Under the pieces are notes generated by a model. The model saw only the letters and a program-made list of their open reading frames with translations, did not search any database and was not told the origin of the DNA. A DNA stretch of 61,297 nucleotides, counting the filler. It is 6 parts of 6 records of this genome, joined end to end, with 100 filler letters (N's around TTAATTAATTAA, not from the genome) between each part and the next. Parts side by side here need not be neighbours in the genome. Positions count along the whole stretch, not along the records: positions 54,514 to 61,297 come from SRR31156797_24445; 5 more parts are not named here. One strand, given 5' to 3'. Made by a program: the position numbers and the translations under genes. Numbering within the stretch: the first letter of the stretch is position 1; the number at the start of each line of letters is the position of its first letter. Below, piece after piece: positions 1-61,297 of the stretch.

Positions 1-1
1 G

Positions 2-1000
2 GAGTGGAACGACGGGCATCCCGGCCAGGCTAAAAACGCGGCTTCCTGTTTTGACGGATGGCATGGAATGTTTGAGCGAAAACCAGGGGTAACAGGGGTT
101 GGAATTCGCCATGATTTGGGTGTAGACCTGAATTACAAAGCATATATGTCCGGAAATCCAGTTGCGATGGGTGGTCCTGGAAAAAAAATGGGTAATGAAG
201 CAGAAGGTGGGCCGTATGTACCCAAGGAATTTAAAAGACACGGGCCTCCTGAAGGTGAACAGGGGCCTGGACATGGTGGTCCACCCAAAAAAGGTGGTGG
301 TCCCCCGCCGGGAATGGCGGGAAAACTGGTGGGCGGTTCTTCTGCAGGCATGTCTATTCATAAGTCGGAAGGCCTGGTTCCCATTAATGATAAGTGTGAA
401 TCAAATATCCCGGGGTTATATGCAGCCGGAGATGCATTAGGCTCTTATATGGCTGGGGCAATCTATACCCAGATCGGATCCTCTTTGGCTGGCTCTGCGG
501 TACAGGGAGCTGTTGCGGGAAAGGCGGCTTCTGAGTATTGCCAGGATGCAGACATGCCGGAAATTAAAAAAGCAAAAATGAAAAAAGTACGGGGAGAGAT
601 CTTAGCACCTTTAAAGAGAGAGGTCGGATATAGCCCTGCTTGGGTGACACAAACCCTGCAAGGTATAATGATTCCAAATTTCATAATATACATAAAAAAA
701 GAAAGGCTTCTCCAGGCAGCGCTGGCTTATGTTGAAGAATTGAAAGAGCATCATCTGCCAATGCTCAGAGCTGCAGATTTGCATGAATTACGCCTGGCTT
801 TTGAAACCGCTAATATGATTATCAGCGCTGAAATGAAGCTTAAGGCATCAATCATGCGTAAAGAGAGTCGTTGTAGTCATTTTAGGTTGGATTACCCAGA
901 AATGGACACCACAAACTGGAATGCCTGGATTAACATCCATAAAGGGAGTGACGGTTCAATGAAATTTGAAAAACAACCTTTTGGCAGTTGGCCGACCTAA
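2..1000 (+). CDS. FAD-dependent oxidoreductase, AprA/SdhA/FrdA flavoprotein family, C-terminal part (5' truncated by window edge)
   Basis: Frame open from position 2; IPGLYAAGD motif; C-terminal RKESRCSHFRLDYP motif typical of SdhA/AprA/NadB flavoproteins. Confidence 0.8.
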   Translation, partial: EWNDGHPGQAKNAASCFDGWHGMFERKPGVTGVGIRHDLGVDLNYKAYMSGNPVAMGGPGKKMGNEAEGGPYVPKEFKRHGPPEGEQGPGHGGPPKKGGGPPPGMAGKLVGGSSAGMSIHKSEGLVPINDKCESNIPGLYAAGDALGSYMAGAIYTQIGSSLAGSAVQGAVAGKAASEYCQDADMPEIKKAKMKKVRGEILAPLKREVGYSPAWVTQTLQGIMIPNFIIYIKKERLLQAALAYVEELKEHHLPMLRAADLHELRLAFETANMIISAEMKLKASIMRKESRCSHFRLDYPEMDTTNWNAWINIHKGSDGSMKFEKQPFGSWPT

Positions 1001-1220
1001 AGGGTACTTTTTAAAAACGGATTTTACTATCAAGGCCAAAAAAATCCACCTCAGAGGCAGAGAGAAAAGTATACATTTGATCATGACAAAGTGAGCGGTA
1101 GAGAAGTGGTCCTGATAATTTGGACCACTTCTATATGAACCGAAGGGAGACTTTTCATATCTCTCATGTCCTTTCACCCCTTAGGTCTAATAAAGTAGGC
1201 AATGGTGGGGGCCCATTCGT

Positions 1221-1517
1221 CTAGCTTGCAGGTAGGAAGTTGCAGTTCTGTGCAGGGTGTGGTTTGTGTCGGAAAATGCTGATCTTGGCAGTGGAATAAC
1301 GAGTGTTGTTAAAGGAAAACATACTCATTCTTTCTTTGTTCGATAAATTGGTCCATAGTAATCGCCTGAACATGTAAAGAATTTTTTCCGCCAGAATAAC
1401 TTCTGGCTCAGGTGTGTTTTTTTCAGCATCAAACCTTGTGAAATTGCTATCGTTGCTATCCGTACTAGTTCTAAAACCAACATACCCATCCTTTTCCACC
1501 ACCAATTTTGCAGTCAT
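1221..1517 (-). CDS. hypothetical protein (98 aa)
   Basis: ATG preceded by GAGGTAG Shine-Dalgarno; candidate sigma54 promoter upstream; no recognisable domain. Confidence 0.45.
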   Translation of the reverse strand: MTAKLVVEKDGYVGFRTSTDSNDSNFTRFDAEKNTPEPEVILAEKILYMFRRLLWTNLSNKERMSMFSFNNTRYSTAKISIFRHKPHPAQNCNFLPAS

Positions 1518-1608
1518 ACTATTTACTACCTCTTTTGTTGAAGAAAGGCGTTACGAGTAATGATATCATCGCTGGTTATTATCAATAGCAAATCTTTCCG
1601 GTAACCTT

Positions 1609-1624
1609 TGCATAAAATATACCA
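1609..1624 (-). promoter_or_regulatory. candidate sigma54 (-24/-12) promoter
   Basis: Minus strand TGGTATATTTTATGCA: GG-N10-GC spacing, partial match to TGGCACG-N4-TTGCW. Confidence 0.35.
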
Positions 1625-2108
1625 TGCTTGTTTTCTGTTTTTGGGCGGTGTGAATCAGGGGCAACAGCGAGAGAATTTTACTGCAAGGCAATAGTGCTAA
1701 TCGATATGCTTTTTGGGGTACTTGATAAAGATATTGCAATATTCAAAGGGGTTATGGTGTGGCTAGCCAGTGATGGGCAAGGCGTGTACACTATTTATTC
1801 TACTTATTCGAATATAATAATACCGGGCAGGATTGGGCAGTGTTTGTTGCATTTATGCAATAAAAATAAATGTCATGATGCATAGGCACAATCAAGGGCG
1901 TCTTTAATAAATTGTAACTGGCAAATCCATTGGACTTAGATTGTGGATTGCTTTGATATGCCTGAATGAATATTTACAAGTGGCGTGCCGGTCAATGAAA
2001 AATGAAAGCTGCCTTCTAACTGCTCGCCAACGAAAGCTGATAATGATGGATTCCTACCATTTATTAACTTGTTAGTGGAAAGTGGCAGGACGAGTGGTTG
2101 AGTATATA

Positions 2109-3104
2109 CTACGAAACAGCGGCCATTAAAATGTGCGCCAGACGTTGATCCGCCCAGCTGGTGAGACTGAAGTCCTGAAGAAAGCCGCAATGCCCTCCAT
2201 AATTTACCTGTTCAACTTCCAGGGTAGGTGACAGGGTAGAGAGATCTCCTGGCAGCATCGCTGTTATTGGATCATCAATGGAACAAATAATGTGTGTGGG
2301 CACCTCAATTGATGCCAGTTGCTGCCTATTGAGCTTGTAGGCAGAAAGATAGGCGTGGGTTGTTGGGTGCTCAGTGTGTCTGGGCACAAAATAATCGTGC
2401 ATTTGGGAAAGGGAGTGTAAGCGGAGCAAGGTTTTTTGGTTATCGATATCCGGATAATATTTAATTTTTTTTCGAAGTGATCGTTTCCATTTTCGTACAA
2501 AATATCGGTGGTATATAGGATGCTTTTCTTCCAGGTTGCTGGTTGCAGCGACCGGGTCGATCAGGGGGCTGATCGTAGCAATTTTAGTCAGGTGGAGCCT
2601 GGCTTTGGTTGCTTGGAGGCCGACGCGTAAAGCAAAGTTGCCACCCAGTGAAAACCCTGTCAAAAAATGGTTGTCATGGGGAAAGATGTGCTGGATTTTG
2701 GCTACCGCCTGAACAACTTCATCGAGTCTGGTGGAGTTAAACAGTGCTTTGTTAAGATGGTGACTTTGGCCGTGGTCTCTGAGATTAAGCCGGAAAATGT
2801 TAAAACCCTGCCCATAAAGGACACTGGCTGCAGAAAGGAGATAAGCGGAATCTATACTGCCCTCCCATCCATGGATGAGTGTAACCAATCCATTTGTGTT
2901 GCGCTTGTTTTGACTAATTGCTCCTAGAAGCCGTACCCCGTTGCCGCACTCCAGGATATGTTCTCTGCTGTCTCTACGCAATTTTGATGAGCGAATGGCG
3001 GCTGCAATTTTTCGAGGTGCAAGGCTTGCCAGTACGGTTTGTATATGAGGATTTTGCAGTGGGAGTGGGGGGGTAAATGTTGGGACCATGGTTTGCTCAT
3101 GCAT
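2109..3104 (-). CDS. YheT-like alpha/beta fold hydrolase
   Basis: N-terminal NPHIQTV, HGWEG oxyanion segment, GFSLGG nucleophile elbow, DDP and GGHCGF catalytic Asp/His motifs. Confidence 0.85.
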   Translation of the reverse strand: MHEQTMVPTFTPPLPLQNPHIQTVLASLAPRKIAAAIRSSKLRRDSREHILECGNGVRLLGAISQNKRNTNGLVTLIHGWEGSIDSAYLLSAASVLYGQGFNIFRLNLRDHGQSHHLNKALFNSTRLDEVVQAVAKIQHIFPHDNHFLTGFSLGGNFALRVGLQATKARLHLTKIATISPLIDPVAATSNLEEKHPIYHRYFVRKWKRSLRKKIKYYPDIDNQKTLLRLHSLSQMHDYFVPRHTEHPTTHAYLSAYKLNRQQLASIEVPTHIICSIDDPITAMLPGDLSTLSPTLEVEQVNYGGHCGFLQDFSLTSWADQRLAHILMAAVS

Positions 3105-3482
3105 GTTTTATGTTTGAGAGATCAGGAGGGGGAAGAGCGTTGCTAATTGGGAGCTTAACTCTGCCGCAACCGCTTTGATACCAAAAAAACACTTGGCCTG
3201 ATCAGCGCAAAATAAGACAACGTCGAAAAAAAGACTGTAAGCTAGCCCGGATTTCTCATCAGTTCAGGCAGTCCCAGGGTCAAGGTCTTTGGTAGTAAAT
3301 CATAGTAGGCTATCGGAGTCTACACTTACCTTTTACTGCTAAAATACTGAAGAGGATGGTGCCGTATGGACTGACCTTCGGTGAGCATTTAGATAATTGT
3401 ATGTTTCATTAACCTTAACTGTATAAGTTTGAAGTCACTAATTCTCAAAAAATGATAAAATGCTCATGAGAAATTCGTGCTA

Positions 3483-3525
3483 GCCGTTGCCTTCCCGTGC
3501 ATTGCTATACAGAGACGGCAACGGC
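3483..3525 (-). terminator. probable terminator hairpin after the persulfide reductase gene
   Basis: Inverted repeat GCCGTTGCC...GGCAACGGC just downstream of the 3549 stop. Confidence 0.4.
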
Positions 3526-3548
3526 ATAAAGAATGAAGAAGGTTCTCT

Positions 3549-5240
3549 TTATTTTTTACGCGGATATGGCCAAGCCATAATCCCGCCTTCCATCACTTTT
3601 ACATTGGTGTAGCCATGGGCCTGGAGTACTGTAGCGGCCTCGTATCCTCTGAGTGATATTTTGCAGAAACAGATTATTTCCTGATCCTTGTCTTTCGGCA
3701 GCTCATCCATTTTACTGCGAAGCGCTCCGATGGGAAGAAGCTTTTCACCGATTCCAAGGTGCATCTCTTCGTATTCTTGCGGGCTTCTGCCATCCAGATA
3801 AAATGGCTGTTCATTGCTCTGTATTTTTTCCCATACATCGACAACAGAAATGCCCTCCATTCTCCCTTTCAGTTTATTTTGCATGACATGGGCAGAGGCG
3901 ATAAAGTGATCGATGGCCAGTGAAAATGACGGCGCGTAGGGGAGGTCAGCATTTATAAGATCTTCAACCGTTAGCTTACCTTTAATGGCCATGGCTGCCA
4001 TGGCAACCTGCTTGCTGACGTCTGCAGAGCCAACACATTGGTAACCAAGCACCCGCTGATCCTTAGTACTTACCAAGAGTTTTGATATAATGAGCCTGGC
4101 CCCCATGAAACCGGGAATGTCTGGACTGGCGTTGACCACGACTTCATATTCTTTCAGACCCTGGTGTTCGGCCATTTTTTCAGAAAGACCTGTGGAGCCC
4201 GCAGTAAAGTTAAAGGCTTTACATATACCTGTCCGGTAGGTGCCGGGAAAGGTGACACTGTTGCCCAGCATTGCATTTTCACCTGCCACCCGTCCTTCAA
4301 GGTTTGCCAAGTCACCCATCGGAGCAAAGGCATTTCCTGTGCCGCTTAAATTGTTGATTTCCACACAGTCACCGGCAGCATAGATATGTGGGTCGGAGGT
4401 TTGCATGAACTCATCTACGGTGATACCTCCGAATTTACCTGTGTCAAGCCCTGATTCAGCAGCTATCTTAACGTTTGGCCGTACTCCAATGGCCATGATA
4501 GCAACCTCGCAATCAAGGGTGGTGCCATCAGCCAGAGTTACCCCTGTGAGTTTGCCGTCAGTACCGTTAAATTCCTTTAATCCTGAGCTGGTTATAACCT
4601 GAACCCCTTGGGATTTTATGTGATTTTCAACCAGTTTGGCCATCTGCCAGTCAAGGAAAGGGAGGATTTGGTCAAGCATTTCAACCATGGTTACTTCCAT
4701 TCCAGAACTGCGAAGAGCTTCACAGGTCTCTACACCTATCAAGCCGCCACCAATAATAACCGCCTTTTTCACCTTCTTTTCATCACGGATTTTACGGAGA
4801 TAGTCACTGTCCTGCATGCTCAACAGGGTGGTTATGCCATCCAGATCAATATTTGGGATAGGCGGCATGTTGGGATTGGCGCCCGTTGCAATGATGAGCT
4901 TATCATAAGGCAGTGTCTTTTCTTCACCGTTGGCCACCTCTTTGCAAACAACTTTCTTTTCCTGGCGGTCAATGGAAATAACTTCTGTTTGGGTATGGGC
5001 GGTAATACCTTTTGCCTTGGCAAAAAAAGTAGCATCACGGACAACACCGGTAGGGGTACAGAGCAGCATGTTTCGGTCATCGAATACACCGCCTACATAA
5101 TATGGGTAGCCGCAGGCAGCCATGGAAAGATCAGGGTCTTTCTGGACAATGGTGATGTTTGCAAATTCATCAAGACGTCTGGCCTTCGCTGCGGCTTTCG
5201 CTCCTGCGGCAGAGCCACCTATGACAACAATGTTTTTCAT
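3549..5240 (-). CDS. CoA-disulfide/persulfide reductase with C-terminal rhodanese domain (Npsr/CoADR-RHD type)
   Basis: GGSAAG FAD motif, SMAACGYPY redox Cys, GGGLIG NAD motif, IYAAGD, YAPSFS; rhodanese domain with CKISLRG and EGGIMAW. Confidence 0.9.
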   Translation of the reverse strand: MKNIVVIGGSAAGAKAAAKARRLDEFANITIVQKDPDLSMAACGYPYYVGGVFDDRNMLLCTPTGVVRDATFFAKAKGITAHTQTEVISIDRQEKKVVCKEVANGEEKTLPYDKLIIATGANPNMPPIPNIDLDGITTLLSMQDSDYLRKIRDEKKVKKAVIIGGGLIGVETCEALRSSGMEVTMVEMLDQILPFLDWQMAKLVENHIKSQGVQVITSSGLKEFNGTDGKLTGVTLADGTTLDCEVAIMAIGVRPNVKIAAESGLDTGKFGGITVDEFMQTSDPHIYAAGDCVEINNLSGTGNAFAPMGDLANLEGRVAGENAMLGNSVTFPGTYRTGICKAFNFTAGSTGLSEKMAEHQGLKEYEVVVNASPDIPGFMGARLIISKLLVSTKDQRVLGYQCVGSADVSKQVAMAAMAIKGKLTVEDLINADLPYAPSFSLAIDHFIASAHVMQNKLKGRMEGISVVDVWEKIQSNEQPFYLDGRSPQEYEEMHLGIGEKLLPIGALRSKMDELPKDKDQEIICFCKISLRGYEAATVLQAHGYTNVKVMEGGIMAWPYPRKK

Positions 5241-5629
5241 GGATACACCTAAATTAAGTTAATTGGAAATAGTAGTATATAAGTGGGCGCAATCTTATTG
5301 TGAACATTATCAAAAGTAAAAAAAATACACTTAGCCACACGTATTGCTTATTTTTTCAGCTAGTGGTGTTATTGATTTATTTATGAAGTGGTACTTGTCA
5401 GGCATACAAAGATTCTGTATGTAAATGCTGGTCATATACACAAAACGCACAGGTCAGGCCACATATTTTTAATATGTATGGAGCGTTTATTTGTAAATAT
5501 TTATTTCGTGTTTAGGGTGTTTTTTCGGTTCCCGTTGGTTGCGTATTAAGGAGGACCATTGGGGAAATAGAGGCTTGGCATATTAACGGAACACGGGCTG
5601 TAAGCCATGGGGGTGAAACGGTTATTTAG

Positions 5630-7009
5630 ATGAAAAAAGACAACAATGAGTCGGCAAATGTCACAGAAACGATATTGGAGAGCATTTCTGATGGTGTTTT
5701 TACTGTGAATCATGAGTGGCGAATTATGTCATTTAACCGGGCCGCTGAAGATATAACCGGTGTACCGCGGGAAGAGGCAATTGGGCGTTATTGTTGGGAG
5801 GTGTTTCGCTCCAATATGTGCGAAGGTGATTGTGCGCTCAAGCGAACCATGAAAGAGGGAAAGGCCTTTGTCAGCACCTCCACCTATATAATTAGCAGTG
5901 AGAAAAAGCGAATCCCTATCAATGTCTCCACAGCGCTTTTGAAAGACGAAGAGGGCCAAACTCTTGGTGGTGTCGAAACTTTTCGAGACAACACCTTGGT
6001 CGAGGAACTGCGCAAAGAATTGAGCGGCAATTTTAAATTGGGTGATATGGTTAGTTCCAGTACGCTGATGAAAAAGATATTTGCTACCCTGCCATTGATT
6101 GCCGAAAGTGACAGTACTGTCCTAATTGAGGGGGAAACTGGAACCGGCAAGGAGATGATGGCCAGGGCATTGCATGAGCACTCTCTCAGGCATGAAAAAC
6201 CATATTTAGCAATCAATTGCGGAGCATTACCAGACACCTTGCTCGAATCTGAACTGTTTGGCTATAAGGCAGGAGCCTTTACCCATGCCGTTAAAGATAA
6301 AGAGGGCATTTTTTCTGCTGCAGAAGGGGGAACAATTCTTTTAGACGAGTTAGGGGAGACAAGTCCTGCTTTTCAGGTGAAACTTTTGCGGGTATTGGAA
6401 GAAAAAGCATTTCAACCACTTGGCAGTGTGAAAAAGCAGCATGCCAATGTTCGTATTTTGGCTGCCACCAACAGAGACCTTACAGAACTGGTGGAAACAG
6501 GAGCTTTTCGGCAGGATCTTTTTTACCGGGTAAATATTGTCCGGATCGAGCTGCCGCCATTGCGCGAACGTAAAGAAGACATACCGCTCCTTGCCCAGCG
6601 TTTTGTGGAGAAGATGAACCGTTTGCGGAGTAAGGCGGTTTCTGGGGTGAGCGAGCAGGCCCTCGAATTGCTCATGTGTCACGATTTTCCAGGGAATATC
6701 AGAGAGCTGGAGAATGTAATCGAACATGCTTTGATTCTCTGCTCCCAGGGTGAGGTTGAGCGAGAGCACCTTCCTGCTTATTTATTACAAGGGAGTAATG
6801 TTACACCCCCATCAGATGCTTCTTCCATGCAGTCGGCCGTTGCCACCACTGAGCTTGAATTAATACAGGCTGCACTGAAGCGAAATAATTACAATCGAAC
6901 AGCCGCTGCCAAAGAACTGGGTATGCACAAAAGTACCCTGTTTCGTAAGGTGAAAAAGCTTGGCCTGGAGCTGCCACAGGTGGATGGAAGATATGCGCGT
7001 ACAAGCTGA
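5630..7009 (+). CDS. PAS-domain sigma54-dependent activator, OrpR-like
   Basis: PAS domain with C-x8-C-x3-C (CWEVFRSNMCEGDC); GETGTGKE Walker A, ESELFG, GAFTHA, FPGNIRELEN, C-terminal Fis HTH; sits upstream of ORP-type genes. Confidence 0.88.
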   Translation: MKKDNNESANVTETILESISDGVFTVNHEWRIMSFNRAAEDITGVPREEAIGRYCWEVFRSNMCEGDCALKRTMKEGKAFVSTSTYIISSEKKRIPINVSTALLKDEEGQTLGGVETFRDNTLVEELRKELSGNFKLGDMVSSSTLMKKIFATLPLIAESDSTVLIEGETGTGKEMMARALHEHSLRHEKPYLAINCGALPDTLLESELFGYKAGAFTHAVKDKEGIFSAAEGGTILLDELGETSPAFQVKLLRVLEEKAFQPLGSVKKQHANVRILAATNRDLTELVETGAFRQDLFYRVNIVRIELPPLRERKEDIPLLAQRFVEKMNRLRSKAVSGVSEQALELLMCHDFPGNIRELENVIEHALILCSQGEVEREHLPAYLLQGSNVTPPSDASSMQSAVATTELELIQAALKRNNYNRTAAAKELGMHKSTLFRKVKKLGLELPQVDGRYARTS

Positions 7010-7083
7010 ACGGGGCGAATAAACCGGTCTGACAAGCCCCATAGAGCTGGGGCTGCCATATCCGGCACGGCCTGGGTGATGTA

Positions 7084-7524
7084 TTACTGAGGGAGGTGTT
7101 TTTTTATTGTCGGGTAATGGGTGACGGTATCGCAGACCAGCGAACGTGCCTGGTGATAATCGAGAAGGTTATCCTGAACAGCAGCTTGTAACTGCAAAAA
7201 AAGTTGGTGGAATAATTCGTTTTTTTTCTGTGCTAATCTCAAAATCACCTTTTTGCTATTGATTTTCCTGGAAGGTGGGGCCTGGCCAAACATCTGTGTG
7301 TGTGATATGGCTGGAAGTCTGATGCCAAATTTTGCAGTAAGAAATGCGGTAATTTTTTTTGCTTCAGCCTGAGAGAATTTTTTTTGTTTGAGATTACTTG
7401 CCACAGCATTGGTAATGGACCAGGCTTTCTCCTGCCTGGTTTTATGTATAAAAAAATCTCTTAATTCCGTTTCGACCTTTTTCTTTTCTTTTTCAAACGC
7501 TGGTTTTGTTATGTCATAAATCAT
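7084..7524 (-). CDS. hypothetical protein, Lys-rich and helical
   Basis: Long ORF filling the gap; ATG at 7524 with GAGG upstream. Confidence 0.55.
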   Translation of the reverse strand: MIYDITKPAFEKEKKKVETELRDFFIHKTRQEKAWSITNAVASNLKQKKFSQAEAKKITAFLTAKFGIRLPAISHTQMFGQAPPSRKINSKKVILRLAQKKNELFHQLFLQLQAAVQDNLLDYHQARSLVCDTVTHYPTIKKHLPQ

Positions 7525-7976
7525 AGGCCACCTCTCTGGCACTTCTTGATTCCTTGATGTATTGCTTACCGCAAGATATATCTTTTAAAGGGTATTCTTC
7601 TTTTTTAATCACTATCTCTTTAAAAATCCTATGAAAATTGGTGATTCCTTTCTGCAGTATCTTTGATGAGTGGGTGGTAAAGCTTCTTTAAGTGCTTTTT
7701 GTTTAGTTTTTACTTACCCGTTGCGTATGTATGCATCCATGCGACCATGTAGAGTCGCATGGTGGCGTATGGTTGCGTCTGTACTGTTGCTTTTGTTGTT
7801 CCTCAGCCCTTGTGATTCTACCGCTTTCTCTTCTCAAACAAGTTTGATTCAATTCGCCTTTTTGCCGGTCTACTTTTTCTTTTTCAATAAATATTGGTGC
7901 GTTACGTTTTGTGCGTGAGAGCTGTGGCGTCTGTGGTAGCATGTTTTTATAGGTGTTTTTTAGAAAACGGTACTGT

Positions 7977-7992
7977 TGGCATAATGATTGCT
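7977..7992 (+). promoter_or_regulatory. sigma54 (-24/-12) promoter of the ORP-type operon
   Basis: TGGCATAATGATTGCT, near-perfect match to TGGCACG-N4-TTGCW; a sigma54 activator gene is adjacent. Confidence 0.85.
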
Positions 7993-8003
7993 CCGCCAGT
8001 GGC

Positions 8004-8435
8004 ATGGAAACACAATCCCCACGATCCAAAGTTGCCATCACTGTATGGGAAGATCGGGTTTCGCCTGTTTTTGATGCAGCTAATACGCTGTTGATTGTAG
8101 ACATTGTCGATGCCAAGGTTATCGGTACCCATTATCATCGGTTCGATCCGACGCTGATGTCCCAACTTATCCATATACTAGGTGATCAGGGGGTGATGTC
8201 CCTTATTTGCGGAGCTGTTTCTGAGGGACCAGCCAGGTTGTTGGAAGCTGCCGGTTTGGAACTAATCCCTTTTATAGCCGGAAATATAGACGAAGTTCTT
8301 GGCATGCTGGTGGTGGATGATCCGGTATGGAGAGAGTTGAAGATGCCCGGGTGCGGCCGTGGTATCTGTTGCCGCGGTAAAATAAGACACGGGAACGAAA
8401 TAAAAGGGACGCGCATTGACGGCATTTTTAAATAA
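8004..8435 (+). CDS. NifB/NifX (MTH1175-like) family protein with Cys-rich tail
   Basis: KVAITVWEDRVSPVFDAA, LICGAVS, C-terminal MPGCGRGICCRG; start moved to ATG 8004 because the longer ORF overlaps the promoter. Confidence 0.8.
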   Translation: METQSPRSKVAITVWEDRVSPVFDAANTLLIVDIVDAKVIGTHYHRFDPTLMSQLIHILGDQGVMSLICGAVSEGPARLLEAAGLELIPFIAGNIDEVLGMLVVDDPVWRELKMPGCGRGICCRGKIRHGNEIKGTRIDGIFK

Positions 8436-8451
8436 TTTAAGGAGTAATGCC

Positions 8452-8751
8452 ATGGCCGATAATAAAGGATTTTTGGTACCGAAATCTGATGCTGCAGTTC
8501 AAATGAAATCGCCAGTATCAGAGCGGCAGGCTCAAATCAGTCATACCGGTTCCGGTCAATGGATGATCGATTCAGCTAGAGGAACCCTGAGTAGTGTACT
8601 TTATTTTTTAGGTAGGTTGATCTCCGGTTTGATTGTACAGGGTTGGGCGAGAAAGCCCGGTGATAGGTTGGAGCGACGAGGGAGTGGGTGCGGGCGCGGT
8701 CAGGGAAGAGGGCGTCGCGCAAGAAATAAAGTGTTTCGAAATAAATATTGA
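8452..8751 (+). CDS. hypothetical small protein with Gly/Arg-rich C-terminus
   Basis: AAGGAG SD before ATG 8452; GSGCGRGQGRGRR tail resembles Arg/Gly-rich proteins of such operons. Confidence 0.55.
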   Translation: MADNKGFLVPKSDAAVQMKSPVSERQAQISHTGSGQWMIDSARGTLSSVLYFLGRLISGLIVQGWARKPGDRLERRGSGCGRGQGRGRRARNKVFRNKY

Positions 8752-8773
8752 GTTTCATAAGGAGTTATTTAGC

Positions 8774-9145
8774 GTGAGAATATTGCTGGTATACACAGAA
8801 GGCACGGTAATGCAGCCGTTTAAGGAAGCATTGCAGCAACATGCTGATATTGACTTGGTGGAAAACCATGATACCTCTTCTGCTTTACAGATGATTAAAG
8901 AAAAAAAGGTAGATGCAGTTGCTGTGGGGGAACAGCTGGAAGGGATGACTGGAATCGAGTTTGTCGAAGCTCTTGTAAAAGTAAATCCTTTTATTAACAC
9001 TGCACTTTCAAGTGGCCTCTCTCCTGGTGATTACCATGAGGCCACAGAAGGGCAGGGGGTACTTATGCAGATGGCAGTGCAGCCTGACAAGGGTGATGCG
9101 GAATTGTTTATAGAAAAGTTAACGAAAGTGGCAAGTCTGCTATAG
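8774..9145 (+). CDS. stand-alone receiver-like domain protein (atypical, phospho-Asp replaced)
   Basis: AAGGAG SD before GTG 8774; RILLV...DAVAVGEQLEGMTGIEF matches the CheY fold. Confidence 0.7.
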   Translation: MRILLVYTEGTVMQPFKEALQQHADIDLVENHDTSSALQMIKEKKVDAVAVGEQLEGMTGIEFVEALVKVNPFINTALSSGLSPGDYHEATEGQGVLMQMAVQPDKGDAELFIEKLTKVASLL

Positions 9146-9163
9146 CTGCAAGAGAGAATTACC

Positions 9164-10003
9164 ATGATTATTAGTGTAGCCAGCGGAAAAGGCGGGACAG
9201 GGAAAACAACGGTCTCTACCAACATGGCATTGGCAATTGACCGTGAAGTGAATTTTCTTGATTGTGACGTTGAAGAGCCTAATGCTCATCTTTTTCTGAA
9301 CCCAGAAATAGAAAAAAGTGAATCTGTGGATACACCGGTTCCGGATGTTGATCTTCAATTATGTAACCAGTGCCGAAAATGCATGGACATCTGCCGATTT
9401 AACGCCATTACCGTGGTCGGTAAAAAGGTATTGGTGTTCGCGGAATTGTGTCATAGCTGCGGGGGCTGTATGTTGGTCTGTCCGGAAGGCGCAATTGCAG
9501 AAATCGGTCGTGAGCTGGGAACAATAGAGTCTGGCAAAACCGGTCATATAAACTTTGCGCATGGAAAGATGCGTATTGGCGAGGCAATGTCACCTCCGTT
9601 GATTAAAGAAGTTCGAAAGAGTGTCGATCCTGAAGAACTTACTATCATTGATGCACCTCCCGGAACCTCATGTCCTGTAATAGCTGCTATTCATGAGGTT
9701 GATTTTGTTCTTATGGTGACCGAACCGACACCTTTTGGCCTGCATGATTTGAAACTGGCAGTTGAAGCTGTCAAGCTTCTGGGTATACCGAGTGGTTTGG
9801 TTATTAATCGATCTGACCTGGGAACGCGGGATGTGTACGAGTACGCTAAAGAACAGAATATACCTATTTTGTTAGAGATCCCCTTTGATCGTAAAATTGC
9901 AGAAACATATTCCCACGGTAAGACTATTGTTGCAGAGATGCCTGAGTGGACGGATAAATTTCAGAAGCTTTTTCACGATATAGAGCAAATTGTTGAATCA
10001 TAA
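9164..10003 (+). CDS. MinD-superfamily P-loop ATPase with inserted 2x[4Fe-4S] ferredoxin domain (ORP-complex ATPase type)
   Basis: SGKGGTGKTT, DCDVEEPN, two CxxCxxCxxxC motifs, IDAPPGTSCP, TEPTPFG. Confidence 0.92.
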   Translation: MIISVASGKGGTGKTTVSTNMALAIDREVNFLDCDVEEPNAHLFLNPEIEKSESVDTPVPDVDLQLCNQCRKCMDICRFNAITVVGKKVLVFAELCHSCGGCMLVCPEGAIAEIGRELGTIESGKTGHINFAHGKMRIGEAMSPPLIKEVRKSVDPEELTIIDAPPGTSCPVIAAIHEVDFVLMVTEPTPFGLHDLKLAVEAVKLLGIPSGLVINRSDLGTRDVYEYAKEQNIPILLEIPFDRKIAETYSHGKTIVAEMPEWTDKFQKLFHDIEQIVES

Positions 10004-10014
10004 CCAAGAGAAGT

Positions 10015-10923
10015 TTGATGCGTGAACTTGTGATTTTAAGTGGGAAGGGCGGCACCGGTAAAACCAGCCTTACAGCTGCCTTTGCCTACCTGGCGCAAAA
10101 TAATGTTATATGTGATGCCGATGTGGATGCGGCAGACCTGCATTTACTTGCACAACCCGAAGTGAAAACGATTACTGATTTTATGGGGGGCGGGTTAGCT
10201 CAGATTGTTACCGATTCATGCACAGAGTGCGGTACATGTCGTGAGGTTTGTCGTTTTAGCGCCATAGACGAGAACTATACTGTTAATCCCATCGGTTGCG
10301 AAGGGTGCGGTGTCTGCGTTGATATGTGCCCCGAAGGTGCTATTGATTTTCCGCCGCAAAAATGCGGGGAATGGTTTCTCTCAGACTCGAGATTTGGACC
10401 AATGGTGCATGCTAGGTTAGGCATTGCCGAGGAAAATTCAGGTAAACTTGTCAGCCTGGTGCGTAAGGAAGCAAGAGAGCTTGCAGAAGAAAAGGGGCAT
10501 GACCTCTTAATCACTGATGGCCCTCCTGGCATTGGGTGCCCTGTTATTGCCTCAATAAGTGGCGCTACCGCTTTGGTTATTGTTGTCGAACCTACTGTTT
10601 CAGGTATCCATGACATGTTACGGGTAGCTGAATTGGCAGCACATTTTCAGATACCAGGTATGGTTTTAGTCAACAAATATGATTTGAATCAAGAGTTTAC
10701 AGTTTCTATTGAGAAGGCAGCTGTTGAGAGAAATATGAAGGTGCTTGGCAGAGTCCCGTTTGATACCATTTTTGTGAAATCAATGGTTAAGGGCGTTAAC
10801 ATTTTCGAATATGAAAAAGATTCTCCAACCCTGCAGGCGGTACGGGAAATATGGGGAAAAATAATGAATGCACCAGTGCTCAACAATATGGGTGTGGTGG
10901 ACTTAAAGGCAACAATCCAATAA
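10015..10923 (+). CDS. second MinD-superfamily ATPase with inserted ferredoxin domain
   Basis: SGKGGTGKTS, DADVDAADL, two ferredoxin Cys motifs, DGPPGIGCP. Confidence 0.92.
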   Translation: MMRELVILSGKGGTGKTSLTAAFAYLAQNNVICDADVDAADLHLLAQPEVKTITDFMGGGLAQIVTDSCTECGTCREVCRFSAIDENYTVNPIGCEGCGVCVDMCPEGAIDFPPQKCGEWFLSDSRFGPMVHARLGIAEENSGKLVSLVRKEARELAEEKGHDLLITDGPPGIGCPVIASISGATALVIVVEPTVSGIHDMLRVAELAAHFQIPGMVLVNKYDLNQEFTVSIEKAAVERNMKVLGRVPFDTIFVKSMVKGVNIFEYEKDSPTLQAVREIWGKIMNAPVLNNMGVVDLKATIQ

Positions 10924-10947
10924 TAATAAAAGTGAAAAGGAAGAAAG

Positions 10948-11331
10948 ATGGCAATGATGAGAGTAGCAATTCCCTCGAATGGTAATGGCGGTTTAGATGG
11001 CACACGTGCCGGTCACTTCGGCCATTGCGATGTCTTTACTTTTGTTGATTTTGAAGACGGGGAAATTAAAGACGTAACAACCCTTCCTAACAAAGAGCAC
11101 GTTCAGGGGGGATGCATGGTCCCTGTCAACCTGCTGGCAGAAAATAACGTCAATGCTCTTGTTGTTGGTGGTATAGGCATGCGCCCATTGATGGGATTTC
11201 GTCAGGTCGGAATTGATGTATATCATGATTCGGTTCGAGCAGAGATCAAGCCGGTGGTTGATGACTTTTTAGCGGGTAAGCTTCCCTTGATCAGTGACAA
11301 TGACGTTTGCGGCGGTGGCGGCGGACAGTAA
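10948..11331 (+). CDS. NifB/NifX family protein
   Basis: RVAIPS, GHFGHCD, HVQGGC, GGIGMRP, C-terminal CGGG. Confidence 0.85.
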   Translation: MAMMRVAIPSNGNGGLDGTRAGHFGHCDVFTFVDFEDGEIKDVTTLPNKEHVQGGCMVPVNLLAENNVNALVVGGIGMRPLMGFRQVGIDVYHDSVRAEIKPVVDDFLAGKLPLISDNDVCGGGGGQ

Positions 11332-11338
11332 TTCCTCT

Positions 11339-11447
11339 TGATCCGTCCGGTAAAAAATATTTTGTATTACTTTCAGGGTTTCTCCTACCTCGAAACGCTT
11401 GTTTCTTTTCTGAATGTACTGACATTTTACCGGACGGATCATTTTTT
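11339..11447 (+). repeat. 17-bp perfect inverted repeat enclosing ~70 nt, followed by a T-tract (intra-operon hairpin)
   Basis: TGATCCGTCCGGTAAAA (11339-11355) / TTTTACCGGACGGATCA (11425-11441), then TTTTTT. Confidence 0.75.
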
Positions 11448-11461
11448 ATGGAGATAATAAC

Positions 11462-11821
11462 ATGAAGATAGCGATAACTGCAAAGGGTGCTACTTTGGAC
11501 AGCGAAGTTGATCCACGCTTCGGAAGAGCACGTTATATCATGATTGTTGATACAGATTCTTTAGCTTTTGAAGCAGTAGATAATACTGAAAATATCAATG
11601 CATTTAAGGGGGCTGGGATTCAGGCTGCGACCATGGTAAGTGATAAGGGTGCAGAAGTTCTGCTTACTGGCTATTGTGGACCTAAGGCTTTCCAGACCAT
11701 TGAAGCTGCAGGGGTTAAGGTTGTCAGTGATGTTACCGGTACCGTTGCCCAGGCTGTTGAGAAGATGAAAAGCGGCGATGTTACCTACACAGATAGTGCC
11801 AATACCGATGGACATTGGTAA
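11462..11821 (+). CDS. orange protein (ORP)-like NifB/NifX family protein
   Basis: DPRFGRA signature, GAGIQAA, TGYCGPKAF; GGAG SD. Confidence 0.88.
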   Translation: MKIAITAKGATLDSEVDPRFGRARYIMIVDTDSLAFEAVDNTENINAFKGAGIQAATMVSDKGAEVLLTGYCGPKAFQTIEAAGVKVVSDVTGTVAQAVEKMKSGDVTYTDSANTDGHW

Positions 11822-11908
11822 AGATATGCCAGTCAGTCAACCTTGAGGGATAACAAGGGGTACCGTTGGTTTATTGTGCCTCAGCGATTGAAAAGGAAGA
11901 CGTAGTAC

Positions 11909-12352
11909 ATGAATGACGAACAGTTTAACGCCATGGTTGATTCAATCCAGGAACAGGTATTTGATGATGCCAAAGAGGCGTATGGTACGGTTGGGTTTGA
12001 GCGTTGGCGTAACCTGCGTTTTCACGGTAGAATGGATGATGCCCATGTTCAAGGGCGTATTACAGGAGTCTGTGGGGATACGATGGAAATGTTTCTGAAG
12101 ATCGAAGAGGATCGGGTAACAGAAGCTTCGTATACAACAGATGGGTGTGGATCTAGTAATGTCTGCGGTTCTTTTGCTGCGGAAATCGCCATTGGTAAAA
12201 CCGTGGAACAGATTTTTGATTTGACTGGTGAGGATGTGCTTAGCAAGATCGGCCAATTTCCCCAGCAGGAAGAGCATTGCGCTTATCTGGCAATAAAGAC
12301 GGTGCAGGATGCCGTTAATAACTATATGGTCAAGAAAGTACAGTCAAGCTGA
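11909..12352 (+). CDS. NifU/IscU-like Fe-S scaffold protein
   Basis: Three conserved Cys: CGDTM, DGCGSS, EEHCA. Confidence 0.85.
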   Translation: MNDEQFNAMVDSIQEQVFDDAKEAYGTVGFERWRNLRFHGRMDDAHVQGRITGVCGDTMEMFLKIEEDRVTEASYTTDGCGSSNVCGSFAAEIAIGKTVEQIFDLTGEDVLSKIGQFPQQEEHCAYLAIKTVQDAVNNYMVKKVQSS

Positions 12353-12633
12353 TTACTTTGACCAGACAAGGGGGAGCAACTTTAGAATTGACGCTACTCC
12401 TTTATATTATCGATTCTCAATCCTCCACCGACCGGTAAACTTACTGTCGCGGCAGCAGGCTGTCTCTAGCAGCGGGGGCCGGTGGAGATTGTCTGTTTAC
12501 TTGGACCTGTGATTGTTAAAGACAATTTGCAGGGTCCGGTTTTCCCTCTCAAAGAAAAATGTGTTTTTCTGCTTCTCTTCTCATTTTTTGACGATCAAAT
12601 TTCTCTTTTGTTCGTCTGCATTCAAAAATAGTT

Positions 12634-14559
12634 TTAAATTTGAACAATCTGTCCGGTTTCCCTGGTTGAATACCCGCCCATAGATTCCAGTGTTTGTTGA
12701 AAGGGCTGTGAGTTGATGATAGCGAGAAGTGTTTGAATCATCGGCAGCTGCATATAGTCATCATCTATAAGAAGGTCGTACCGTTCCTCTGTCACTGGGA
12801 TAAAATCAAGTTCCAAGGCTTTGGCAGCGCTCATTATTCCCAATCCCATATCAGCTTTTCCCGAAAGAACCGCCACTGCCACAGCCATATGGGTGTATTC
12901 ATCATGGTCGTATCCCGAAATATCGTCAGGGTCGATGTCGTTGTTTTCGAGTTCGTAATCCAACAGGACTCTTGTCCCCGAACCCGCTTGTCGGTTGATA
13001 AAAGTGACATCATCACGAAGCATGTCCTGGATAGTTTGAATGGCTTTAGGATTTCCTTTTTTGATGATGAATCCCTGCTGTCGGTGGGCCAGGGTGATGA
13101 TTGAAATCTTACGATCTGCCAGGTATTTTTTTATAAAGGCGATGTTGTACGTACCTGTTTTTGGATCAAGCAGGTGTGATCCCGCAATATGAGTCATGGA
13201 TTTCTGCATTGCCATGATACCGCCCAATGATCCCACATGGGTGGAGGCCAGGTAATAAGCAGGGGTGTGCTGTTGAAGCGAATCTCTCAATAGGTCTAGG
13301 CTTAAGTCGTGGCTGCCGGTGCTGAGTATGGTCCGTTCTATTGTTTTTTTTGGTTGTAGTAGTTCAAGTTCTGCCAGGCTGCCGCGTGATTCACCTTCTG
13401 AGGAGGCATCAATATGGAGCATGGCGTTAGCCCGGGTAAGGGTGGTTATAGCACCGGAGCCTTTTTTCAGGGGAACTGCCACATAATTTTCTCCAATTTT
13501 CCCTGTTATCATGCGTCTGAACTCTTCAATACCGCTCTGGGAGGGGATGTCTTTTGCGAGGATAGCGGGCACGCAAACAGATTCCGGTAGAATTATTCCC
13601 TGCATCTGTGCCAGCAGCGGCATTACAAACTGCTCAAAGGCAATGATCGCGGAAACCGGGTAGCCGGGAATCCCGACAACCGGCTTGTCATTAACCGTGG
13701 CCAAGATGGTAGGTTTGCCAGGCATGATGGTAACGCCATGAACCAGGATTTCACCGAGGTCGTCGATGATTTGGGCTGTATAGTCTGCGCTGCCAGCTGA
13801 TGAACCTGCATTGACTACCAGCATATCGGTATCGGTTTCCAGGTTGTTTTTGATATGCTCTTTTAGGGTTTCGTAGTCATCAGCAATGATGTCTGTAACC
13901 CGAACGGTGGCCCCGGCTTTTTCAGCAAGCCCTGCCAGTACTGCTGAGTTGGATTCGATGGTCTTTCCCGGTGGAGGCGTCTGGGTAGAATCTTTCAGGG
14001 GAATCAGCTCAGAACCTGTGGGAACAATGGTGATCACAGGCTTTCTGCGAACCTCTACTGTGGTACAGCCTGCGGTGATCATAGCCGCGATATCGGCGGG
14101 TTGGATCTGGTGTCCGGTGGGAAAAAGCAACTCTGTGGCAACAATATCTTCACCAACCTTGCGTACATGCTGCCAGGGAAACACTGGCTCCCTAATGACG
14201 GCCTTGCTGTTATCATTATCCAGGAGGATGTTTTCAACCATGATGACCGCATCTTTCTCTGGCGGCAAGGGGTGCCCTGTGTTGATAAGTGCTGCCTGCT
14301 CGCCAGCTATGTCCAGGGTTACCGGGTTGTCATCGGCAGCGAGAAAGGTATCTTCGGCCACTACGGCAATGCCGTCCATGGCAGCAGAATGAAAGGAGGG
14401 AGCTGAAAGTCTAGCAATAATGGGAGCAGCTGTTATGCGACCGCAACTCTCTTTTACATTAATGGTTTCTGTATGTGTTGTTAAACTGGTAAAGCGAGAC
14501 CAGAAAATATCCTGAGCATTTTTTCTGGATTGCATCTTAAGGTAAATCTTTCTTTTCAT
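12634..14559 (-). CDS. moeA: MoeA fused to C-terminal periplasmic-binding-protein-like domain
   Basis: SAAMDGIAV, PTGSEL, GSSAGSADY, PGKPT, PGYPVS; then GSHDL, GSLGG, NRQAGSGTR, EERYDL. Confidence 0.92.
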   Translation of the reverse strand: MKRKIYLKMQSRKNAQDIFWSRFTSLTTHTETINVKESCGRITAAPIIARLSAPSFHSAAMDGIAVVAEDTFLAADDNPVTLDIAGEQAALINTGHPLPPEKDAVIMVENILLDNDNSKAVIREPVFPWQHVRKVGEDIVATELLFPTGHQIQPADIAAMITAGCTTVEVRRKPVITIVPTGSELIPLKDSTQTPPPGKTIESNSAVLAGLAEKAGATVRVTDIIADDYETLKEHIKNNLETDTDMLVVNAGSSAGSADYTAQIIDDLGEILVHGVTIMPGKPTILATVNDKPVVGIPGYPVSAIIAFEQFVMPLLAQMQGIILPESVCVPAILAKDIPSQSGIEEFRRMITGKIGENYVAVPLKKGSGAITTLTRANAMLHIDASSEGESRGSLAELELLQPKKTIERTILSTGSHDLSLDLLRDSLQQHTPAYYLASTHVGSLGGIMAMQKSMTHIAGSHLLDPKTGTYNIAFIKKYLADRKISIITLAHRQQGFIIKKGNPKAIQTIQDMLRDDVTFINRQAGSGTRVLLDYELENNDIDPDDISGYDHDEYTHMAVAVAVLSGKADMGLGIMSAAKALELDFIPVTEERYDLLIDDDYMQLPMIQTLLAIINSQPFQQTLESMGGYSTRETGQIVQI

Positions 14560-14768
14560 GACAGCTCCGGCTGTTGTTGTAGTATTTCTTAAAAGGAGAA
14601 AACCTGCGTTTTTGATTGTTTCTGAAAGTGATGCAGGTGCTCTTCTCTTGGTGCAGCAGTCTCGTGTTTCGAGCTATGGAATTGCGCTAAAAAAACACAT
14701 AGACAAAGGCTATGCGAATTTTTTCGCGCCTTGAAAATAAACTTGATACATTTATTTCGTTACAGTCC

Positions 14769-16007
14769 CTAAGGAAAAAGGAGCACCGTTGCTTCTGTTC
14801 CTTTGTCTAACCCTTCGACATCCCGACCAATGGTCAACAATCCATCAGCCTGCACTAAGGGCTTGAGCAGGCCTGACTTACCGTAAATAGGTGTGGCATG
14901 GGGAGGGCTGTCCTCAGCTTGTGGAGTCACCTGCACCCGGACATATTCTTCACGGCCAATGGTTGATGGAATTTGCTGGCTTGTGATTGCTCGGATTGCC
15001 TGGAGTCCCATTGTACAGGGGCGTCCCTGGAGTTTATGGAGCAGTGGACGGACAAAAAGATAAAAAACGACCATAGCTGACGCTACATGGCCTGGTAGAC
15101 CAAATAAGGCTTGGTTCCCCAGGCTGGCAAGGATGGTAGGCTTTCCTGGGCGGATCGCTACTCCGTGAGCCAGTAACTGGGTCTGCGGTATCTGTTCCAG
15201 GACCTGCAGGGTGAAATCTCTTCGTCCCACAGAACTGCCACCGGAAAGGAGTAGTACATCCGCCTCTTGCAGGGCCTCGATACAAGCCTCTTTCATTGTG
15301 TTGAGATCATCGCCGATGATGCCTAGAGGAAGTGGTATGCCCCCCGCTTCTGTAACCAGTGCCGCCAGGGTGGTTGAGTTGATATCCCGTATTTGCCCGG
15401 GACCTGGTTGCTGGTTCGGTGATACTAGCTCGTCGCCGGTTGATATGATAGCTACCCGTGGTTGACGATACACTGGTATCGATGTGATTCCCAGCCCGGC
15501 GAGAACTCCAAGGTCTGCAGGACGAAGTTTTCTGCCCTGTTGAAGGACAGCAGCACCTTCCTGGTAATCTTCTCCTGCGCGAGTGGTGTTTTGCCCTGGA
15601 GCCACTGGGCGAAAGATTTCGACGGTTTGGTCGTCGAGTTGGTGGGTGTATTCCACCATAACCACGCCATCGCCTTTTTGGGGGAGCTCGCCGCCAGTCC
15701 AGATGCGTAGAGCCTGGCCTGGGCGGAGGGTGTACTGTCTGCCTGAACTGCCCATAGCTATTTCGCCTATCACATTCAGCAATGCAGGCTCTGACTCAGA
15801 ACAGCCAAAGGTATCCTTGGCCCTTACCGCATAGCCATCCATAGTGGACCGGGAAAAGGGCGGCAGGTTTTCTCCGGCCAGGATGTCATCGCTTAAAACA
15901 CGTTGGTGACCTTTGGCAAGCGGCAGTGTCTCTGTTGCAAGGGAAAGAAATTGTTCGAAGAGCCCTGTGAATTCATTGGAGCTGATAAGCTTGAAAAAAC
16001 CTTTCAT
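14769..16007 (-). CDS. moeA: molybdopterin molybdo/tungstotransferase MoeA
   Basis: LPPFSRSTMDGYAV, STGDEL, SGGSSVG, RPGKPT, LPGH. Confidence 0.93.
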   Translation of the reverse strand: MKGFFKLISSNEFTGLFEQFLSLATETLPLAKGHQRVLSDDILAGENLPPFSRSTMDGYAVRAKDTFGCSESEPALLNVIGEIAMGSSGRQYTLRPGQALRIWTGGELPQKGDGVVMVEYTHQLDDQTVEIFRPVAPGQNTTRAGEDYQEGAAVLQQGRKLRPADLGVLAGLGITSIPVYRQPRVAIISTGDELVSPNQQPGPGQIRDINSTTLAALVTEAGGIPLPLGIIGDDLNTMKEACIEALQEADVLLLSGGSSVGRRDFTLQVLEQIPQTQLLAHGVAIRPGKPTILASLGNQALFGLPGHVASAMVVFYLFVRPLLHKLQGRPCTMGLQAIRAITSQQIPSTIGREEYVRVQVTPQAEDSPPHATPIYGKSGLLKPLVQADGLLTIGRDVEGLDKGTEATVLLFP

Positions 16008-16259
16008 GGGTAAAATAATTTATAGTGTTTTTTTGGAAAAACGGGCGTGAGCCGGGAAAGCTGCCTGAGCGCTGTTTACGTTTATCTGTTAGTTGCTGCT
16101 TGGTCTTTGTGGCCCGCGGCCATGCAAATTTTATAATGCGGTGGGGGACTTTTTCACATCTGTTGGGAAATGGTTTGGGTAAAAAACGGTGATCCATAAA
16201 TCCATCCTTCTTTTTTACTGAGAGGACGCACTTTTTGCAACCATTTCCATCAATCAGGA

Positions 16260-16961
16260 TCAGGGAGCAGACGCTGGCATGTGGTCAAAGGTGAGGTGCT
16301 TAAGGTCAATCTGGGCCCAATTGTTGTGAAGCGGTGAAGCGATACCCAGTAAAAGTTTGACAGCCTCGCATGCCTGGAGACTGGCGATGGCGGCGACCGT
16401 AAAAGAGAGGACAGAAGGAGGATTTTGATCAGTGGATTGAGTGTTGTTGCCTGGATAGATGGCCGCTGCCAGGTTAAACCCAGGAAGCTGCACTCCGATT
16501 TGTCCGTACCAGCTTGTCACTGCTCCGTGCACAAGGGGGACGGCAAGTGTATTGCAAAGATCTGAGAGGTGGAATCGCGTTTCTATACTATCCAGGCAGT
16601 CAATAATAACATCTATACAATGTTCTTTTTGGGGCAAGTCATCCCTGAAGTCACAAGGTACAGCTTTGGGTATACACCATGTACCCATATCCAGAACACG
16701 TTGAGCAGCTACCTCTGCCTTATTTTTACCCATTGTCGAATTAAGGGCGTTAATCTGGCGGTTGCAGTTGCTGGGGCTGAATGTATCAGGGTCGTAGATG
16801 GTCAACCGGCCAATACCAATACGGGCAAGTTCCTCAATTACATAGCCGCCTAGCCCGCCGCAGCCGGCAATTGCAATATGGCTATTAGTCAGTAGTTGCT
16901 GTTGCGCGGCTGTGAGGGCGTCACTGTTTCTAGATAGTGTTTTTGGAAAAATGCTCGCCAT
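16260..16961 (-). CDS. MoeB/ThiF/HesA family adenylyltransferase
   Basis: GCGGLG, DPDTFSPSNCNRQ, DCLDS. Confidence 0.88.
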   Translation of the reverse strand: MASIFPKTLSRNSDALTAAQQQLLTNSHIAIAGCGGLGGYVIEELARIGIGRLTIYDPDTFSPSNCNRQINALNSTMGKNKAEVAAQRVLDMGTWCIPKAVPCDFRDDLPQKEHCIDVIIDCLDSIETRFHLSDLCNTLAVPLVHGAVTSWYGQIGVQLPGFNLAAAIYPGNNTQSTDQNPPSVLSFTVAAIASLQACEAVKLLLGIASPLHNNWAQIDLKHLTFDHMPASAP

Positions 16962-17233
16962 GTTTTTCTCTGGATATGAGTTAATGTCCCCTGTGTCTTG
17001 TTTATGATCAAGCTAAGTGTAATGTGAAAGGGTGTCAAGCAAATGGTGAGGTGCTGTTTTTTTCACAATAAGGAAGTTGGAGGAATTCTCCCTAATACGA
17101 GGGGTGTTATTTGTGGGTGCTTTTGGTTATTCTTGAAGAAAAAAGGTTGGTTGTAGCTTTTTAGTGTTGACGGGAAGGTAACAGAATGACCAATATATGA
17201 CAGCTAAGATATTGAAATAGGTAGGGAGAAACG

Positions 17234-18145
17234 ATGAGCAAGTTAATGACGACCAGAGAAGTTGCGGCATTTCTCAATGTTAATGAAAAGATGATTTATA
17301 CTTTGGTGGCTGATAAGGAATTGCCAGCGACCAAGGTAACAGGAAAATGGCTTTTTCCTCAACATCTGGTTGAGCAGTGGGTGGACAATAATACTACCAA
17401 CTTTCCCAAGCAGGCAGGGCAACTGCCGGCTGGCAAAGGGGTTATAATTCTTGCCGGCAGTAATGATCTGTTACTGGATCACGTTATTGCAATGTTTAAC
17501 GCCTCCATAAAAGGATGTTTGGCAGTGTTTGCTAATGTCGGCAGCATGGGGGGGATTCATGCCTTACGTCAGGGATTGTGTCATATCGCTTCCAGTCACC
17601 TGGTTCAGGATGATGATAGTGACTATAATTTTCAATTTGCTTTTGAAGAATTAAAGGCGATGCCTGTGGTCGTTAATTTTTGTAAACGGCAGCAGGGGCT
17701 GCTTTTTAAAAAAGACAACCCTCTGGGAATTAATGGGGTCGCTGATTTGGGGCGAGAAGGAGTCCGTATTGTCAATCGTCCCCTTGGTACAGGGACTAGG
17801 CTCCTTCTTGATAATGAATTGAAAAAAAGAGATTTGGCTGGCGAAAAAATTTCTGGCTATGATAATGAAGTTGCCAAACACCTTGATGTGGGGTTGGAAA
17901 TTTTAGCTGGGCGTGCCGACGTCGGCCCTGGGATAGAAGCTGTTGCTGGTGCTTTGGACCTTGGCTTTTTGCCACTGCGGTGGGAAAGATTTGATTTTTT
18001 AATCTCCCGCCATCTTTTTTTTGAAAAACCCATCCAACATTTTCTCGGACTATTGGAGCAGGATGAATTCAAAAAAACAGTCGCTCAAAAGGTGGGCTAC
18101 AACATAGACTTGTCGGGAAAAATGGTGTTTCAGATTGATGGATGA
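17234..18145 (+). CDS. excisionase-type HTH plus PBP-domain transcriptional regulator (TaoR-like)
   Basis: MTTREVAAFL...LPATKVTGKWLFP HTH_17 domain; GSNDL, GSMGG, NRPLGTGTR PBP domain; upstream of tupABC. Confidence 0.85.
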   Translation: MSKLMTTREVAAFLNVNEKMIYTLVADKELPATKVTGKWLFPQHLVEQWVDNNTTNFPKQAGQLPAGKGVIILAGSNDLLLDHVIAMFNASIKGCLAVFANVGSMGGIHALRQGLCHIASSHLVQDDDSDYNFQFAFEELKAMPVVVNFCKRQQGLLFKKDNPLGINGVADLGREGVRIVNRPLGTGTRLLLDNELKKRDLAGEKISGYDNEVAKHLDVGLEILAGRADVGPGIEAVAGALDLGFLPLRWERFDFLISRHLFFEKPIQHFLGLLEQDEFKKTVAQKVGYNIDLSGKMVFQIDG

Positions 18146-18192
18146 AATGGCCCATTGATTTATTATTGTATAACTAACAAAGAGGAGGAAAA

Positions 18193-19083
18193 ATGAAACA
18201 AATAACAGGAATTGTGGCCGCAGTACTATCGTGCCTTTTTATCACCGGACTGGCCCTGGCCAGTGAAAAGGTACTTAAAATGTCTACTACGACAAGTACC
18301 CAAGCCTCTGGCTTGCTTGATGTTTTACTGCCAGTCTTGGAAAAAGATACAGGTATAAAGGTTAAGGTAATTGCCAAGGGTACCGGTGCCGCCATCAGAG
18401 ACGGAAAAGATGGGAACGTAGATGTGATATTTGTCCATGCCAAAGGGCGTGAGGAAAAATTTGTTTCTGAAGGATATGGTACCAAGCGATATGCGGTTAT
18501 GCATAATGACTTTGTTATTCTGGGGCCTGAGAGCGACAAAGCCAAGATCCATGGCATGAAAGACGCTGCTACAGCCTTGAAAAAAGTAGCCGAGGCAAAA
18601 GCACCCTTTATTTCTCGTGGCGATGATTCAGGAACCCATACCAAGGAGCAGGCTTTGTGGAAGGCGACTGGCTTGCCTATGGAGACAGTGACTGCGGCGA
18701 TTGTTAAAAAGGGTAAAAAAGTTGAAGTTACCTCTGCCCATCCTACCGGATCGGACGACTGGTATTTTTCTGTGGGTCAGGGAATGGGTAAAACATTAAC
18801 CATTGCTGATGAAAAAGCGGCCTATACACTTGCCGACCGCGGGACCTATATCAAATATAAATTTGGTCGCGAAGTGCCCATTGATTTGGATGTACAGTGT
18901 GAAGGCGATGCTCTATTGGCAAACCCTTATGGTGTTATTCCGGTAAATCCTAAAAAACATCCCCATGTTAAGTATGAACTGGCAAAGGAATTTGCCGAGT
19001 GGATTACCTCTGAAAAAGGGCAAAATGTGATTAATGACTACCGTTTGCTTGATAAGCAGCTCTTTTACCCAGACGCACTGTAG
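18193..19083 (+). CDS. tupA: tungstate ABC transporter substrate-binding protein
   Basis: Signal peptide, TTTS signature, GTGAA, SRGDDSGTH, GQGMG, NPYGV. Confidence 0.93.
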   Translation: MKQITGIVAAVLSCLFITGLALASEKVLKMSTTTSTQASGLLDVLLPVLEKDTGIKVKVIAKGTGAAIRDGKDGNVDVIFVHAKGREEKFVSEGYGTKRYAVMHNDFVILGPESDKAKIHGMKDAATALKKVAEAKAPFISRGDDSGTHTKEQALWKATGLPMETVTAAIVKKGKKVEVTSAHPTGSDDWYFSVGQGMGKTLTIADEKAAYTLADRGTYIKYKFGREVPIDLDVQCEGDALLANPYGVIPVNPKKHPHVKYELAKEFAEWITSEKGQNVINDYRLLDKQLFYPDAL

Positions 19084-19126
19084 TCAACTGGGAGACGGTA
19101 CTGGCCGTATTCGCCATGTGTAGTTG

Positions 19127-19159
19127 AAAACGCGCATCCTGAAAAAGGATGCGCGTTTT
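19127..19159 (+). terminator. intrinsic terminator/stabilising hairpin between tupA and tupB
   Basis: AAAACGCGCATCCT-GAAAA-AGGATGCGCGTTTT followed by T-rich sequence. Confidence 0.75.
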
Positions 19160-19351
19160 GTGTTTGTATCCTTGATTGAATAATCAAAAAGCCCTTAATC
19201 CTATATGATTGATCAGTTAATAGATAGGCATACAAAGGCGGCTTTGATGGTGCAAAGGCTGTGTATGTTCGGTACTGTGAAAAAGCCACTCCACCGTAGG
19301 CAGAATCTTTACGACACAATTTTTTGTTAAGAGTATAAAATCTAGTATCTT

Positions 19352-20047
19352 ATGTCTTTTTTTATAGATAGTTTCCTTTCGGCAATCAGTCTGGTTTTTA
19401 CCCTTGACCCTGAGCTTTTTCAGGTGGTCGGGGTCTCGCTTCGGGTCAGTTGCATCTCCACACTTATGGCAGCTGTCGGCGGAATACCGCTGGGTTTTTT
19501 CATTGCCTATGGCAATATTCCAGGGAAAAGAGTGGTCATTACCCTACTCAATACCATGCTTGCCCTTCCCACCGTGGTTATCGGTTTGTTTATCTATGCC
19601 TTTATATCCAGGCGCGGGGTCCTTGGTGTTTTTGATCTGCTTTATACGCAGAATGCCATCATCATCGGTCAAATCGTGCTTATTACCCCTTTGATAGCTG
19701 CTTTAACGATTGCGGCGATAAGTCGGATTGATGAGCGTTATTCCAAGACCGCTAAAACCCTGGGTGCCAACTCGTTGCAGACAGTTCTCGTAATTTTACG
19801 GGAAGCGCAGTTTGGTATCTGTGCAGCTGTTATTTCTGCTTTTGGACGGGTTGTATCTGAGATAGGTATTTCCATGATGCTGGGGGGGAATATCAAAGGT
19901 TTTACCCGGACCATGACCACTGCAATGGCCCTGGAGTACGACAAAGGGTCTTTTACTTTAGCCGTCGCTCTTGGCCTCGTGTTGATGAGTATCAGTCTTA
20001 TGATGAATGTTTTGTTTAATTTTGTCCAGGGAAGAGGGCGTCTATAA
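19352..20047 (+). CDS. tupB: tungstate ABC transporter permease
   Basis: Hydrophobic; LPTVVIGL, FGRVVSEIG, GGNIKGFTRTMTTA. Confidence 0.92.
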   Translation: MSFFIDSFLSAISLVFTLDPELFQVVGVSLRVSCISTLMAAVGGIPLGFFIAYGNIPGKRVVITLLNTMLALPTVVIGLFIYAFISRRGVLGVFDLLYTQNAIIIGQIVLITPLIAALTIAAISRIDERYSKTAKTLGANSLQTVLVILREAQFGICAAVISAFGRVVSEIGISMMLGGNIKGFTRTMTTAMALEYDKGSFTLAVALGLVLMSISLMMNVLFNFVQGRGRL

Positions 20048-21069
20048 TGCAGTATGAGCTTCAGCAGGTAACACAGCAATATAATGGTAGGATCGTTTTA
20101 AATATCAACAGTCTGGAGATTATATCCGGAAAAATTTACGGCCTGCTAGGTGCCAATGGTGCAGGTAAAACAACGTTGTTTAATATTCTTGCATTTTTGG
20201 AGCCTCCTGCTTCGGGCCAGGTTTTTTTTGCTGGCCAGTCTGTTTTTTTCGGACGAACGGAATTGTATAAACTCCGCAAGCGAGTTGTGATGGTTGATCA
20301 GTACCCCATTATGTTTACCACTACGGTGTGTAAAAATATTGAGTTTGGTCTTAAGATTCGAGGCATGGAAAAGGAGCGTCGGCAGGCGGTGATTGATGAG
20401 GCCCTTGATATGGTCGATTTGGCTGCCTACCGGAGCGCATCTGCTGCAGAGCTTTCCGGCGGAGAAACGCAGAGACTGGCACTGGCCAGAGCGCTGGCCC
20501 TCTCTCCGGAGGTGATGTTGTGCGATGAGCCAACAGCTAATGTTGATGCTGAAAACCAAGCAGTTATTCGTGCGCTGTTGACCAGAATCAACCAGGAAAC
20601 ACGATGCACTATTTTATTTACCTCTCATGATCGTCTGCAGGCAGCAGGGCTTGCCGATGAAACAATTGTTCTTGAGAAAGGAGAGGTGGTCGATACGAGC
20701 TATGAAAATATTTTTTCGTGCACCCTGGAAAGCAAGGGCGGGGGGCAAAAGGTTTGTCTCTTGCAGCAAAAAGTACCTTTTAATTTACCAGGGTCCGTTC
20801 CTGAAAAAGAGGGGCGCGGCTACCGGGTTTATCTTGATCCTAAAAAGATTAAACTCTTTCAAGGGGGGCAACAGTCTCAACAGGGCCCGGGTGTGCTTTC
20901 GGGCAGTATCAGCCTGATGATGGCGGAAGGGGAGAAGGTGCGGTTGATAGTTAATGCTGGTGTGATGGTAACCGTGCTTTTATCGGTTCCGGAATATCAG
21001 CTGTTGAGGCTTGCCATTGGTGATGCAGTGACTCTTAAATTAAGACCAGATGCTGTGGAATGGTTGTAG
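20047..21069 (+). CDS. tupC: tungstate ABC transporter ATPase with C-terminal TOBE-like domain
   Basis: GANGAGKTT, LSGGETQR, CDEPT; start overlaps the tupB stop. Confidence 0.88.
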   Translation: MQYELQQVTQQYNGRIVLNINSLEIISGKIYGLLGANGAGKTTLFNILAFLEPPASGQVFFAGQSVFFGRTELYKLRKRVVMVDQYPIMFTTTVCKNIEFGLKIRGMEKERRQAVIDEALDMVDLAAYRSASAAELSGGETQRLALARALALSPEVMLCDEPTANVDAENQAVIRALLTRINQETRCTILFTSHDRLQAAGLADETIVLEKGEVVDTSYENIFSCTLESKGGGQKVCLLQQKVPFNLPGSVPEKEGRGYRVYLDPKKIKLFQGGQQSQQGPGVLSGSISLMMAEGEKVRLIVNAGVMVTVLLSVPEYQLLRLAIGDAVTLKLRPDAVEWL

Positions 21070-21220
21070 TAAATATAGGTTTTACAAGACCTTGGTTAGG
21101 AACGTCAGGAAACACCTTAATCAGGTGGATGCAAACAAAAGGTTAAATTTGCCTCCTCAACATCTCTACTGCCAGAGTCTGAGACGGACTGCGATCAGGT
21201 CTGAAACAACTCATTATAAC

Positions 21221-22894
21221 TTATTGATCCAAGGCGTCCCTGACTGCACCAGCTAAAATTTCTCTCGTAACCGGTTTCATAACAAATTTTTTGATTCCAA
21301 TTTCGTGAGCTTTTTTTTCTGAAAGTATCGAACTATATCCTGTACACAGGACTATGGGGATTTCAGGCCGAATTTTTAAAATTTCAATTGCCAGCTCCTC
21401 TCCTGTAAGGTGCGGCATGGTCTGATCTGTAATAATAGCATCATATTTTTCAGGGGAGGAACGGAAGGCATCAAGTCCTGCTTTACTGTTGGTCATTGTA
21501 ATAACAGTATATCCAAGATCCTCCAAAATCTCCTTGTACATATCAACGATATCTTCCTCATCATCAATCACCAAAAGTCTTTCGTTGCCAGGAAGGATTG
21601 TTGTCTTCACTTCCGGGTCAAATGCAATATATGGCTGGCTAACAATTGGAAAATAAACATGAAATTCGCTTCCCTTGCTTAGTTCATTTTCTACGTGGAT
21701 GTATCCTTCAAAACTTTTAACGATACCATGAACCATTGCCAGCCCTATGCCGCTGCCTTTACCAACTTCTTTTGTTGTAAAATATGGTTCGAAAATAGAC
21801 TTGTGCAAATTTTCTTCAATACCGCAACCAGTATCCATTACCACCAGTTCAACATACGATCCTGCTGGTACATTGGGTTTGTTTATTACGTCAGAGGCTT
21901 TTAAAATTCCTTCGTGCAGCTTAACTGTTAATAGCCCTTTTTCAGCTTCCATTGCGTGAACGGCATTTGTGCAGAGGTTCACAAGAATTTGATGGATACC
22001 GATTGGGGTCGCAAGAATAGGTTTACACTCAGGGTCAATTTGCTGCTCGATTTCTATTGTTGCAGGTAACGTTGAACGAAGCAGCTTGAGTGCCTCGAGT
22101 ACAAAAGGAGAGGGGTTTATGGGGTAGGTGTATTGATCCTCTTTGCTAAAGGCCAGAATCTGATGAATTAATTCGGTAGCCCTTTCGCTGCCTCGTAAGA
22201 TTGGTTCCAGGTATCTGTTTAAGTCACTTGAAGGCGGAATTCTTCGCTGGAGAAGTGCGGTGTATCCAGTAATAGATTGTAGAATATTGTTGAAATCATG
22301 AGCTATGCCACCTGCCAATTTGCCAACCGCATCCATCTTTTGAGTGTGCAGCAGCTGCGCCTCTAGTTCCCTTTGTTTCTGATCTGCCGCTCTTTGAGCA
22401 GTTATATCTTTGATAATACAATATGTTTGCTGGAACTCACCGTGGGGCTTTTTTCCTATCCGTCCATCAAGGTTCACGAACAGAATAGAGCCATCTTTTT
22501 TAATCATTTCAAACTCAAAGCCAAGTATTTCACCAATAGCTTTGAGCTTCGGGAAGTTTTCTCTAAATTGTTTCTGCCATTCCGGCCCTAAAAAATCCCC
22601 GAAGTTTTTACCAATGACCTCGTCCCTTGAATAACCTAAAATATCCAGCCATGCCTTATTGATATCTATAAGACATCCATCTTCATCCAGGGATTGATAT
22701 CCTAAGGGAGATCGATCATAAAGATCTCTTAAATACGTATTTTCTTGAACTAGAGTTTCTGTTCTATTTTCAAGTTCCGTGATTCGTGATTTCAGGTCTT
22801 CAAGCTCAGATAAAAGCAGCTCATCTTTCGAATTGTGAGATGTCGTAACGAATTGTAAGAATATTTTTTGAGAAGTATCCGTATTAATTTTTAG
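21221..22894 (-). CDS. PAS-HisKA-HATPase-REC hybrid histidine kinase; true start uncertain (frame open to 22894, first ATG at 22507)
   Basis: AHDFNNIL H-box, NLCTNA, DTGCG, GSGIGL, REC with DQTMP; upstream 129 codons translate to a coiled coil plus the first half of a PAS domain. Confidence 0.85.
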   Translation of the reverse strand, partial: LKINTDTSQKIFLQFVTTSHNSKDELLLSELEDLKSRITELENRTETLVQENTYLRDLYDRSPLGYQSLDEDGCLIDINKAWLDILGYSRDEVIGKNFGDFLGPEWQKQFRENFPKLKAIGEILGFEFEMIKKDGSILFVNLDGRIGKKPHGEFQQTYCIIKDITAQRAADQKQRELEAQLLHTQKMDAVGKLAGGIAHDFNNILQSITGYTALLQRRIPPSSDLNRYLEPILRGSERATELIHQILAFSKEDQYTYPINPSPFVLEALKLLRSTLPATIEIEQQIDPECKPILATPIGIHQILVNLCTNAVHAMEAEKGLLTVKLHEGILKASDVINKPNVPAGSYVELVVMDTGCGIEENLHKSIFEPYFTTKEVGKGSGIGLAMVHGIVKSFEGYIHVENELSKGSEFHVYFPIVSQPYIAFDPEVKTTILPGNERLLVIDDEEDIVDMYKEILEDLGYTVITMTNSKAGLDAFRSSPEKYDAIITDQTMPHLTGEELAIEILKIRPEIPIVLCTGYSSILSEKKAHEIGIKKFVMKPVTREILAGAVRDALDQ

Positions 22895-22957
22895 TTATAC
22901 CTAAATCCTGCAATTGCCGATTTTTCTGGAGATGTGAGGCACCGGAGGCGCAGACGT

Positions 22958-23057
22958 NNNNNNNNNNNNNNNNNNNNNNNNNNNNNNNNNNNNNNNNNNN
23001 NTTAATTAATTAANNNNNNNNNNNNNNNNNNNNNNNNNNNNNNNNNNNNNNNNNNNN
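22958..23057. other. artificial contig linker
   Basis: N-run around TTAATTAATTAA (stops in all six frames). Confidence 0.98.
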
Positions 23058-23760
23058 AAGCGTTTCTTTTTAAGGTTGAATCGGTAACTGTTCGGCCAAT
23101 ACAATATTTACTGAATCCTGAAGTTTTTATCCGTTGTTCGCGTAAGGCTCTAGCCAGTGGTGAATCCGAAGGAGAGCCTTCTGATTTGATTTCAACAATA
23201 ACCAGTTCGTTTAGTGTAATTTGTTTGTTGTCGTTCTTAAAACGTAGGTCGAAATCGATGGTGCATCGTTCTTTAAAGTTTTTGTTTACCAGTGTAATAC
23301 GTGTAAATTTATTGGTTAAAGAAGGAGAAAGATCCTTTGCCGGAAAAGGTGTAAGTTCCTGCAAAAAGTTGCTTTCGTTTGCTGTAAAATGTTTGTTTTC
23401 GAATGCACCAGGAATACGTTTTTTTATGGTTCGCCCTTTGTTGTTTTTAAACTTCACTTCGAGAAAACTGATCCCGCTGGATACATAGGTACGGCGCCTG
23501 ATTTTGTAACGGTTTAATTTGCCGTTGTGGTGAGCCGAAAACATACGGTTCTCATCCGTGTCGAAATAAATGGTTGAATAAGGCAGTGCAACATCACCGT
23601 CAATATTTAGTATAAAATAATCGCGCTGAACAAGGTTTAACAGAGATTCAAGATCTGATTTATTGAACCAGTATTTGGTGTCTGTACGGTTCATTAAACG
23701 TACCTGATCCATTTCTTCCAACTTAATGGGATCAAATAATTCTGTTTTTGCTGTTCTCAT
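23058..23760 (-). CDS. VTC/polyphosphate polymerase domain protein (3' truncated)
   Basis: RTDTKY, YSTIYFDT, KIRRRTY, FLEVKFK, ERCTID, VEIK, FSKYC. Confidence 0.9.
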
Positions 23761-24044
23761 AGTAATTACGTTTTTATTACGAATTAATTACAGAAACATT
23801 AAAGTTCTTTTTGTTACTACAGCGAAAATCGGATATACCCTAATTCTGCAACCTGAATACATTCTTAAAAAGTGTTACAAATCAACTATATATGTTTGAA
23901 GAGTAGTGAAAATAAGGCAGGTAAGCTATATTCTAATACAAAATGAATAAAAGAGGAGCTTTTACGAATGCATAAAAAAAGGTTAACTAAAATGGGAAGA
24001 CCTTAATGATCTTCCCATTTGTATGGTATAAACTGATTGATTTT

Positions 24045-26108
24045 TTAGTTGATGTCGGATGTGGTATTGTTCCAGCCCGGCAATGAGACCGTAGCCTGGT
24101 AGTTGGAATAGTTGTACATGGGATTGCGTTGAGGCTGGTACAGTTTACCTTTTTTAGGGTTGTCTTCCTGGGTATAAATCCAAATGGAGTAATGATCCCA
24201 AACCACAATTTCATCGCGGCAATCGCCAAAAAGGTCGATTACGGCATTGCACATATCCGGATGTCCGTCGTCGGGAAAATCAAGCACTCTGCGACCCCAA
24301 CCATCGTATACCCCTCCTTCGGTGATGTTGGCACTCATTACAAAAAGTTCTTCCGTTTTGCCGGTCCAGTTTAGCGGCAAACACATGCTGCCATATTGGT
24401 TGGGCTCAATCGATTGGTATACATCTCCGTTGGCATCGAAATAATGAACAATGCCCTGATTGCCCCAGAAATTGATGGAGACCGTTTCAAGACCCGGGAG
24501 ATCGTCGCGAAAGTTGGCCACGGCCGGGTTTTGTACATGGCCTAAAAAATGATGCTTGAAAATGTTTCCGTTAAGATCGGCAAAAAACATTCCTTCGTCG
24601 CTGGCCGCGCACATTACAACCGGATCGTCATCTTCTTTGTATTTTAAAATGGCAATTCCGTCGGTATGGTCTTCCAGTTGATTCTCCAGGTTCCAGAGAA
24701 TTTTACCATCATCATCAAGAAGGCTGTAACCAATGGCCAGCTCATCTTTCCCGTCGTTATCGGTATCGTAGGCGTACGGGAAATGACCTGTTTTTACAAA
24801 GTTATACCAAAGTGGCTTTAGATCTCCGGTATAGGCCCAAACTCTTTTGTACCGGTCTTTAAGTATAATGTCTCCGTCGTAACCTTTGCCACTCAGGTCG
24901 CAAAAATACAGACAGTCGCCCAGTATCTGGTCGAATTTGTTTTGTCGCTCTCCGGCAACCTTATCTTTAAGCATTGGTGTTGGTGCTGAGTATAAGGTTC
25001 TTCCCGTGCTTCCTTCGGCAATTATAATTTTAAAGTTTTTGCAATAAATTACTTCGTTTTTCCCGTCGTTGTTAATGTCGTGAACTTGTACGGCAACATC
25101 GTTTGACAGATCCCCGTTATCTCGATCAGGAACCCCCAGTTGCCAAATTACAGAACCATCGGTGCGCATGGCTGTCATACATCCCACTTCGCTGTTGGCA
25201 TCGCGGGGGCCATGCCGTTTTACCTGGGTAACCAGAATGTCAGTTGCCCCATCGTTGTCCAGATCTCCAAAACGCAGATTGCGTCCAACTCCAAACTCAT
25301 GGGTATTCATTTTTTTCCACAGTTTCATTTGGGGCATTCCTTTTTTAGCGGTTGCCACTTCTTGTGCATAGTCCTTTTCCCGTTTTGCAATCGCTTCCAC
25401 CTCTTTCCCGGATGCAGTTACTTTTACCTGGTTATATCGTACCGGCCCATCAGACATGAGGGCAATTCGGCCAAGTTTATAACGGTTATCCTTAGCTGTT
25501 AAAGTAATGCCCTGCACTTTTCCGTTTAGTTGGTCGCCGCTAACCGTAAATTTCATTTCAATGGGTTTCGAGAAGTCAATCTGTATGGTTTCCTCTGCCA
25601 ATATTTCTTCGTAGGGTTGGCGAAATGCTTTGGCATGGTTTACATATTTTAGCTGAACTTTTCCCTGGTGTAAACAAAGTGCATAATAACAACGATCATT
25701 TTGATACCTTGTAATGATACCGCTCATTCTATCGTCGTTTTCCAGTTCAAGATTAACCGTTAGTTCGTAGTTTTCCCAAAAGCGGTTTCCTGAGCAAAGC
25801 ATCGGATGTGCATGTGCTGTTTTATTGTCGTATTCCGATACCATTTGGCTTTCACCGGCTTTGTTTGCCTCCACTTTCCAGGCCAGCATAAACGGTACGT
25901 CAAAACGAAAGGTACTCACCTCCCAATTGCCTTTTGGTGCAGCTTCGTGCAAATAATGGTATTCGGTATGTGCACCAACTGCCACAGCGTATTGACCGCG
26001 TTGTATTCCGCTAAAATCATCGAAAAAGATGGTTTCAGAAGTGGGGGAGCATGCGTTAAAAAGAACTGCTAACAGGGAAAACAACAAAAGTGAAATAAAA
26101 TTCTTCAT
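24045..26108 (-). CDS. lipoprotein with beta-sandwich domain and FG-GAP/PL11 rhamnogalacturonan-lyase-like beta-propeller
   Basis: Lipobox LFNAC; repeated Ca-binding DxDxDG motifs (GDLDNDG, HDINNDG, YDTDNDG, DLFGDCRDE); C-terminal RNPMYN. Confidence 0.7.
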   Translation of the reverse strand: MKNFISLLLFSLLAVLFNACSPTSETIFFDDFSGIQRGQYAVAVGAHTEYHYLHEAAPKGNWEVSTFRFDVPFMLAWKVEANKAGESQMVSEYDNKTAHAHPMLCSGNRFWENYELTVNLELENDDRMSGIITRYQNDRCYYALCLHQGKVQLKYVNHAKAFRQPYEEILAEETIQIDFSKPIEMKFTVSGDQLNGKVQGITLTAKDNRYKLGRIALMSDGPVRYNQVKVTASGKEVEAIAKREKDYAQEVATAKKGMPQMKLWKKMNTHEFGVGRNLRFGDLDNDGATDILVTQVKRHGPRDANSEVGCMTAMRTDGSVIWQLGVPDRDNGDLSNDVAVQVHDINNDGKNEVIYCKNFKIIIAEGSTGRTLYSAPTPMLKDKVAGERQNKFDQILGDCLYFCDLSGKGYDGDIILKDRYKRVWAYTGDLKPLWYNFVKTGHFPYAYDTDNDGKDELAIGYSLLDDDGKILWNLENQLEDHTDGIAILKYKEDDDPVVMCAASDEGMFFADLNGNIFKHHFLGHVQNPAVANFRDDLPGLETVSINFWGNQGIVHYFDANGDVYQSIEPNQYGSMCLPLNWTGKTEELFVMSANITEGGVYDGWGRRVLDFPDDGHPDMCNAVIDLFGDCRDEIVVWDHYSIWIYTQEDNPKKGKLYQPQRNPMYNYSNYQATVSLPGWNNTTSDIN

Positions 26109-26298
26109 TATTAGGATTTATAAGCTTTGATTTAGAAATACAAATGTTGGCGTAAAAGTACAGTTTTTGGTAAAAAAGAGGACGGTTAAGAATAAAAAGT
26201 ATTGTTTATATATCAGCTTTCGGAAAGTTCATTATTGATCTGCGACACCCTATAAAACATATTTGTAAGAAAAGCTTGGCATTTAACAAAATTAATTA

Positions 26299-26306
26299 TA
26301 GATTTG
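26299..26306 (+). promoter_or_regulatory. Bacteroidota-type -7 promoter element
   Basis: TAGATTTG matches TAnnTTTG. Confidence 0.5.
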
Positions 26307-26507
26307 GCACTAAGGTTTACAAACCCAGAAAACCGATTTTTTAAAAGGCGTAATTTTTATCAACATCTACATTTTGTCCGAATGATTTGTGTTTGGTAGA
26401 ATTGTGCACTTCCTAAATGAGTTTGGGAAGTATCGTTAATTCGTGCTTATGCGGTTTGTAATCCGTTTTTAGGGAACAACTAATAAGTGGATTAATTTTA
26501 CATAAAC

Positions 26508-26858
26508 ATGAGAAAACCAGGGTCTTTCGGTGTTATAATAATGGCTGTTATTGTAACTGTTTTTCTGTTTAATTCCTGTCAATCCAGTGAGGATCTGTCT
26601 GAACCAATTGTAATGATGGAGGTAAAATCTTATGGTGACGGTGTATTTTTATTGGATGCAACAAATTCTGTTGCAGTTGAGGAGATTCGTTGGAGTATGC
26701 CCGGTGTGATCAACGACACAATTTGGGAAGATTTTATGTTTGGGAAAGCTAAGGCAATTCAGCTACCTGATATAAACTCTTTATATGAGTTAACGGTAAC
26801 AGCGCGAAACAGTGTTGGCGAGGTTAGCGAAACCAAAACGATTAAAGCAGAAATATAG
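26508..26858 (+). CDS. small lipoprotein, PKD/Ig-like
   Basis: Lipobox LFNSC; LDATNS..W..YELTVTARNSVG pattern. Confidence 0.65.
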   Translation: MRKPGSFGVIIMAVIVTVFLFNSCQSSEDLSEPIVMMEVKSYGDGVFLLDATNSVAVEEIRWSMPGVINDTIWEDFMFGKAKAIQLPDINSLYELTVTARNSVGEVSETKTIKAEI

Positions 26859-26961
26859 TTGCTTGGATTGATAAGCACAGGCATAAATTGTTCTCCGGTC
26901 AGGAGCGATGCTGCTGTTTTGTAGGTGGTTAATAAGGTTGGCCAACTAAAAGGCATCCTTC

Positions 26962-28065
26962 TTAAGCATGGAATACCAAAAGCGGAATATGCGCATGGTA
27001 AACCATTTTCCGGGCCAGACTTGGATTAAACAGTCTTGAAATCATATTTCTTTTGTGCGTAGTAAGTGCCAGCAAATCAATGTTTTCATTTTCGAGATAC
27101 CCCTCAAGAGTGTCTTGTACATCTTTGCCCATAATTAATTTGCACTCGAATTGTTTATGCTCATACTTTTTATGCAATATGTCTTTCATGCCTTCAAGTC
27201 GTGCCAAATCCCAACCATACGCATCGGGTTGTCCGACATGAGAACAGGTAACTTTTACATTAAAAGGTTTTAAAATGGTCATTAACTTATCAAGAGCAGT
27301 AAAATCTTTAGCGTCGAAATTTGTGGCATACAGTACTTCTGTGTACTGGTTCAGTGGTTTGCTCTCCATCTCTTCGGGGATAACAAGTACAGGAACCGTT
27401 GCGTTGTACATTATATCAGCGGTTACACTGCCTACTGTTCCCGGCCACGATTTGTCTCCACCTCTGCCAATAATAATCAGCCTGATCGGGTGTTCTTTCA
27501 CATAGGCGAGAATGTCTTCTTCGGCCATGCCGGCTTTAATAATGTATTCCGGATTAACCTTTTCCCATTTTTCAGCACCAATAATCTGTACCAGGTTGGC
27601 CATAAAGTTTCTAAACTGGCGATTGGCTTCTTTTTCGGCTTCCTCGGTGTCTTTCATTAACGATGAATCGTATGGATAGATCTCACCATAAGGAATAGAA
27701 AAACGAATGGGACTCAGGTACGAGTGCATGATTACCAGCTGGACTTCCAGGTGACTGGCAATATTAAAGGCCATTTGAACCGCCTTTTCAGATACCGGTG
27801 AAAAATCAATTGGAACAAGAATTTGACCGGCTTTTTTGGGGTGTTCTTCTGTTTTGGGTTTTAAACCGAGAAAGGAGTCGACCTCCTCGAATGCAGCATT
27901 AAGATCATTTTCCAGGATTTTTACACGAACCGTTGATGTTGTAGCTCCTTCAATCAGGTGCACATCTTCCAGTTCGCACTTAATCCCTCTTGCCTCGAGC
28001 CGCATCTTTAATACATGCGCCTTTGCAAAAGGCAAGACAACAATGGTTACTAATTTTTCGTTCAT
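26962..28065 (-). CDS. universal stress protein (tandem USP) with N-terminal DUF2007-like domain
   Basis: ILVPIDFS, GSVTADIM..PVLVIP, LYATNF, PLLVFH. Confidence 0.88.
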   Translation of the reverse strand: MNEKLVTIVVLPFAKAHVLKMRLEARGIKCELEDVHLIEGATTSTVRVKILENDLNAAFEEVDSFLGLKPKTEEHPKKAGQILVPIDFSPVSEKAVQMAFNIASHLEVQLVIMHSYLSPIRFSIPYGEIYPYDSSLMKDTEEAEKEANRQFRNFMANLVQIIGAEKWEKVNPEYIIKAGMAEEDILAYVKEHPIRLIIIGRGGDKSWPGTVGSVTADIMYNATVPVLVIPEEMESKPLNQYTEVLYATNFDAKDFTALDKLMTILKPFNVKVTCSHVGQPDAYGWDLARLEGMKDILHKKYEHKQFECKLIMGKDVQDTLEGYLENENIDLLALTTHKRNMISRLFNPSLARKMVYHAHIPLLVFHA

Positions 28066-28223
28066 GGCTCTAAGTTTTTAGTTTCTGTATTATTTTATAT
28101 GTCTTTTAAATTGGTTTGGTTTCAGAATAAGCATAGAAATTTGATGTTATCAATAATTAAAGCAGGGATTCGTTGTGCAAAATTTTGTTTTCTATCTTTA
28201 TGTTTCATCTAAAAACAAGAAAA

Positions 28224-28538
28224 ATGTATATACCGGCAGAATCGAGGTACGATAATATGAAATACAACCGTTGTGGAAAATGGGGATTAAAACTACCTGC
28301 TGTTTCACTGGGTTTGTGGCATAACTTTGGCGGAGTAGATGTTTTTGAAAATAGCCGTTTGATGCTGCACCGGGCTTTTGATTTGGGCATTACCCATTTC
28401 GATCTGGCCAATAATTATGGTCCCCCTCCGGGATCGGCCGAAGAAAATTTTGGAAAGATTCTGAAGCAGGACTTTGCTGCCTACCGCGATGAATTGGTTG
28501 TTTCAACCAAAGCAGGATATTTAATGTGGCCCGGACCT
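28224..28538 (+). CDS. aldo/keto reductase, L-glyceraldehyde-3-phosphate reductase (YghZ/Gpr) type, 3' truncated
   Basis: SLGLWHNFG, THFDLANNYGPPPGSAE, STKAGY. Confidence 0.92.
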
Positions 28539-28638
28539 NNNNNNNNNNNNNNNNNNNNNNNNNNNNNNNNNNNNNNNNNNNNTTAATTAATTAANNNNNN
28601 NNNNNNNNNNNNNNNNNNNNNNNNNNNNNNNNNNNNNN
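28539..28638. other. artificial contig linker
   Basis: N-run with TTAATTAATTAA. Confidence 0.98.
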
Positions 28639-28664
28639 GGAAAAATAAAAGCTACTTTTTTCAT
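28639..28664 (-). CDS. fabD: start of malonyl-CoA:ACP transacylase (fragment)
   Basis: AAGGAG SD, MKKVAFIF(P); slyD-fabD order is typical of Campylobacterota. Confidence 0.6.
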
Positions 28665-28684
28665 ATATAAACTCCTTGTAGACT

Positions 28685-28721
28685 AAAAAGCTCCCATTTC
28701 TAATGAAATGGGAGCTTTTTT
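28685..28721. terminator. bidirectional intrinsic terminator after slyD
   Basis: AAAAAGCTCCCATTTC-TAAT-GAAATGGGAGCTTTTTT. Confidence 0.85.
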
Positions 28722-28752
28722 ATTTATCATAATATTTTGGTTAATCTTAAGA

Positions 28753-29367
28753 TTAGTGGTTTTTACATCCTTCGCCATCGTGTCCACCACAACACTCATG
28801 CTCTTCACCATGTTTTTCACCACCACAGCATTCAACCTCTTTTTCAGCACCTGAATGATCATGTGAACCACAACCTCCAGAACCACATCCACAACCACCC
28901 ATAGCAGCCATTCCACCAACTACACCAGTTTGGATCTCCTCTTCTGTTGCAGCCCTTACATCTAAAATAGCTACAGAGAACATTAAAGTTTTACCAGCTA
29001 ATGGATGGTTATAATCAATTGTTACTTCACTATCAGTAAACCCTTTTACCATAACTTGTACAGTTTGTTGATCTTCACCTGTTCCATAAAGAGTCATACC
29101 TTCTACTAGATCGATTCCAGCAAATTGCTCTTTTGGTAAAGTTTGTTGTGCTTCTTCATTATATTCACCATATGCTTCAGCTGCTGGAACCATTACATCT
29201 TTTTTTTCTCCAGCAGTTACATTTTCTAACTCTTTTTCAAGTCCTGGGATAATTTGTCCCATTCCGCTGATAAATTCTAGTGGATTTCCACCAACATTTG
29301 TGTCTAACTGTTCTTTTGTATTTGCATCAGTTAATGTATATTCTATTGATACTACGTTATTTGACAT
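28753..29367 (-). CDS. slyD: FKBP-type PPIase with Cys/His-rich metal-binding tail
   Basis: GQIIPGLE, AYGE, DYNHPLAGKTL, GGCGCG...ECCGG tail. Confidence 0.92.
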   Translation of the reverse strand: MSNNVVSIEYTLTDANTKEQLDTNVGGNPLEFISGMGQIIPGLEKELENVTAGEKKDVMVPAAEAYGEYNEEAQQTLPKEQFAGIDLVEGMTLYGTGEDQQTVQVMVKGFTDSEVTIDYNHPLAGKTLMFSVAILDVRAATEEEIQTGVVGGMAAMGGCGCGSGGCGSHDHSGAEKEVECCGGEKHGEEHECCGGHDGEGCKNH

Positions 29368-29396
29368 CTTTTGTTTCCTTTATATAAATTTTAAAA

Positions 29397-30287
29397 TTAT
29401 TTGATTTTTTTAGAAGCTTGCTTTGCTTCAGGTGAATCTGGATAAATATCTATTAATGTTGAATAGAAACTTTTTGCATTGTCATTGTCACCAAGCTCTT
29501 CAAATGAGATTGCACTATGTAATAAAAGCTTTGGAAGCCATTTTGCTTTATCATAAAGCATCATACTTGTTTTAAAGTAATGCAGAGCATCTTTATAGTT
29601 TTTTCTATAATAGTTGATCTCACCAAGATAATAGTTGTTTTCAGCTGGCCTATAGTTTTGTGAAATAAGATACTCTATTACAGGAATTGCTTTGGTGAAA
29701 TAATCTTTTTTAAACAAAACTCTTACATCTTTCATCAAAGCAGCTTTTGATTTTTTTGGTACATCAGGTTTTGCAGCTTTTTTAACTACTGTTTTTTTAT
29801 CGATCTCTTTAAGAAGATCTTTGAAATCATTTCTACTTACATACTCTTTATTGATCTTGTTGATAGTTTCTACAAGATTATCCATAGATTCTTTTAAAGA
29901 TTGGACATTTTGGGTATTTTGTTCTATCTGTACTTGTAATGATTTGAGAGTTTCAATATTATCATTGATTTTTTCCCTATCAAAATCACTTTGGCTTTGT
30001 ACTTGATTAAACTCACGTGAAAGTTTATTGAGTTTTTGACTTTCACCCTCAACAATTGATTCTAAGCCATCAATTGTTTCACTCATCTGCTTGATTTTAG
30101 AATCAAACCGATTGACTTTTTTTTCTGTCTTTTGTAAACTTTTCTTATTATCAACAATAACTTTTTCTGTTGGAGTCAATCCATATGGCTCAGGTGCATT
30201 TAAATCACCTGCTCCAAAAACAGAAACCTCTGCTCCGTGCGAAAATGTTAAAAAAAGGAAAAATAAACTAAAAAAACTCTTGAACAA
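29397..30287 (-). CDS. cpoB: Tol-Pal associated coiled-coil/TPR protein (YbgF/CpoB)
   Basis: Signal peptide, long coiled coil, TPRs ending YPDSPEAKQA; follows pal. Confidence 0.8.
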   Translation of the reverse strand: MFKSFFSLFFLFLTFSHGAEVSVFGAGDLNAPEPYGLTPTEKVIVDNKKSLQKTEKKVNRFDSKIKQMSETIDGLESIVEGESQKLNKLSREFNQVQSQSDFDREKINDNIETLKSLQVQIEQNTQNVQSLKESMDNLVETINKINKEYVSRNDFKDLLKEIDKKTVVKKAAKPDVPKKSKAALMKDVRVLFKKDYFTKAIPVIEYLISQNYRPAENNYYLGEINYYRKNYKDALHYFKTSMMLYDKAKWLPKLLLHSAISFEELGDNDNAKSFYSTLIDIYPDSPEAKQASKKIK

Positions 30288-30309
30288 TTATATCTCTTTA
30301 TACGAAAAA

Positions 30310-30927
30310 TTACGGAAGAAGTCTATAATCAACTCTTCTGTTCATTTTCCAACAAGTAGTATTTTTTTGTGTACAGATTGGATTACTTTCACCATAACTT
30401 ACTAATACGATCTTATTAGGATCCATTCCATCATTTACTAATGCATCTTTTGCAGTTTTTGCTCTTTTTAACCCTAGTGCATAGTTATATTCATCAGTTC
30501 CCCACTCATCACAGTTTCCTTCAAGTTTTACTTTTAACCCATCATATGCTTGTTGTGTTTGAGAAATTTTACCATAGTTAGTTGTAGCGATCTCTCTCAT
30601 ATCATCTGTAAGATTATATTTATCAAAACCAAAATGAACAGACTCTAAGATAACAGTCATACCATCAATATCACTTTGTACACTATTTACACCATCATTA
30701 GTTATAGCTGTTAATGTAGAACTTGACATATTACCACCTACACCATCAACTGCTCTTTCATCACCTCCAGCGATTCCAGCTGCTCTATCATCTACTGATT
30801 GAGCTGTTTGTCCACTTGGTTGTTGTTGTGAAGCATCTTCATACTCAACATTTTTTGAAGAACATCCTGCTAATAATGCTACTGCACAAATACTTAATAG
30901 CGTACCTTTTAAATTACCCTTTATCAT
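30310..30927 (-). CDS. pal: peptidoglycan-associated lipoprotein
   Basis: Lipobox LAGC; FGFDKY, EGNCDEWGTDEYNYALGLKRA, SYGE, NRRV. Confidence 0.95.
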   Translation of the reverse strand: MIKGNLKGTLLSICAVALLAGCSSKNVEYEDASQQQPSGQTAQSVDDRAAGIAGGDERAVDGVGGNMSSSTLTAITNDGVNSVQSDIDGMTVILESVHFGFDKYNLTDDMREIATTNYGKISQTQQAYDGLKVKLEGNCDEWGTDEYNYALGLKRAKTAKDALVNDGMDPNKIVLVSYGESNPICTQKNTTCWKMNRRVDYRLLP

Positions 30928-30990
30928 CCATTATCCCTTTTTAATAAATTTTGAATTTATTCTACAATATTGATACTTAAACGAATCTAA

Positions 30991-32268
30991 CTACCAGTCA
31001 ATAGATTGTAACTTTCCGCTTTTAAGTGGGAAAAGAAAGCTTTTGTTATAGTTGATTCGAATGATACCAAGTGAACTTTTTGATGGCTCATTTTTAATAA
31101 ATAATATCGATTCACCATTTGCTGAAAACTTAGGAAATTGGTTTCTTCCTGTAGAAGTTAATCTTCTTGCATAGTCACTATATGTAGAGATCAAGTATAA
31201 ATTAAAGGCATTGTCACTAAATTCATTGTCACTTTCCCTACTTGAATATACAATATAATCTCCATAAGTTGAACACTGAGAGTTATTTCTTCCATGATAT
31301 ACAAGTCGTTCAACCCCTTTAGAGTTGATCTTTTTAGCAAAGATATTTGGATATCGTAGTCTATCTGATACAAATACCACTTTTGAATCATTTTCTACAA
31401 AACTTCCACCAACATCAATACCATTATATGTAGTAACTCTTGTTTTTAGATTACTAATTGTATCGTACACATAAATATCTGGTTGAGAGTTTGGAGCCAT
31501 TGTTAAAACAAGTTTTGTCCCATCATCACTTACATCAGAACATACGATCATCCCATCACTATCCAGAATTTTCTGAGATTTGCTTGTAAAAAGATTTTGT
31601 TTGATAAGAGTTGGTTTTAAATAGTTATATGTTGTATAATAAAACTCTTCTTGATCTTTACTTGCCCATTTAGGAAAGATATTAAGCCCACCTTTTACTA
31701 CTACTTTTTGATAGGTTAAAGTATAATCTGATACTACAATCTCACTTGTTTTCGAATCAAGATATCGTGCAAAGATTACAAACTTATCCATCCAATCAAT
31801 TGATGGTGCCTTTAAATAATTATTCACATCAATTGCAATTTTATGAGAGAGAAAAGGATATCTTACAGATGAAGAGGTTTTATATGATCTGTGTAAAACT
31901 ACATTATTACTATTAATATCATACAGTTTTATATTAACTTGTAATCCATTATTAGGCAAATTTTGAGCTTGTAAAATTAAATAAAGATCAATATTTTGAC
32001 TTTTTAATCCAAGATATGGAGGAAGATCATCAAAATTATTTGTTACATCAAGATTGATATTTTCAAAATGCCCACTTACTTCAAGATCTTTTCGGATCAA
32101 TGATACTATCCCTTTATCATAGTTATTTACTATATTCATAGTATCAGATGAAGTAACTGTAACTATTTTTGGTAATGTAGATTTATTTTTAATAATCTCC
32201 ATTCTTGCATCTATGGCAAAAAGTGTTGCTTGTAAAATAATAAAAAATATAAAAATTGATCGTATCAT
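30991..32268 (-). CDS. tolB: Tol-Pal beta-propeller protein
   Basis: DLEVSGHF, FPKW, FVSDR, C-terminal QSIDW; operon position. Confidence 0.9.
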   Translation of the reverse strand: MIRSIFIFFIILQATLFAIDARMEIIKNKSTLPKIVTVTSSDTMNIVNNYDKGIVSLIRKDLEVSGHFENINLDVTNNFDDLPPYLGLKSQNIDLYLILQAQNLPNNGLQVNIKLYDINSNNVVLHRSYKTSSSVRYPFLSHKIAIDVNNYLKAPSIDWMDKFVIFARYLDSKTSEIVVSDYTLTYQKVVVKGGLNIFPKWASKDQEEFYYTTYNYLKPTLIKQNLFTSKSQKILDSDGMIVCSDVSDDGTKLVLTMAPNSQPDIYVYDTISNLKTRVTTYNGIDVGGSFVENDSKVVFVSDRLRYPNIFAKKINSKGVERLVYHGRNNSQCSTYGDYIVYSSRESDNEFSDNAFNLYLISTYSDYARRLTSTGRNQFPKFSANGESILFIKNEPSKSSLGIIRINYNKSFLFPLKSGKLQSIDW

Positions 32269-32271
32269 ATA

Positions 32272-33021
32272 TTAGCCTTTCGATTGAAATGTTATCTCTA
32301 TTTGTGTTGTCTTTCCACTTGGGTTGACTGGATATCTTTTTAAACTCTCTTGATTTAAAAAGTTTTCAAGTTGTGTATTAAAATTTGAATTTCCAGAGTA
32401 TTGTATAAACTTAAAACTAAAAATCCCATTATTCTGAATAGTTATTGTCACGATCGCTTTTAAGTTATCAGAAAAGATGGTTGGATTCCATCTACTTGAT
32501 AACATTTGGTATATTTTAGAAAAATATGGATCTGTCTCATTTTGTGATTCACTTAAGACTACTTTTTTCATACTTGGAGTTTGATTATTCACAAGATCTG
32601 ATACAGATACGTTTTTGACTTTTTTCTCTTTTTCAAACTTTGATTTAAAACGACTTGAAATAGTACTTTTTTTAACCGTTGATACTTTTTGTTTTGTTAC
32701 TTTTTTTGCACTGGTTTTTACATTGGCAAAAAGTGATTTAAGATCTGTTTTTTGTTTTAAACTTGAAGATGTAGTTTTTTTTACAACCTCTTTAGCGATC
32801 TTTTCATTTTTAACACCACTTTTAATATTTATCTTTTGTTCTGGTTTTTCTGGTTCTGGCTCTTCTAAAATCACATCTAATTGTAAAACAGTGTTCTTAC
32901 TAATAGCGTCTATTTTTTTCACATTGTGTTCTTTTAAGTACACTATGAGTAATAACACCATACAAACATACAAAGAGACTGCAATAAATGCAGAAGTATA
33001 AAAGTTTTTCGAATCAACCAT
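32272..33021 (-). CDS. tolA: TolA/TonB-like energy transducer
   Basis: N-terminal TM with SxxxY, Lys/Pro-rich linker, TonB-C-like domain; between tolR and tolB. Confidence 0.75.
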   Translation of the reverse strand: MVDSKNFYTSAFIAVSLYVCMVLLLIVYLKEHNVKKIDAISKNTVLQLDVILEEPEPEKPEQKINIKSGVKNEKIAKEVVKKTTSSSLKQKTDLKSLFANVKTSAKKVTKQKVSTVKKSTISSRFKSKFEKEKKVKNVSVSDLVNNQTPSMKKVVLSESQNETDPYFSKIYQMLSSRWNPTIFSDNLKAIVTITIQNNGIFSFKFIQYSGNSNFNTQLENFLNQESLKRYPVNPSGKTTQIEITFQSKG

Positions 33022-33406
33022 CTGTAATTAATGCTACTTTATAAAATCCTGCTTCTTTTACTGTTTTGAGTATATAAACTACATCTTCATATTTTAATGT
33101 TTTATCAGCTCTTATATGAACTGGTGTATCACGATTCTGACTTTTAGAAAAAAGTACAAAATTATCTGCAAAATTTGAAAATTGGTAATTATTCTTTTTA
33201 TCTATTTTAATAACTTTTTCTTTTGTAATTAATATATCAATTTTTTTATTATCTTGAATTTTTTGAGATTTACTTCCCTTTGGAAGGTTAATATTTTCTT
33301 CATACTCAATAACAGGAGCAGTTACCATTAAAATGGCAAGAAGAACTAACATAACATCAACTAATGGAGTTATATTGAGTTCTGGTTTTTTATCATAATC
33401 ATACAT
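33014..33406 (-). CDS. tolR: TolR/ExbD
   Basis: NITPLVDVMLVLL, IRADK. Confidence 0.88.
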   Translation of the reverse strand: MYDYDKKPELNITPLVDVMLVLLAILMVTAPVIEYEENINLPKGSKSQKIQDNKKIDILITKEKVIKIDKKNNYQFSNFADNFVLFSKSQNRDTPVHIRADKTLKYEDVVYILKTVKEAGFYKVALITDG

Positions 33407-33414
33407 ACTTATAT

Positions 33415-33978
33415 TTAACTCCGTGAAAGAATAACATCAATTTGAGATTTGATATAAGTATTTAGTTCATACACTTGCCGTGTTAAGATTTGGTGAAATG
33501 AATATGCAAATATTGCTACAAAGATCCCTGCAGCAGTTGCAATCAAAGCCTCACTAATTGCTGGTGCAATGGTAGAAAAACTTACTTTAGATGTGGTTGC
33601 AAATCTTGCAAATGACTCTAATATACCAACAACGGTACCAAAAAGTCCAATAAAAGGAGCTGTGGAAGAGATAATAGATAATCCAGATATCCCTGAACTT
33701 GCTTCTCTAATAATCGTAGTTTCACATACTCTTAAAGACTCTTTATTGACATTTGTGTCACTTACACATTGACCAATACGAGAAAGTGGATTAATTGCAG
33801 TTTCTCTTGATAAAAGAGCACCTAAGTTGTTTTTTTCTGTTGTGATAGCTGAGCTTAAATTGAAATATTTGTATATAAATATCCAAAAAACGAAAATGAA
33901 GTATAAAGAAAGCACTACTAATACCCCTATGGATATTACAGTGCTAGCTTCTAAATAATTTAATACTGAATCAACCAT
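33415..33978 (-). CDS. tolQ: TolQ/ExbB proton channel
   Basis: APFIGLFGTVVGI, ISEALIATAAG. Confidence 0.88.
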   Translation of the reverse strand: MVDSVLNYLEASTVISIGVLVVLSLYFIFVFWIFIYKYFNLSSAITTEKNNLGALLSRETAINPLSRIGQCVSDTNVNKESLRVCETTIIREASSGISGLSIISSTAPFIGLFGTVVGILESFARFATTSKVSFSTIAPAISEALIATAAGIFVAIFAYSFHQILTRQVYELNTYIKSQIDVILSRS

Positions 33979-33989
33979 TGAAACTGTAT

Positions 33990-34370
33990 TTACGCGAATG
34001 AATTGATTTTTGTTTCAACTGCTGCCATAGATACGTTTGAATCTTTAACAGAGTTAACCAACTCTTTTGCCTCTTCTAGTTTTACAGAGATATCAGAATC
34101 ACCGTCACCAGACAATGCAACTGCTCCATCTACTAGAATATCAACTGAATCTTCAGAAACTTTTACGTGTCCCCAGTTGATAGCGATTGCTTCGTGTAAA
34201 GCATCTTTTTTTACTATCTCTATTACACCTACAGTTAATGATGAAACCAGTGAAGCGTGATTTGGTAAAACACCAAACTCACCCTCTTTCCCTGGTAAAG
34301 TCACAGACTTTACATCATTATTGAAGATCTCTCCATTAGGTGTAACAATTGATAATTTTAGAGTATCCAT
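33990..34370 (-). CDS. atpC: ATP synthase F1 epsilon subunit
   Basis: IVTP, PGKEGEFGVLPNHA. Confidence 0.95.
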   Translation of the reverse strand: MDTLKLSIVTPNGEIFNNDVKSVTLPGKEGEFGVLPNHASLVSSLTVGVIEIVKKDALHEAIAINWGHVKVSEDSVDILVDGAVALSGDGDSDISVKLEEAKELVNSVKDSNVSMAAVETKINSFA

Positions 34371-34386
34371 GTTATAACCTTTTTAA

Positions 34387-34659
<273 letters not shown>

Positions 34660-34759
34660 NNNNNNNNNNNNNNNNNNNNNNNNNNNNNNNNNNNNNNNNN
34701 NNNTTAATTAATTAANNNNNNNNNNNNNNNNNNNNNNNNNNNNNNNNNNNNNNNNNNNN
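34660..34759. other. artificial contig linker
   Basis: N-run with TTAATTAATTAA. Confidence 0.98.
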
Positions 34760-34899
34760 TTTGGTAGATAATCACTCGGGACGTTACATCTAACCAGTAA
34801 AGGGAAGAGGGGTAACTGCTCAAAAAAGAACAATATAGGGACAACTGTAAGTCGACCTGGCTATTTAGTAATTTAGCCAGCAAAAAGAACTCCTCCAAA

Positions 34900-35516
34900 T
34901 CAAGAGTCCTTCACATGGACCAATATACCGGACCACCCATTCATATGAGTTGTGCGGCAGGTTACGTTCAAGCCGGCTTCAGCTAGAAATACTTCCGTTC
35001 CACCTGGCTTCATATACTCCTTAAAATATGTATAATGCTGTTTACCTGCAATACGCTCCACGCATTGAACCGCAAAACCTGTAAAAAATGAGCTGTGACC
35101 GGCTGGAAGATGATAATCAGCAACAATAACAAGCCCACCTTTGCGGATAAGTCTGAGAGCTTCTCGAATAATAGCAAAAGCCACATCACGAGGTTTTTCA
35201 TGTAAGGCAAAGCTGATAGTAACTGCATCAAAGGAGCCATTCTCCATGGGCAGATCAGATGCATCATGTTGAAAAAAAGCAATACCAGGATGGTTGCTTC
35301 GCGCAATATCCAGCATAGCGGGTGACAAATCCGTACCAACAGGTTTGAGGCCCGCTGCCAAAGCTTTGCCGACAAGAAGTCCTGTTCCGCAGCAGATATC
35401 AAGAAGTGATGAACTACCGTTTTTTTTACGATGTCTACTATATCCCTGTGCGTCGAATGCAAAAAAGGGCCTACCAGCAGGTCGTATAACCTGGCGTGAT
35501 TTCGATATTCATCCAT
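34900..35516 (-). pseudogene. UbiE-like class I SAM methyltransferase split by a frameshift at an A8 run (35420-35427)
   Basis: MDEY..ARLYDLL in one frame; LLDICCGTG, DLSPAML, DASDLP, FDAV.ISFALHE in the -1 frame. Confidence 0.8.
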
Positions 35517-35935
35517 TGGTATATTATCTGTTTGTTTGTGATTTGATCATGGTCTATTTGCTATTCAGCAATACAACGGAGCCCTCGGCCTCGCTTTGAA
35601 AAGTAACTTGCTTAAACAGATTTTAAAAACCTTAAATAGCTACATAAGGTCATTCGTAGCAGACCGCGATAAAAATAAGCAAAATGAAGTTGCCATCTTT
35701 TTTTAATTGTTTGCAACTCTGGTCGCAATCCCTGGTATAAATTATGTGGAGAAGAGTTCGCTCCCAGCCGCCTCCAACCAAGGCCAAGGCGCAGTTTTTC
35801 AGAGCGACCTGCCGATCAAGCGCTGGTTGGACGAATAACGCAGAATGCTCGTTTAGTTTTCTCTGACCTATAAAAATGGAGAATCAGTCAGGTTCCGTTT
35901 AGATTCCCAACAGCCTGAAGGCAATTGGATCAATA

Positions 35936-37179
35936 ATGTTACAGCCGGAAAGAGCAACAAGCAAATCAAAGATGCTTGGGTTCAAGGACGCCAAGCAGTT
36001 ATGTAAAACCAATATTTTACCCCTGCCAGCAGAAACACTTCCTCTGCTCGAAGCAGCTGGCCGAATCCTTGCCCATGATGTTTTCGCGTTGGTAGACTCC
36101 CCTTCAGTTGATGGGTCAGCAAAAGACGGGTACGCGGTTCTTTCAAAGAACATCGAAACAGCCTCCGAAAACAACCCTGTCACCTTGAAACTTGGGGGCA
36201 CCCTTTATGCCGGTGGCACAGAATCGTTGTCCATAACGCCTAGTACCGCTATTAGAATATTAACTGGGGCAGAAATTCCGGAAGGAGCTGATAGTGTTGT
36301 CGCTGAAGAGTTTACCCATCAGGAAGGGGAGACGCTGACGGTCATGAATACCGCTGAACCCGGCAGAAATATTCTTTTCCGTGGAACTGATGTCAAGCAG
36401 GGGGAAATCATTGGTTCAAAGGGTAGTCATATTACTCCCGGCATCCTTGGACTTGCTGCGGCTAGTGGGCACAGCAGTTTATCGGTGGTCAGGCGTCCAA
36501 AGGTCGCTCTTGTCGCCACCGGTGATGAAATTGTTGCGCCCGGTCAACCACTTGAAAGGGGGGAACTCTATGCCAGCAATATCACTACACTTGCAGGATG
36601 GTGCCGTAAATACGGTTTGGAGGTGCATGTGGAAGTTGTACAAGACACCTCCGAGGCAATTGAACGGTGTTTTACTCAAATGCACACCACCTGCGATGTA
36701 TTGATAACCAGTGGTGGTGCCTGGACAGGAGATCGTGACCTTGTCGCAAAGGTAATCTCTCAAATGGGTGGCACATAATTTTTCATCGTTTGCGGATTGG
36801 CCCCGGCAAGGCCACTGGGTTAGCGATGCTCTCTGGTAAACCTGTATTTATACTTCCCGGCGGTCCACCTTCAAATCTTATGGGGTTTCTTCAAATCGCA
36901 CTTCCCAGCATTATGCAGCTTGGGGGATACTTCGACCCACCGTTATCATCCTGTCGTGTATGTTGCAGTAAAGAACTACGGACAAATTATCCGGATTGGG
37001 TTCAATTTATCTTCGGTCGTTTACAAACAAAAGCTGACGGAGAGCTCCCGCTTTTTATCCCGCTCTTGAAAAAAAGCAGGCTTCGTTCGATGGCAGAAGC
37101 TGATGCTGTTATCTCCATTAATGAAGGTAAAACAACTATTGCTGAAAATGCTATAATCACAGCTCAATTGTTGCGATAA
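35936..37179 (+). pseudogene. moeA: MoeA split by a 1-nt deletion near 36766-36768
   Basis: KDGYAV, TGDE, TSGG in the first frame; WHIIFHRLRIGPGK, LPGGPPS in the -1 frame. Confidence 0.8.
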
Positions 37180-37489
37180 GGATTTTGAATATCACTGGAT
37201 TTAGATGTACCACTGTCAAGCTTGTAGTAAGAATAGTCAGCTATAATAAAGGCTAATGAAGTAGCGGACGCGCAGCTTTTTTTTTCAGATTATTCTAAAT
37301 TTAAAGGTGGCACGTCCCTTATTATTGTGGAATCGCGTCAGTCTCTCATCTTGGCTTATGCAGGCATTGCGGAGTAGAGCTTGAGAGAGGTCTTAACGTC
37401 TCTATGACGGCGCGCTATGCTCAAGTAAAAAATGTGGTAGCAAGGTAAGGTATCCACAAGCTTTAAACTAAATATAACTGGAGAAAATC

Positions 37490-37756
37490 ATGAAAGATGA
37501 AAACATAGCACTTGAAGTGACCAAAAAAGAGTACGGCCATTTGTTAATGGGCCTTTCTATAGCTGGTCATGCTCAGGCTGAATACGCAAATCAATTGTGT
37601 GATCCTGAGTTCAAGGATGAAAGGGGCGAGAAGCCGACTGAGGAAAGAATCCAGGAAATGGCTCAAATAGCAAAAGGAATACTTGATCTAACCCAACGCC
37701 TATTGAAAGACTACGGAATGCCAAACGGGGAAAAGGCAGTGGTGAAGGAGGGCTAA
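37490..37756 (+). CDS. hypothetical protein (88 aa)
   Basis: GGAG SD, protein-like composition. Confidence 0.6.
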   Translation: MKDENIALEVTKKEYGHLLMGLSIAGHAQAEYANQLCDPEFKDERGEKPTEERIQEMAQIAKGILDLTQRLLKDYGMPNGEKAVVKEG

Positions 37757-38210
37757 TGATCATTGTCTAGTTAAGAGTATCAATCGGCGCCAAGCTTTAG
37801 AGAACCAGCGTCTTGCTATTTATGATACTGGCTACTCCACGGAAAAATGGTACGAGGTCAAACTCTCATTCAGGAAATCTGAGGCAGGCCCACGAAAGGT
37901 GACACCTGTGTTGTAAGTGAGCTCTCTTGGCTTAAACGATCAGGGGGGGGATATCTCTATCGGTAAACTCGAATGAATCGGAAAGTCATGCCTTGATACA
38001 TATCGGGAAGAAATTATCACCTGGCGCAAGCAGTGGGTCTACTAAAGAAAATAAAAACCCAGCAAGAGTCAAGTAAAGATCTGACCCCTTTTTCTTTTTT
38101 TGGTCATGAAATATTCCTCCATTTGAGTAAACAAACTCAGACGGTTAAAAATTCCAATTCACGCTGAACCAGTACACTGTGAGCAGTTATAAATATAGAA
38201 TTATTATTGA

Positions 38211-39437
38211 TTGATGAAGATTCTCCACCTCATAAGTCAGCACCCGGAAACCACCGGCAGTGGTTTTTATCTTCAAAATATTATCCGCCAGGCATCGGCT
38301 GTTGACCATCAAAACTATCTTGTTGCCGGAGTTTCCGGGAACATGCTCCCTCAACTTGACTGCATCGATAGTGAGTCTTGTAATTATGTTCACTTCAACC
38401 AGGGGGTGCTGGATTACGTAATTCCAGGCATGAGCGACGTCATGCCCTACCCAAGCTCAACGTTTAAATCCCTCTCACCGTTGCAACTCACCGCTTATGA
38501 GCGTGTTTTTGGCGAGGTTATCGAACGAGCTGTTCGGGATTTTACTCCCGATATCATCCACAGCCATCATCTCTGGCTTGTCAGCGCGGTCGCCAGGAAG
38601 CACTTCCCCGCCATCCCTATGGTGACATCCTGTCACTCTACAGATCTTCGTCAGGCTCTGCAGTGTTCACATCTGAGAGATAAAGTTCTGCCCTATTGTC
38701 AGAAAATTGAGAGAGTTCTTGCTCTGAGTGGTGATCAGGCAGAAAAAATCAGTAACCTCTACTCCATTCCCCCCCACCGAATCGATATCGTCGGTGGGGG
38801 GTACGACGAGAGTGTTTTCGTCGGGCGACCTAAGGACGAACCATCTCAAGTACAGATGCTCTATGCAGGAAAACTCAGTTTTGCCAAAGGGGTTGATGTG
38901 CTCTTACGGGCAGTCCAATCCTTAAGTGGTGCTGGAGTACATCTTCATCTTGCAGGATCGGGATCAGGGGAAGAAGAACAATACTGCCGGCAATTGGCAG
39001 AAAAGATGGGGTCTTTGGTAACGGTTCATGGGCGTATAAGCCAGCATGATCTGGCTCAGCTGATGGGAAGCTGTCATGTTTTTATTCTCCCTTCTTTCTA
39101 CGAAGGTTTGCCGCTTGTTCTTCTCGAAGCACTTGCCTCCGGTTGCCGAATTATTACTGCCGATCTTTCTGGTTGCAAGGAAATACTTGGCGATGCCGAT
39201 CCTGATCTTGTTGAATTTATAAAGCTGCCTGTCATGAAACAGATAGATCGGCCCGAACCGGAAGATCTTCCCAAAGTGGAAAAGCGAATTAGAACAGCGA
39301 TAAAGACTATGATGGATCGGGTGCTCGTGTCACCTTCCCCTGACCCCGGTGATACTTTAAAGATAACTGCCAGGTTTGGATGGAAGGCGGTTTTCAGGAG
39401 AATTAATATAGCCTACGAAAAAACAATCAACGGCTGA
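38211..39437 (+). CDS. GT4 family glycosyltransferase
   Basis: TGSG, HSHHLW, YAGKL..KG, PSFYEGLPLVLLEALASG. Confidence 0.92.
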   Translation: MMKILHLISQHPETTGSGFYLQNIIRQASAVDHQNYLVAGVSGNMLPQLDCIDSESCNYVHFNQGVLDYVIPGMSDVMPYPSSTFKSLSPLQLTAYERVFGEVIERAVRDFTPDIIHSHHLWLVSAVARKHFPAIPMVTSCHSTDLRQALQCSHLRDKVLPYCQKIERVLALSGDQAEKISNLYSIPPHRIDIVGGGYDESVFVGRPKDEPSQVQMLYAGKLSFAKGVDVLLRAVQSLSGAGVHLHLAGSGSGEEEQYCRQLAEKMGSLVTVHGRISQHDLAQLMGSCHVFILPSFYEGLPLVLLEALASGCRIITADLSGCKEILGDADPDLVEFIKLPVMKQIDRPEPEDLPKVEKRIRTAIKTMMDRVLVSPSPDPGDTLKITARFGWKAVFRRINIAYEKTING

Positions 39438-40290
39438 TAGCTACTGCGGCAATATCATCGTGAAGTTTGAAGCGGGGGTATTTACGACAAGCTGGGTCCT
39501 GCTGTTGAAGATGCCGGACATGATTGCGGACAGCCTGAAGGCCACCCAGGTGATAGAGTTCGACAAAAGTTTGCCAGTCATGCTCTTCCATCGGGTTTTC
39601 TCGGGGAAGATGCAGCCCATCGGTGAAAAGCAGGATGTCGCTGACACCGGTAAGATCCTCATAACCATGACGAATAAAATCCAAGGCCTCAGGTTCACCG
39701 TTCAATACACCATAGCTAACGTTCATCTCCAGGCGTATTTTTCGAATTTGTTCGGCCAGAACCTCGTGGATAAGGGCACCTGGTGCTATCTGCATCTCTT
39801 TCCACAACTGCAGGGTATCACGGTCAATATCGATATCCGGGGTAATCACTTTGTACCCGCCGTCTTTTAAAATAAAAAGAATGAGGGCATCGCCCGTCTG
39901 GCAATATTCAAGTCGATTGCCGTTTAAATGGACAACAGCAAGGCTGGTGGACCAGAGTTTATGCCGTTCATCCATACCGATATTTTCACTGGCCTGTAAT
40001 CTTTGGATAGTTCGGTTCGCATCTTCGGCCAGTTGGTCAAGGGAACCTTGATTGTCTCTAAAAGATTGGGCGGCCGTTTTTGCTGCAAGTAAACCACCGG
40101 TCAGTCCATCCTGAAAACGCCGTTTGACGAGGCTCGTAGCTCCGTCAAAGACGCCAAGAAGATTGCCTTTTTTAAGCAAGACGTCCTCGTTAATTTCTCC
40201 ACTGCCTTTTTCCAGAATGGACCTTACTTTATGTCTATTCAGAGGCTGTTTCTGGCTTGCAAATGAACGTTGTTCGGTAGAAAGATACAT
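39427..40290 (-). CDS. PP2C/PPM-like phosphatase
   Basis: NEDV, VFDGA, TGDA, LFTDG, HDDIA metal-binding motifs. Confidence 0.8.
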   Translation of the reverse strand: MYLSTEQRSFASQKQPLNRHKVRSILEKGSGEINEDVLLKKGNLLGVFDGATSLVKRRFQDGLTGGLLAAKTAAQSFRDNQGSLDQLAEDANRTIQRLQASENIGMDERHKLWSTSLAVVHLNGNRLEYCQTGDALILFILKDGGYKVITPDIDIDRDTLQLWKEMQIAPGALIHEVLAEQIRKIRLEMNVSYGVLNGEPEALDFIRHGYEDLTGVSDILLFTDGLHLPRENPMEEHDWQTFVELYHLGGLQAVRNHVRHLQQQDPACRKYPRFKLHDDIAAVAISR

Positions 40291-40454
40291 AAAATCAATT
40301 ATCTGTTATTGTCTTCTTTTACTGGTTACTATTGCTGCAATATAGCCAGAAACTGAGATATTACAAATATGTTGTTTTTATGGAAGTGGTGGAGTTTATA
40401 GGTTATCCCTATGGAGGTATTCAGCATCCTGTTTTATTAGTGTAAAAAAAGGAC

Positions 40455-41507
40455 ATGGTCGATATTTCGCTCAATCCAGAAAAGAAACTCTGGGATCAAT
40501 ATGCAACTGAAAATGTCATGGCAAAATATTCCCATCTCTATGATTGGGGAGATAAAATTGCAGCGACCTATAGCCTGCCAATCTTCCGACTGGCCACAAT
40601 TCACAGACAGACAAGCAGGATGACCGGAATCCTCCCTCTCATTCTGTTCGCTCCTCCAGGTAAAAGCAAGCGGTTGATATCGCTGCCCTACACAGATGCT
40701 GCAGGGATTCTGGCAAATAATAGGGAGAGTGATCATAGACTGACCAAGGCAGCCTTGGAGTTGGCTGACAGCCTTGGGGCAGACCATGTGGAATTACGTC
40801 AAGGCGGAGCTTCACAATCCTTAGTCCCGCAACATAAGACAATTGGCACATGGTGCTATACACCCTGTACTTTCAAGACAGGACTTCTGCGGTCGCTTCA
40901 CAAATCCGTTGATGCTCTGTGGTCTAATCTTTCCGCAAAGGTTCGTAATCAGGTTCGCAAGGCTCGCCGCTGCGGTTGTGAGGTGAAGACAGGTGGAGCC
41001 GATCTCCTGCTGGATTTTTATGCAGTTTTTTCTGAAAACATGCGCGACCTTGGCTCACCTGTCCATGCTTCGCAACTTTTTCAGAACCTTATCGGCAGCA
41101 AATCACTTCGAACTGGAATCATTGTAGTCTACTTGCAATCCAGACCTGTAGCAGCAGCTGTTGTCCTTCGGCACAATGAGACTGTTTATAATCCATGGGC
41201 CTCATCTTTGCGAAGTTACCGGCCCTTCTGCCCTAATATGCTGCTTTACTGGTCCATGTTAGAATATGGTGTCAAGAGTCGCTGTAGGTGGTTCGATTTC
41301 GGTCGTTCTTCTCCCGATGCGACAACCTGTAGGTTTAAAATCCAATGGGGGGCCAAGATGGAATCTCTGGTCTGGCATATTTTTTCCAGAAAGCCCCATA
41401 GCTGGAATCCACGAAACGAGTCACTGGAGTACGAAAAATGGAAAAAAACTGAGCTTGAATGTTCCCGGCGAGACGGCCCGGCTATTAGGCGATGGATTAG
41501 TTTGTGA
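40455..41507 (+). CDS. FemAB-like GNAT protein (PEP-CTERM-associated type)
   Basis: LISLPY, KVRNQVRKA, NMRDLGSP, PNMLLYW, FDFGRS, FKIQWG. Confidence 0.85.
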   Translation: MVDISLNPEKKLWDQYATENVMAKYSHLYDWGDKIAATYSLPIFRLATIHRQTSRMTGILPLILFAPPGKSKRLISLPYTDAAGILANNRESDHRLTKAALELADSLGADHVELRQGGASQSLVPQHKTIGTWCYTPCTFKTGLLRSLHKSVDALWSNLSAKVRNQVRKARRCGCEVKTGGADLLLDFYAVFSENMRDLGSPVHASQLFQNLIGSKSLRTGIIVVYLQSRPVAAAVVLRHNETVYNPWASSLRSYRPFCPNMLLYWSMLEYGVKSRCRWFDFGRSSPDATTCRFKIQWGAKMESLVWHIFSRKPHSWNPRNESLEYEKWKKTELECSRRDGPAIRRWISL

Positions 41508-42700
41508 GACAGCCAATGAGTCATGTCGCATATAATAATTTGGATGTATTTATACCCATGCCGGTTTATCCGGTTATTGAGGATGTGGGTTGGTGGGAGG
41601 GGCAGGATGGATCAGCTGTTGGGCAACCATATCGTAACGGGTTCCCCAGGCGCCACTGTCTTGCAGATTACCAAGCCCTTGTCCGGTTGGCTGACAGGAT
41701 GGGGATACGTGTTGGCCTGGGGATGGTTCTCTGTGAATGGGACCGATCCAACCTGCTCTGCGAGATAACTGGTGCCACTTGGTTGGGAAAAAAATGGAAT
41801 AACAACGAAAATATTGGGCCATGGCTTGATGAAGCTGCAGAATATTTACGTAACCAGCAAGCGTCCCTGGAACTCGGATTGCACGCACTTTGTCACGAAT
41901 TTTGGTACAAAGGGAAGATGGAACGCTCCGAATTTCACGACAGCCATGGCAATATGCGCTCAAGTCAGGTGATTAAGTCTCATCTTGATGCTTACAGAAT
42001 AATTCTCGAACAAAATGGATTTACTGAGTTTCCTCGTCTTTTTATTCCTCCTGCTCTCAATCACAGCTTTGGCAACGGCAAAAAATCGATCCAGAGCATC
42101 CTTTATGATTATGGCATTCGTCATGTGATAACACGTTTTTCCAGGGCACGACGTTTTGCTTCGCCGCATCATGAAAAGATTACCTGGGAATGCGGCGTGG
42201 GCCTTTTGGAAAGAGGGCTGTCACCTGTCCCGTGGAATATGTCGGCAAGTCCACCAGATTGGGATTTTTCTGGACCAATCCTGCCTCTGCATTGGGGAAA
42301 TTTGTTGCATCCTGATCCTGGGCATAACAGTGATATTGTAGATGGATGGGCAGATATACTGCTTGCAGGCACAACAGGGCCTGAACGGATTTTGTCCGAA
42401 AATTATGATAGCTGCTGGCGGCAGGCGGCAATCTTCTATTTTGGCAAGCTCTCTGTTGATGGTGAGTCAATTGTTGTTGATCTGCGAGCACTTCCAAAAG
42501 ATATGCCGGAGAGGAGAGGACCCTTTTTTCTAAAGATAAAGGGCCGACCATCGAAGCAACTACACACCAAAGGGGCACAAGTTTTATCAACCTATTCTGC
42601 TGATAGTGGGATATCCATCATGCATTTGCTACCGGATAAAGGAAAAAAAAGAATACGGATCAGTTTGGGCAAAGGGCCGGCGCCCAGTCCTCGTCCTTAA
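41504..42700 (+). CDS. putative polysaccharide deacetylase-like (NodB/CE4 fold) protein
   Basis: IEDVGW, ELGLHALCH (HxxxH), FIPP motifs; coupled to the upstream gene. Confidence 0.5.
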   Translation: MRQPMSHVAYNNLDVFIPMPVYPVIEDVGWWEGQDGSAVGQPYRNGFPRRHCLADYQALVRLADRMGIRVGLGMVLCEWDRSNLLCEITGATWLGKKWNNNENIGPWLDEAAEYLRNQQASLELGLHALCHEFWYKGKMERSEFHDSHGNMRSSQVIKSHLDAYRIILEQNGFTEFPRLFIPPALNHSFGNGKKSIQSILYDYGIRHVITRFSRARRFASPHHEKITWECGVGLLERGLSPVPWNMSASPPDWDFSGPILPLHWGNLLHPDPGHNSDIVDGWADILLAGTTGPERILSENYDSCWRQAAIFYFGKLSVDGESIVVDLRALPKDMPERRGPFFLKIKGRPSKQLHTKGAQVLSTYSADSGISIMHLLPDKGKKRIRISLGKGPAPSPRP

Positions 42701-43013
42701 AAAGAATCGCGAAATAAGGGACGTATCACGATAAAATGTGAATCTTTGCAAATCAATCGGGCCCAGACCACGATATATCTTGGTAGCGGTTGGTCAGATG
42801 TTGGGCACTCTATAGAAATAAACCTGAAATCATTGGTGAAAAGTAGTCCGACGTGGGTTCGGCTCTCTCGGGATCTATAGACCGAAACTGCCGGGCTATA
42901 TTTCAGGTGTAAGGTGAGTGATAGCTGGACATAGGTCTGTATCGCAGAAATACCACAGATATATCAAAGGGTTGGTTTGAACTACGGAATACCATATAGC
43001 TAATTTGCTGTTT

Positions 43014-43041
43014 GTAGCTTCGAACCTTACCGTTCCGACCA
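43014..43041 (+). mobile_element. degenerate tRNA-Pro-like 3' fragment (att-site remnant)
   Basis: GTAGC-TTCGAAC-CTTAC-CGTTCCG-A-CCA: T-arm, acceptor strand and CCA, with no 5' half. Confidence 0.5.
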
Positions 43042-43300
43042 TTTAAATAAAAAGCTGAACAGTTTGTGTTGTTCGTTTTTTGAAATTCTTGCCCTCTATC
43101 TTCTATTTTACGTTCTATTCATTTCAGTATAATTTTCCCTATAACAGTCAGCGGGTTTTGCAGAATATGAAGACTGGGTATAAAAAAGTTAAGGAAATTG
43201 ATCAAGTTCTCGATTAATTTCACTTTGCCTCTTTTATTGCTGTTTTAGGGCCATGTAAATGATTTCCATCAAATTAAAATATATAAAGAAGGAGTAGCGG

Positions 43301-43693
43301 ATGAAGCTTTCTGGGGTAGTTGCATGTGTTTGTTTTGTAGGGTTTATTGGAGTAAATGCTGCAAGTGCACTGCAGCCGCCTGATTATCGGGACTACTGCG
43401 TAAAGTACGAGCCAAGAACTAATGTGCAGAGTTGTGTGTCAAGGCAAGAGATAGCCAGAAAACGTTTAACAAGTCGAGTTTACGAAAAATCTGTGGTTGA
43501 AACTTGTGCGGATCAATATGGATATTCAGATAGAGGGACTGTTCTTACTGATTGGGTGAAGGCTGATCAGTGTGCAAAACAAGAACAGCGTAGGGTAGAT
43601 GAAGAACGAGAAATACGTGCTGCAGGTGATCGAGATAATGCTGTTACAAGATATTTAGATGGAACTCCTAAGGCAGAGCATCGAGAATATTGA
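43301..43693 (+). CDS. secreted hypothetical protein with four Cys in the mature region
   Basis: AAGGAG SD, signal peptide ending ASA. Confidence 0.7.
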   Translation: MKLSGVVACVCFVGFIGVNAASALQPPDYRDYCVKYEPRTNVQSCVSRQEIARKRLTSRVYEKSVVETCADQYGYSDRGTVLTDWVKADQCAKQEQRRVDEEREIRAAGDRDNAVTRYLDGTPKAEHREY

Positions 43694-43978
43694 GAAAGAA
43701 TGAGGCGGCATGAGTAATAGGAGCGTACAAGGATAAATGTAAAATCAGAATGCCAGTAGCAAATACAGTTATCCCCTCTTTGTTCGTTTGCCACATGTTT
43801 GCAACCGTCCCCTCAAGCGTTGAAATACTGGATGGGGGCAAGGGGGCAACTTCCGGCGTCCCCACCATTTACTTGTAATCATGGCAAAAAAAATGGTCAG
43901 TTGAATCAATGGCTGGCTTTATCCTTTTCTTTATCCGTTGTTAAGGCGACTGGCACGATGACGAAAAGGAGTTTGATA

Positions 43979-44146
43979 TTGATCACTTCACCTGTGGCTG
44001 TACAGCCCAACCATAGTTTCGGACTCAAATATGTTTACCTTCATTCGGCAAGCGGGCTGGTCCTCCGGCTTTGCTTGCCGAAGGCATTGGTGCAGTATGT
44101 AGGGAGACAAGAGGTTTGGTATGTTGATAAATCGTCAAAAAGTTGA
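43979..44146 (+). pseudogene. remnant of an integrase N-terminal (DUF6538-like) domain
   Basis: YVYLHSASGLVLRLCLPKALVQYVGRQEVWY resembles the Y..R..GYYFR.RVP.DL...VG..E..S pattern; AAGGAG SD; truncated. Confidence 0.45.
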
Positions 44147-44593
44147 CATGAACAGGGGGCGCATAACGTAGTAAGGCGATTTATCGAAAAATTTGATATG
44201 AAAGTAATCACTGAAGAACTTAGTCACTGTGGGTGAGATAAGAGGTTTAAGGGGGATGGAGTGAAAACGAGAGTCACAGGTGGTGTCCTGCGGTCCTCCC
44301 TGGTGGCTTATATCGTGAAATAGGCGTTAACACTCACCGTTGTTAGTCTGGAAGAGAGGACTTGCGGCTGCCTGTTCCCTAGTGCAGGCAGCCATGGCCG
44401 TACTAAAGGGTTGATGCCAGAAATACTTTTCTTGCTTCAGGCATCAGAGTCTACGGACATCATGCGGAATTTTATCTTCTATTGGCGCCAGGGTGCAGCC
44501 AAAAAATGCACTCAAAGTAAACAGCGTTACTGGCAGTGCTATTGTTTAAATGCAAACTGTAGGTAGTATGTGAGGTAGCGTAATAAAAACATA

Positions 44594-44833
44594 TTACATG
44601 TGACCCCTCACTTTGTGCCATACTCGTATTTGCTTATTCGTTTTGCGCCACCCTCGCCTGAGCAGCAGGTAAGGCCAGAGGGTGCTGATTAGGCAAATGC
44701 CAAGCCCGACTAGCTTGTCTGAGCTACCTTCTTGCTCAACCATTATCTTTCCCGCCTTTTGTTTAAGGTCGGTTTGCAATAAATATAATGTGTAGGCAGC
44801 CGTTATTAATGCGTATATTATTAATGTTTTCAT
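44594..44833 (-). CDS. small membrane protein (two TM segments)
   Basis: GAGGTGG SD; two hydrophobic stretches, WP motif, basic tail. Confidence 0.6.
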   Translation of the reverse strand: MKTLIIYALITAAYTLYLLQTDLKQKAGKIMVEQEGSSDKLVGLGICLISTLWPYLLLRRGWRKTNKQIRVWHKVRGHM

Positions 44834-44911
44834 TCCCCACCTCTGGTTGATGGTATACGTAATTACATTATAGAAGCGAACCGCACATCATCTGCTATTG
44901 CGCCATCATGA

Positions 44912-45130
44912 CTATTCTGTCGGGCAACTCTTGATAATTGCAGCCAAGCCCTGACTCTCGTCATGCAGTGATGGCCTTTTAATTTTCCGTGTTGCTATTT
45001 CAATCGTGTAACTCGAATTACCGGCTTGGTACTTCAGGTTACGCAATGGTAACTGGGGTGAGTGTGGCTCAAGAATCTTTGAAAAGCTTTTTGCGCAGAT
45101 TTCAGTGAAGCTATCCCACACTACGGGCAT
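44912..45130 (-). CDS. possible small protein (72 aa) under a sigma54 promoter
   Basis: AAGGA upstream; directly follows a strong sigma54 promoter. Confidence 0.35.
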   Translation of the reverse strand: MPVVWDSFTEICAKSFSKILEPHSPQLPLRNLKYQAGNSSYTIEIATRKIKRPSLHDESQGLAAIIKSCPTE

Positions 45131-45199
45131 TTACCAATCAGGTCCTTCTCAATCGGTTATCCTTTTCATACCGATGTTCCGTGGTTACAATAATGTTTA

Positions 45200-45215
45200 A
45201 GCAAAAATGATGCCA
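45200..45215 (-). promoter_or_regulatory. sigma54 (-24/-12) promoter
   Basis: Minus strand TGGCATCATTTTTGCT; perfect palindrome CAATTTTATAAAATTG (45302-45317) upstream as candidate UAS. Confidence 0.7.
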
Positions 45216-45941
45216 TTTAAAAGCAGCAGGCTTCTTGTATCAGGGTATGAGGACTAGACCGGATTTCTCATGAGCATTGCGTCAATTTGTTTAATTGCAA
45301 ACAATTTTATAAAATTGGGTGGAAATACAAGGGATTGCAAATGTGCACAATCTTCACCAAAGGTAAGTCCATCCTGCAGCATTTTCTTCAGTATTTTGGC
45401 AATGAATATTGACGACTATGATTCATAACCAAAAACTTTGAACTTGACACTGCCTGAATCGATGAGAAATTCGGACTAGCCGTGAAAAAGGCTAGAGACA
45501 AGGGAGGGGCGCTGGTAAGCAGCGGCGTGGCTGAGATTATAATAGTTATCGGGCAAGCGGGAGAGAAGAGTTTTGAAGCTCTATGCGAACAGGAAACCAC
45601 CTGGTAGCCTGCGAAGTTGATGGCCACTCTGTTCGATTTTTCTATCCCGATGATTATCGAACAGCAGAAAAAGATTTTCGAGTGTGGGGAGCTGGATACC
45701 CGTTCAGTTACTAGGAAATTATGAAGAGGAGCAAAAAATCAATTTTTTTCTATGCTTCTGTTTGAATTTGCGTCAAAATTATGGCGTGCCCTGCGACCAG
45801 GAAAGCTGTTGTTGTCACGCCTTCCTGGTGGGAGTCGGAGCAGTATCAAAAGAGCGGGGTCAGGTTTTGAGATTTTTTTTCAGTTTTAGAAAATCATATT
45901 TTTCAAGACGTGACAGCATCGCAGCCTTTTTTCTTAATTAC

Positions 45942-46259
45942 TCAATCTTCTTCGTTTATTTCCAAAATTTCTTTAGGCTTTTTGGTTCGATAACCGGGTT
46001 TGACTAGAATTTCCAAATAAAAAGAATCGAGCTGTTTTGCTTCAGCCTCAGAGATGTGTTTGTTAATGGTGGATAGATGGATAACTTCACTCGTTGCTTC
46101 ATCAACGCCGAACCGGCAGTCAAAATCCCAAAAGTCGACACCCGAGGGGAGAGTCTTGTTGCGTTCTCTTTTTATATATTTTTTGACTTCATATTTAATG
46201 GCTTCAACGAGCCGTGGCAGTTTGAGCTTTGGGTGGGTCAGCTTAAATGTTTTTTTCAT
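45942..46259 (-). CDS. DUF6172-like protein
   Basis: MKKTFKL..KY.KRER.K.LP.GVDFWDFDCRFG...FYLEIL.KPG. Confidence 0.8.
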   Translation of the reverse strand: MKKTFKLTHPKLKLPRLVEAIKYEVKKYIKRERNKTLPSGVDFWDFDCRFGVDEATSEVIHLSTINKHISEAEAKQLDSFYLEILVKPGYRTKKPKEILEINEED

Positions 46260-46292
46260 AGTGATTCCAAAAGGTGTTTTTGTTCGTATTTA

Positions 46293-47108
46293 TTATTTAA
46301 GAGAGCTGTATGCTCCCGTCCATTCCAGGTTCGTTTGTAAAGCTATTTTCAATGTCTGTTCCATACCCTCCCTGTGGGATCCTGGCCAGTAAATTCTATT
46401 GCAGGCCGTGCAGTGTGAAAAGTCATTATAAAATTTTTTGGTTAGTGGCTCTAAGTCGTTCAGGATATCCTTTTTGGCGATCAGTTGCAGGACGTTATTG
46501 CAATGAATACAGCGGCTGAATGGATTGATTTTGTTGTGTAGACCGTAATAGTTGAGTATTTCTGCCAGTTGCTTGGTCGGGTTCTGGGATCGGATCAGGT
46601 GGCCATGGTCAATGTTTTTCCGTCGCAGCAGGCCGCGATCTCTGCTGAGTACTATACACTGTTTTTGTACAGCTACCTGGGCGAGCTCGCTGTCTGTAAG
46701 GTCGGGCTCATATAGGGTGTCCATACCGATCATGCGTAGGTAGGTTCGCAGTTTTGCCACATTAACATCAACCAGAAACCGTAGGTGTGGAAGTGGGTTC
46801 GGCCTGAGAAGCGATTTTCTGCACGGGTCGACTGGAATACCGAGGGGATAGACTTGTATGTGGTCACCAGGACAGAGCAACCAGGAAAAGTCCACTGCGT
46901 TGTCGTTGACTAGGATAGAGCCGACTTCTGTATGGGGGATATTAAAGGATTCTATTGCGTCCTTGATGGACGTTCGCCTACCGAGGGTATGGGGTATCGT
47001 TTCTTGGTGCCGAAAAGAGGCGGTCAGGAGAGGGCGCAGCCTTTCATGAAAAGATACATCTATCTCCATGGCATCGTTCCATGTGCCTGATCTCTTTGCC
47101 GCAGTCAT
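46293..47108 (-). CDS. Mut7-C RNase (PIN) domain protein with ubiquitin-like N-terminus and Zn ribbon
   Basis: SIKDAIES..IPHTEV, FLVDVNV, LSRDRGL, SRCIHCN...CTACNRIYWPGSH. Confidence 0.9.
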   Translation of the reverse strand: MTAAKRSGTWNDAMEIDVSFHERLRPLLTASFRHQETIPHTLGRRTSIKDAIESFNIPHTEVGSILVNDNAVDFSWLLCPGDHIQVYPLGIPVDPCRKSLLRPNPLPHLRFLVDVNVAKLRTYLRMIGMDTLYEPDLTDSELAQVAVQKQCIVLSRDRGLLRRKNIDHGHLIRSQNPTKQLAEILNYYGLHNKINPFSRCIHCNNVLQLIAKKDILNDLEPLTKKFYNDFSHCTACNRIYWPGSHREGMEQTLKIALQTNLEWTGAYSSLK

Positions 47109-47563
47109 AGTTCGTTGTTTTCGTTCTCCGCATACATATCATCCCACCTATTTGCCCTGGTGTCCTGTCATCCATCAACTGTTGCTGAGAATTAGTTACA
47201 TAGGGATATTTTTCGTTCAAGGTTAAGGCAAGCGAAAAAATGATTATACAGGATGGCCTATAGCTGTTGAGTCTTATAGTATAATTATTGATAGACTTTT
47301 TACGAGTCCATCATGGTTTTTCGTTCAATATATAGCCGCCTCACTATCTTAGCTGGTTTGGAAATACAGGTGTGGAAGGCTCCAGTGTCCCGTCAGCGAT
47401 GTTCTGATGTATCTTGCTTGTCCCTTTTCGCACCTCTGGTTGCGAGGCATGAGTCACATGGAACCATTATGCACCACATGTCCAGCAGCCATAGATAAGA
47501 AAAATTACGGTCCAGTACATCGCTAGTTCATTGGTGATGTGACACTGGTCACAGCACGGGAGC

Positions 47564-48898
47564 GTGACGAAAATGATCGAGAACGTCATTATCATGGGAG
47601 CAGCTGGTCGGGATTTTCACAACTTCAATGTCTATTTTAAAGACAACCCACGCTATAGAGTCATTGCTATAACAGCAACCCAGATCCCGGATATAGCAGG
47701 ACGTGTTTATCCGTCGTCGTTGGCCGGTGATCTCTATCCCCAGGGTATTCCCATATATCATGAAAAAGAGCTGTGCAGATTGATCCGTCACCATGCCGTG
47801 GACCTGGTGGCATTTTCCTACAGTGATGTACGCCATACAGATATCATGCATATCGCATCCTCTGTGATGGCAGCAGGTGCGGATTTCACCTTAATCGGTG
47901 CGACCTATACCATGCTTCGTTCACGCAAACCTGTGGTGGCGATATGTGCTGTCCGGACCGGTTGCGGCAAATCGCAAACCACACGGCACGTATCCGCACT
48001 TTTGCAGGGTATGGAAAAAAAGGTGGTAGTGGTGCGTCACCCCATGCCTTATGGCAATTTAACCAGGCAGATGGTGCAGCGGTTTGCTTCGTATAAAGAT
48101 TTTAAAACCCATAACTGTACCATTGAAGAACGGGAGGAGTATGAACCGCTGGTAGACCAGGGGCTTGTTGTCTATGCAGGGGTGGACTATAAAAAAATTC
48201 TTTCTGCTGCCGAAGAGGAGGCGGACGTAGTGGTGTGGGACGGTGGAAACAATGATACGCCCTTTTTTTATCCGGACGTACATATCACCCTTTTTGACCC
48301 CCATCGGGCAGGGCATGAGCTTTTGTATTATCCTGGAGAAACAAATATGCTCATGGCCGATATCGCGATTATTAATAAGGTCGACAGTGCTCGCAGCGAT
48401 CAAATTGCGAAGGTGAAGGCTAATATAGAAAAGTTTGCTCCCCAGGCTGATATTGTCCTCGCTGAGTCTGCCCTAAAGGTTGAAGCGCCGGAAATAATCA
48501 GGGGTAAAAGGGTACTGGTTGTGGAAGACGGTCCCACTCTGACACATGGTGGAATGGAGTTTGGTGCGGGAGTATTGGCTGCAATGCGATTTAAGGCACG
48601 GGAATTGATCAACCCCAGGCCATATGCAGTGGGCAGTATCAGCGAAACTTATGAAAAATATCCGCACCTGCAGCGAGTGCTTCCAGCCATGGGGTATGGG
48701 AGGAGACAGATGGAAGACTTGGAGGCAACTATTAACCAGACGCCGTGTGACTTGGTTCTTTTTGCAACTCCCATTGATTTGCCTCACCTGCTCACTATTA
48801 CCAAGCCAACCTTGCGCATCCAGTATGCATATAAAGATCATGGAGAGCCAAGGTTGAAAACGGTTCTTGAACAACGGGTTCGCCTGTTGGCTGGGTAA
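47564..48898 (+). CDS. COG2403 P-loop protein (often annotated cyclic 2,3-diphosphoglycerate synthase/GTPase); probable arginine synthetase ArcE
   Basis: GAAGRDFHNFN, TQIPDI, AVRTGCGKSQ, RHPMPYG, TIEEREEYEP, WDGGNND, EDGPTLTHG. Confidence 0.75.
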   Translation: MTKMIENVIIMGAAGRDFHNFNVYFKDNPRYRVIAITATQIPDIAGRVYPSSLAGDLYPQGIPIYHEKELCRLIRHHAVDLVAFSYSDVRHTDIMHIASSVMAAGADFTLIGATYTMLRSRKPVVAICAVRTGCGKSQTTRHVSALLQGMEKKVVVVRHPMPYGNLTRQMVQRFASYKDFKTHNCTIEEREEYEPLVDQGLVVYAGVDYKKILSAAEEEADVVVWDGGNNDTPFFYPDVHITLFDPHRAGHELLYYPGETNMLMADIAIINKVDSARSDQIAKVKANIEKFAPQADIVLAESALKVEAPEIIRGKRVLVVEDGPTLTHGGMEFGAGVLAAMRFKARELINPRPYAVGSISETYEKYPHLQRVLPAMGYGRRQMEDLEATINQTPCDLVLFATPIDLPHLLTITKPTLRIQYAYKDHGEPRLKTVLEQRVRLLAG

Positions 48899-49149
48899 TT
48901 GGCTGATGAGGTGGTGCGTTGGGCTCTAAAATGGTGTTTCCCAGGTGCTCGTCTTTTTCAATCTTACCGAGATGTATGGTGTAAGCGATTACTGATGATA
49001 AGAGAGGTGAGAGTGGTTGCCGTTGTTAGACGCTCTAGAGATGATATCAGTGATTCTGCATTTAAGGAGCGATGCAAGGACGAAAGCCGGGAGGTGCCGG
49101 TGTTTGAATGTTGTATAATTATTCAGCAGCACCCCACGGAGTCTGCGCT

Positions 49150-49249
49150 NNNNNNNNNNNNNNNNNNNNNNNNNNNNNNNNNNNNNNNNNNNNTTAATTA
49201 ATTAANNNNNNNNNNNNNNNNNNNNNNNNNNNNNNNNNNNNNNNNNNNN
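49150..49249. other. artificial contig linker
   Basis: N-run with TTAATTAATTAA. Confidence 0.98.
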
Positions 49250-49671
49250 TGACCCGAATTGAGAGGATTATAGCGGTTCTCATCCAGATCCCGATCCATG
49301 TTCTTCTTGTAATCCATGAGCAGAACCATGGCGACCAGGTGCATCCCCCGGGAGAGGATCCTTTCGTCGCCGCCGCTGAAGTGGCAAAAGGGAATAAGGG
49401 GCCGCATGATATCCATATGCTCATTGGGCTGGTCGTTGTATACATCGTTGACCGGGCTGTCCTTGCTCAACAGAAAGAGGGACAGATTGGTAAAGCCGTC
49501 CTGAACGGGATTGTCCGTGGAGGCGATATGGGGAAGCATGCCTATAAGGCGGCAGAGACGGTGTTCCAGAATGATCTGTTTCTTCATTGCGAACTGAGGC
49601 ATCCCCATCAGGACCTCATCAACCAGAGACTCCCATATTTCAGGGGAATTAATAAATCGAGCTTCGTACAC
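49250..49671 (-). CDS. hypothetical protein (3' truncated)
   Basis: AGGAGAGG SD before GTG 49671; frame open to the contig end. Confidence 0.6.
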
Positions 49672-49896
49672 GTGATACCTCTCCTTTTCTCCAGATAAGC
49701 AGATTTTCACATCGAATATTGCTTTTGTATATCATCCAAAAGGATGATATTGATCATCATGGCCCTTTTTACGGCGTTTTTGACCTCATTTACGTCCTTT
49801 TTTATCTATAATAACTCTAATAATTGAGAAACCAGATCTCAAGCCGATTATTAACATATTTCTGTTAACGCCCGAGTGTCTGTAGGAGAGCCAAGG

Positions 49897-50376
49897 ATGA
49901 AGATAACCGTAATCAGCGTTGGAAAGCTGAAAGAGAAATACTGGAGGGGCGCCGTCGAGGAGTATGCGAAGAGGCTCTCCCGCTACGGAACCCTGAACCT
50001 GGTCGAAGTGGCCGACGAGAAATGCCCGGAAAACGCAAGCGAAGAGGACAGGAACATTGTCCGCAGAAAGGAGGGGGAAAGGATCGCGGCCAGGATCCCG
50101 GAAGGGGCCTTTCTGGTCACACTTGAGATAGGAGGGAAGGAGATGGGCTCAGAAGGCTTCGCCGCTTTTCTGGACGGCCTCCCCCACAAGGGACACTCCC
50201 ATGCCGTATTCGTCATCGGAGGCTCCCTGGGTCTGGAGCCGGGGCTCTGCCGAAAAAGCGGGCTCTCCCTCTCCTTCGGCCCCATGACCTTTCCCCATCA
50301 GATGATGAAGGCGATGCTGCTCGAACAGATCTATCGGGCCTTCCGGATCAACAGGAACGAGCCCTATCATAAATAA
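49897..50376 (+). CDS. rlmH: 23S rRNA pseudouridine-1915 N3-methyltransferase
   Basis: VGKLKEKY, FVIGGSLG, MTFPHQ, EQIYRA, PYHK. Confidence 0.96.
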   Translation: MKITVISVGKLKEKYWRGAVEEYAKRLSRYGTLNLVEVADEKCPENASEEDRNIVRRKEGERIAARIPEGAFLVTLEIGGKEMGSEGFAAFLDGLPHKGHSHAVFVIGGSLGLEPGLCRKSGLSLSFGPMTFPHQMMKAMLLEQIYRAFRINRNEPYHK

Positions 50377-50447
50377 GCGGGTTCTCACTCCCCAATGGGA
50401 AGAGGGTTCTTGAAGGAGAAGTCGCCGGATGTCAGGTACAGGACCGG

Positions 50448-51527
50448 TCAGAACAGGGATGTGATAGCGGGATTCCCCTTCAGTCCCGCAAGAAGGCGGG
50501 GGCTCTGCCCCTCGCCGTCCTTCGTATCCGGATTGGAGCCTCCCCCCAGAAGCAGACGGACGGCGTCGGACCGCTCCGCCTCCACCGCATAGTGAAGGGC
50601 CGTGCGGCCCCTTTCGTCCCGCACTTCGTCCCGGGCTCCCGCCCGGGCAAGCAGATTCAGGATCTCCCAGTTGCCCAGTCTGGCGGCGATGAGAAGCGGG
50701 GGATATCCCCTGGGATCGCTTGCCGAGAGATCCGCCCCCTGCTCCAGAAGCATGCGGCAGATATAGAACTGACCATTGAAAACGGCCTCCACGAGATCCC
50801 CTCCCGCCTGCCTGACGGGGGCGAAGCCCACGGTCAGATGGGCGCCGATCACCCGGTAACGCCACCGGGGCGCTTCTGCCCGGACCGCCGTTTTTTCCAG
50901 GGTGACCAGGGCGCAGCGCTTCTCATAGGGGCTGAGGACATGCCCTTTGAGTATCAGATCTTCCACGACCGGCTGCCCCGGTTTCGGGCTGTAGGAGTAG
51001 ACGGTTTTGGCGGTGTTGCCGTTCCGAAAGAGGTCGATATGGATCTTCTTCGTATACCCGCCCGGGTATTCGGCACTCTCTGATCGATCCATGGAATAGG
51101 TCATGCGATAGCTGTCGTCCCCCCTCTGGAAGATCTGCCCCCCCGCCGTGACGCGGTCAACCGTCTTGATACCGAAGCGGATCAGCTGGGAGTGCCATTC
51201 GGGATGAAGCTCCCAGAGTTCCGCCGGACTCTGATCGCTCAGCAGAACCGCCTCGGGACTGGCATAAAGGAGTTTGTCTTCGATAAGGTCCAGGATCTGC
51301 CACTGCCAGATCCGGCTGCCCCCTTTTCCGGACGAAACGGTACCGTAGGCGAACTCGCCTTTCGCCGTCCAGCCCAGCACATAGAGAGACATGCGATCGA
51401 AATCAAAGGCCTCCAGCCTCACAGGCCCCTTCCAGTTCCCCGCGCACAAAGGAAACGCCACCGCGAGAAAGGTGATCGTCAGGAGATAGAGAAAAGGGCC
51501 GGCGGGCTGTCTTGAACTTCTGAACAT
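50448..51527 (-). CDS. secreted protein with C-terminal ankyrin repeats
   Basis: Signal peptide; GYPPLLIAA, GRTALHYAV, GQSP repeats. Confidence 0.8.
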   Translation of the reverse strand: MFRSSRQPAGPFLYLLTITFLAVAFPLCAGNWKGPVRLEAFDFDRMSLYVLGWTAKGEFAYGTVSSGKGGSRIWQWQILDLIEDKLLYASPEAVLLSDQSPAELWELHPEWHSQLIRFGIKTVDRVTAGGQIFQRGDDSYRMTYSMDRSESAEYPGGYTKKIHIDLFRNGNTAKTVYSYSPKPGQPVVEDLILKGHVLSPYEKRCALVTLEKTAVRAEAPRWRYRVIGAHLTVGFAPVRQAGGDLVEAVFNGQFYICRMLLEQGADLSASDPRGYPPLLIAARLGNWEILNLLARAGARDEVRDERGRTALHYAVEAERSDAVRLLLGGGSNPDTKDGEGQSPRLLAGLKGNPAITSLF

Positions 51528-51583
51528 GTATTCCTAATATAGCAAAAGTATTATAAAAAAACAGCTCTATCGAGGTAAAGCCA

Positions 51584-52309
51584 ATGAATATGAACAGCAT
51601 TACAACCCTGGCCACTCTTGCGGTCATCGGGCTCAGTTACGTCCTTCCCCTTTTTCAGGAGCAGATCCGCTCGGTCGGATTCTTCGCCCTTTCCGGAGCC
51701 GTCACGAACTGGCTGGCCATCCACATGTTATTTGAAAGGGTGCCCGGCCTCTACGGATCGGGAGTCATCCCCCTCCATTTCGAGGATTTCAAGAAGGGGA
51801 TCCGGGACCTGATCATGAATCAGTTCTTCACTTTGGAGAACGTCTCCCGTCTGATGAAGGGGGAAACGGGCATTCTGACGGACCATCTGGATCTGAGCAA
51901 AGCGGCAGACGCGGTAAACTACGACAGGATCTTCGACGGACTGAGCGAAACGATCCTCGCCTCCTCCCTGGGGGGGATGCTCGGGATGTTCGGAGGAGCC
52001 TCGGTCATAGAGGGGTTCCGCGCCCCTTTCAAGGAGAAGACCAGAGACATCATCGTCGCCGAAGCTCAGAGCCCCGAATTCCTGAACAGCGTGTCCTCAT
52101 CCATGGGCGGCAATACGGACAAGGCGTCGGAGGATATTATCGAAAAGGTGGGAGCCATCGTCCAGCAGAGACTGGATGAACTCACGCCGCAGATGGTCAA
52201 AGAGATCATTCAGGCCATGATACGCAAACATCTTGGCTGGCTGGTGCTCTGGGGAGGGGTCTTCGGAGGCCTTATAGGACTGGTGATGAGCCTTATCCCC
52301 ATGATCTGA
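51584..52309 (+). CDS. DUF445 family membrane protein
   Basis: GAVTNWLAIHMLF..PGLYGSG; C-terminal HLGWLVLWGGVFGGLIG. Confidence 0.88.
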   Translation: MNMNSITTLATLAVIGLSYVLPLFQEQIRSVGFFALSGAVTNWLAIHMLFERVPGLYGSGVIPLHFEDFKKGIRDLIMNQFFTLENVSRLMKGETGILTDHLDLSKAADAVNYDRIFDGLSETILASSLGGMLGMFGGASVIEGFRAPFKEKTRDIIVAEAQSPEFLNSVSSSMGGNTDKASEDIIEKVGAIVQQRLDELTPQMVKEIIQAMIRKHLGWLVLWGGVFGGLIGLVMSLIPMI

Positions 52310-52451
52310 TCTCTGCGGACGGCTCGGTTCTGAGACGATATCACAACCGGGCCGCGGCGCTTCGTTCCTGCGGATCGCCTTTAAATATATAGGCCGGTAT
52401 TGCAATTTTTCCTTTACAAATAAGAATTTGGATGCGAGAATAATTTCGGGC

Positions 52452-52626
52452 AAAAAAAAAGCCCCTGAAGAAAAGGAGGAAACTTCAGGGACCCAAAAGC
52501 AAAATGGAAAAAAAGGTAATCAGTCTTTTCTTCCCATGAAGCCAGTTAACAACATGACTTCAACTATTCAAACTTCCGTTGAAGAAAAGGAGGAAAACTT
52601 CAACAGAAGCGCGTGACTTACATCAC
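52452..52626 (-). ncRNA. candidate small regulatory RNA (~175 nt) with two anti-SD (CCUCCU) loops
   Basis: Sigma70 promoter upstream, five hairpins, GC-rich terminal stem followed by T9, no credible ORF on this strand. Confidence 0.75.
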
Positions 52627-52632
52627 ATTTAA

Positions 52633-52661
52633 AATATAGTAATCTCATAATTAAAAGTCAA
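52633..52661 (-). promoter_or_regulatory. sigma70 promoter of the candidate sRNA
   Basis: TTGACT (52661-52656) - 17 nt - TATATT (52638-52633). Confidence 0.8.
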
Positions 52662-52754
52662 GCAAACTGTTTGACTTTTCTTTATGTGTCCTCAGCAAAA
52701 AGGCAAGTAACACATACCGCTTTGCTGATAGGGCCATACTAAATAGGCAAAGTT

Positions 52755-52787
52755 AAGATTTCGTGAAGATTTCATAAAGACTCTTCA
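52755..52787. promoter_or_regulatory. three tandem 11-bp direct repeats, candidate OmpR/PhoB-family binding site
   Basis: AAGATTTCGTG AAGATTTCATA AAGACTCTTCA. Confidence 0.5.
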
Positions 52788-52818
52788 TAGATCCTATCAA
52801 TATTTCAAGAATAAACGC

Positions 52819-54297
52819 TTACTTCCCTTTCTCCCTAGGGAATGCGGGGAAGCGGATCCGCATCAAAGCCCCGCCCTCAGCTCCTTCGCGGGCCTCCAGA
52901 CGCCCTCCCTGGTTGGCGATGAGAAGGCGGCTGATGGCCAGTCCCAGGCCGCTGCCCTCGCTGTTCCTGGACTTGTCCAGTTTGTAAAAACGGTCGAACA
53001 CCCTCTCCCTTTCTTCCGGGGGTATGCCGGGCCCCGTATCCTCCACCTCCAGAAACAGCCCCTCTTCATCGGCGTACTGGCGGATGGTGACCCGCCCTCC
53101 CGGAGGGGTGAATTTAAGAGCGTTTGCCAGAAGGTTCTTCAGGACCTGCCGGGTTTTGTTTCTGTCTCCCCGAAAGAGCGCTTCCCCTCCCAGGGAAAGG
53201 TCGAGGGCGATCCCCTTCCGTTCCGTAAGAACCGAGAAATCGCCGGCGATAAGCTCCGCCAGCTCCCGGAGAGAGAACTCCCGTTCCTCCGTATGTACCT
53301 GTCGGGACTCCTCGGCGGCGAGGGTTTGAAGGTCCCGTATCAGCCCGGCGAGCTGCTCGCTCTGACGGTAGAGGACTTCCATGCGCTTCCGGTCTGCCTC
53401 GTAGACGCCGTCCATGATCATCTCCAGGTTCCCCATGATCAGACTGACCGGGGTTCTCAGCTCATGGGCCGTATCCGATATAATCTGGCGTTTCCAGTTC
53501 TCCGAGGCCTCCAGAGAGGCGGCCATCTCGTTGAATCCCTCGGTGAGAAGGGTCAGATCGTCCTGTATGCCCGGAGTTGTACTGCCCGTCTCTATCCTAT
53601 AGGAGTACTCCCCTTCGCTGATGGTCATCACCCCTTTGTGAAGGCTCTTCAGGGGCCTCAGGGCCCGCCGGAGGAGGAGAGAGCCCAGAAGCATCGCCAG
53701 TAGTGCCGAAAGGAGGGATGAGATGAGTACGCCGCTGATGATGGGATAATGCTGAGGCTTGCCGTCCGGTCCTTCCTGAGGTCCCGTATACTCGCCGGCC
53801 AGCACATACCCGTCCACATGCCCGTCCCTGTAGAACGGAGCTCCCAGTTCAAGGATCTCCGGGGAGAGGCTCTTCAGCCTGCGGCCGGAGCTGTCGCGAA
53901 ACGTTCCCTGCAGGACGGCCCCGTGCTTGTCGCTGACGACGATGGGGATGGTCCTGTCCATGCCGGGCTCGGGGGGAGGAAGGGCATCGGTCCTGAGAGA
54001 GGGGGCGGACATCCTGCCCATCCTGCCCATCCCCATCCGGCCCGCTCCCTGCGCATTGCGGCCCTGCATACTTTCGTCATGCTTCATGGAGTGCAGGATC
54101 TGCTCGAGGCGCCCTTCCGAGGCGGCCATGCTGAGGGTGCGGGCGAAGGTGACAGCCGTATTCCTGTCCCGCTGCAGGGCGAGCCCCCGGAAGCGGCTGA
54201 CCGTCAGGGTTCCCACCAGCAGGATGGTCACCAGGGTACTGAAGAGGATGGAAAAGACCATGATGCCCACGAGCCGGGCAGTGAGTGAGATCTTCAT
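52819..54297 (-). CDS. membrane sensor histidine kinase (BaeS-like, HAMP)
   Basis: Two TM segments, Met/Gly-rich periplasmic loop, AHELRTP, NLLANA, DTGPG, GSGLGL. Confidence 0.93.
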   Translation of the reverse strand: MKISLTARLVGIMVFSILFSTLVTILLVGTLTVSRFRGLALQRDRNTAVTFARTLSMAASEGRLEQILHSMKHDESMQGRNAQGAGRMGMGRMGRMSAPSLRTDALPPPEPGMDRTIPIVVSDKHGAVLQGTFRDSSGRRLKSLSPEILELGAPFYRDGHVDGYVLAGEYTGPQEGPDGKPQHYPIISGVLISSLLSALLAMLLGSLLLRRALRPLKSLHKGVMTISEGEYSYRIETGSTTPGIQDDLTLLTEGFNEMAASLEASENWKRQIISDTAHELRTPVSLIMGNLEMIMDGVYEADRKRMEVLYRQSEQLAGLIRDLQTLAAEESRQVHTEEREFSLRELAELIAGDFSVLTERKGIALDLSLGGEALFRGDRNKTRQVLKNLLANALKFTPPGGRVTIRQYADEEGLFLEVEDTGPGIPPEERERVFDRFYKLDKSRNSEGSGLGLAISRLLIANQGGRLEAREGAEGGALMRIRFPAFPREKGK

Positions 54298-54413
54298 TCG
54301 CCTTCCCGCATCCTGTACCCCACCCCCCAGACCGTCTGGATATATTCGGGATGGGCCGGATCGGTCTCTATCAGCTTCCGGATATTCTTGATATGGACGT
54401 CGATGGAACGCTC
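54294..54413 (-). CDS. OmpR-family response regulator, C-terminal fragment
   Basis: ERSIDVHIKNIRK...IQTVWGVGYR; ATGA overlap with the kinase. Confidence 0.92.
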   Translation of the reverse strand, partial: ERSIDVHIKNIRKLIETDPAHPEYIQTVWGVGYRMREGE

Positions 54414-54513
54414 NNNNNNNNNNNNNNNNNNNNNNNNNNNNNNNNNNNNNNNNNNNNTTAATTAATTAANNNNNNNNNNNNNNNNNNNNNNNNNNNNNNN
54501 NNNNNNNNNNNNN
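54414..54513. other. artificial contig linker
   Basis: N-run with TTAATTAATTAA. Confidence 0.98.
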
Positions 54514-54515
54514 AT

Positions 54516-55163
54516 TCGGCCAGACCGAATCAGATCTCTGCAATGAAGGAAAAGCTTATTGCCTCTGGTGTCCGGGAAAGCAGGATTATTGAAACCAGTG
54601 ACTCTGAAGGGGGAGCTATCGGACTGGAGAAGATAGTTACCCTTACGGAGCAGTTATTACCGGATGCCAAGAGAGAAGCCTTCATGCTGAAACAGAAGAT
54701 CGATATAGCACGGAAGATCTTCTATATAAAGCAGAAATCGAATAAGGTCACTGCCCTTATCGCTACTGTAACTGCCGCTGCTGCTGCGACAGGAGCTTCT
54801 CCTATACCCTTTTCTGATGCTGCTATACTGATGCCCGTCCAAGCAGGTTTAATCGGAAGTATCGCAGCAATTTATGGGCTCCAGAAGGAAGCACTGTCAA
54901 GCGCATCTCTTCCTTTACTGGCACAAATCGCCGGAGTACAGGCTGCATCATCACTATCAAAGCTCATTCCGATTGCCGGTAATATCATTAGTGGAACTGT
55001 AGCCGCAACGATCACCGGAGCTCTCGGGGCTTATGTCAAAGGGCATTTCGAATCTATTGCTATCAAGAAAGCCAATGGGGAAGAGACTGGCTCGTTTGAC
55101 TTTTTTAACTTCGAGCTGTTCAAAGCCTTTTACGATAACTATAAGAAATCATCGTCTGATTAA
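54516..55163 (+). CDS. YcjF/DUF697 family protein, probably GTPase-fused (5' truncated)
   Basis: ASPIPFSDAAIL.PVQ..L...IA.IYG, LSKLIP.AG; frame open from the contig start. Confidence 0.8.
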   Translation, partial: SARPNQISAMKEKLIASGVRESRIIETSDSEGGAIGLEKIVTLTEQLLPDAKREAFMLKQKIDIARKIFYIKQKSNKVTALIATVTAAAAATGASPIPFSDAAILMPVQAGLIGSIAAIYGLQKEALSSASLPLLAQIAGVQAASSLSKLIPIAGNIISGTVAATITGALGAYVKGHFESIAIKKANGEETGSFDFFNFELFKAFYDNYKKSSSD

Positions 55164-55180
55164 TAAGATTGCTGAAAAGC

Positions 55181-55231
55181 TGAACGCACTCCCTCCCTTA
55201 CTACTTCACAGAAGGAAAGGGAGCGCATTCA
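55181..55231. terminator. imperfect hairpin between convergent genes
   Basis: TGAACGCACTCCCT...AGGGAGCGCATTCA. Confidence 0.45.
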
Positions 55232-55235
55232 GTCA

Positions 55236-55415
55236 TTAGCTACCACTGACAGTTTGTTCTTTCGATTTCATCCATTCACCGATCTTCTTACTATCGAAAC
55301 GGATTGCAGATTCAAACTTATAGTATGGAATCTTATTCAGACTAATAAGCTTATGTATCATCGAATTAGACAGGCCAGTGATTTCCATCACTTGTTTAAC
55401 ATTTATCATACTCAC
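55236..55415 (-). CDS. excisionase-like HTH_17 DNA-binding protein
   Basis: AGGAGG SD; INVKQVMEITGLS..IHKL...IPYYK..AIRFD...EW. Confidence 0.8.
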   Translation of the reverse strand: MSMINVKQVMEITGLSNSMIHKLISLNKIPYYKFESAIRFDSKKIGEWMKSKEQTVSGS

Positions 55416-55458
55416 AATCTGTACACCTCCTATCATTATTATGTTAGGAAGTTTTCGA

Positions 55459-55770
55459 TTAAGAGACATTCTGATATCTTTTAATCTGGTTTAACTCAGC
55501 AGTTAAGCTTTCGATCAAGAATTGCTGTTGTATGATCGTGATTCTGGTTTCTGTATTAAGATCTATTACGGGAGACTTAGTCTTTCTACTATAAACATAA
55601 TAAGCTGTATCATCAGAAAAGAATCTACGTCGCCAGTAATATAATAGATTTGGATGAATATTATATTTTAATGCTATCTTCTTAATATCACCATACTTTG
55701 TATTATTGTATGATTCTAGAACGATATCTCTCTTCTGTAATGGGGTGTATCTATTGTTTTTCTTTTTCAT
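55459..55770 (-). CDS. HTH protein resembling IS3/IS66 OrfA (HTH_Tnp_1), with C-terminal coiled coil
   Basis: RYT..QKRDIV...IALKYNIHPNLLYYWRRRF; GAGGAG SD. Confidence 0.6.
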   Translation of the reverse strand: MKKKNNRYTPLQKRDIVLESYNNTKYGDIKKIALKYNIHPNLLYYWRRRFFSDDTAYYVYSRKTKSPVIDLNTETRITIIQQQFLIESLTAELNQIKRYQNVS

Positions 55771-55816
55771 ACTTTATATCTCCTCTTGAATAATATAATT
55801 TTTAGTACTCTTTATA

Positions 55817-56602
55817 CTAAAGAAGAGTACCGGTCATAATCGCCATCAATTCAACCTGGTTTAGGAAGTTCTTATATAAATCAGTTGGGATTTCGTTTTG
55901 GATTCGTATGAGAGTAAGTAAAGGAACGAGATTTCTAATCAGAGTTTCTTCTGTTTGATACAAGAATAAACAGTTTAGAAGACTTCTATCCTGTGAATTA
56001 TTGATTTGACAGATACGATATTTGCGAAGTCTGAACTCGCTTCTTATAATATCATCTGTTGCTTTCGGTTTAATGATTCCTTCATCCAAGTATTTTATAC
56101 TTTTGTTGTATAAACAAAACTCAGATTTTTTAATTTGTTTTACTATCTCTTCCCTTGAGTAGTAAGTGTTCTTTTCTTTCCGAAAAACAGCAGGGATTAA
56201 CGCTTTATCGTTAATCCTTCTTTTAGGAACATCAAATGCAATTTCAATTTCATAGAGGTTCAATATATGAACAATATCGAAATAATTTTTCAGAGTATTA
56301 AGATGAAACTCTGAGAAGAATCCTTCATTCAGCAGTAGAAACACTGCACTTATGATGTCCTGTATAACAAGATTATTAGGATTCAAGTGTTGATTGTGGA
56401 TGTGAATCTGATAAAAATAATATTTAGTTTCATTTTTATCTATAAATAACTTATTAACTGTTACCGACTTCATCTTTGACCTTTCGAACTTTGGGTTCAC
56501 AAAACTTCGGTGTACTAACAATGTGACCTTATCAATCGATTTGTTGGGCTGCTGAAACGTTCGGTTAAATGACCATGCTTTGGGGATAAATTTTTTTTCC
56601 AT
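55817..56602 (-). CDS. putative Rep_trans/gpII-like replication initiator or MOB_T-like relaxase
   Basis: EIEIAFD, NTYYS, FCLYNKS, IRSEFRL follow the order of the RxDxAxD / TxYxG / xYxK / RxExR motifs; AAGGAG SD. Confidence 0.55.
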   Translation of the reverse strand: MEKKFIPKAWSFNRTFQQPNKSIDKVTLLVHRSFVNPKFERSKMKSVTVNKLFIDKNETKYYFYQIHIHNQHLNPNNLVIQDIISAVFLLLNEGFFSEFHLNTLKNYFDIVHILNLYEIEIAFDVPKRRINDKALIPAVFRKEKNTYYSREEIVKQIKKSEFCLYNKSIKYLDEGIIKPKATDDIIRSEFRLRKYRICQINNSQDRSLLNCLFLYQTEETLIRNLVPLLTLIRIQNEIPTDLYKNFLNQVELMAIMTGTLL

Positions 56603-56786
56603 TTATCTCTCCTTTCTAAAATAATTTATTTCAATGTAGGAGAGTTTTTATTTTTTAATATTGTGTGGCCATGATAGGAACTATGTCCCATATGGCATTG
56701 ATCAATGACATCGGATATGAATGACATATGCATATAAAAAAATAGAACTTCAGACATTCCAACAGAAATGTTGGAGGTGACTTAAT

Positions 56787-57905
56787 ATGTCAAAGAAAAA
56801 ACCGTATTGCCTTTTTCAAAAGAAGCTAGCCAATGGACAGAAAATCTACTACTACACGGCCTATGATACGCAGGGAAAGCGAAGACAGGTATCAACTGGA
56901 TGTAAAGATCAGTTAGATGCAATACAGATATGCCTTAAAAGGCTAGAGGAAGGGAAACTAATTCCGGGAGATAGGATTGTCTTTAAAAATTATGTCAAAA
57001 ACTGGTTTACTGAGGACTGCCCTTATTATACTCCCCGGATTGAAAGAGGGAACAGCTATTCAAAAAGCTGTATAGAGCGAAATCAGAAGATCCTAGAAAT
57101 GCATATTCTTCCTGTTTTTGGAGAAATGAGAATGGATCGAATCCAAACAGGAGATGTAGAAGACTGGCTCTTAAGATTCAAAAAATCCGGTTACGCTCAT
57201 AACTCAATAAATCAGTTTAGGGGGATCTTGAGACTTATCTTCAATGAGGCGATCCGTTGCGGCATTATTAGCCGGAATCCAGTACTGAATGTTCTACCTT
57301 ATGCCAGAAACGCAAAAGAAAGAGGGATTTTAACCCATGAGGAATGCCAGACTCTTTTTGACAGAAACCGCATTGATAAGATTTGGAAAGGTCGGGAGCT
57401 GCACTACTTAATCAATTACACAGCGTACCTTACTGGAATGCGTATGGGGGAAGTTCTCGCTTTAACAGAAGATGATATACATAATAACTATATACAGATT
57501 CGGCATTCCTGGGATCGGAAATACGGCCTAAAATCAACTAAGAGCGGGAAAGAGCGGTATGCCCCTGTTCCTGTAAACCTAGTAAAACTTCTTCATGAAT
57601 ATGTAGAGAATGTACAGGGGCGATTTCTTTTCATGGCAAAACATCCTTTTAAGCCTGTAGACCATAAATCAGTTCAGAATCATTTTGCATTTGCCCTGGA
57701 AGCGATAGGAATAGATGATAGTCAGCGACGGGAGAGGGCCATATCTTTTCACAGCTGGCGTCATACGGCAAATACCAGGATGAAGGAAGCAGGAGTTCCA
57801 GAGGCTGTTGTGCGAGCTGTTATTGGTCATTCTTCAGCAGAGGTATCGGAAGTTTATACTCATATTGATCCTAGGAAAATTGACTTAAATTGGGAAGTTG
57901 TTTAG
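56787..57905 (+). CDS. int: tyrosine integrase
   Basis: N-terminal arm-binding and SAM-like domains; TGMRMGE, TKS, HSWRH, IGHSS, VYTH catalytic residues. Confidence 0.95.
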   Translation: MSKKKPYCLFQKKLANGQKIYYYTAYDTQGKRRQVSTGCKDQLDAIQICLKRLEEGKLIPGDRIVFKNYVKNWFTEDCPYYTPRIERGNSYSKSCIERNQKILEMHILPVFGEMRMDRIQTGDVEDWLLRFKKSGYAHNSINQFRGILRLIFNEAIRCGIISRNPVLNVLPYARNAKERGILTHEECQTLFDRNRIDKIWKGRELHYLINYTAYLTGMRMGEVLALTEDDIHNNYIQIRHSWDRKYGLKSTKSGKERYAPVPVNLVKLLHEYVENVQGRFLFMAKHPFKPVDHKSVQNHFAFALEAIGIDDSQRRERAISFHSWRHTANTRMKEAGVPEAVVRAVIGHSSAEVSEVYTHIDPRKIDLNWEVV

Positions 57906-59415
57906 AAGTACGTTTCACTAGAACCCTCCTCCTACCTTGTACCTGACCATTTTGATCTGTGAACATACAAAGAATCTGAGGCGCATTTTCAAGTTGGAAT
58001 TTATTGACAATAGTTAAAGTATCCTTTTTTTCGGTAGGCCTTGAATTATAGCTATAAGGATGATCTATCCAAAGAGTAACTTTATCCTCTATGGAAGAGC
58101 AACAACCGTTGAAGAAAATCTTATTAAATAGTGTCTCTTTGTTCCTTTGCGTTTTAAGAAGACTATCTTCTATGGACTCCGATGCATGGAGAGAATAGAC
58201 AAAAACTTTCTTTTTCTGTCCAGGTCTCCAGCATCGGGCAATAGCTTGATTTCTAACTTGTGGATTCCACCATGAGTCAATAAAAATTATGTGGTTTGCA
58301 CAGGTTAGATCAATGCCCAAACTGGTTGCCATTTTACTTGCCAAAAGAATCGGAATGTTACAGCTCTGAAATTGATTAAGGATTTTCACTCTTTCTGATA
58401 ATGTGAGCGAACCATCATAGAAAATTGAATTGAGGTTGTGGATACTTTCCTTTGAAAGAAAATATCGTAACTGTTTAAGAGATTTTGTATAATTCGAAAA
58501 AAGTACAATCTTATCCTCGGGATAACTTTCCCTTATCTTTGAAATAAGAGATACAACTGGTTCTACTTTCCTTCGGTTTAGTTCGACCATTTTACTGACA
58601 ATACTGGTGGAATTGATTTCATCGTCGCGAAATAACAAATCATACATTGTGTTCAATGTCTTAGAGTCAATAAGATCAGAATCTGGTCCAAGGCGATATA
58701 TATTCTGTTCAATTGGCAAATTACAATACTGATCAAACACTGAGTCTCTTCTTATACTGATCATGTATGGCGATATTGATTTTATTATCTCACCTACCCT
58801 ATCGTTAGATAGATTTTCAATACTCTGATTCCATTCAAATATTTTTTTGTCAAGTTTATTAGGAGCCAAGAAGTTCAACTGTGAGTACAGCTCCATTAGA
58901 TTATTTTCCAGTGGAGTTGCCGAAAGTAGGAGACGACGCTTTGATTGAAGTTTCATAATAGATTCAGAAAAACTTGTCACCGGATTTTTTATCCGGTGAC
59001 TTTCATCCAGAACAATGCCATCAAATTCTCTTGAACTGAGATACTCTATCTGATTTACCATCATTTCATACGTAATAATTAGGATATTATTAGCCCCACC
59101 AAGTCTGCGCCGCTTCACTTCATCATTGAATTCAGCTGTAAAGACTTCATATTTCAAACTCGTCAACTCTTTTATTTTAGCTGTCCAAACTGAGTGAACC
59201 GTACTCTTTGGTGTCACTATCAGAAAGTTCTTTCCTTCTTGCTTATTAACAATACCCACCATCCATGCTAGGGCAATATAGGTTTTACCCATTCCCATTT
59301 CAAGATTGAGTAATACACCGCTTTGATTTTCATATCCCATCCGATTGGCATCAGTCAGAATCTCTTGTTGGTAGCTGTGTAGCGTTGCTTTGAACTTTGA
59401 AGAACTTTGCTGCAT
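57871..59415 (-). CDS. minimal SNF2-family ATPase/helicase
   Basis: LHSYQ, EMGMGKT, LIVTPKS, DESHRIKN, SATPLENNL.EL, GIDLT.AN, WWNP...QA.AR..R.GQ. Confidence 0.92.
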   Translation of the reverse strand: MQQSSSKFKATLHSYQQEILTDANRMGYENQSGVLLNLEMGMGKTYIALAWMVGIVNKQEGKNFLIVTPKSTVHSVWTAKIKELTSLKYEVFTAEFNDEVKRRRLGGANNILIITYEMMVNQIEYLSSREFDGIVLDESHRIKNPVTSFSESIMKLQSKRRLLLSATPLENNLMELYSQLNFLAPNKLDKKIFEWNQSIENLSNDRVGEIIKSISPYMISIRRDSVFDQYCNLPIEQNIYRLGPDSDLIDSKTLNTMYDLLFRDDEINSTSIVSKMVELNRRKVEPVVSLISKIRESYPEDKIVLFSNYTKSLKQLRYFLSKESIHNLNSIFYDGSLTLSERVKILNQFQSCNIPILLASKMATSLGIDLTCANHIIFIDSWWNPQVRNQAIARCWRPGQKKKVFVYSLHASESIEDSLLKTQRNKETLFNKIFFNGCCSSIEDKVTLWIDHPYSYNSRPTEKKDTLTIVNKFQLENAPQILCMFTDQNGQVQGRRRVLVKRTSKQLPNLSQFS

Positions 59416-59433
59416 GGTCTATAAAAACTCCTA

Positions 59434-60879
59434 TCAAAGACCAATAGACTTTGGGTCATATTGGATAGAGATGTAGTCGCAAAGATTGGAAATCTTATTT
59501 GTGAGGACAACAATATCATTGCGATGTCTATTAATATCTAGGAACTGCCCATTCTCATAACCTGTATCTGACTCTTCAGTGAATCCCTCTACAAAAACTA
59601 ATATTCCTATTTCTATACTTTCAGCGATGAGTCGCTTCATGGACTTTTCTGAGATCAAGTATTTTTCGTAGCATTCATGATCCTTGATAATAAATTTTAG
59701 AATTGTCTTCAAACTATCTTGGTTATTCTTGAAGCAGTCGTATATAACTGACTCAACTTGGTTCTCCCCTCTGTACATTCGATTCACGTACCCTTTGTAC
59801 GAGACTAGCATATTCCTGAGAAGAAACCAAATAAAGTAGAGCTCAAGCCATTGCATGGGAGAACTTGGAATTTCCTTATCTATATCTCTCCCGCTAAATA
59901 CTTCATTATATTCTTCAAAAGTTTGGCATGGCTTCCCTAAATAATCATAAAAAGACTTTATTCCATTCTCCCGATTTTTTTTAAAATGATTAAATGAATA
60001 ATGAGATCTTTTCTTAAGTTCTTTGAAATAGTTAAATTTCGGATTATAATATCTAAAAAAGAGAGCCATTTGCTGTTTGTGAATATCAAAGTTGTTGTCG
60101 CTATCTTTCATTCCAAAGAAATCTAGCTTCAATATTGTTTGATCATATTCTTTACTGGTAAGAAAAAAGGGGATATTGATATAATACAGATTGGAGAGGT
60201 CAACACTATTTATCTCATTAAACGTTTCTCTCCAGTAACAGTCAATAAATGACTTAAACCTAAGGTCTTCAACTTGTGGATATCCCTCTTTTAAGATAGG
60301 CACAGAGAAGCCATTTGGAAATTGTATGAAGGCTTTTTTATCTTTGTTATACAAAGAGCTTAGTCTTTTCCCCATCCTATCAAGTAGATCCTTCTGAGCT
60401 GGCTTCTCAAACAGCTCTTTACCAAAGTCAGTGTATAGATTTAGAAACGGCCAAAGAATCTCTGTAATCTTCACTGGAAACTGAATTGAACGGGTACGCG
60501 TCTTCGGAAGACTTTTTTGAATCATACTGATCTGTTCATTCTGTTTTCCAAGTATTCTGATGACGTTATTCAATTTGGGCTTGAGCTCATCAAAATGAGC
60601 AATTTCTTCCATTTCCACATACAACTCAGAAGAATCAAAGAAGGCCTTTTTGTTAGTTCCCAGGACCTGAAGCAGCCTTTCTAAGCGGCTAGAGTTCTTT
60701 GACAGGAAGAAACCTTTTCCATCTCTTTCTGTACGCAACAGCAGTTGAGCCAAGTTGTTGACACTCAAAGAATCTTCTCCGAGCCGATTAAACTCTTCAA
60801 CAACTTTCTTATGTCCACCGTAATTCTTGATAAGAGTCCTCAATTTTGCTCCATAAACGGTTGCTACTTCTATTTCCAT
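59434..60879 (-). CDS. hypothetical 481-aa protein with possible N-terminal XRE-like HTH and coiled coil
   Basis: Long AT-rich ORF; 18-nt gap containing the AGGAG SD of the SNF2 gene. Confidence 0.75.
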   Translation of the reverse strand: MEIEVATVYGAKLRTLIKNYGGHKKVVEEFNRLGEDSLSVNNLAQLLLRTERDGKGFFLSKNSSRLERLLQVLGTNKKAFFDSSELYVEMEEIAHFDELKPKLNNVIRILGKQNEQISMIQKSLPKTRTRSIQFPVKITEILWPFLNLYTDFGKELFEKPAQKDLLDRMGKRLSSLYNKDKKAFIQFPNGFSVPILKEGYPQVEDLRFKSFIDCYWRETFNEINSVDLSNLYYINIPFFLTSKEYDQTILKLDFFGMKDSDNNFDIHKQQMALFFRYYNPKFNYFKELKKRSHYSFNHFKKNRENGIKSFYDYLGKPCQTFEEYNEVFSGRDIDKEIPSSPMQWLELYFIWFLLRNMLVSYKGYVNRMYRGENQVESVIYDCFKNNQDSLKTILKFIIKDHECYEKYLISEKSMKRLIAESIEIGILVFVEGFTEESDTGYENGQFLDINRHRNDIVVLTNKISNLCDYISIQYDPKSIGL

Positions 60880-61267
60880 TACATGAATATAGTCAATTTA
60901 TAGTTTTTATTCAGCATATATGATGTAAAATATGACATATATTACATTTTATTACACTTTACTGAAGCTAGTAGTTCTATTGCACGCTGATAAATATTCT
61001 ATAAATCAATATCTCTCGCGCAATTCCTAGAAACCAATGAAGTTCTTACTTAACCTACGTATTTTCATTACAATATCCAAGCATACAGATTACGGAAGAT
61101 AACAAACCTGCATCGAATATTACCACTGTAAACAGAATGTCAACAGTTTAAGGGATTTTTTAGCCAACTAGAAGAGAAATCCGCCTTGACAGGAAAATTG
61201 TTATTTTGTTATTATACAAATAGTTAGACACGATTCAACGCAGATTAGTAGAATGTTATTCCCTCCG

Positions 61268-61297
61268 CTGGGGGACATGGGGTCGGTGGTTCAAATC
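61268..61297 (+). repeat. 3' half of tRNA-Pro(GGG) from the anticodon loop onward (att site), cut by the contig end
   Basis: CTGGGGG-ACATG-GGGTC-GGTGG-TTCAAAT-C; the upstream bases CCTCCG cannot pair with ACATG, so the 5' half is absent. Confidence 0.8.

Follow-up and report, generated by a model that had tools for sequence, protein, structure and literature searches.

Between a sensor kinase gene and a convergent DUF445 gene, the stretch of DNA analysed here (61,297 nucleotides, hereafter the window) carries an unannotated minus-strand segment, 52661-52452, that looks like a small RNA gene. Is this segment transcribed as an RNA of its own, and if so, what could such an RNA do? A previous reading, made from the sequence alone, had proposed an unannotated sRNA with two near-identical anti-Shine-Dalgarno (anti-SD) loops, acting as a repressor of many mRNAs in a probable spirochaete. 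We examined this proposal by folding, comparison with homologous loci, searches of RNA libraries and of known RNA families, and target searches.

The unit, its neighbours and its transcript

The window is composed of separate contigs joined by five N44-TTAATTAATTAA-N44 linkers, and the contig that carries the sRNA extends over 49250-54413. Directly upstream of the sRNA, on the same strand, lies a gene for a BaeS-like histidine kinase with HAMP, HisKA and HATPase_c domains (52819-54297, minus strand), whose best NCBIfam match is BaeS/SmeS, under cutoff. Its ATG is overlapped by the stop codon of an OmpR-family response regulator gene, of which only the C-terminal part (last 39 codons, 54294-54413, minus strand) is present before the linker at the contig junction. 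The downstream neighbour is the convergent DUF445 gene (51584-52309, plus strand). The closest public locus (L001, genome G001) belongs to a metagenome-assembled genome of Oceanispirochaeta sp., with a kinase 73% identical to that of the window. In this locus the response regulator is intact (Response_reg and Trans_reg_C domains, 3297-4004 of L001) and the gene order is AcrB-type RND pump, response regulator, kinase, sRNA and convergent DUF445. The host lineage of the sRNA gene is Oceanispirochaeta-like, in agreement with the spirochaetal origin presumed from sequence.

On inspection, all the elements described in the sequence-only reading could be located on the minus strand where it had placed them. 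They form a unit of 175 nt with five hairpins, ending in a T9 terminator. The gene begins at the +1 G (52626) and stops with the last T of the T9 tail (52452). Its promoter P1 (52633-52661, minus strand; 10/12 matches) is composed of TTGACT(T) at 52661-52656, a 17-nt spacer and TATATT at 52638-52633. Over the 2 kb that were scanned, where six promoter-like sites were found for 1.0 expected, P1 ranks first among the sigma-70-type matches.

The first hairpin of the RNA is a short one, GUGAU-GUAA-GUCAC (14 nt, 52613-52626), lineage-specific and outside the conserved core. It is followed by H2 (52572-52610), for which folding gives a 13-bp stem (52610-52598/52584-52572) closing anti-SD loop 1, UUUUCCUCCUUUU (52597-52585). 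H3 (52537-52562) pairs TGAAGTCA (52562-52555) with TGGCTTCA (52544-52537), a variable stem carrying the invariant loop core UUGUUAA. The sequence-conserved H4 (52506-52534) is formed by GGAAGAAAAG (52534-52525) and CTTTTTTTCC (52515-52506), that is, written as RNA, by GGAAGAAAAG and CUUUUUUUCC with the loop ACUGAUUAC. Finally, the terminator hairpin H5 (52459-52494) has a GC-rich stem (52494-52483/52470-52459), followed by the U tail (52458-52452) of the T9 run, and exposes anti-SD loop 2, UUUCCUCCUUUU (52482-52471). As had been proposed, the two anti-SD loops, one of which is the terminator loop, share UUUCCUCCUUUU; moreover, the two loop regions form an exact direct repeat of 17 nt at a spacing of 114 nt. 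Within the 61-kb window, TTCCTCCTTT occurs at these two loop sites only, for 0.30 occurrences expected. The minus strand of the unit folds at -59.3 kcal/mol (z = -5.5, none of 200 shuffled sequences being as good), compared with -37.8 kcal/mol (z = -2.2) for the plus strand.

Evidence for transcription came from a metatranscriptomic RNA run (X1), in which 30% of the sampled words of a 601-nt stretch were present. A single contig of 218 nt, with a depth figure of 99.9, corresponds to 52457-52626 with no difference, the regions flanking the sRNA being without coverage in X1. On either side it is extended by sequences that are not encoded in the genome: T24 before 52457, and CC followed by an adapter, presumably Illumina, after 52626. 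From this one contig of one run, whose strand and ends are read from its loose ends (an assembled contig formally shows neither), we infer that a minus-strand RNA was copied into first-strand cDNA from an oligo-dT primer, with non-templated C's at the end corresponding to the 5′ end of the RNA. This layout implies a minus-strand RNA starting at G52626, 7 nt past the -10 box and exactly where the +1 had been placed from sequence. The 3′ end of the RNA, at 52457, follows four U's of the terminator tail; the A-tail found there may be natural or have been added during library preparation. The minus-strand transcript of about 175 nt that had been predicted is hence matched by one contig, with a polarity read from its loose ends. 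Another run of the same study (X2) gave no contig on the window. In a third run, of unrecorded kind, 52564-52900 was covered with three differences, and coverage extended past the promoter on the upstream side, as is expected of genomic DNA.

Taken together, sequence, conservation (see below) and the RNA-library contig establish that the sRNA gene is real, independently transcribed and non-coding, with a product of about 170-175 nt. The gene, its ends, strand, structure and conservation are well supported.

Conservation, structure and coding potential

In searches of G001's family, represented by 38 genomes, one strong full-length copy was found in each of 11 genomes (G001 and G003-G012), both with BLASTN and with a covariance model of the sRNA (R1); the order-level search took in the same 38 genomes. 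Scores with R1 were 148-176 bits in these carriers and 180.9 bits for the window copy. The 11 loci and that of the window constitute the set of 12 homologues used below. In 11 of the 11 relatives' loci the sRNA lies between the upstream kinase and the convergent downstream DUF445 gene, whose products are 43-72% and 74-87% identical at the amino acid level, respectively. The sRNA itself is conserved at 75-94% nucleotide identity, within intergenic flanks that have diverged. TTGACTT and TATATTT, with the spacer of 17 nt, are kept in all 12 homologues.

Both anti-SD loops are invariant in the 12 homologues; a lack of loop conservation had been named beforehand as an outcome that would speak against the proposal. 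Loop 1 is kept throughout as UUUUCC(C)UCCUUUU, with CCCUCC in G004, G009, G010 and G012. The H3 loop TTGTTAA is also invariant in 12/12, as is most of H4. The 5′ GNRA hairpin did not hold as an element of the family: it is restricted to the window and G001 (where the loop is GAAA), and the 5′ region varies in the ten other homologues.

The sRNA could have been a dispersed repeat, as the previous reading had itself envisaged. This is ruled out by the single full-length copy per genome, for instance in the 5-Mb genome G001; the terminator-loop module alone recurs. In a class-level sample of 151 genomes, scores above 148 bits with R1 were reached in family members only. Single weak matches (33.5-46.5 bits) were obtained in 23 other genomes of the class; in the matches displayed, the score comes from the shared terminator module. 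A metagenome scan with a degenerate H4 pattern returned four loci, none of which was matched by R1. As far as searched, the sRNA family thus appears confined to one spirochaete family.

Folding each of the 12 homologues individually gave the same four hairpins. In a MAFFT alignment alone (A1), compensatory changes were already visible in H3 and H5. A1 misaligned the variable stems, and RNAalifold dropped H2; the sequences were realigned with the covariance model. In the resulting alignment A2, 89.6% of the cells are paired, and 19 of the 45 pairs (54 cells) have changed on both sides, these counts being those of an alignment fitted to the structure model. The covariation score was 0.356 versus 0.186 in shuffled alignments, none of 500 shuffles reached any of the five measures, and controls in which the structure was slid gave at most 61% of paired cells and at most 11 pairs. 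The compensatory changes sought to support the structure were therefore found, in 19/45 stem pairs over 12 homologues. Double changes are distributed over H2 (7/13 pairs), H3 (9/11) and H5 (3/11). H4 is paired in 98.3% of the cells, seven of its ten pairs never vary and two positions are mostly G-U. Covariation thus shows four conserved hairpins in the RNA, two of which display the same pyrimidine loop.

The alignment also bears on the strand. Among the 540 stem cells, 77 are G-U and 15 A-C, and the minimum free energy of the sense strand is the lower one in 11 of the 12 homologues. This excess of G-U over A-C and the better folding of the sense strand argue that selection has acted on the minus-strand RNA.

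Neither strand has an ORF that is conserved across the 12 homologues. The only recurrent one, on the plus strand (M/L-EKK-V/L-I..., 11-27 aa), is absent in 3/12; its start codon and length change, it has no SD at a working distance and it is not hydrophobic. These observations weigh on a further proposal of the sequence-only reading, a type I antitoxin. In such a toxin-antitoxin system, a small toxic peptide would be encoded on the other strand and the sRNA would counteract it as antitoxin. The promoters are indeed convergent and overlapping (see below), and the plus strand has two strong SD-like sequences. The lack of any conserved plus-strand ORF, the recurrent 11-27-aa one being missing in 3/12, leads us to abandon this proposal as highly improbable.

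Known systems, proposed action and candidate targets

No match at gathering score was obtained with Rfam 15 over the whole window, as expected for a novel RNA, nor in 14 related loci. A full-text literature search on anti-SD sRNAs in spirochetes yielded no paper on this RNA. The best sub-threshold Rfam match was LhrC (RF00616), to both halves of the unit (25.3 bits at 52455-52550 and 18.4 bits at 52569-52648, against 110). As described in PMC4132741, LhrC pairs with the ribosome-binding site of lapB and is controlled by the LisRK two-component system; its pairing with the ribosome-binding site and the resulting block of translation initiation were demonstrated experimentally. Both RNAs expose CU-rich sites redundantly, on a stem-loop and on the terminator loop, through which the present sRNA would likewise pair with ribosome-binding sites and block translation. 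Both are also linked to a two-component system of envelope type, LhrC by its dependence on LisRK and the present sRNA by its position beside the BaeSR-like pair. The differences are several. LhrC uses UCCC motifs (in loop A, a segment that is single-stranded and the loop of the terminator) instead of CCUCC in U-rich loops, and in the homologue alignment the present sRNA has no UCCC-bearing single-stranded linker. LhrC is an RNA of about 100 nt with two hairpins, present in five copies in Listeria monocytogenes, whereas the present one is a single-copy RNA of Spirochaetota, 175 nt long, with four conserved hairpins and a conserved opposite-strand promoter. Membership of LhrC is ruled out by the scores, below the gathering threshold of 110 bits, and by the UCCC motif pattern, which this RNA does not have.

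The second system compared was that of the cuckoo/CcsR (RSs0680) RNAs of Alphaproteobacteria, with an anti-SD motif in each hairpin loop; in PMC4615179 they are defined by two to four adjacent hairpins, each loop carrying CCUCCUCCC. The present RNA resembles them by its modular hairpins and by covarying, variable stems bearing a fixed anti-SD-like loop motif. It differs in having UUUCCUCCUUUU instead of CCUCCUCCC, in the separation of its two anti-SD hairpins by H3 and H4, in the use of one of them as terminator loop, and in its phylum. The missing CCUCCUCCC and the non-adjacent modules rule out that it is a cuckoo/CcsR RNA.

C-rich loops are also a feature of the 6C-type sRNAs of Gram-positive bacteria. 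Exposed C-rich motifs that pair with SD sequences are mentioned for RsaE, SprD and FsrA in PMC4132741, and a C-rich loop motif doing so for RNAIII in both PMC4615179 and PMC4132741. Compared with RsaE/RoxS, RNAIII and 6C RNAs, whose loops carry C-runs, the present sRNA has U-flanked CCUCC, another architecture and another phylum. We conclude that it is a separate family, resembling anti-SD sRNAs in its proposed action.

The 3′ end of the 16S rRNA in G001, located by a search with RF00177, is GGAUCACCUCCUUUC. CCUCCUUU, the 8-nt core of the loops, is also that of this 16S rRNA 3′ tail of the lineage itself. Two exposed loops resembling the 16S tail, on variable stems, match the design of known repressors, and for this reason repression by SD pairing is proposed. 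The exposed loops would pair with purine-rich, AAAGGAGGAAA-like SD regions of a set of mRNAs; this pairing would exclude the 30S subunit, and translation initiation would be repressed in trans. By analogy with these repressors, we hold it reasonably probable that the RNA is a stand-alone, trans-acting sRNA repressing translation initiation in this way.

The same loop occurs in terminators of other, unrelated sRNA-like loci of these genomes.

Targets were sought by pattern searches in the closest relative, G001, and by duplex scans in the window. The exact 12-nt complement AAAAGGAGGAAA has seven sites in G001: three belong to sRNA genes, and none of the four others lies at the ribosome-binding site of a long ORF. 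The 10-mer AAGGAGGAAA followed by ATG within 1-8 nt was found at eight sites in G001, versus two for the reversed control. Three of the eight are plausible gene starts, for an Hsp20, a SAF-domain protein and a 188-aa protein without known function; a further one has an ATG that probably lies inside a kinase gene. The three candidate genes are to be taken as leads only. The best site of the window is at 18193, on another contig, in the gene of a PBP_like_2 solute-binding protein (-17.5 kcal/mol). Across 14 homologous loci the ribosome-binding site of this gene is not kept, with or without the sRNA in the genome, the homologues compared being about 41-51% identical and their orthology uncertain. 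Only weak pairing (-6 to -12 kcal/mol) was found between the sRNA loops and the start regions of the neighbouring DUF445 and kinase genes. Since perfect complements are rare at gene starts, real targets would rest on shorter seeds, as is usual for sRNA targets.

An anti-SD model does not account for the invariance of the H3 loop or for the sequence conservation of H4; both may serve as additional seeds or as sites for a protein.

That no convincing conserved mRNA target emerged from the G001 patterns or the window scan also suits another explanation, in which the RNA mainly binds a protein or the ribosome and the loops, H3 and H4 are protein-recognition sites, for example of a chaperone or a protein that binds pyrimidines. 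Over 12-13 nt, U-rich flanks included, the loops show no change, and H4 is kept in sequence, with 7/10 pairs never varying, both of which such a role would account for. Against it, the loop core is that of the 16S anti-SD, and the loop recurs in unrelated sRNA-like terminators, for which a shared SD target is a simple explanation. We judge a mainly protein-binding RNA improbable and retain repression by SD pairing as the working model.

Flanking elements and the proposed control of the locus

Three features absent from the sequence-only reading were found: a promoter and terminator on the opposite strand, a direct repeat upstream, and the reuse of the loop in other loci. The opposite-strand promoter-like element, TTTACA, 17 nt, TG-n-GAGAAT (52413-52441, plus strand), has 9/12 matches and a TG. 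It is located just past the terminator and points into the sRNA gene. Both hexamers are kept, with a varying spacer, in 10/12 homologues, the exceptions being L041 and L045. At the other end of the gene, a hairpin of 12 pairs (52653-52679) overlaps the -35 box of P1 and is followed on the plus strand by a T-rich run. This arrangement suggests a terminator-like element for an antisense RNA; the hairpin could alternatively end transcripts of the kinase operon. Most homologues have hairpin and T-run on the antisense strand (L041 and L043 only weakly, as judged by eye); on the sense strand, the same hairpin mostly lacks a T-run. Together these elements suggest an antisense RNA of about 240 nt, predicted to span the whole sRNA as a cis-antagonist.

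Such arrangements have precedents. The respective reports describe a fully overlapping, cis-encoded RNA that antagonises an sRNA in Campylobacter jejuni (CJnc180/CJnc190, PMC8687705) and the same arrangement of sRNA and antagonist in E. coli (SdsR/RyeA, PMC6610125). The likeness of the present locus to CJnc190/CJnc180 and SdsR/RyeA consists in the opposite-strand promoter and terminator, recognised by sequence only; it differs in that the antisense partner is a predicted one, and there is no sequence relationship.

It can be asked whether the sense/antisense pair is itself the functional unit, the plus-strand RNA of about 240 nt and the sRNA acting through mutual antagonism, RNase III decay and transcriptional interference. 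In a variant of this explanation, the plus-strand RNA, with its two strong SD-like sites, could be the effector. The TTTACA-17-TG-n-GAGAAT element, with hexamers kept in 10/12, the antisense-strand hairpin and T-run just beyond P1 in most homologues, and the two precedents (PMC8687705, PMC6610125) speak in its favour. However, the sole RNA contig has the polarity and the exact ends of the minus-strand sRNA, though contigs cannot prove the absence of the other strand. The 77 G-U versus 15 A-C stem cells also favour the minus strand, the promoter-like box is absent in L041 and L045, and the plus strand has no conserved ORF. We consider a functional unit of this kind rather unlikely; it can coexist with an sRNA repressing translation through SD pairing.

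Between the kinase stop and P1, a tandem direct repeat, GAAATCTTCAC/GAAATCTTAAC, with a period of 11 nt (52773-52752), is followed 10 nt downstream by TAGTAT, forming a putative promoter P2 (52736-52773, minus strand). In 10/12 homologues, a TTCAC-N6-CTTGAC-like box lies 10-11 nt before a TAnnAT-like hexamer, at a variable distance (71-93 nt) from the -35 box of P1. Elsewhere in the window, the direct-repeat box has only a match with three mismatches, which is at chance level. Promoters that OmpR/PhoB-type regulators activate share this layout of direct repeat and hexamer, which suggests a second start that would be under the adjacent two-component system and read into the sRNA.

Read-through from this upstream promoter could also be expected if the sRNA were the structured 3′ UTR or terminator of the response-regulator/kinase operon, or a product of its processing, and in all 11 relatives it lies downstream of the kinase stop (158 nt), on the same strand. 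Several results disagree with this: the near-consensus P1 with its fixed 17-nt spacer is kept in 12/12, the contig 5′ end, with its non-templated C's and adapter, is placed 7 nt past the -10 box, and a hairpin is present between the sRNA and the kinase gene. A 3′ UTR origin is thus very unlikely. For the stand-alone sRNA, the conserved flanking elements suggest that output is probably set by three inputs: the strong P1, the direct-repeat promoter of response-regulator type and the cis-antisense antagonist.

We know of almost no characterised regulatory RNAs in spirochaetes outside Borrelia, Leptospira and Treponema. The present locus provides mapped ends, a structure supported by covariation, a covariance model, 12 orthologues and a fixed address beside a two-component system. 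It adds to the catalogue an sRNA of marine spirochaetes that is not listed in Rfam and that, by analogy, most likely acts by blocking ribosome-binding sites. Anti-SD loops are also employed in Staphylococcus and in actinobacteria. With the examples described in Listeria (PMC4132741) and alphaproteobacteria (PMC4615179), anti-SD loops on variable stems are a recurring bacterial solution, which would here extend to another phylum. Should the conserved antisense promoter be active, the natural cases of cis-encoded anti-sRNAs would also gain one more.

In these genomes, the terminator-loop seed appears to be a reusable module. As a speculative extension, which we put forward with considerable reserve, free-living Spirochaetia would use a modular mimic of the 16S tail, GUUUCCUCCUUUUC or its variant CACCUCCUUUC, in the terminators of several unrelated sRNA scaffolds. 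The present sRNA would be its duplicated, elaborate form, in a locus with three inputs: a constitutive promoter, a promoter driven by the BaeSR-like system, and a conserved antisense buffer of a potentially toxic SD competitor. We take the neighbouring BaeSR-like two-component system to be of the envelope and efflux type. If this reading were true, envelope stress would be tied to the translation of strong-SD mRNAs across the lineage.

Contig linkers and genes beyond them

The contigs of the window are linked by N44-TTAATTAATTAA-N44, at positions 22958-23057, 28539-28638, 34660-34759, 49150-49249 and 54414-54513, and two genes that flank such a linker do not lie side by side in the genome. The last linker truncates the response-regulator gene located upstream of the kinase. 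On the contig placed after that of the sRNA, the presence of a transposase-type HTH gene and of a gene of the phage-integrase family (55459-57905) suggests a mobile element; these genes have no relation to the studied sRNA.

Surroundings of the sRNA and the efflux-pump gene

The stretch that separates the direct-repeat box from the sRNA promoter also holds an imperfect inverted repeat (52692-52728), with arms of 17 nt that are 76% complementary and a sequence that is not kept in relatives. In L001 (194-5470), the homologous locus of the closest relative (G001, an Oceanispirochaeta sp. MAG), a gene for an AcrB/AcrD/AcrF-type RND efflux pump is directly followed by the two-component genes adjoining the sRNA. 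This order agrees with a regulon for efflux and envelope stress of the BaeSR/SmeSR type.

Other sRNA-like families in spirochaetes

A second sRNA-like family was found in 9 genomes that also carry relatives of the studied sRNA (loci L033, L053, L054, L055, L057, L058, L059, L060 and L062; also L077-L079), with two copies in tandem at L060. Its members carry a T-rich stretch closed by TGTAACC; a UUCUCCU stretch occurs internally, and the terminator, which reads CCCCCGGG-UUUCCUCCUUUU-CCCGGGGG, is followed by a U tail. The anti-SD terminator loop is the sole part shared with the studied sRNA, and this family has no match in Rfam. A third type of sRNA-like locus, observed at L035 (G001) and at L056 and L081 (G005), carries the terminator CAGCCCUYAAGG-UUUUCCUCCUUUCC-CUURAGGGCUG, upstream of which lies a GTAACC...TGTATAACCGTTT stretch.

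In other Spirochaetia, a unit of ~110-125 nt (L093 in G105, L098 in G043, L099 in G080 and L100 in G177) forms two hairpins with loops GUUUCACCUCCUUUCC and GUUUCUACCUCCUUUCC, which are nearer to the 16S 3′ tail than those of the studied sRNA. A TTGACA-17-TATAnT promoter precedes three of the four loci, none being seen at L100. This unit, for which Rfam gave no match, may represent a separate family of double anti-SD sRNAs.

What the first reader, a model, noticed from the sequence alone, without database searches (positions are those of the whole stretch)
57871..60879. Candidate novel two-gene defence system: HTH-unknown protein plus minimal SNF2 ATPase
Seen: a tightly coupled, AT-rich operon that is the only cargo between integrase and att. 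The 514-aa SNF2 has all helicase motifs (with variants NLEMGMGKT, SAT, QAIARCWR) but none of the SWIM, PLD or nuclease domains common in bacterial SNF2s. The 481-aa partner has a possible XRE-like HTH, a coiled coil and about 350 aa I cannot assign. Its helicase 3' end overlaps the integrase 3' end by 35 nt. Established: SNF2-type ATPases occur in anti-phage systems (DISARM DrmD, Zorya ZorD), and small integrative elements are defence hotspots. Inference: an undescribed sensor/effector pair; a transcription-remodelling role for the element is the alternative.
Basis: partly seen in the sequence, partly recalled or inferred. Interest (0 to 1): 0.75.

Follow-up and report, generated by a model that had tools for sequence, protein, structure and literature searches.

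The report
Orphan protein paired with minimal Snf2 ATPase
A small integrase-bearing mobile element, probably from a marine spirochaete, carries a tightly linked gene pair, a protein with no detectable relatives plus a stripped-down Snf2 DNA motor; phage defence is the leading guess for its job, but sequence alone cannot settle it.

Summary
Both genes are real, intact and tightly coupled. The spacer is 18 nt and holds AGGAG. The 3' ends of the SNF2 gene and the integrase gene overlap by 35 nt. The 514-aa protein is a genuine Snf2-fold ATPase with intact motifs and no accessory domain. It sits on an isolated long branch (at most 33% identity to anything found).

The 481-aa partner is a true orphan: no hit among 1.84 billion representative proteins, nor in Pfam, PHROGs, NCBIfam, PADLOC or PDB. 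Its HTH and coiled coil remain unconfirmed.

Two premises fail. The window is six contigs joined by N linkers, so the GC step at 54.4 kb is an artefact. No att site is found: the contig ends in a multi-copy 30-mer, not a recognisable tRNA.

Stand-alone "minimal" Snf2 proteins are common in phage replication modules, so the architecture is not unusual in itself.

A roughly 95% identical copy of the locus occurs in an independent mangrove metagenome. Its only indel across the gene junction lies in the spacer.

Defence is plausible (about 0.35) but untested. Co-occurrence analysis is impossible because the partner has no distant homologues. Rival readings are an element replication or recombination helper and a split SWIM-SNF2-type regulator.

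The parts
59434..60879 (-). P481: 481-aa orphan protein, first gene of the pair. Possible N-terminal HTH (unconfirmed); the rest is mostly helical and unassigned.
   Evidence: ORF; chance of an open frame about 4e-15. 0 homologues. No family. AF2 pLDDT 33. Atlas leads to HTH_3 clusters at 0.76-0.78.
59416..59433 (-). 18-nt spacer with AGGAG ribosome-binding site for the SNF2 gene.
   Evidence: Sequence. The only indel of the mangrove relative over 59009-59952 is 1 nt at 59422, inside this spacer.
57871..59415 (-). 514-aa minimal Snf2-family ATPase: core at residues 10-435, unassigned tail at 438-514.
   Evidence: Pfam; phrog_62 at 2e-73; invariant motif residues; AF2 pLDDT 78; Foldseek to Chd1/CSB/ISWI/INO80.
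57871..57905 (.). 35-nt convergent overlap of the SNF2 and integrase 3' ends.
60918..60952 (.). Imperfect palindrome (17-nt arms, 14/17 complementary, 1-nt centre) 39-73 nt upstream of the P481 start. Candidate operator.
   Evidence: 7 of 500 mononucleotide shuffles of 60880-61210 reach 14/17. The operator function is inferred.
61116..61143 (-). Promoter-like site (TTGACA, 16 nt, AATATT) facing the operon.
   Evidence: This is a consensus match only: 21 sites were found against 21.6 expected in the contig.
56787..57905 (+). 372-aa tyrosine integrase.
   Evidence: PF00589 at 4.5e-22; phrog_1 at 1.5e-55. Homologues at 94%, 63% and 57% identity; 6 of 6 organism-named rows are Spirochaetota.
55817..56602 (-). 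261-aa protein, divergent from the integrase. Possible rolling-circle Rep/relaxase-like initiator (a lead only).
   Evidence: Atlas score 0.96 to clusters carrying PF05144 (18% of members) or PF02486 (32%). Pfam and PDB give nothing.
55459..55770 (-). 103-aa HTH_Tnp_1-type DNA-binding protein.
   Evidence: PF01527 at 1.2e-6.
55236..55469 (-). 77-aa excisionase/AlpA-like HTH protein.
   Evidence: PF12728 at 2.1e-6, PF05930 at 8.8e-5; phrog_66.
54516..55163 (+). 5'-open ORF with a weak DUF697 match. Flank or further cargo; cut by the contig piece.
   Evidence: The source contig runs 2206 nt further left.
61268..61297 (+). Multi-copy 30-nt word at the contig and window end. Looks like a T-arm but is not called as a tRNA.
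   Evidence: Depth 677-1350 against 62, with other left contexts in X1 and X2. No tRNA or Rfam hit.
54414..54513 (.). Artificial contig joint (N44, 12-nt all-frame stop linker, N44).

Best explanation
The two genes form one operon carried as accessory cargo by a small integrase-bearing element of a probable spirochaete. P481 is the specificity subunit. It may bind DNA through a divergent N-terminal helix-turn-helix, and it may autoregulate at the 60918-60952 palindrome. It recruits or gates the minimal Snf2 motor, which has no targeting domain of its own. The motor translocates on double-stranded DNA using ATP. The most likely purpose is conflict: interference with incoming phage or a rival mobile element. 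This would work by stripping or blocking proteins on foreign DNA, or by feeding DNA to an effector hidden in the unassigned 390 aa of P481.

Shown: the operon structure, an intact Snf2 fold and motifs, the orphan status of the partner, its mobile-element neighbourhood, and conservation in a second sample.

Inferred: binding of the two proteins, DNA binding by P481, and the defence role.
For: - Tight coupling and a shared strand.
- An intact catalytic core and an Snf2 fold.
- The core scores best against Snf2 components of known defence systems in PADLOC: DpdE 5e-49, ZorD 1e-47, DrmD 7e-24. These are core-only matches.
- The partner is an orphan, as fast-evolving conflict genes often are. That generalisation is recalled knowledge, not from a call.
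- The pair lies among integrase, excisionase-like and Rep-like genes.
- An integrase of the same family (31% identity) in another Spirochaetota genome (L044) is likewise followed by a convergent, divergent Snf2 gene (764 aa, unknown 250-aa N-terminus). That locus sits beside a type I restriction R subunit.
- Of the 12 other integrase loci scanned, 2 (L046, L057) carry clear PADLOC-type defence genes on the element side.
- A copy 92-96% identical in nucleotides in an independent mangrove metagenome keeps both genes. Its only indel over 59009-59952 falls in the spacer.
Against: - No nuclease, methylase or other effector domain is detectable in either protein.
- No known system matches.
- No distant homologues exist, so there is no co-occurrence or defence-island statistic.
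- The best profile match of the motor is a phage 'DNA helicase' family (phrog_62, 2e-73).
- Stand-alone Snf2 proteins sit in phage replication modules.
- 9 of the 12 scanned integrase loci showed no PADLOC hit, and one more (L053) only a weak CARF hit.
- The HTH is unconfirmed.
- The 'cargo slot next to att' is not established.
Confidence: 0.35

Rival explanations
1. The pair serves the element itself. The Snf2 motor and its partner help replication, recombination, excision or maintenance of the integrative element, as stand-alone Snf2 'helicases' are thought to do in phage replication modules.
For: - The best family match is phrog_62, 'DNA helicase', in the nucleotide-metabolism category (2e-73).
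- 245 of 619 matching phage records cover at least 80% of the query.
- Javan626 places a 441-aa Snf2 after DNA polymerase I and primase. Dp-1 gp61 lies near DnaC, DnaB and DnaG.
- BFVD lists many phage Snf2 proteins of 405-580 aa.
- The element has a possible rolling-circle initiator but no other helicase on the 6.8 kb seen.
- In the FastTree tree the protein falls, with weak support (77), on the side of the short stand-alone proteins.
Against: - Identity to stand-alone phage proteins is only 24-25%, at 85-105 bits. This is lower than to the SWIM-type proteins at 135-167 bits.
- No primase, polymerase or nuclease partner is present.
- None of the 13 related integrase loci carries a relative of P481 or of the other backbone genes. 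Only L044 has any Snf2 gene, so the pair is not a conserved backbone function.
- Snf2 enzymes are translocases rather than unwinding helicases. This is established knowledge, recalled and not from a call.
Confidence: 0.25
2. The pair is a split, extremely diverged version of the large bacterial SWIM / SNF2_assoc / SNF2 proteins (pilus-regulating Snf2, SCO1167 type). P481 would stand in for their 450-630-aa N-terminal region, acting in transcription or nucleoprotein remodelling.
For: - The highest-scoring cores are of this type: 27-30% identity at 135-167 bits by blastp, and up to 33% in the six-frame search.
- Their N-terminal regions (about 440-730 aa) are similar in size to P481.
- The NCBIfam top hits are SCO1167 (1.7e-41) and pilus_reg_Snf2 (4.3e-41).
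Against: - hhalign of P481 against an 18-sequence alignment of those N-terminal regions gives probability 0.4%.
- Pfam finds no SWIM or PF08455 domain in P481.
- NCBIfam scores are about a tenth of the cut-offs.
- The tree does not place the motor inside that group.
Confidence: 0.15
3. The pair is a decaying or functionless remnant on a degraded element.
For: - The partner is an orphan.
- The motor sits on a long branch (end branch 1.69).
- No att site or element ends are defined.
Against: - Both frames are intact over 481 and 514 codons.
- All catalytic residues are kept.
- A second sample keeps the genes at 92-96% identity, with no listed indel in the coding parts that are covered.
Confidence: 0.05

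Closest known systems
Stand-alone phage Snf2 'DNA helicases' (phrog_62; e.g. Streptococcus phage Javan626 helicase, Dp-1 gp61, Gordonia phage gp57)
   Same: Domain content and size are alike: an Snf2 core only, 405-580 aa, with no accessory domain.
   Different: Identity is only 24-25%. Those genes sit among polymerase, primase and DnaB/DnaC genes, not behind an orphan 481-aa gene beside an integrase.
Bacterial SWIM / SNF2_assoc (PF08455) / SNF2 proteins (NCBIfam pilus_reg_Snf2 NF053675, SCO1167 NF058637)
   Same: These give the best pairwise core similarity: 27-30% by blastp, 135-167 bits. The summed length of the pair (995 aa) resembles their 930-1200 aa.
   Different: Neither window protein has a SWIM or SNF2_assoc domain. 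The profile comparison with P481 is negative. Scores are far below the family cut-offs.
Snf2 components of defence systems: Zorya ZorD, DISARM DrmD, Dpd DpdE, BREX type 3 BrxHII, Hma HmaA, lactococcal AbiR (AbiRc)
   Same: All use an Snf2-type ATPase core, and PADLOC core matches run from 5e-49 down to 1e-12. AbiR also pairs the motor with DNA-binding proteins (passages of PMC13064643).
   Different: - Those motors are 750-1300 aa and carry nuclease, TUDOR or other domains. They work with further system genes (abstract of PMC11232893; passages of PMC12839542).
- Here the motor is bare, no companion gene of those systems is present, and the matches cover only the helicase core.
Hachiman (HamA + HamB)
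   Same: It is a two-gene unit, a non-ATPase partner plus an SF2 helicase, in which the helicase senses and the partner acts (abstract of bioRxiv 10.1101/2024.02.29.582594, seen in the listing).
   Different: HamB is described as a helicase of another SF2 type (recalled, not from a call). No PADLOC Hachiman model matched either protein among the rows shown. The likeness is of layout only.

Membership tests
Snf2 family ATPase (SF2) | SNF2-related N-lobe plus Helicase_C lobe above the Pfam gathering scores | tested here: met
   PF00176 at 123.3 bits (cut-off 24.9); PF00271 at 75.2 bits (cut-off 23.5).
Snf2 family ATPase (SF2) | Catalytic motifs I, II and VI intact | tested here: met
   G43, K44, D137, E138, Q390 and R394 are invariant, and R397, G399 and Q400 are nearly invariant, across 59 sequences.
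Snf2 family ATPase (SF2) | Snf2-type two-lobe fold | tested here: met
   AF2 pLDDT 78. Foldseek matches Chd1, CSB, ISWI and INO80 at E 1e-29 to 1e-31, TMq about 0.70.
Zorya ZorD | Full-length match above the NCBIfam cut-off, including the nuclease part | tested here: not met
   NF041790 scores 93.4 bits against a cut-off of 1500. The best stretch matches only model positions 905-1033 of 1035. The PADLOC ZorD matches shown cover Snf2-core positions only.
Zorya ZorD | ZorA, ZorB and ZorC genes alongside | tested here: not met
   None of the 7 contig proteins hits these models. The contig is incomplete on the left.
DISARM DrmD | Match above cut-off, with DrmA, DrmB, DrmC or a methylase nearby | tested here: not met
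   NF038318 scores 83.2 bits against 950; NF038317 scores 63.2 against 610. No other Drm hits on the contig.
Dpd system DpdE | Match above cut-off within a dpd cluster | tested here: not met
   NF041062 scores 21 bits against 500. PADLOC DpdE matches the core only.
SWIM / SNF2_assoc / SNF2 proteins | PF08455 and/or a SWIM domain N-terminal to the core, in cis or in the upstream gene | tested here: not met
   No such Pfam hit in either protein. hhalign of P481 against alignment A2 gives probability 0.4%.
XRE-type HTH (PF01381) in P481 | Profile match to an HTH family | tested here: not met
   No HTH family at E<=10 on residues 1-95 or on the whole protein. There are only Atlas leads at 0.76-0.78, below the tool's 0.9 mark. 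The fold is not testable because pLDDT is 33.
tRNA-targeting integrative element | tRNA or tmRNA gene, or its 3' fragment, at an element end, with a direct repeat at the other end | tested here: inconclusive
   - No tRNA, no Rfam hit and no att-like repeat.
- 5 of 13 related integrase loci have a tRNA or tmRNA directly upstream of the integrase. Here that position is taken by the divergent 261-aa gene.
- Both contig ends are assembly breaks.
Known anti-phage system (any PADLOC model) for P481 | Match to a PADLOC-DB v2 model | tested here: not met
   0 families at E<=0.01.

The most novel reading that the evidence does not exclude
An orphan protein with no relatives in current databases, plus a bare Snf2 dsDNA translocase, make up a previously undescribed two-gene immunity module. 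It would be carried by small spirochaete integrative elements. The orphan subunit would supply both target recognition and the still-hidden effector activity.
Probability: 0.3. Interest if true: 0.7.

Novelty: new variant of a known kind. Interest (0 to 1): 0.45.

Why it matters
If the pair defends its host, it would show that an Snf2 motor stripped of every accessory domain can be armed by a separate, unrelated subunit. It would also add a protein fold or family with no known relatives to the defence repertoire of a poorly studied phylum.

If instead it serves the element, it would be a rare case of a non-phage integrative element using an Snf2 remodeller for its own propagation.

Either way the practical value is limited for now. 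The family has effectively one member, so only an experiment or a structure can decide.

Tried and rejected
- **Fold of P481.** AF2 folding without an alignment gave pLDDT 33 and pTM 0.19, which is unusable. No fold search was run on it.
- **Complex prediction.** It is neither support for binding nor evidence against it.
- **RNA evidence.** No RNA holder was listed among the sequencing runs, so nothing can be said on expression.
- **Homologues of P481.** None were found in any of the following:
  - the word-indexed search, 0 of 6530 candidates;
  - exhaustive phmmer;
  - tblastn against phages at E<=1 and plasmids at E<=1;
  - Metagenome contigs and viral contigs;
  - one Treponema genome;
  - PDB. 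The best PDB hit was AcrIIA4 at E 0.1, which is chance level.
- **Closer relatives of the SNF2, integrase or 261-aa gene.** Pattern scans found none in viral contigs or metagenome contigs. Genome contigs gave a single locus at 24% identity.
- **Whole-contig megablast.** No match against plasmids or phages.
- **Split-gene idea.** The profile comparison was negative.
- **Phylogenetic placement of the motor.** The IQ-TREE quick run did not finish. FastTree leaves it on a long, unresolved branch with no starred clade holding it.
- **att site.** The repeat scan, ARAGORN and Rfam were all negative. I could not fit a tRNA cloverleaf to the last 80 nt by hand (sequences).
- **Promoter and terminator scan.** It found no more sites than the shuffles did.
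- **Selection analysis of the pair against the mangrove relative.** Not possible. Only the first 40 of 344 differences were printed, and all of them lie left of 55344.
- **Literature.** Three searches turned up no description of an HTH-plus-bare-Snf2 two-gene system. Only listings, one abstract and 'SNF2' passages of three papers were read. Supplementary tables of defence-system surveys were not examined and could hold such a candidate.


Full report
**What is there.**

The finding lies on the last of six contigs that were joined into this window by N44 / 12-nt stop linker / N44 spacers. The pieces are 1-22957, 23058-28538, 28639-34659, 34760-49149, 49250-54413 and 54514-61297, with GC from 0.31 to 0.56. 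The sharp GC drop at about 54.4 kb is therefore an assembly joint, not an island border. No whole genome is held for the window.

On the 6784-nt piece the ORFs are:
- a 5'-open ORF with a weak DUF697 match (54516-55163, +);
- a leftward operon of a 77-aa excisionase/AlpA-like HTH, a 103-aa HTH_Tnp_1 protein and a 261-aa protein (55236-56602, -);
- a 372-aa tyrosine integrase (56787-57905, +);
- the pair itself: a 481-aa protein (59434-60879, -) followed by a 514-aa SNF2 protein (57871-59415, -).

**Check of the observation.**

The coordinates, lengths and strands are right. The spacer is 18 nt and holds AGGAG 12 nt before the SNF2 ATG. The stop of the SNF2 gene lies 35 nt inside the integrase gene. 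In this base composition an open frame of 481 codons has a chance of about 4e-15.

The SNF2 protein matches PF00176 (1.3e-35) and Helicase_C (5.9e-21), with no SWIM, PLD or nuclease family. The motif residues G43, K44, D137, E138, Q390 and R394 are invariant in a 59-sequence alignment. An AlphaFold2 model built on that alignment is confident over residues 10-435 (mean pLDDT 78). It is poor over the last 77 residues. Its best PDB matches are the motors of Chd1, CSB, ISWI and INO80 (E 1e-29 to 1e-31, TMq about 0.70). So it is a genuine, apparently active Snf2-type double-strand DNA translocase with an unassigned tail.

**What did not hold.**

(i) *'Only cargo between integrase and att'.* No tRNA or tmRNA is called anywhere in the window. 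Rfam finds nothing on the contig at E<=1. No att-like direct repeat exists inside the contig.

The last 30 nt (61268-61297) look like a T-arm. In the likely source run, however, this word has depth 677-1350 against 62 for the contig. It occurs with other left-hand contexts in two samples, and it is exactly where the assembled contig ends. It is a multi-copy repeat that broke the assembly, and its nature is unresolved.

In 5 of 13 loci with related integrases a tRNA or tmRNA lies directly upstream of the integrase gene. Here that place is occupied by the divergent 261-aa gene. The source contig also runs 2206 nt further left than the window piece. The element's ends, and hence what counts as cargo, are unknown.

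(ii) *The HTH and coiled coil of the 481-aa protein.* Pfam finds no HTH, even when residues 1-95 are scanned alone at E<=10. The only hints are language-model neighbours that are HTH_3 clusters at 0.76-0.78, below the tool's 0.9 mark. There is also a four-helix pattern in a model with pLDDT 33.

(iii) *'Minimal' is not unusual.* Of 619 phage records with a match, 245 cover at least 80% of the query. Annotated examples are stand-alone proteins of 441-545 aa lying in or near replication genes. The viral structure library lists many phage Snf2 proteins of 405-580 aa.

**How isolated the two proteins are.**

The 481-aa protein has no detectable relative. The negative searches are:
- 0 of 6530 word-sharing candidates;
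- 0 hits in an exhaustive phmmer scan of 1.84 billion representatives;
- nothing in PHROGs, NCBIfam or PADLOC;
- nothing in PDB;
- nothing in phage or plasmid six-frame searches;
- nothing in the metagenome and viral contig scans.

The SNF2 protein is itself an outlier. Its best database relatives are 25-27% identical. The best of 401 Spirochaetota genomes reach 33% over the core, almost always inside ORFs of 930-1200 aa.

Those large proteins carry SWIM and/or the 'bacterial SNF2 helicase associated' domain PF08455 ahead of the core. They score well on the pilus-regulating-Snf2 and SCO1167 NCBIfam models. Their N-terminal regions are about the size of the 481-aa protein, which suggested a split gene. 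A profile comparison with an 18-sequence alignment of those regions gives probability 0.4%.

In a FastTree tree of 81 cores the window protein is a long branch (1.69) with no supported clade around it. The more careful IQ-TREE run did not finish.

**Independent occurrence.**

The locus is complete in one run that is probably its own source. About a fifth of its sampled words are held by a mangrove metagenome from another study.

Laid on the contig, the mangrove contigs cover 54517-59952 and 60560-60992 in the same order. The listed pieces are 88-96% identical overall, and 92-96% over the two genes of the pair. Across the gene junction (59009-59952, 45 substitutions) the single indel is 1 nt at 59422, inside the spacer.

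The middle of the 481-aa gene (about 59953-60559) is not covered by the listed pieces, so full-length conservation is not shown. Of the 34 printed differences in the DUF697 ORF, 27 fall on third codon positions (my count). The differences inside the pair were not printed.

The integrase has a 94%-identical relative on a 2.8-kb metagenome contig and others at 63% and 57%. All 6 organism-named rows among the 120 listed are Spirochaetota. 46 of 401 Spirochaetota genomes have a match at E<=1e-30. A spirochaete host is therefore likely.

**Context in related elements.**

None of 13 loci with related integrases (30-40% identity) contains a relative of the 481-aa protein, the excisionase-like, HTH or 261-aa genes, or the DUF697 ORF.

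One of them (L044) has the same layout: an integrase followed by a convergent, very divergent Snf2 gene (764 aa, unknown 250-aa N-terminus) and a small upstream ORF. A type I restriction R subunit and a YgjP-like gene lie on the other side of the integrase. Its N-terminus shows no similarity to the 481-aa protein.

I then scanned 64 of the 116 ORFs of at least 110 aa from the other 12 loci, choosing those on the element side of each integrase, against PADLOC:
- two loci carry clear defence genes. L046 has a NERD/UvrD-like helicase. L057 has PDC-S06 (3e-245), AbiLi-like and HEC-01B proteins and a type IIG fragment;
- one locus has a weak CARF hit;
- nine have nothing.

Integrases of this family thus sometimes carry defence cargo, but not as a rule.

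**Most likely mechanism.**

The motor has no targeting domain and is translationally coupled to a protein of its own size. The simplest reading is a two-subunit machine in which the orphan protein supplies specificity, and possibly the effector, and the Snf2 subunit supplies ATP-driven translocation on duplex DNA.

Three things favour a conflict (defence) role: the mobile-element setting, the orphan status of the partner, and the L044 parallel. I put this at 0.35.

An imperfect palindrome (17-nt arms, 14/17 complementary) lies 39-73 nt upstream of the first gene. It is reached by 7 of 500 shuffles. It is a candidate operator if the N-terminus really binds DNA.

Binding between the two proteins, DNA binding by the 481-aa protein and the defence role are all inferences. 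The complex prediction gave no verdict.

**Rivals.**
- A helper of the element's own replication or recombination (0.25). It is supported by the phrog_62 match (2e-73) and the phage contexts. It is weakened by the lack of any companion replication gene and by the pair's absence from related elements.
- A split, diverged SWIM-SNF2-type regulator (0.15). It is supported by core similarity and contradicted by the profile comparison.
- A decaying remnant (0.05). It is contradicted by the intact frames and motifs.
- The remaining probability is unassigned.

**Comparison with known systems.**

It works most like the Snf2-containing defence systems: ZorD, DrmD, DpdE, BrxHII, HmaA and AbiR. It is a member of none of them. 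All NCBIfam scores are about a tenth or less of their cut-offs. PADLOC matches cover the helicase core only. No companion genes are present.

The described motors carry nuclease or other domains. HmaA is described in the abstract of PMC11232893. BrxHII and the BR helicases appear in passages of PMC12839542. AbiRc appears in passages of PMC13064643.

Three literature searches found no description of a bare Snf2 plus HTH-like orphan pair. Supplementary tables were not examined.

**Verdict.**

This is a real and well-delimited gene pair with a truly orphan partner and a divergent but ordinary-looking Snf2 motor. The defence idea is reasonable and unrefuted. However, two of its props (the att-flanked cargo slot and the unusual minimal architecture) fall away. 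With effectively one family member, no comparative test is possible.

Interest 0.45. Novelty: a new variant of a known kind (an Snf2-based accessory module).

Noticed in passing
window 22958-23057, 28539-28638, 34660-34759, 49150-49249, 54414-54513: Five identical N44 / 12-nt all-frame-stop linker / N44 joints. The window is six unrelated-looking contigs (GC 0.31-0.56), so any feature spanning a joint is artificial.
   Followed up: yes
window 61268-61297: A 30-nt word with a T-arm-like ending. Its depth is 10-20 times that of the contig, and other left contexts occur in two samples. A strong promoter-like site (TTGACA, 18 nt, TATTAT) lies about 55 nt upstream at 61186-61215. It is not called as a tRNA, tmRNA or any Rfam family, and its nature is unknown.
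   Followed up: partly
window 55817-56602 (-): The 261-aa protein has no Pfam, PHROG or PDB match. Its language-model neighbours (score 0.96) are clusters partly carrying Phage_CRI (18%) or Rep_trans (32%). It may be a rolling-circle initiator or relaxase, which would make the element IME-like.
   Followed up: partly
window 56692-56711: A 20-nt palindrome centred on TTGATCAA in the 184-nt gap between the divergent 261-aa gene and the integrase. Short pieces of a marine metagenome also match 56587-56662, with indels.
   Followed up: no
window 55154-55235: In the mangrove relative this 82-nt intergenic stretch, between the DUF697 ORF and the excisionase-like gene, is replaced by 85 unlike letters, while both flanks stay 94-96% identical. 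It may be an element boundary or a variable regulatory region.
   Followed up: no
window 54516-55163 (+): The 5'-open DUF697-like ORF has weak PADLOC hits to candidate systems PDC-S29 (5.6e-5) and PDC-S30. 27 of 34 printed differences to the mangrove relative are at third codon positions.
   Followed up: partly
L044 (G201:C6) 275-7578: Type I restriction R subunit, YgjP-like peptidase, a related integrase, then a convergent 764-aa Snf2 protein with an unknown 250-aa N-terminus and a 126-aa ORF. This is the only other integrase-plus-convergent-Snf2 layout found.
   Followed up: partly
L057 (G226:C72) 1-5435: A dense defence cluster next to a related integrase: a type IIG RM fragment, an AbiLi-like ATPase, HEC-01B-like, and PDC-S06 (3e-245).
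   Followed up: no
window 60595-60879 (-), residues 39-93 of the 481-aa protein: The best PDB sequence hit of the N-terminal 95 aa is the anti-CRISPR AcrIIA4 (E 0.1, 16 bits, 55 aligned residues). This is chance level and is recorded only as a curiosity.
   Followed up: no
window 50448-51527 (-) and 38211-39437 (+): On other contigs of the window: an ankyrin-repeat protein (Ank_2 5e-15), and a group-1 glycosyltransferase that also matches the 'GT4 in conflict systems' family PF20706 (1.6e-11).
   Followed up: no
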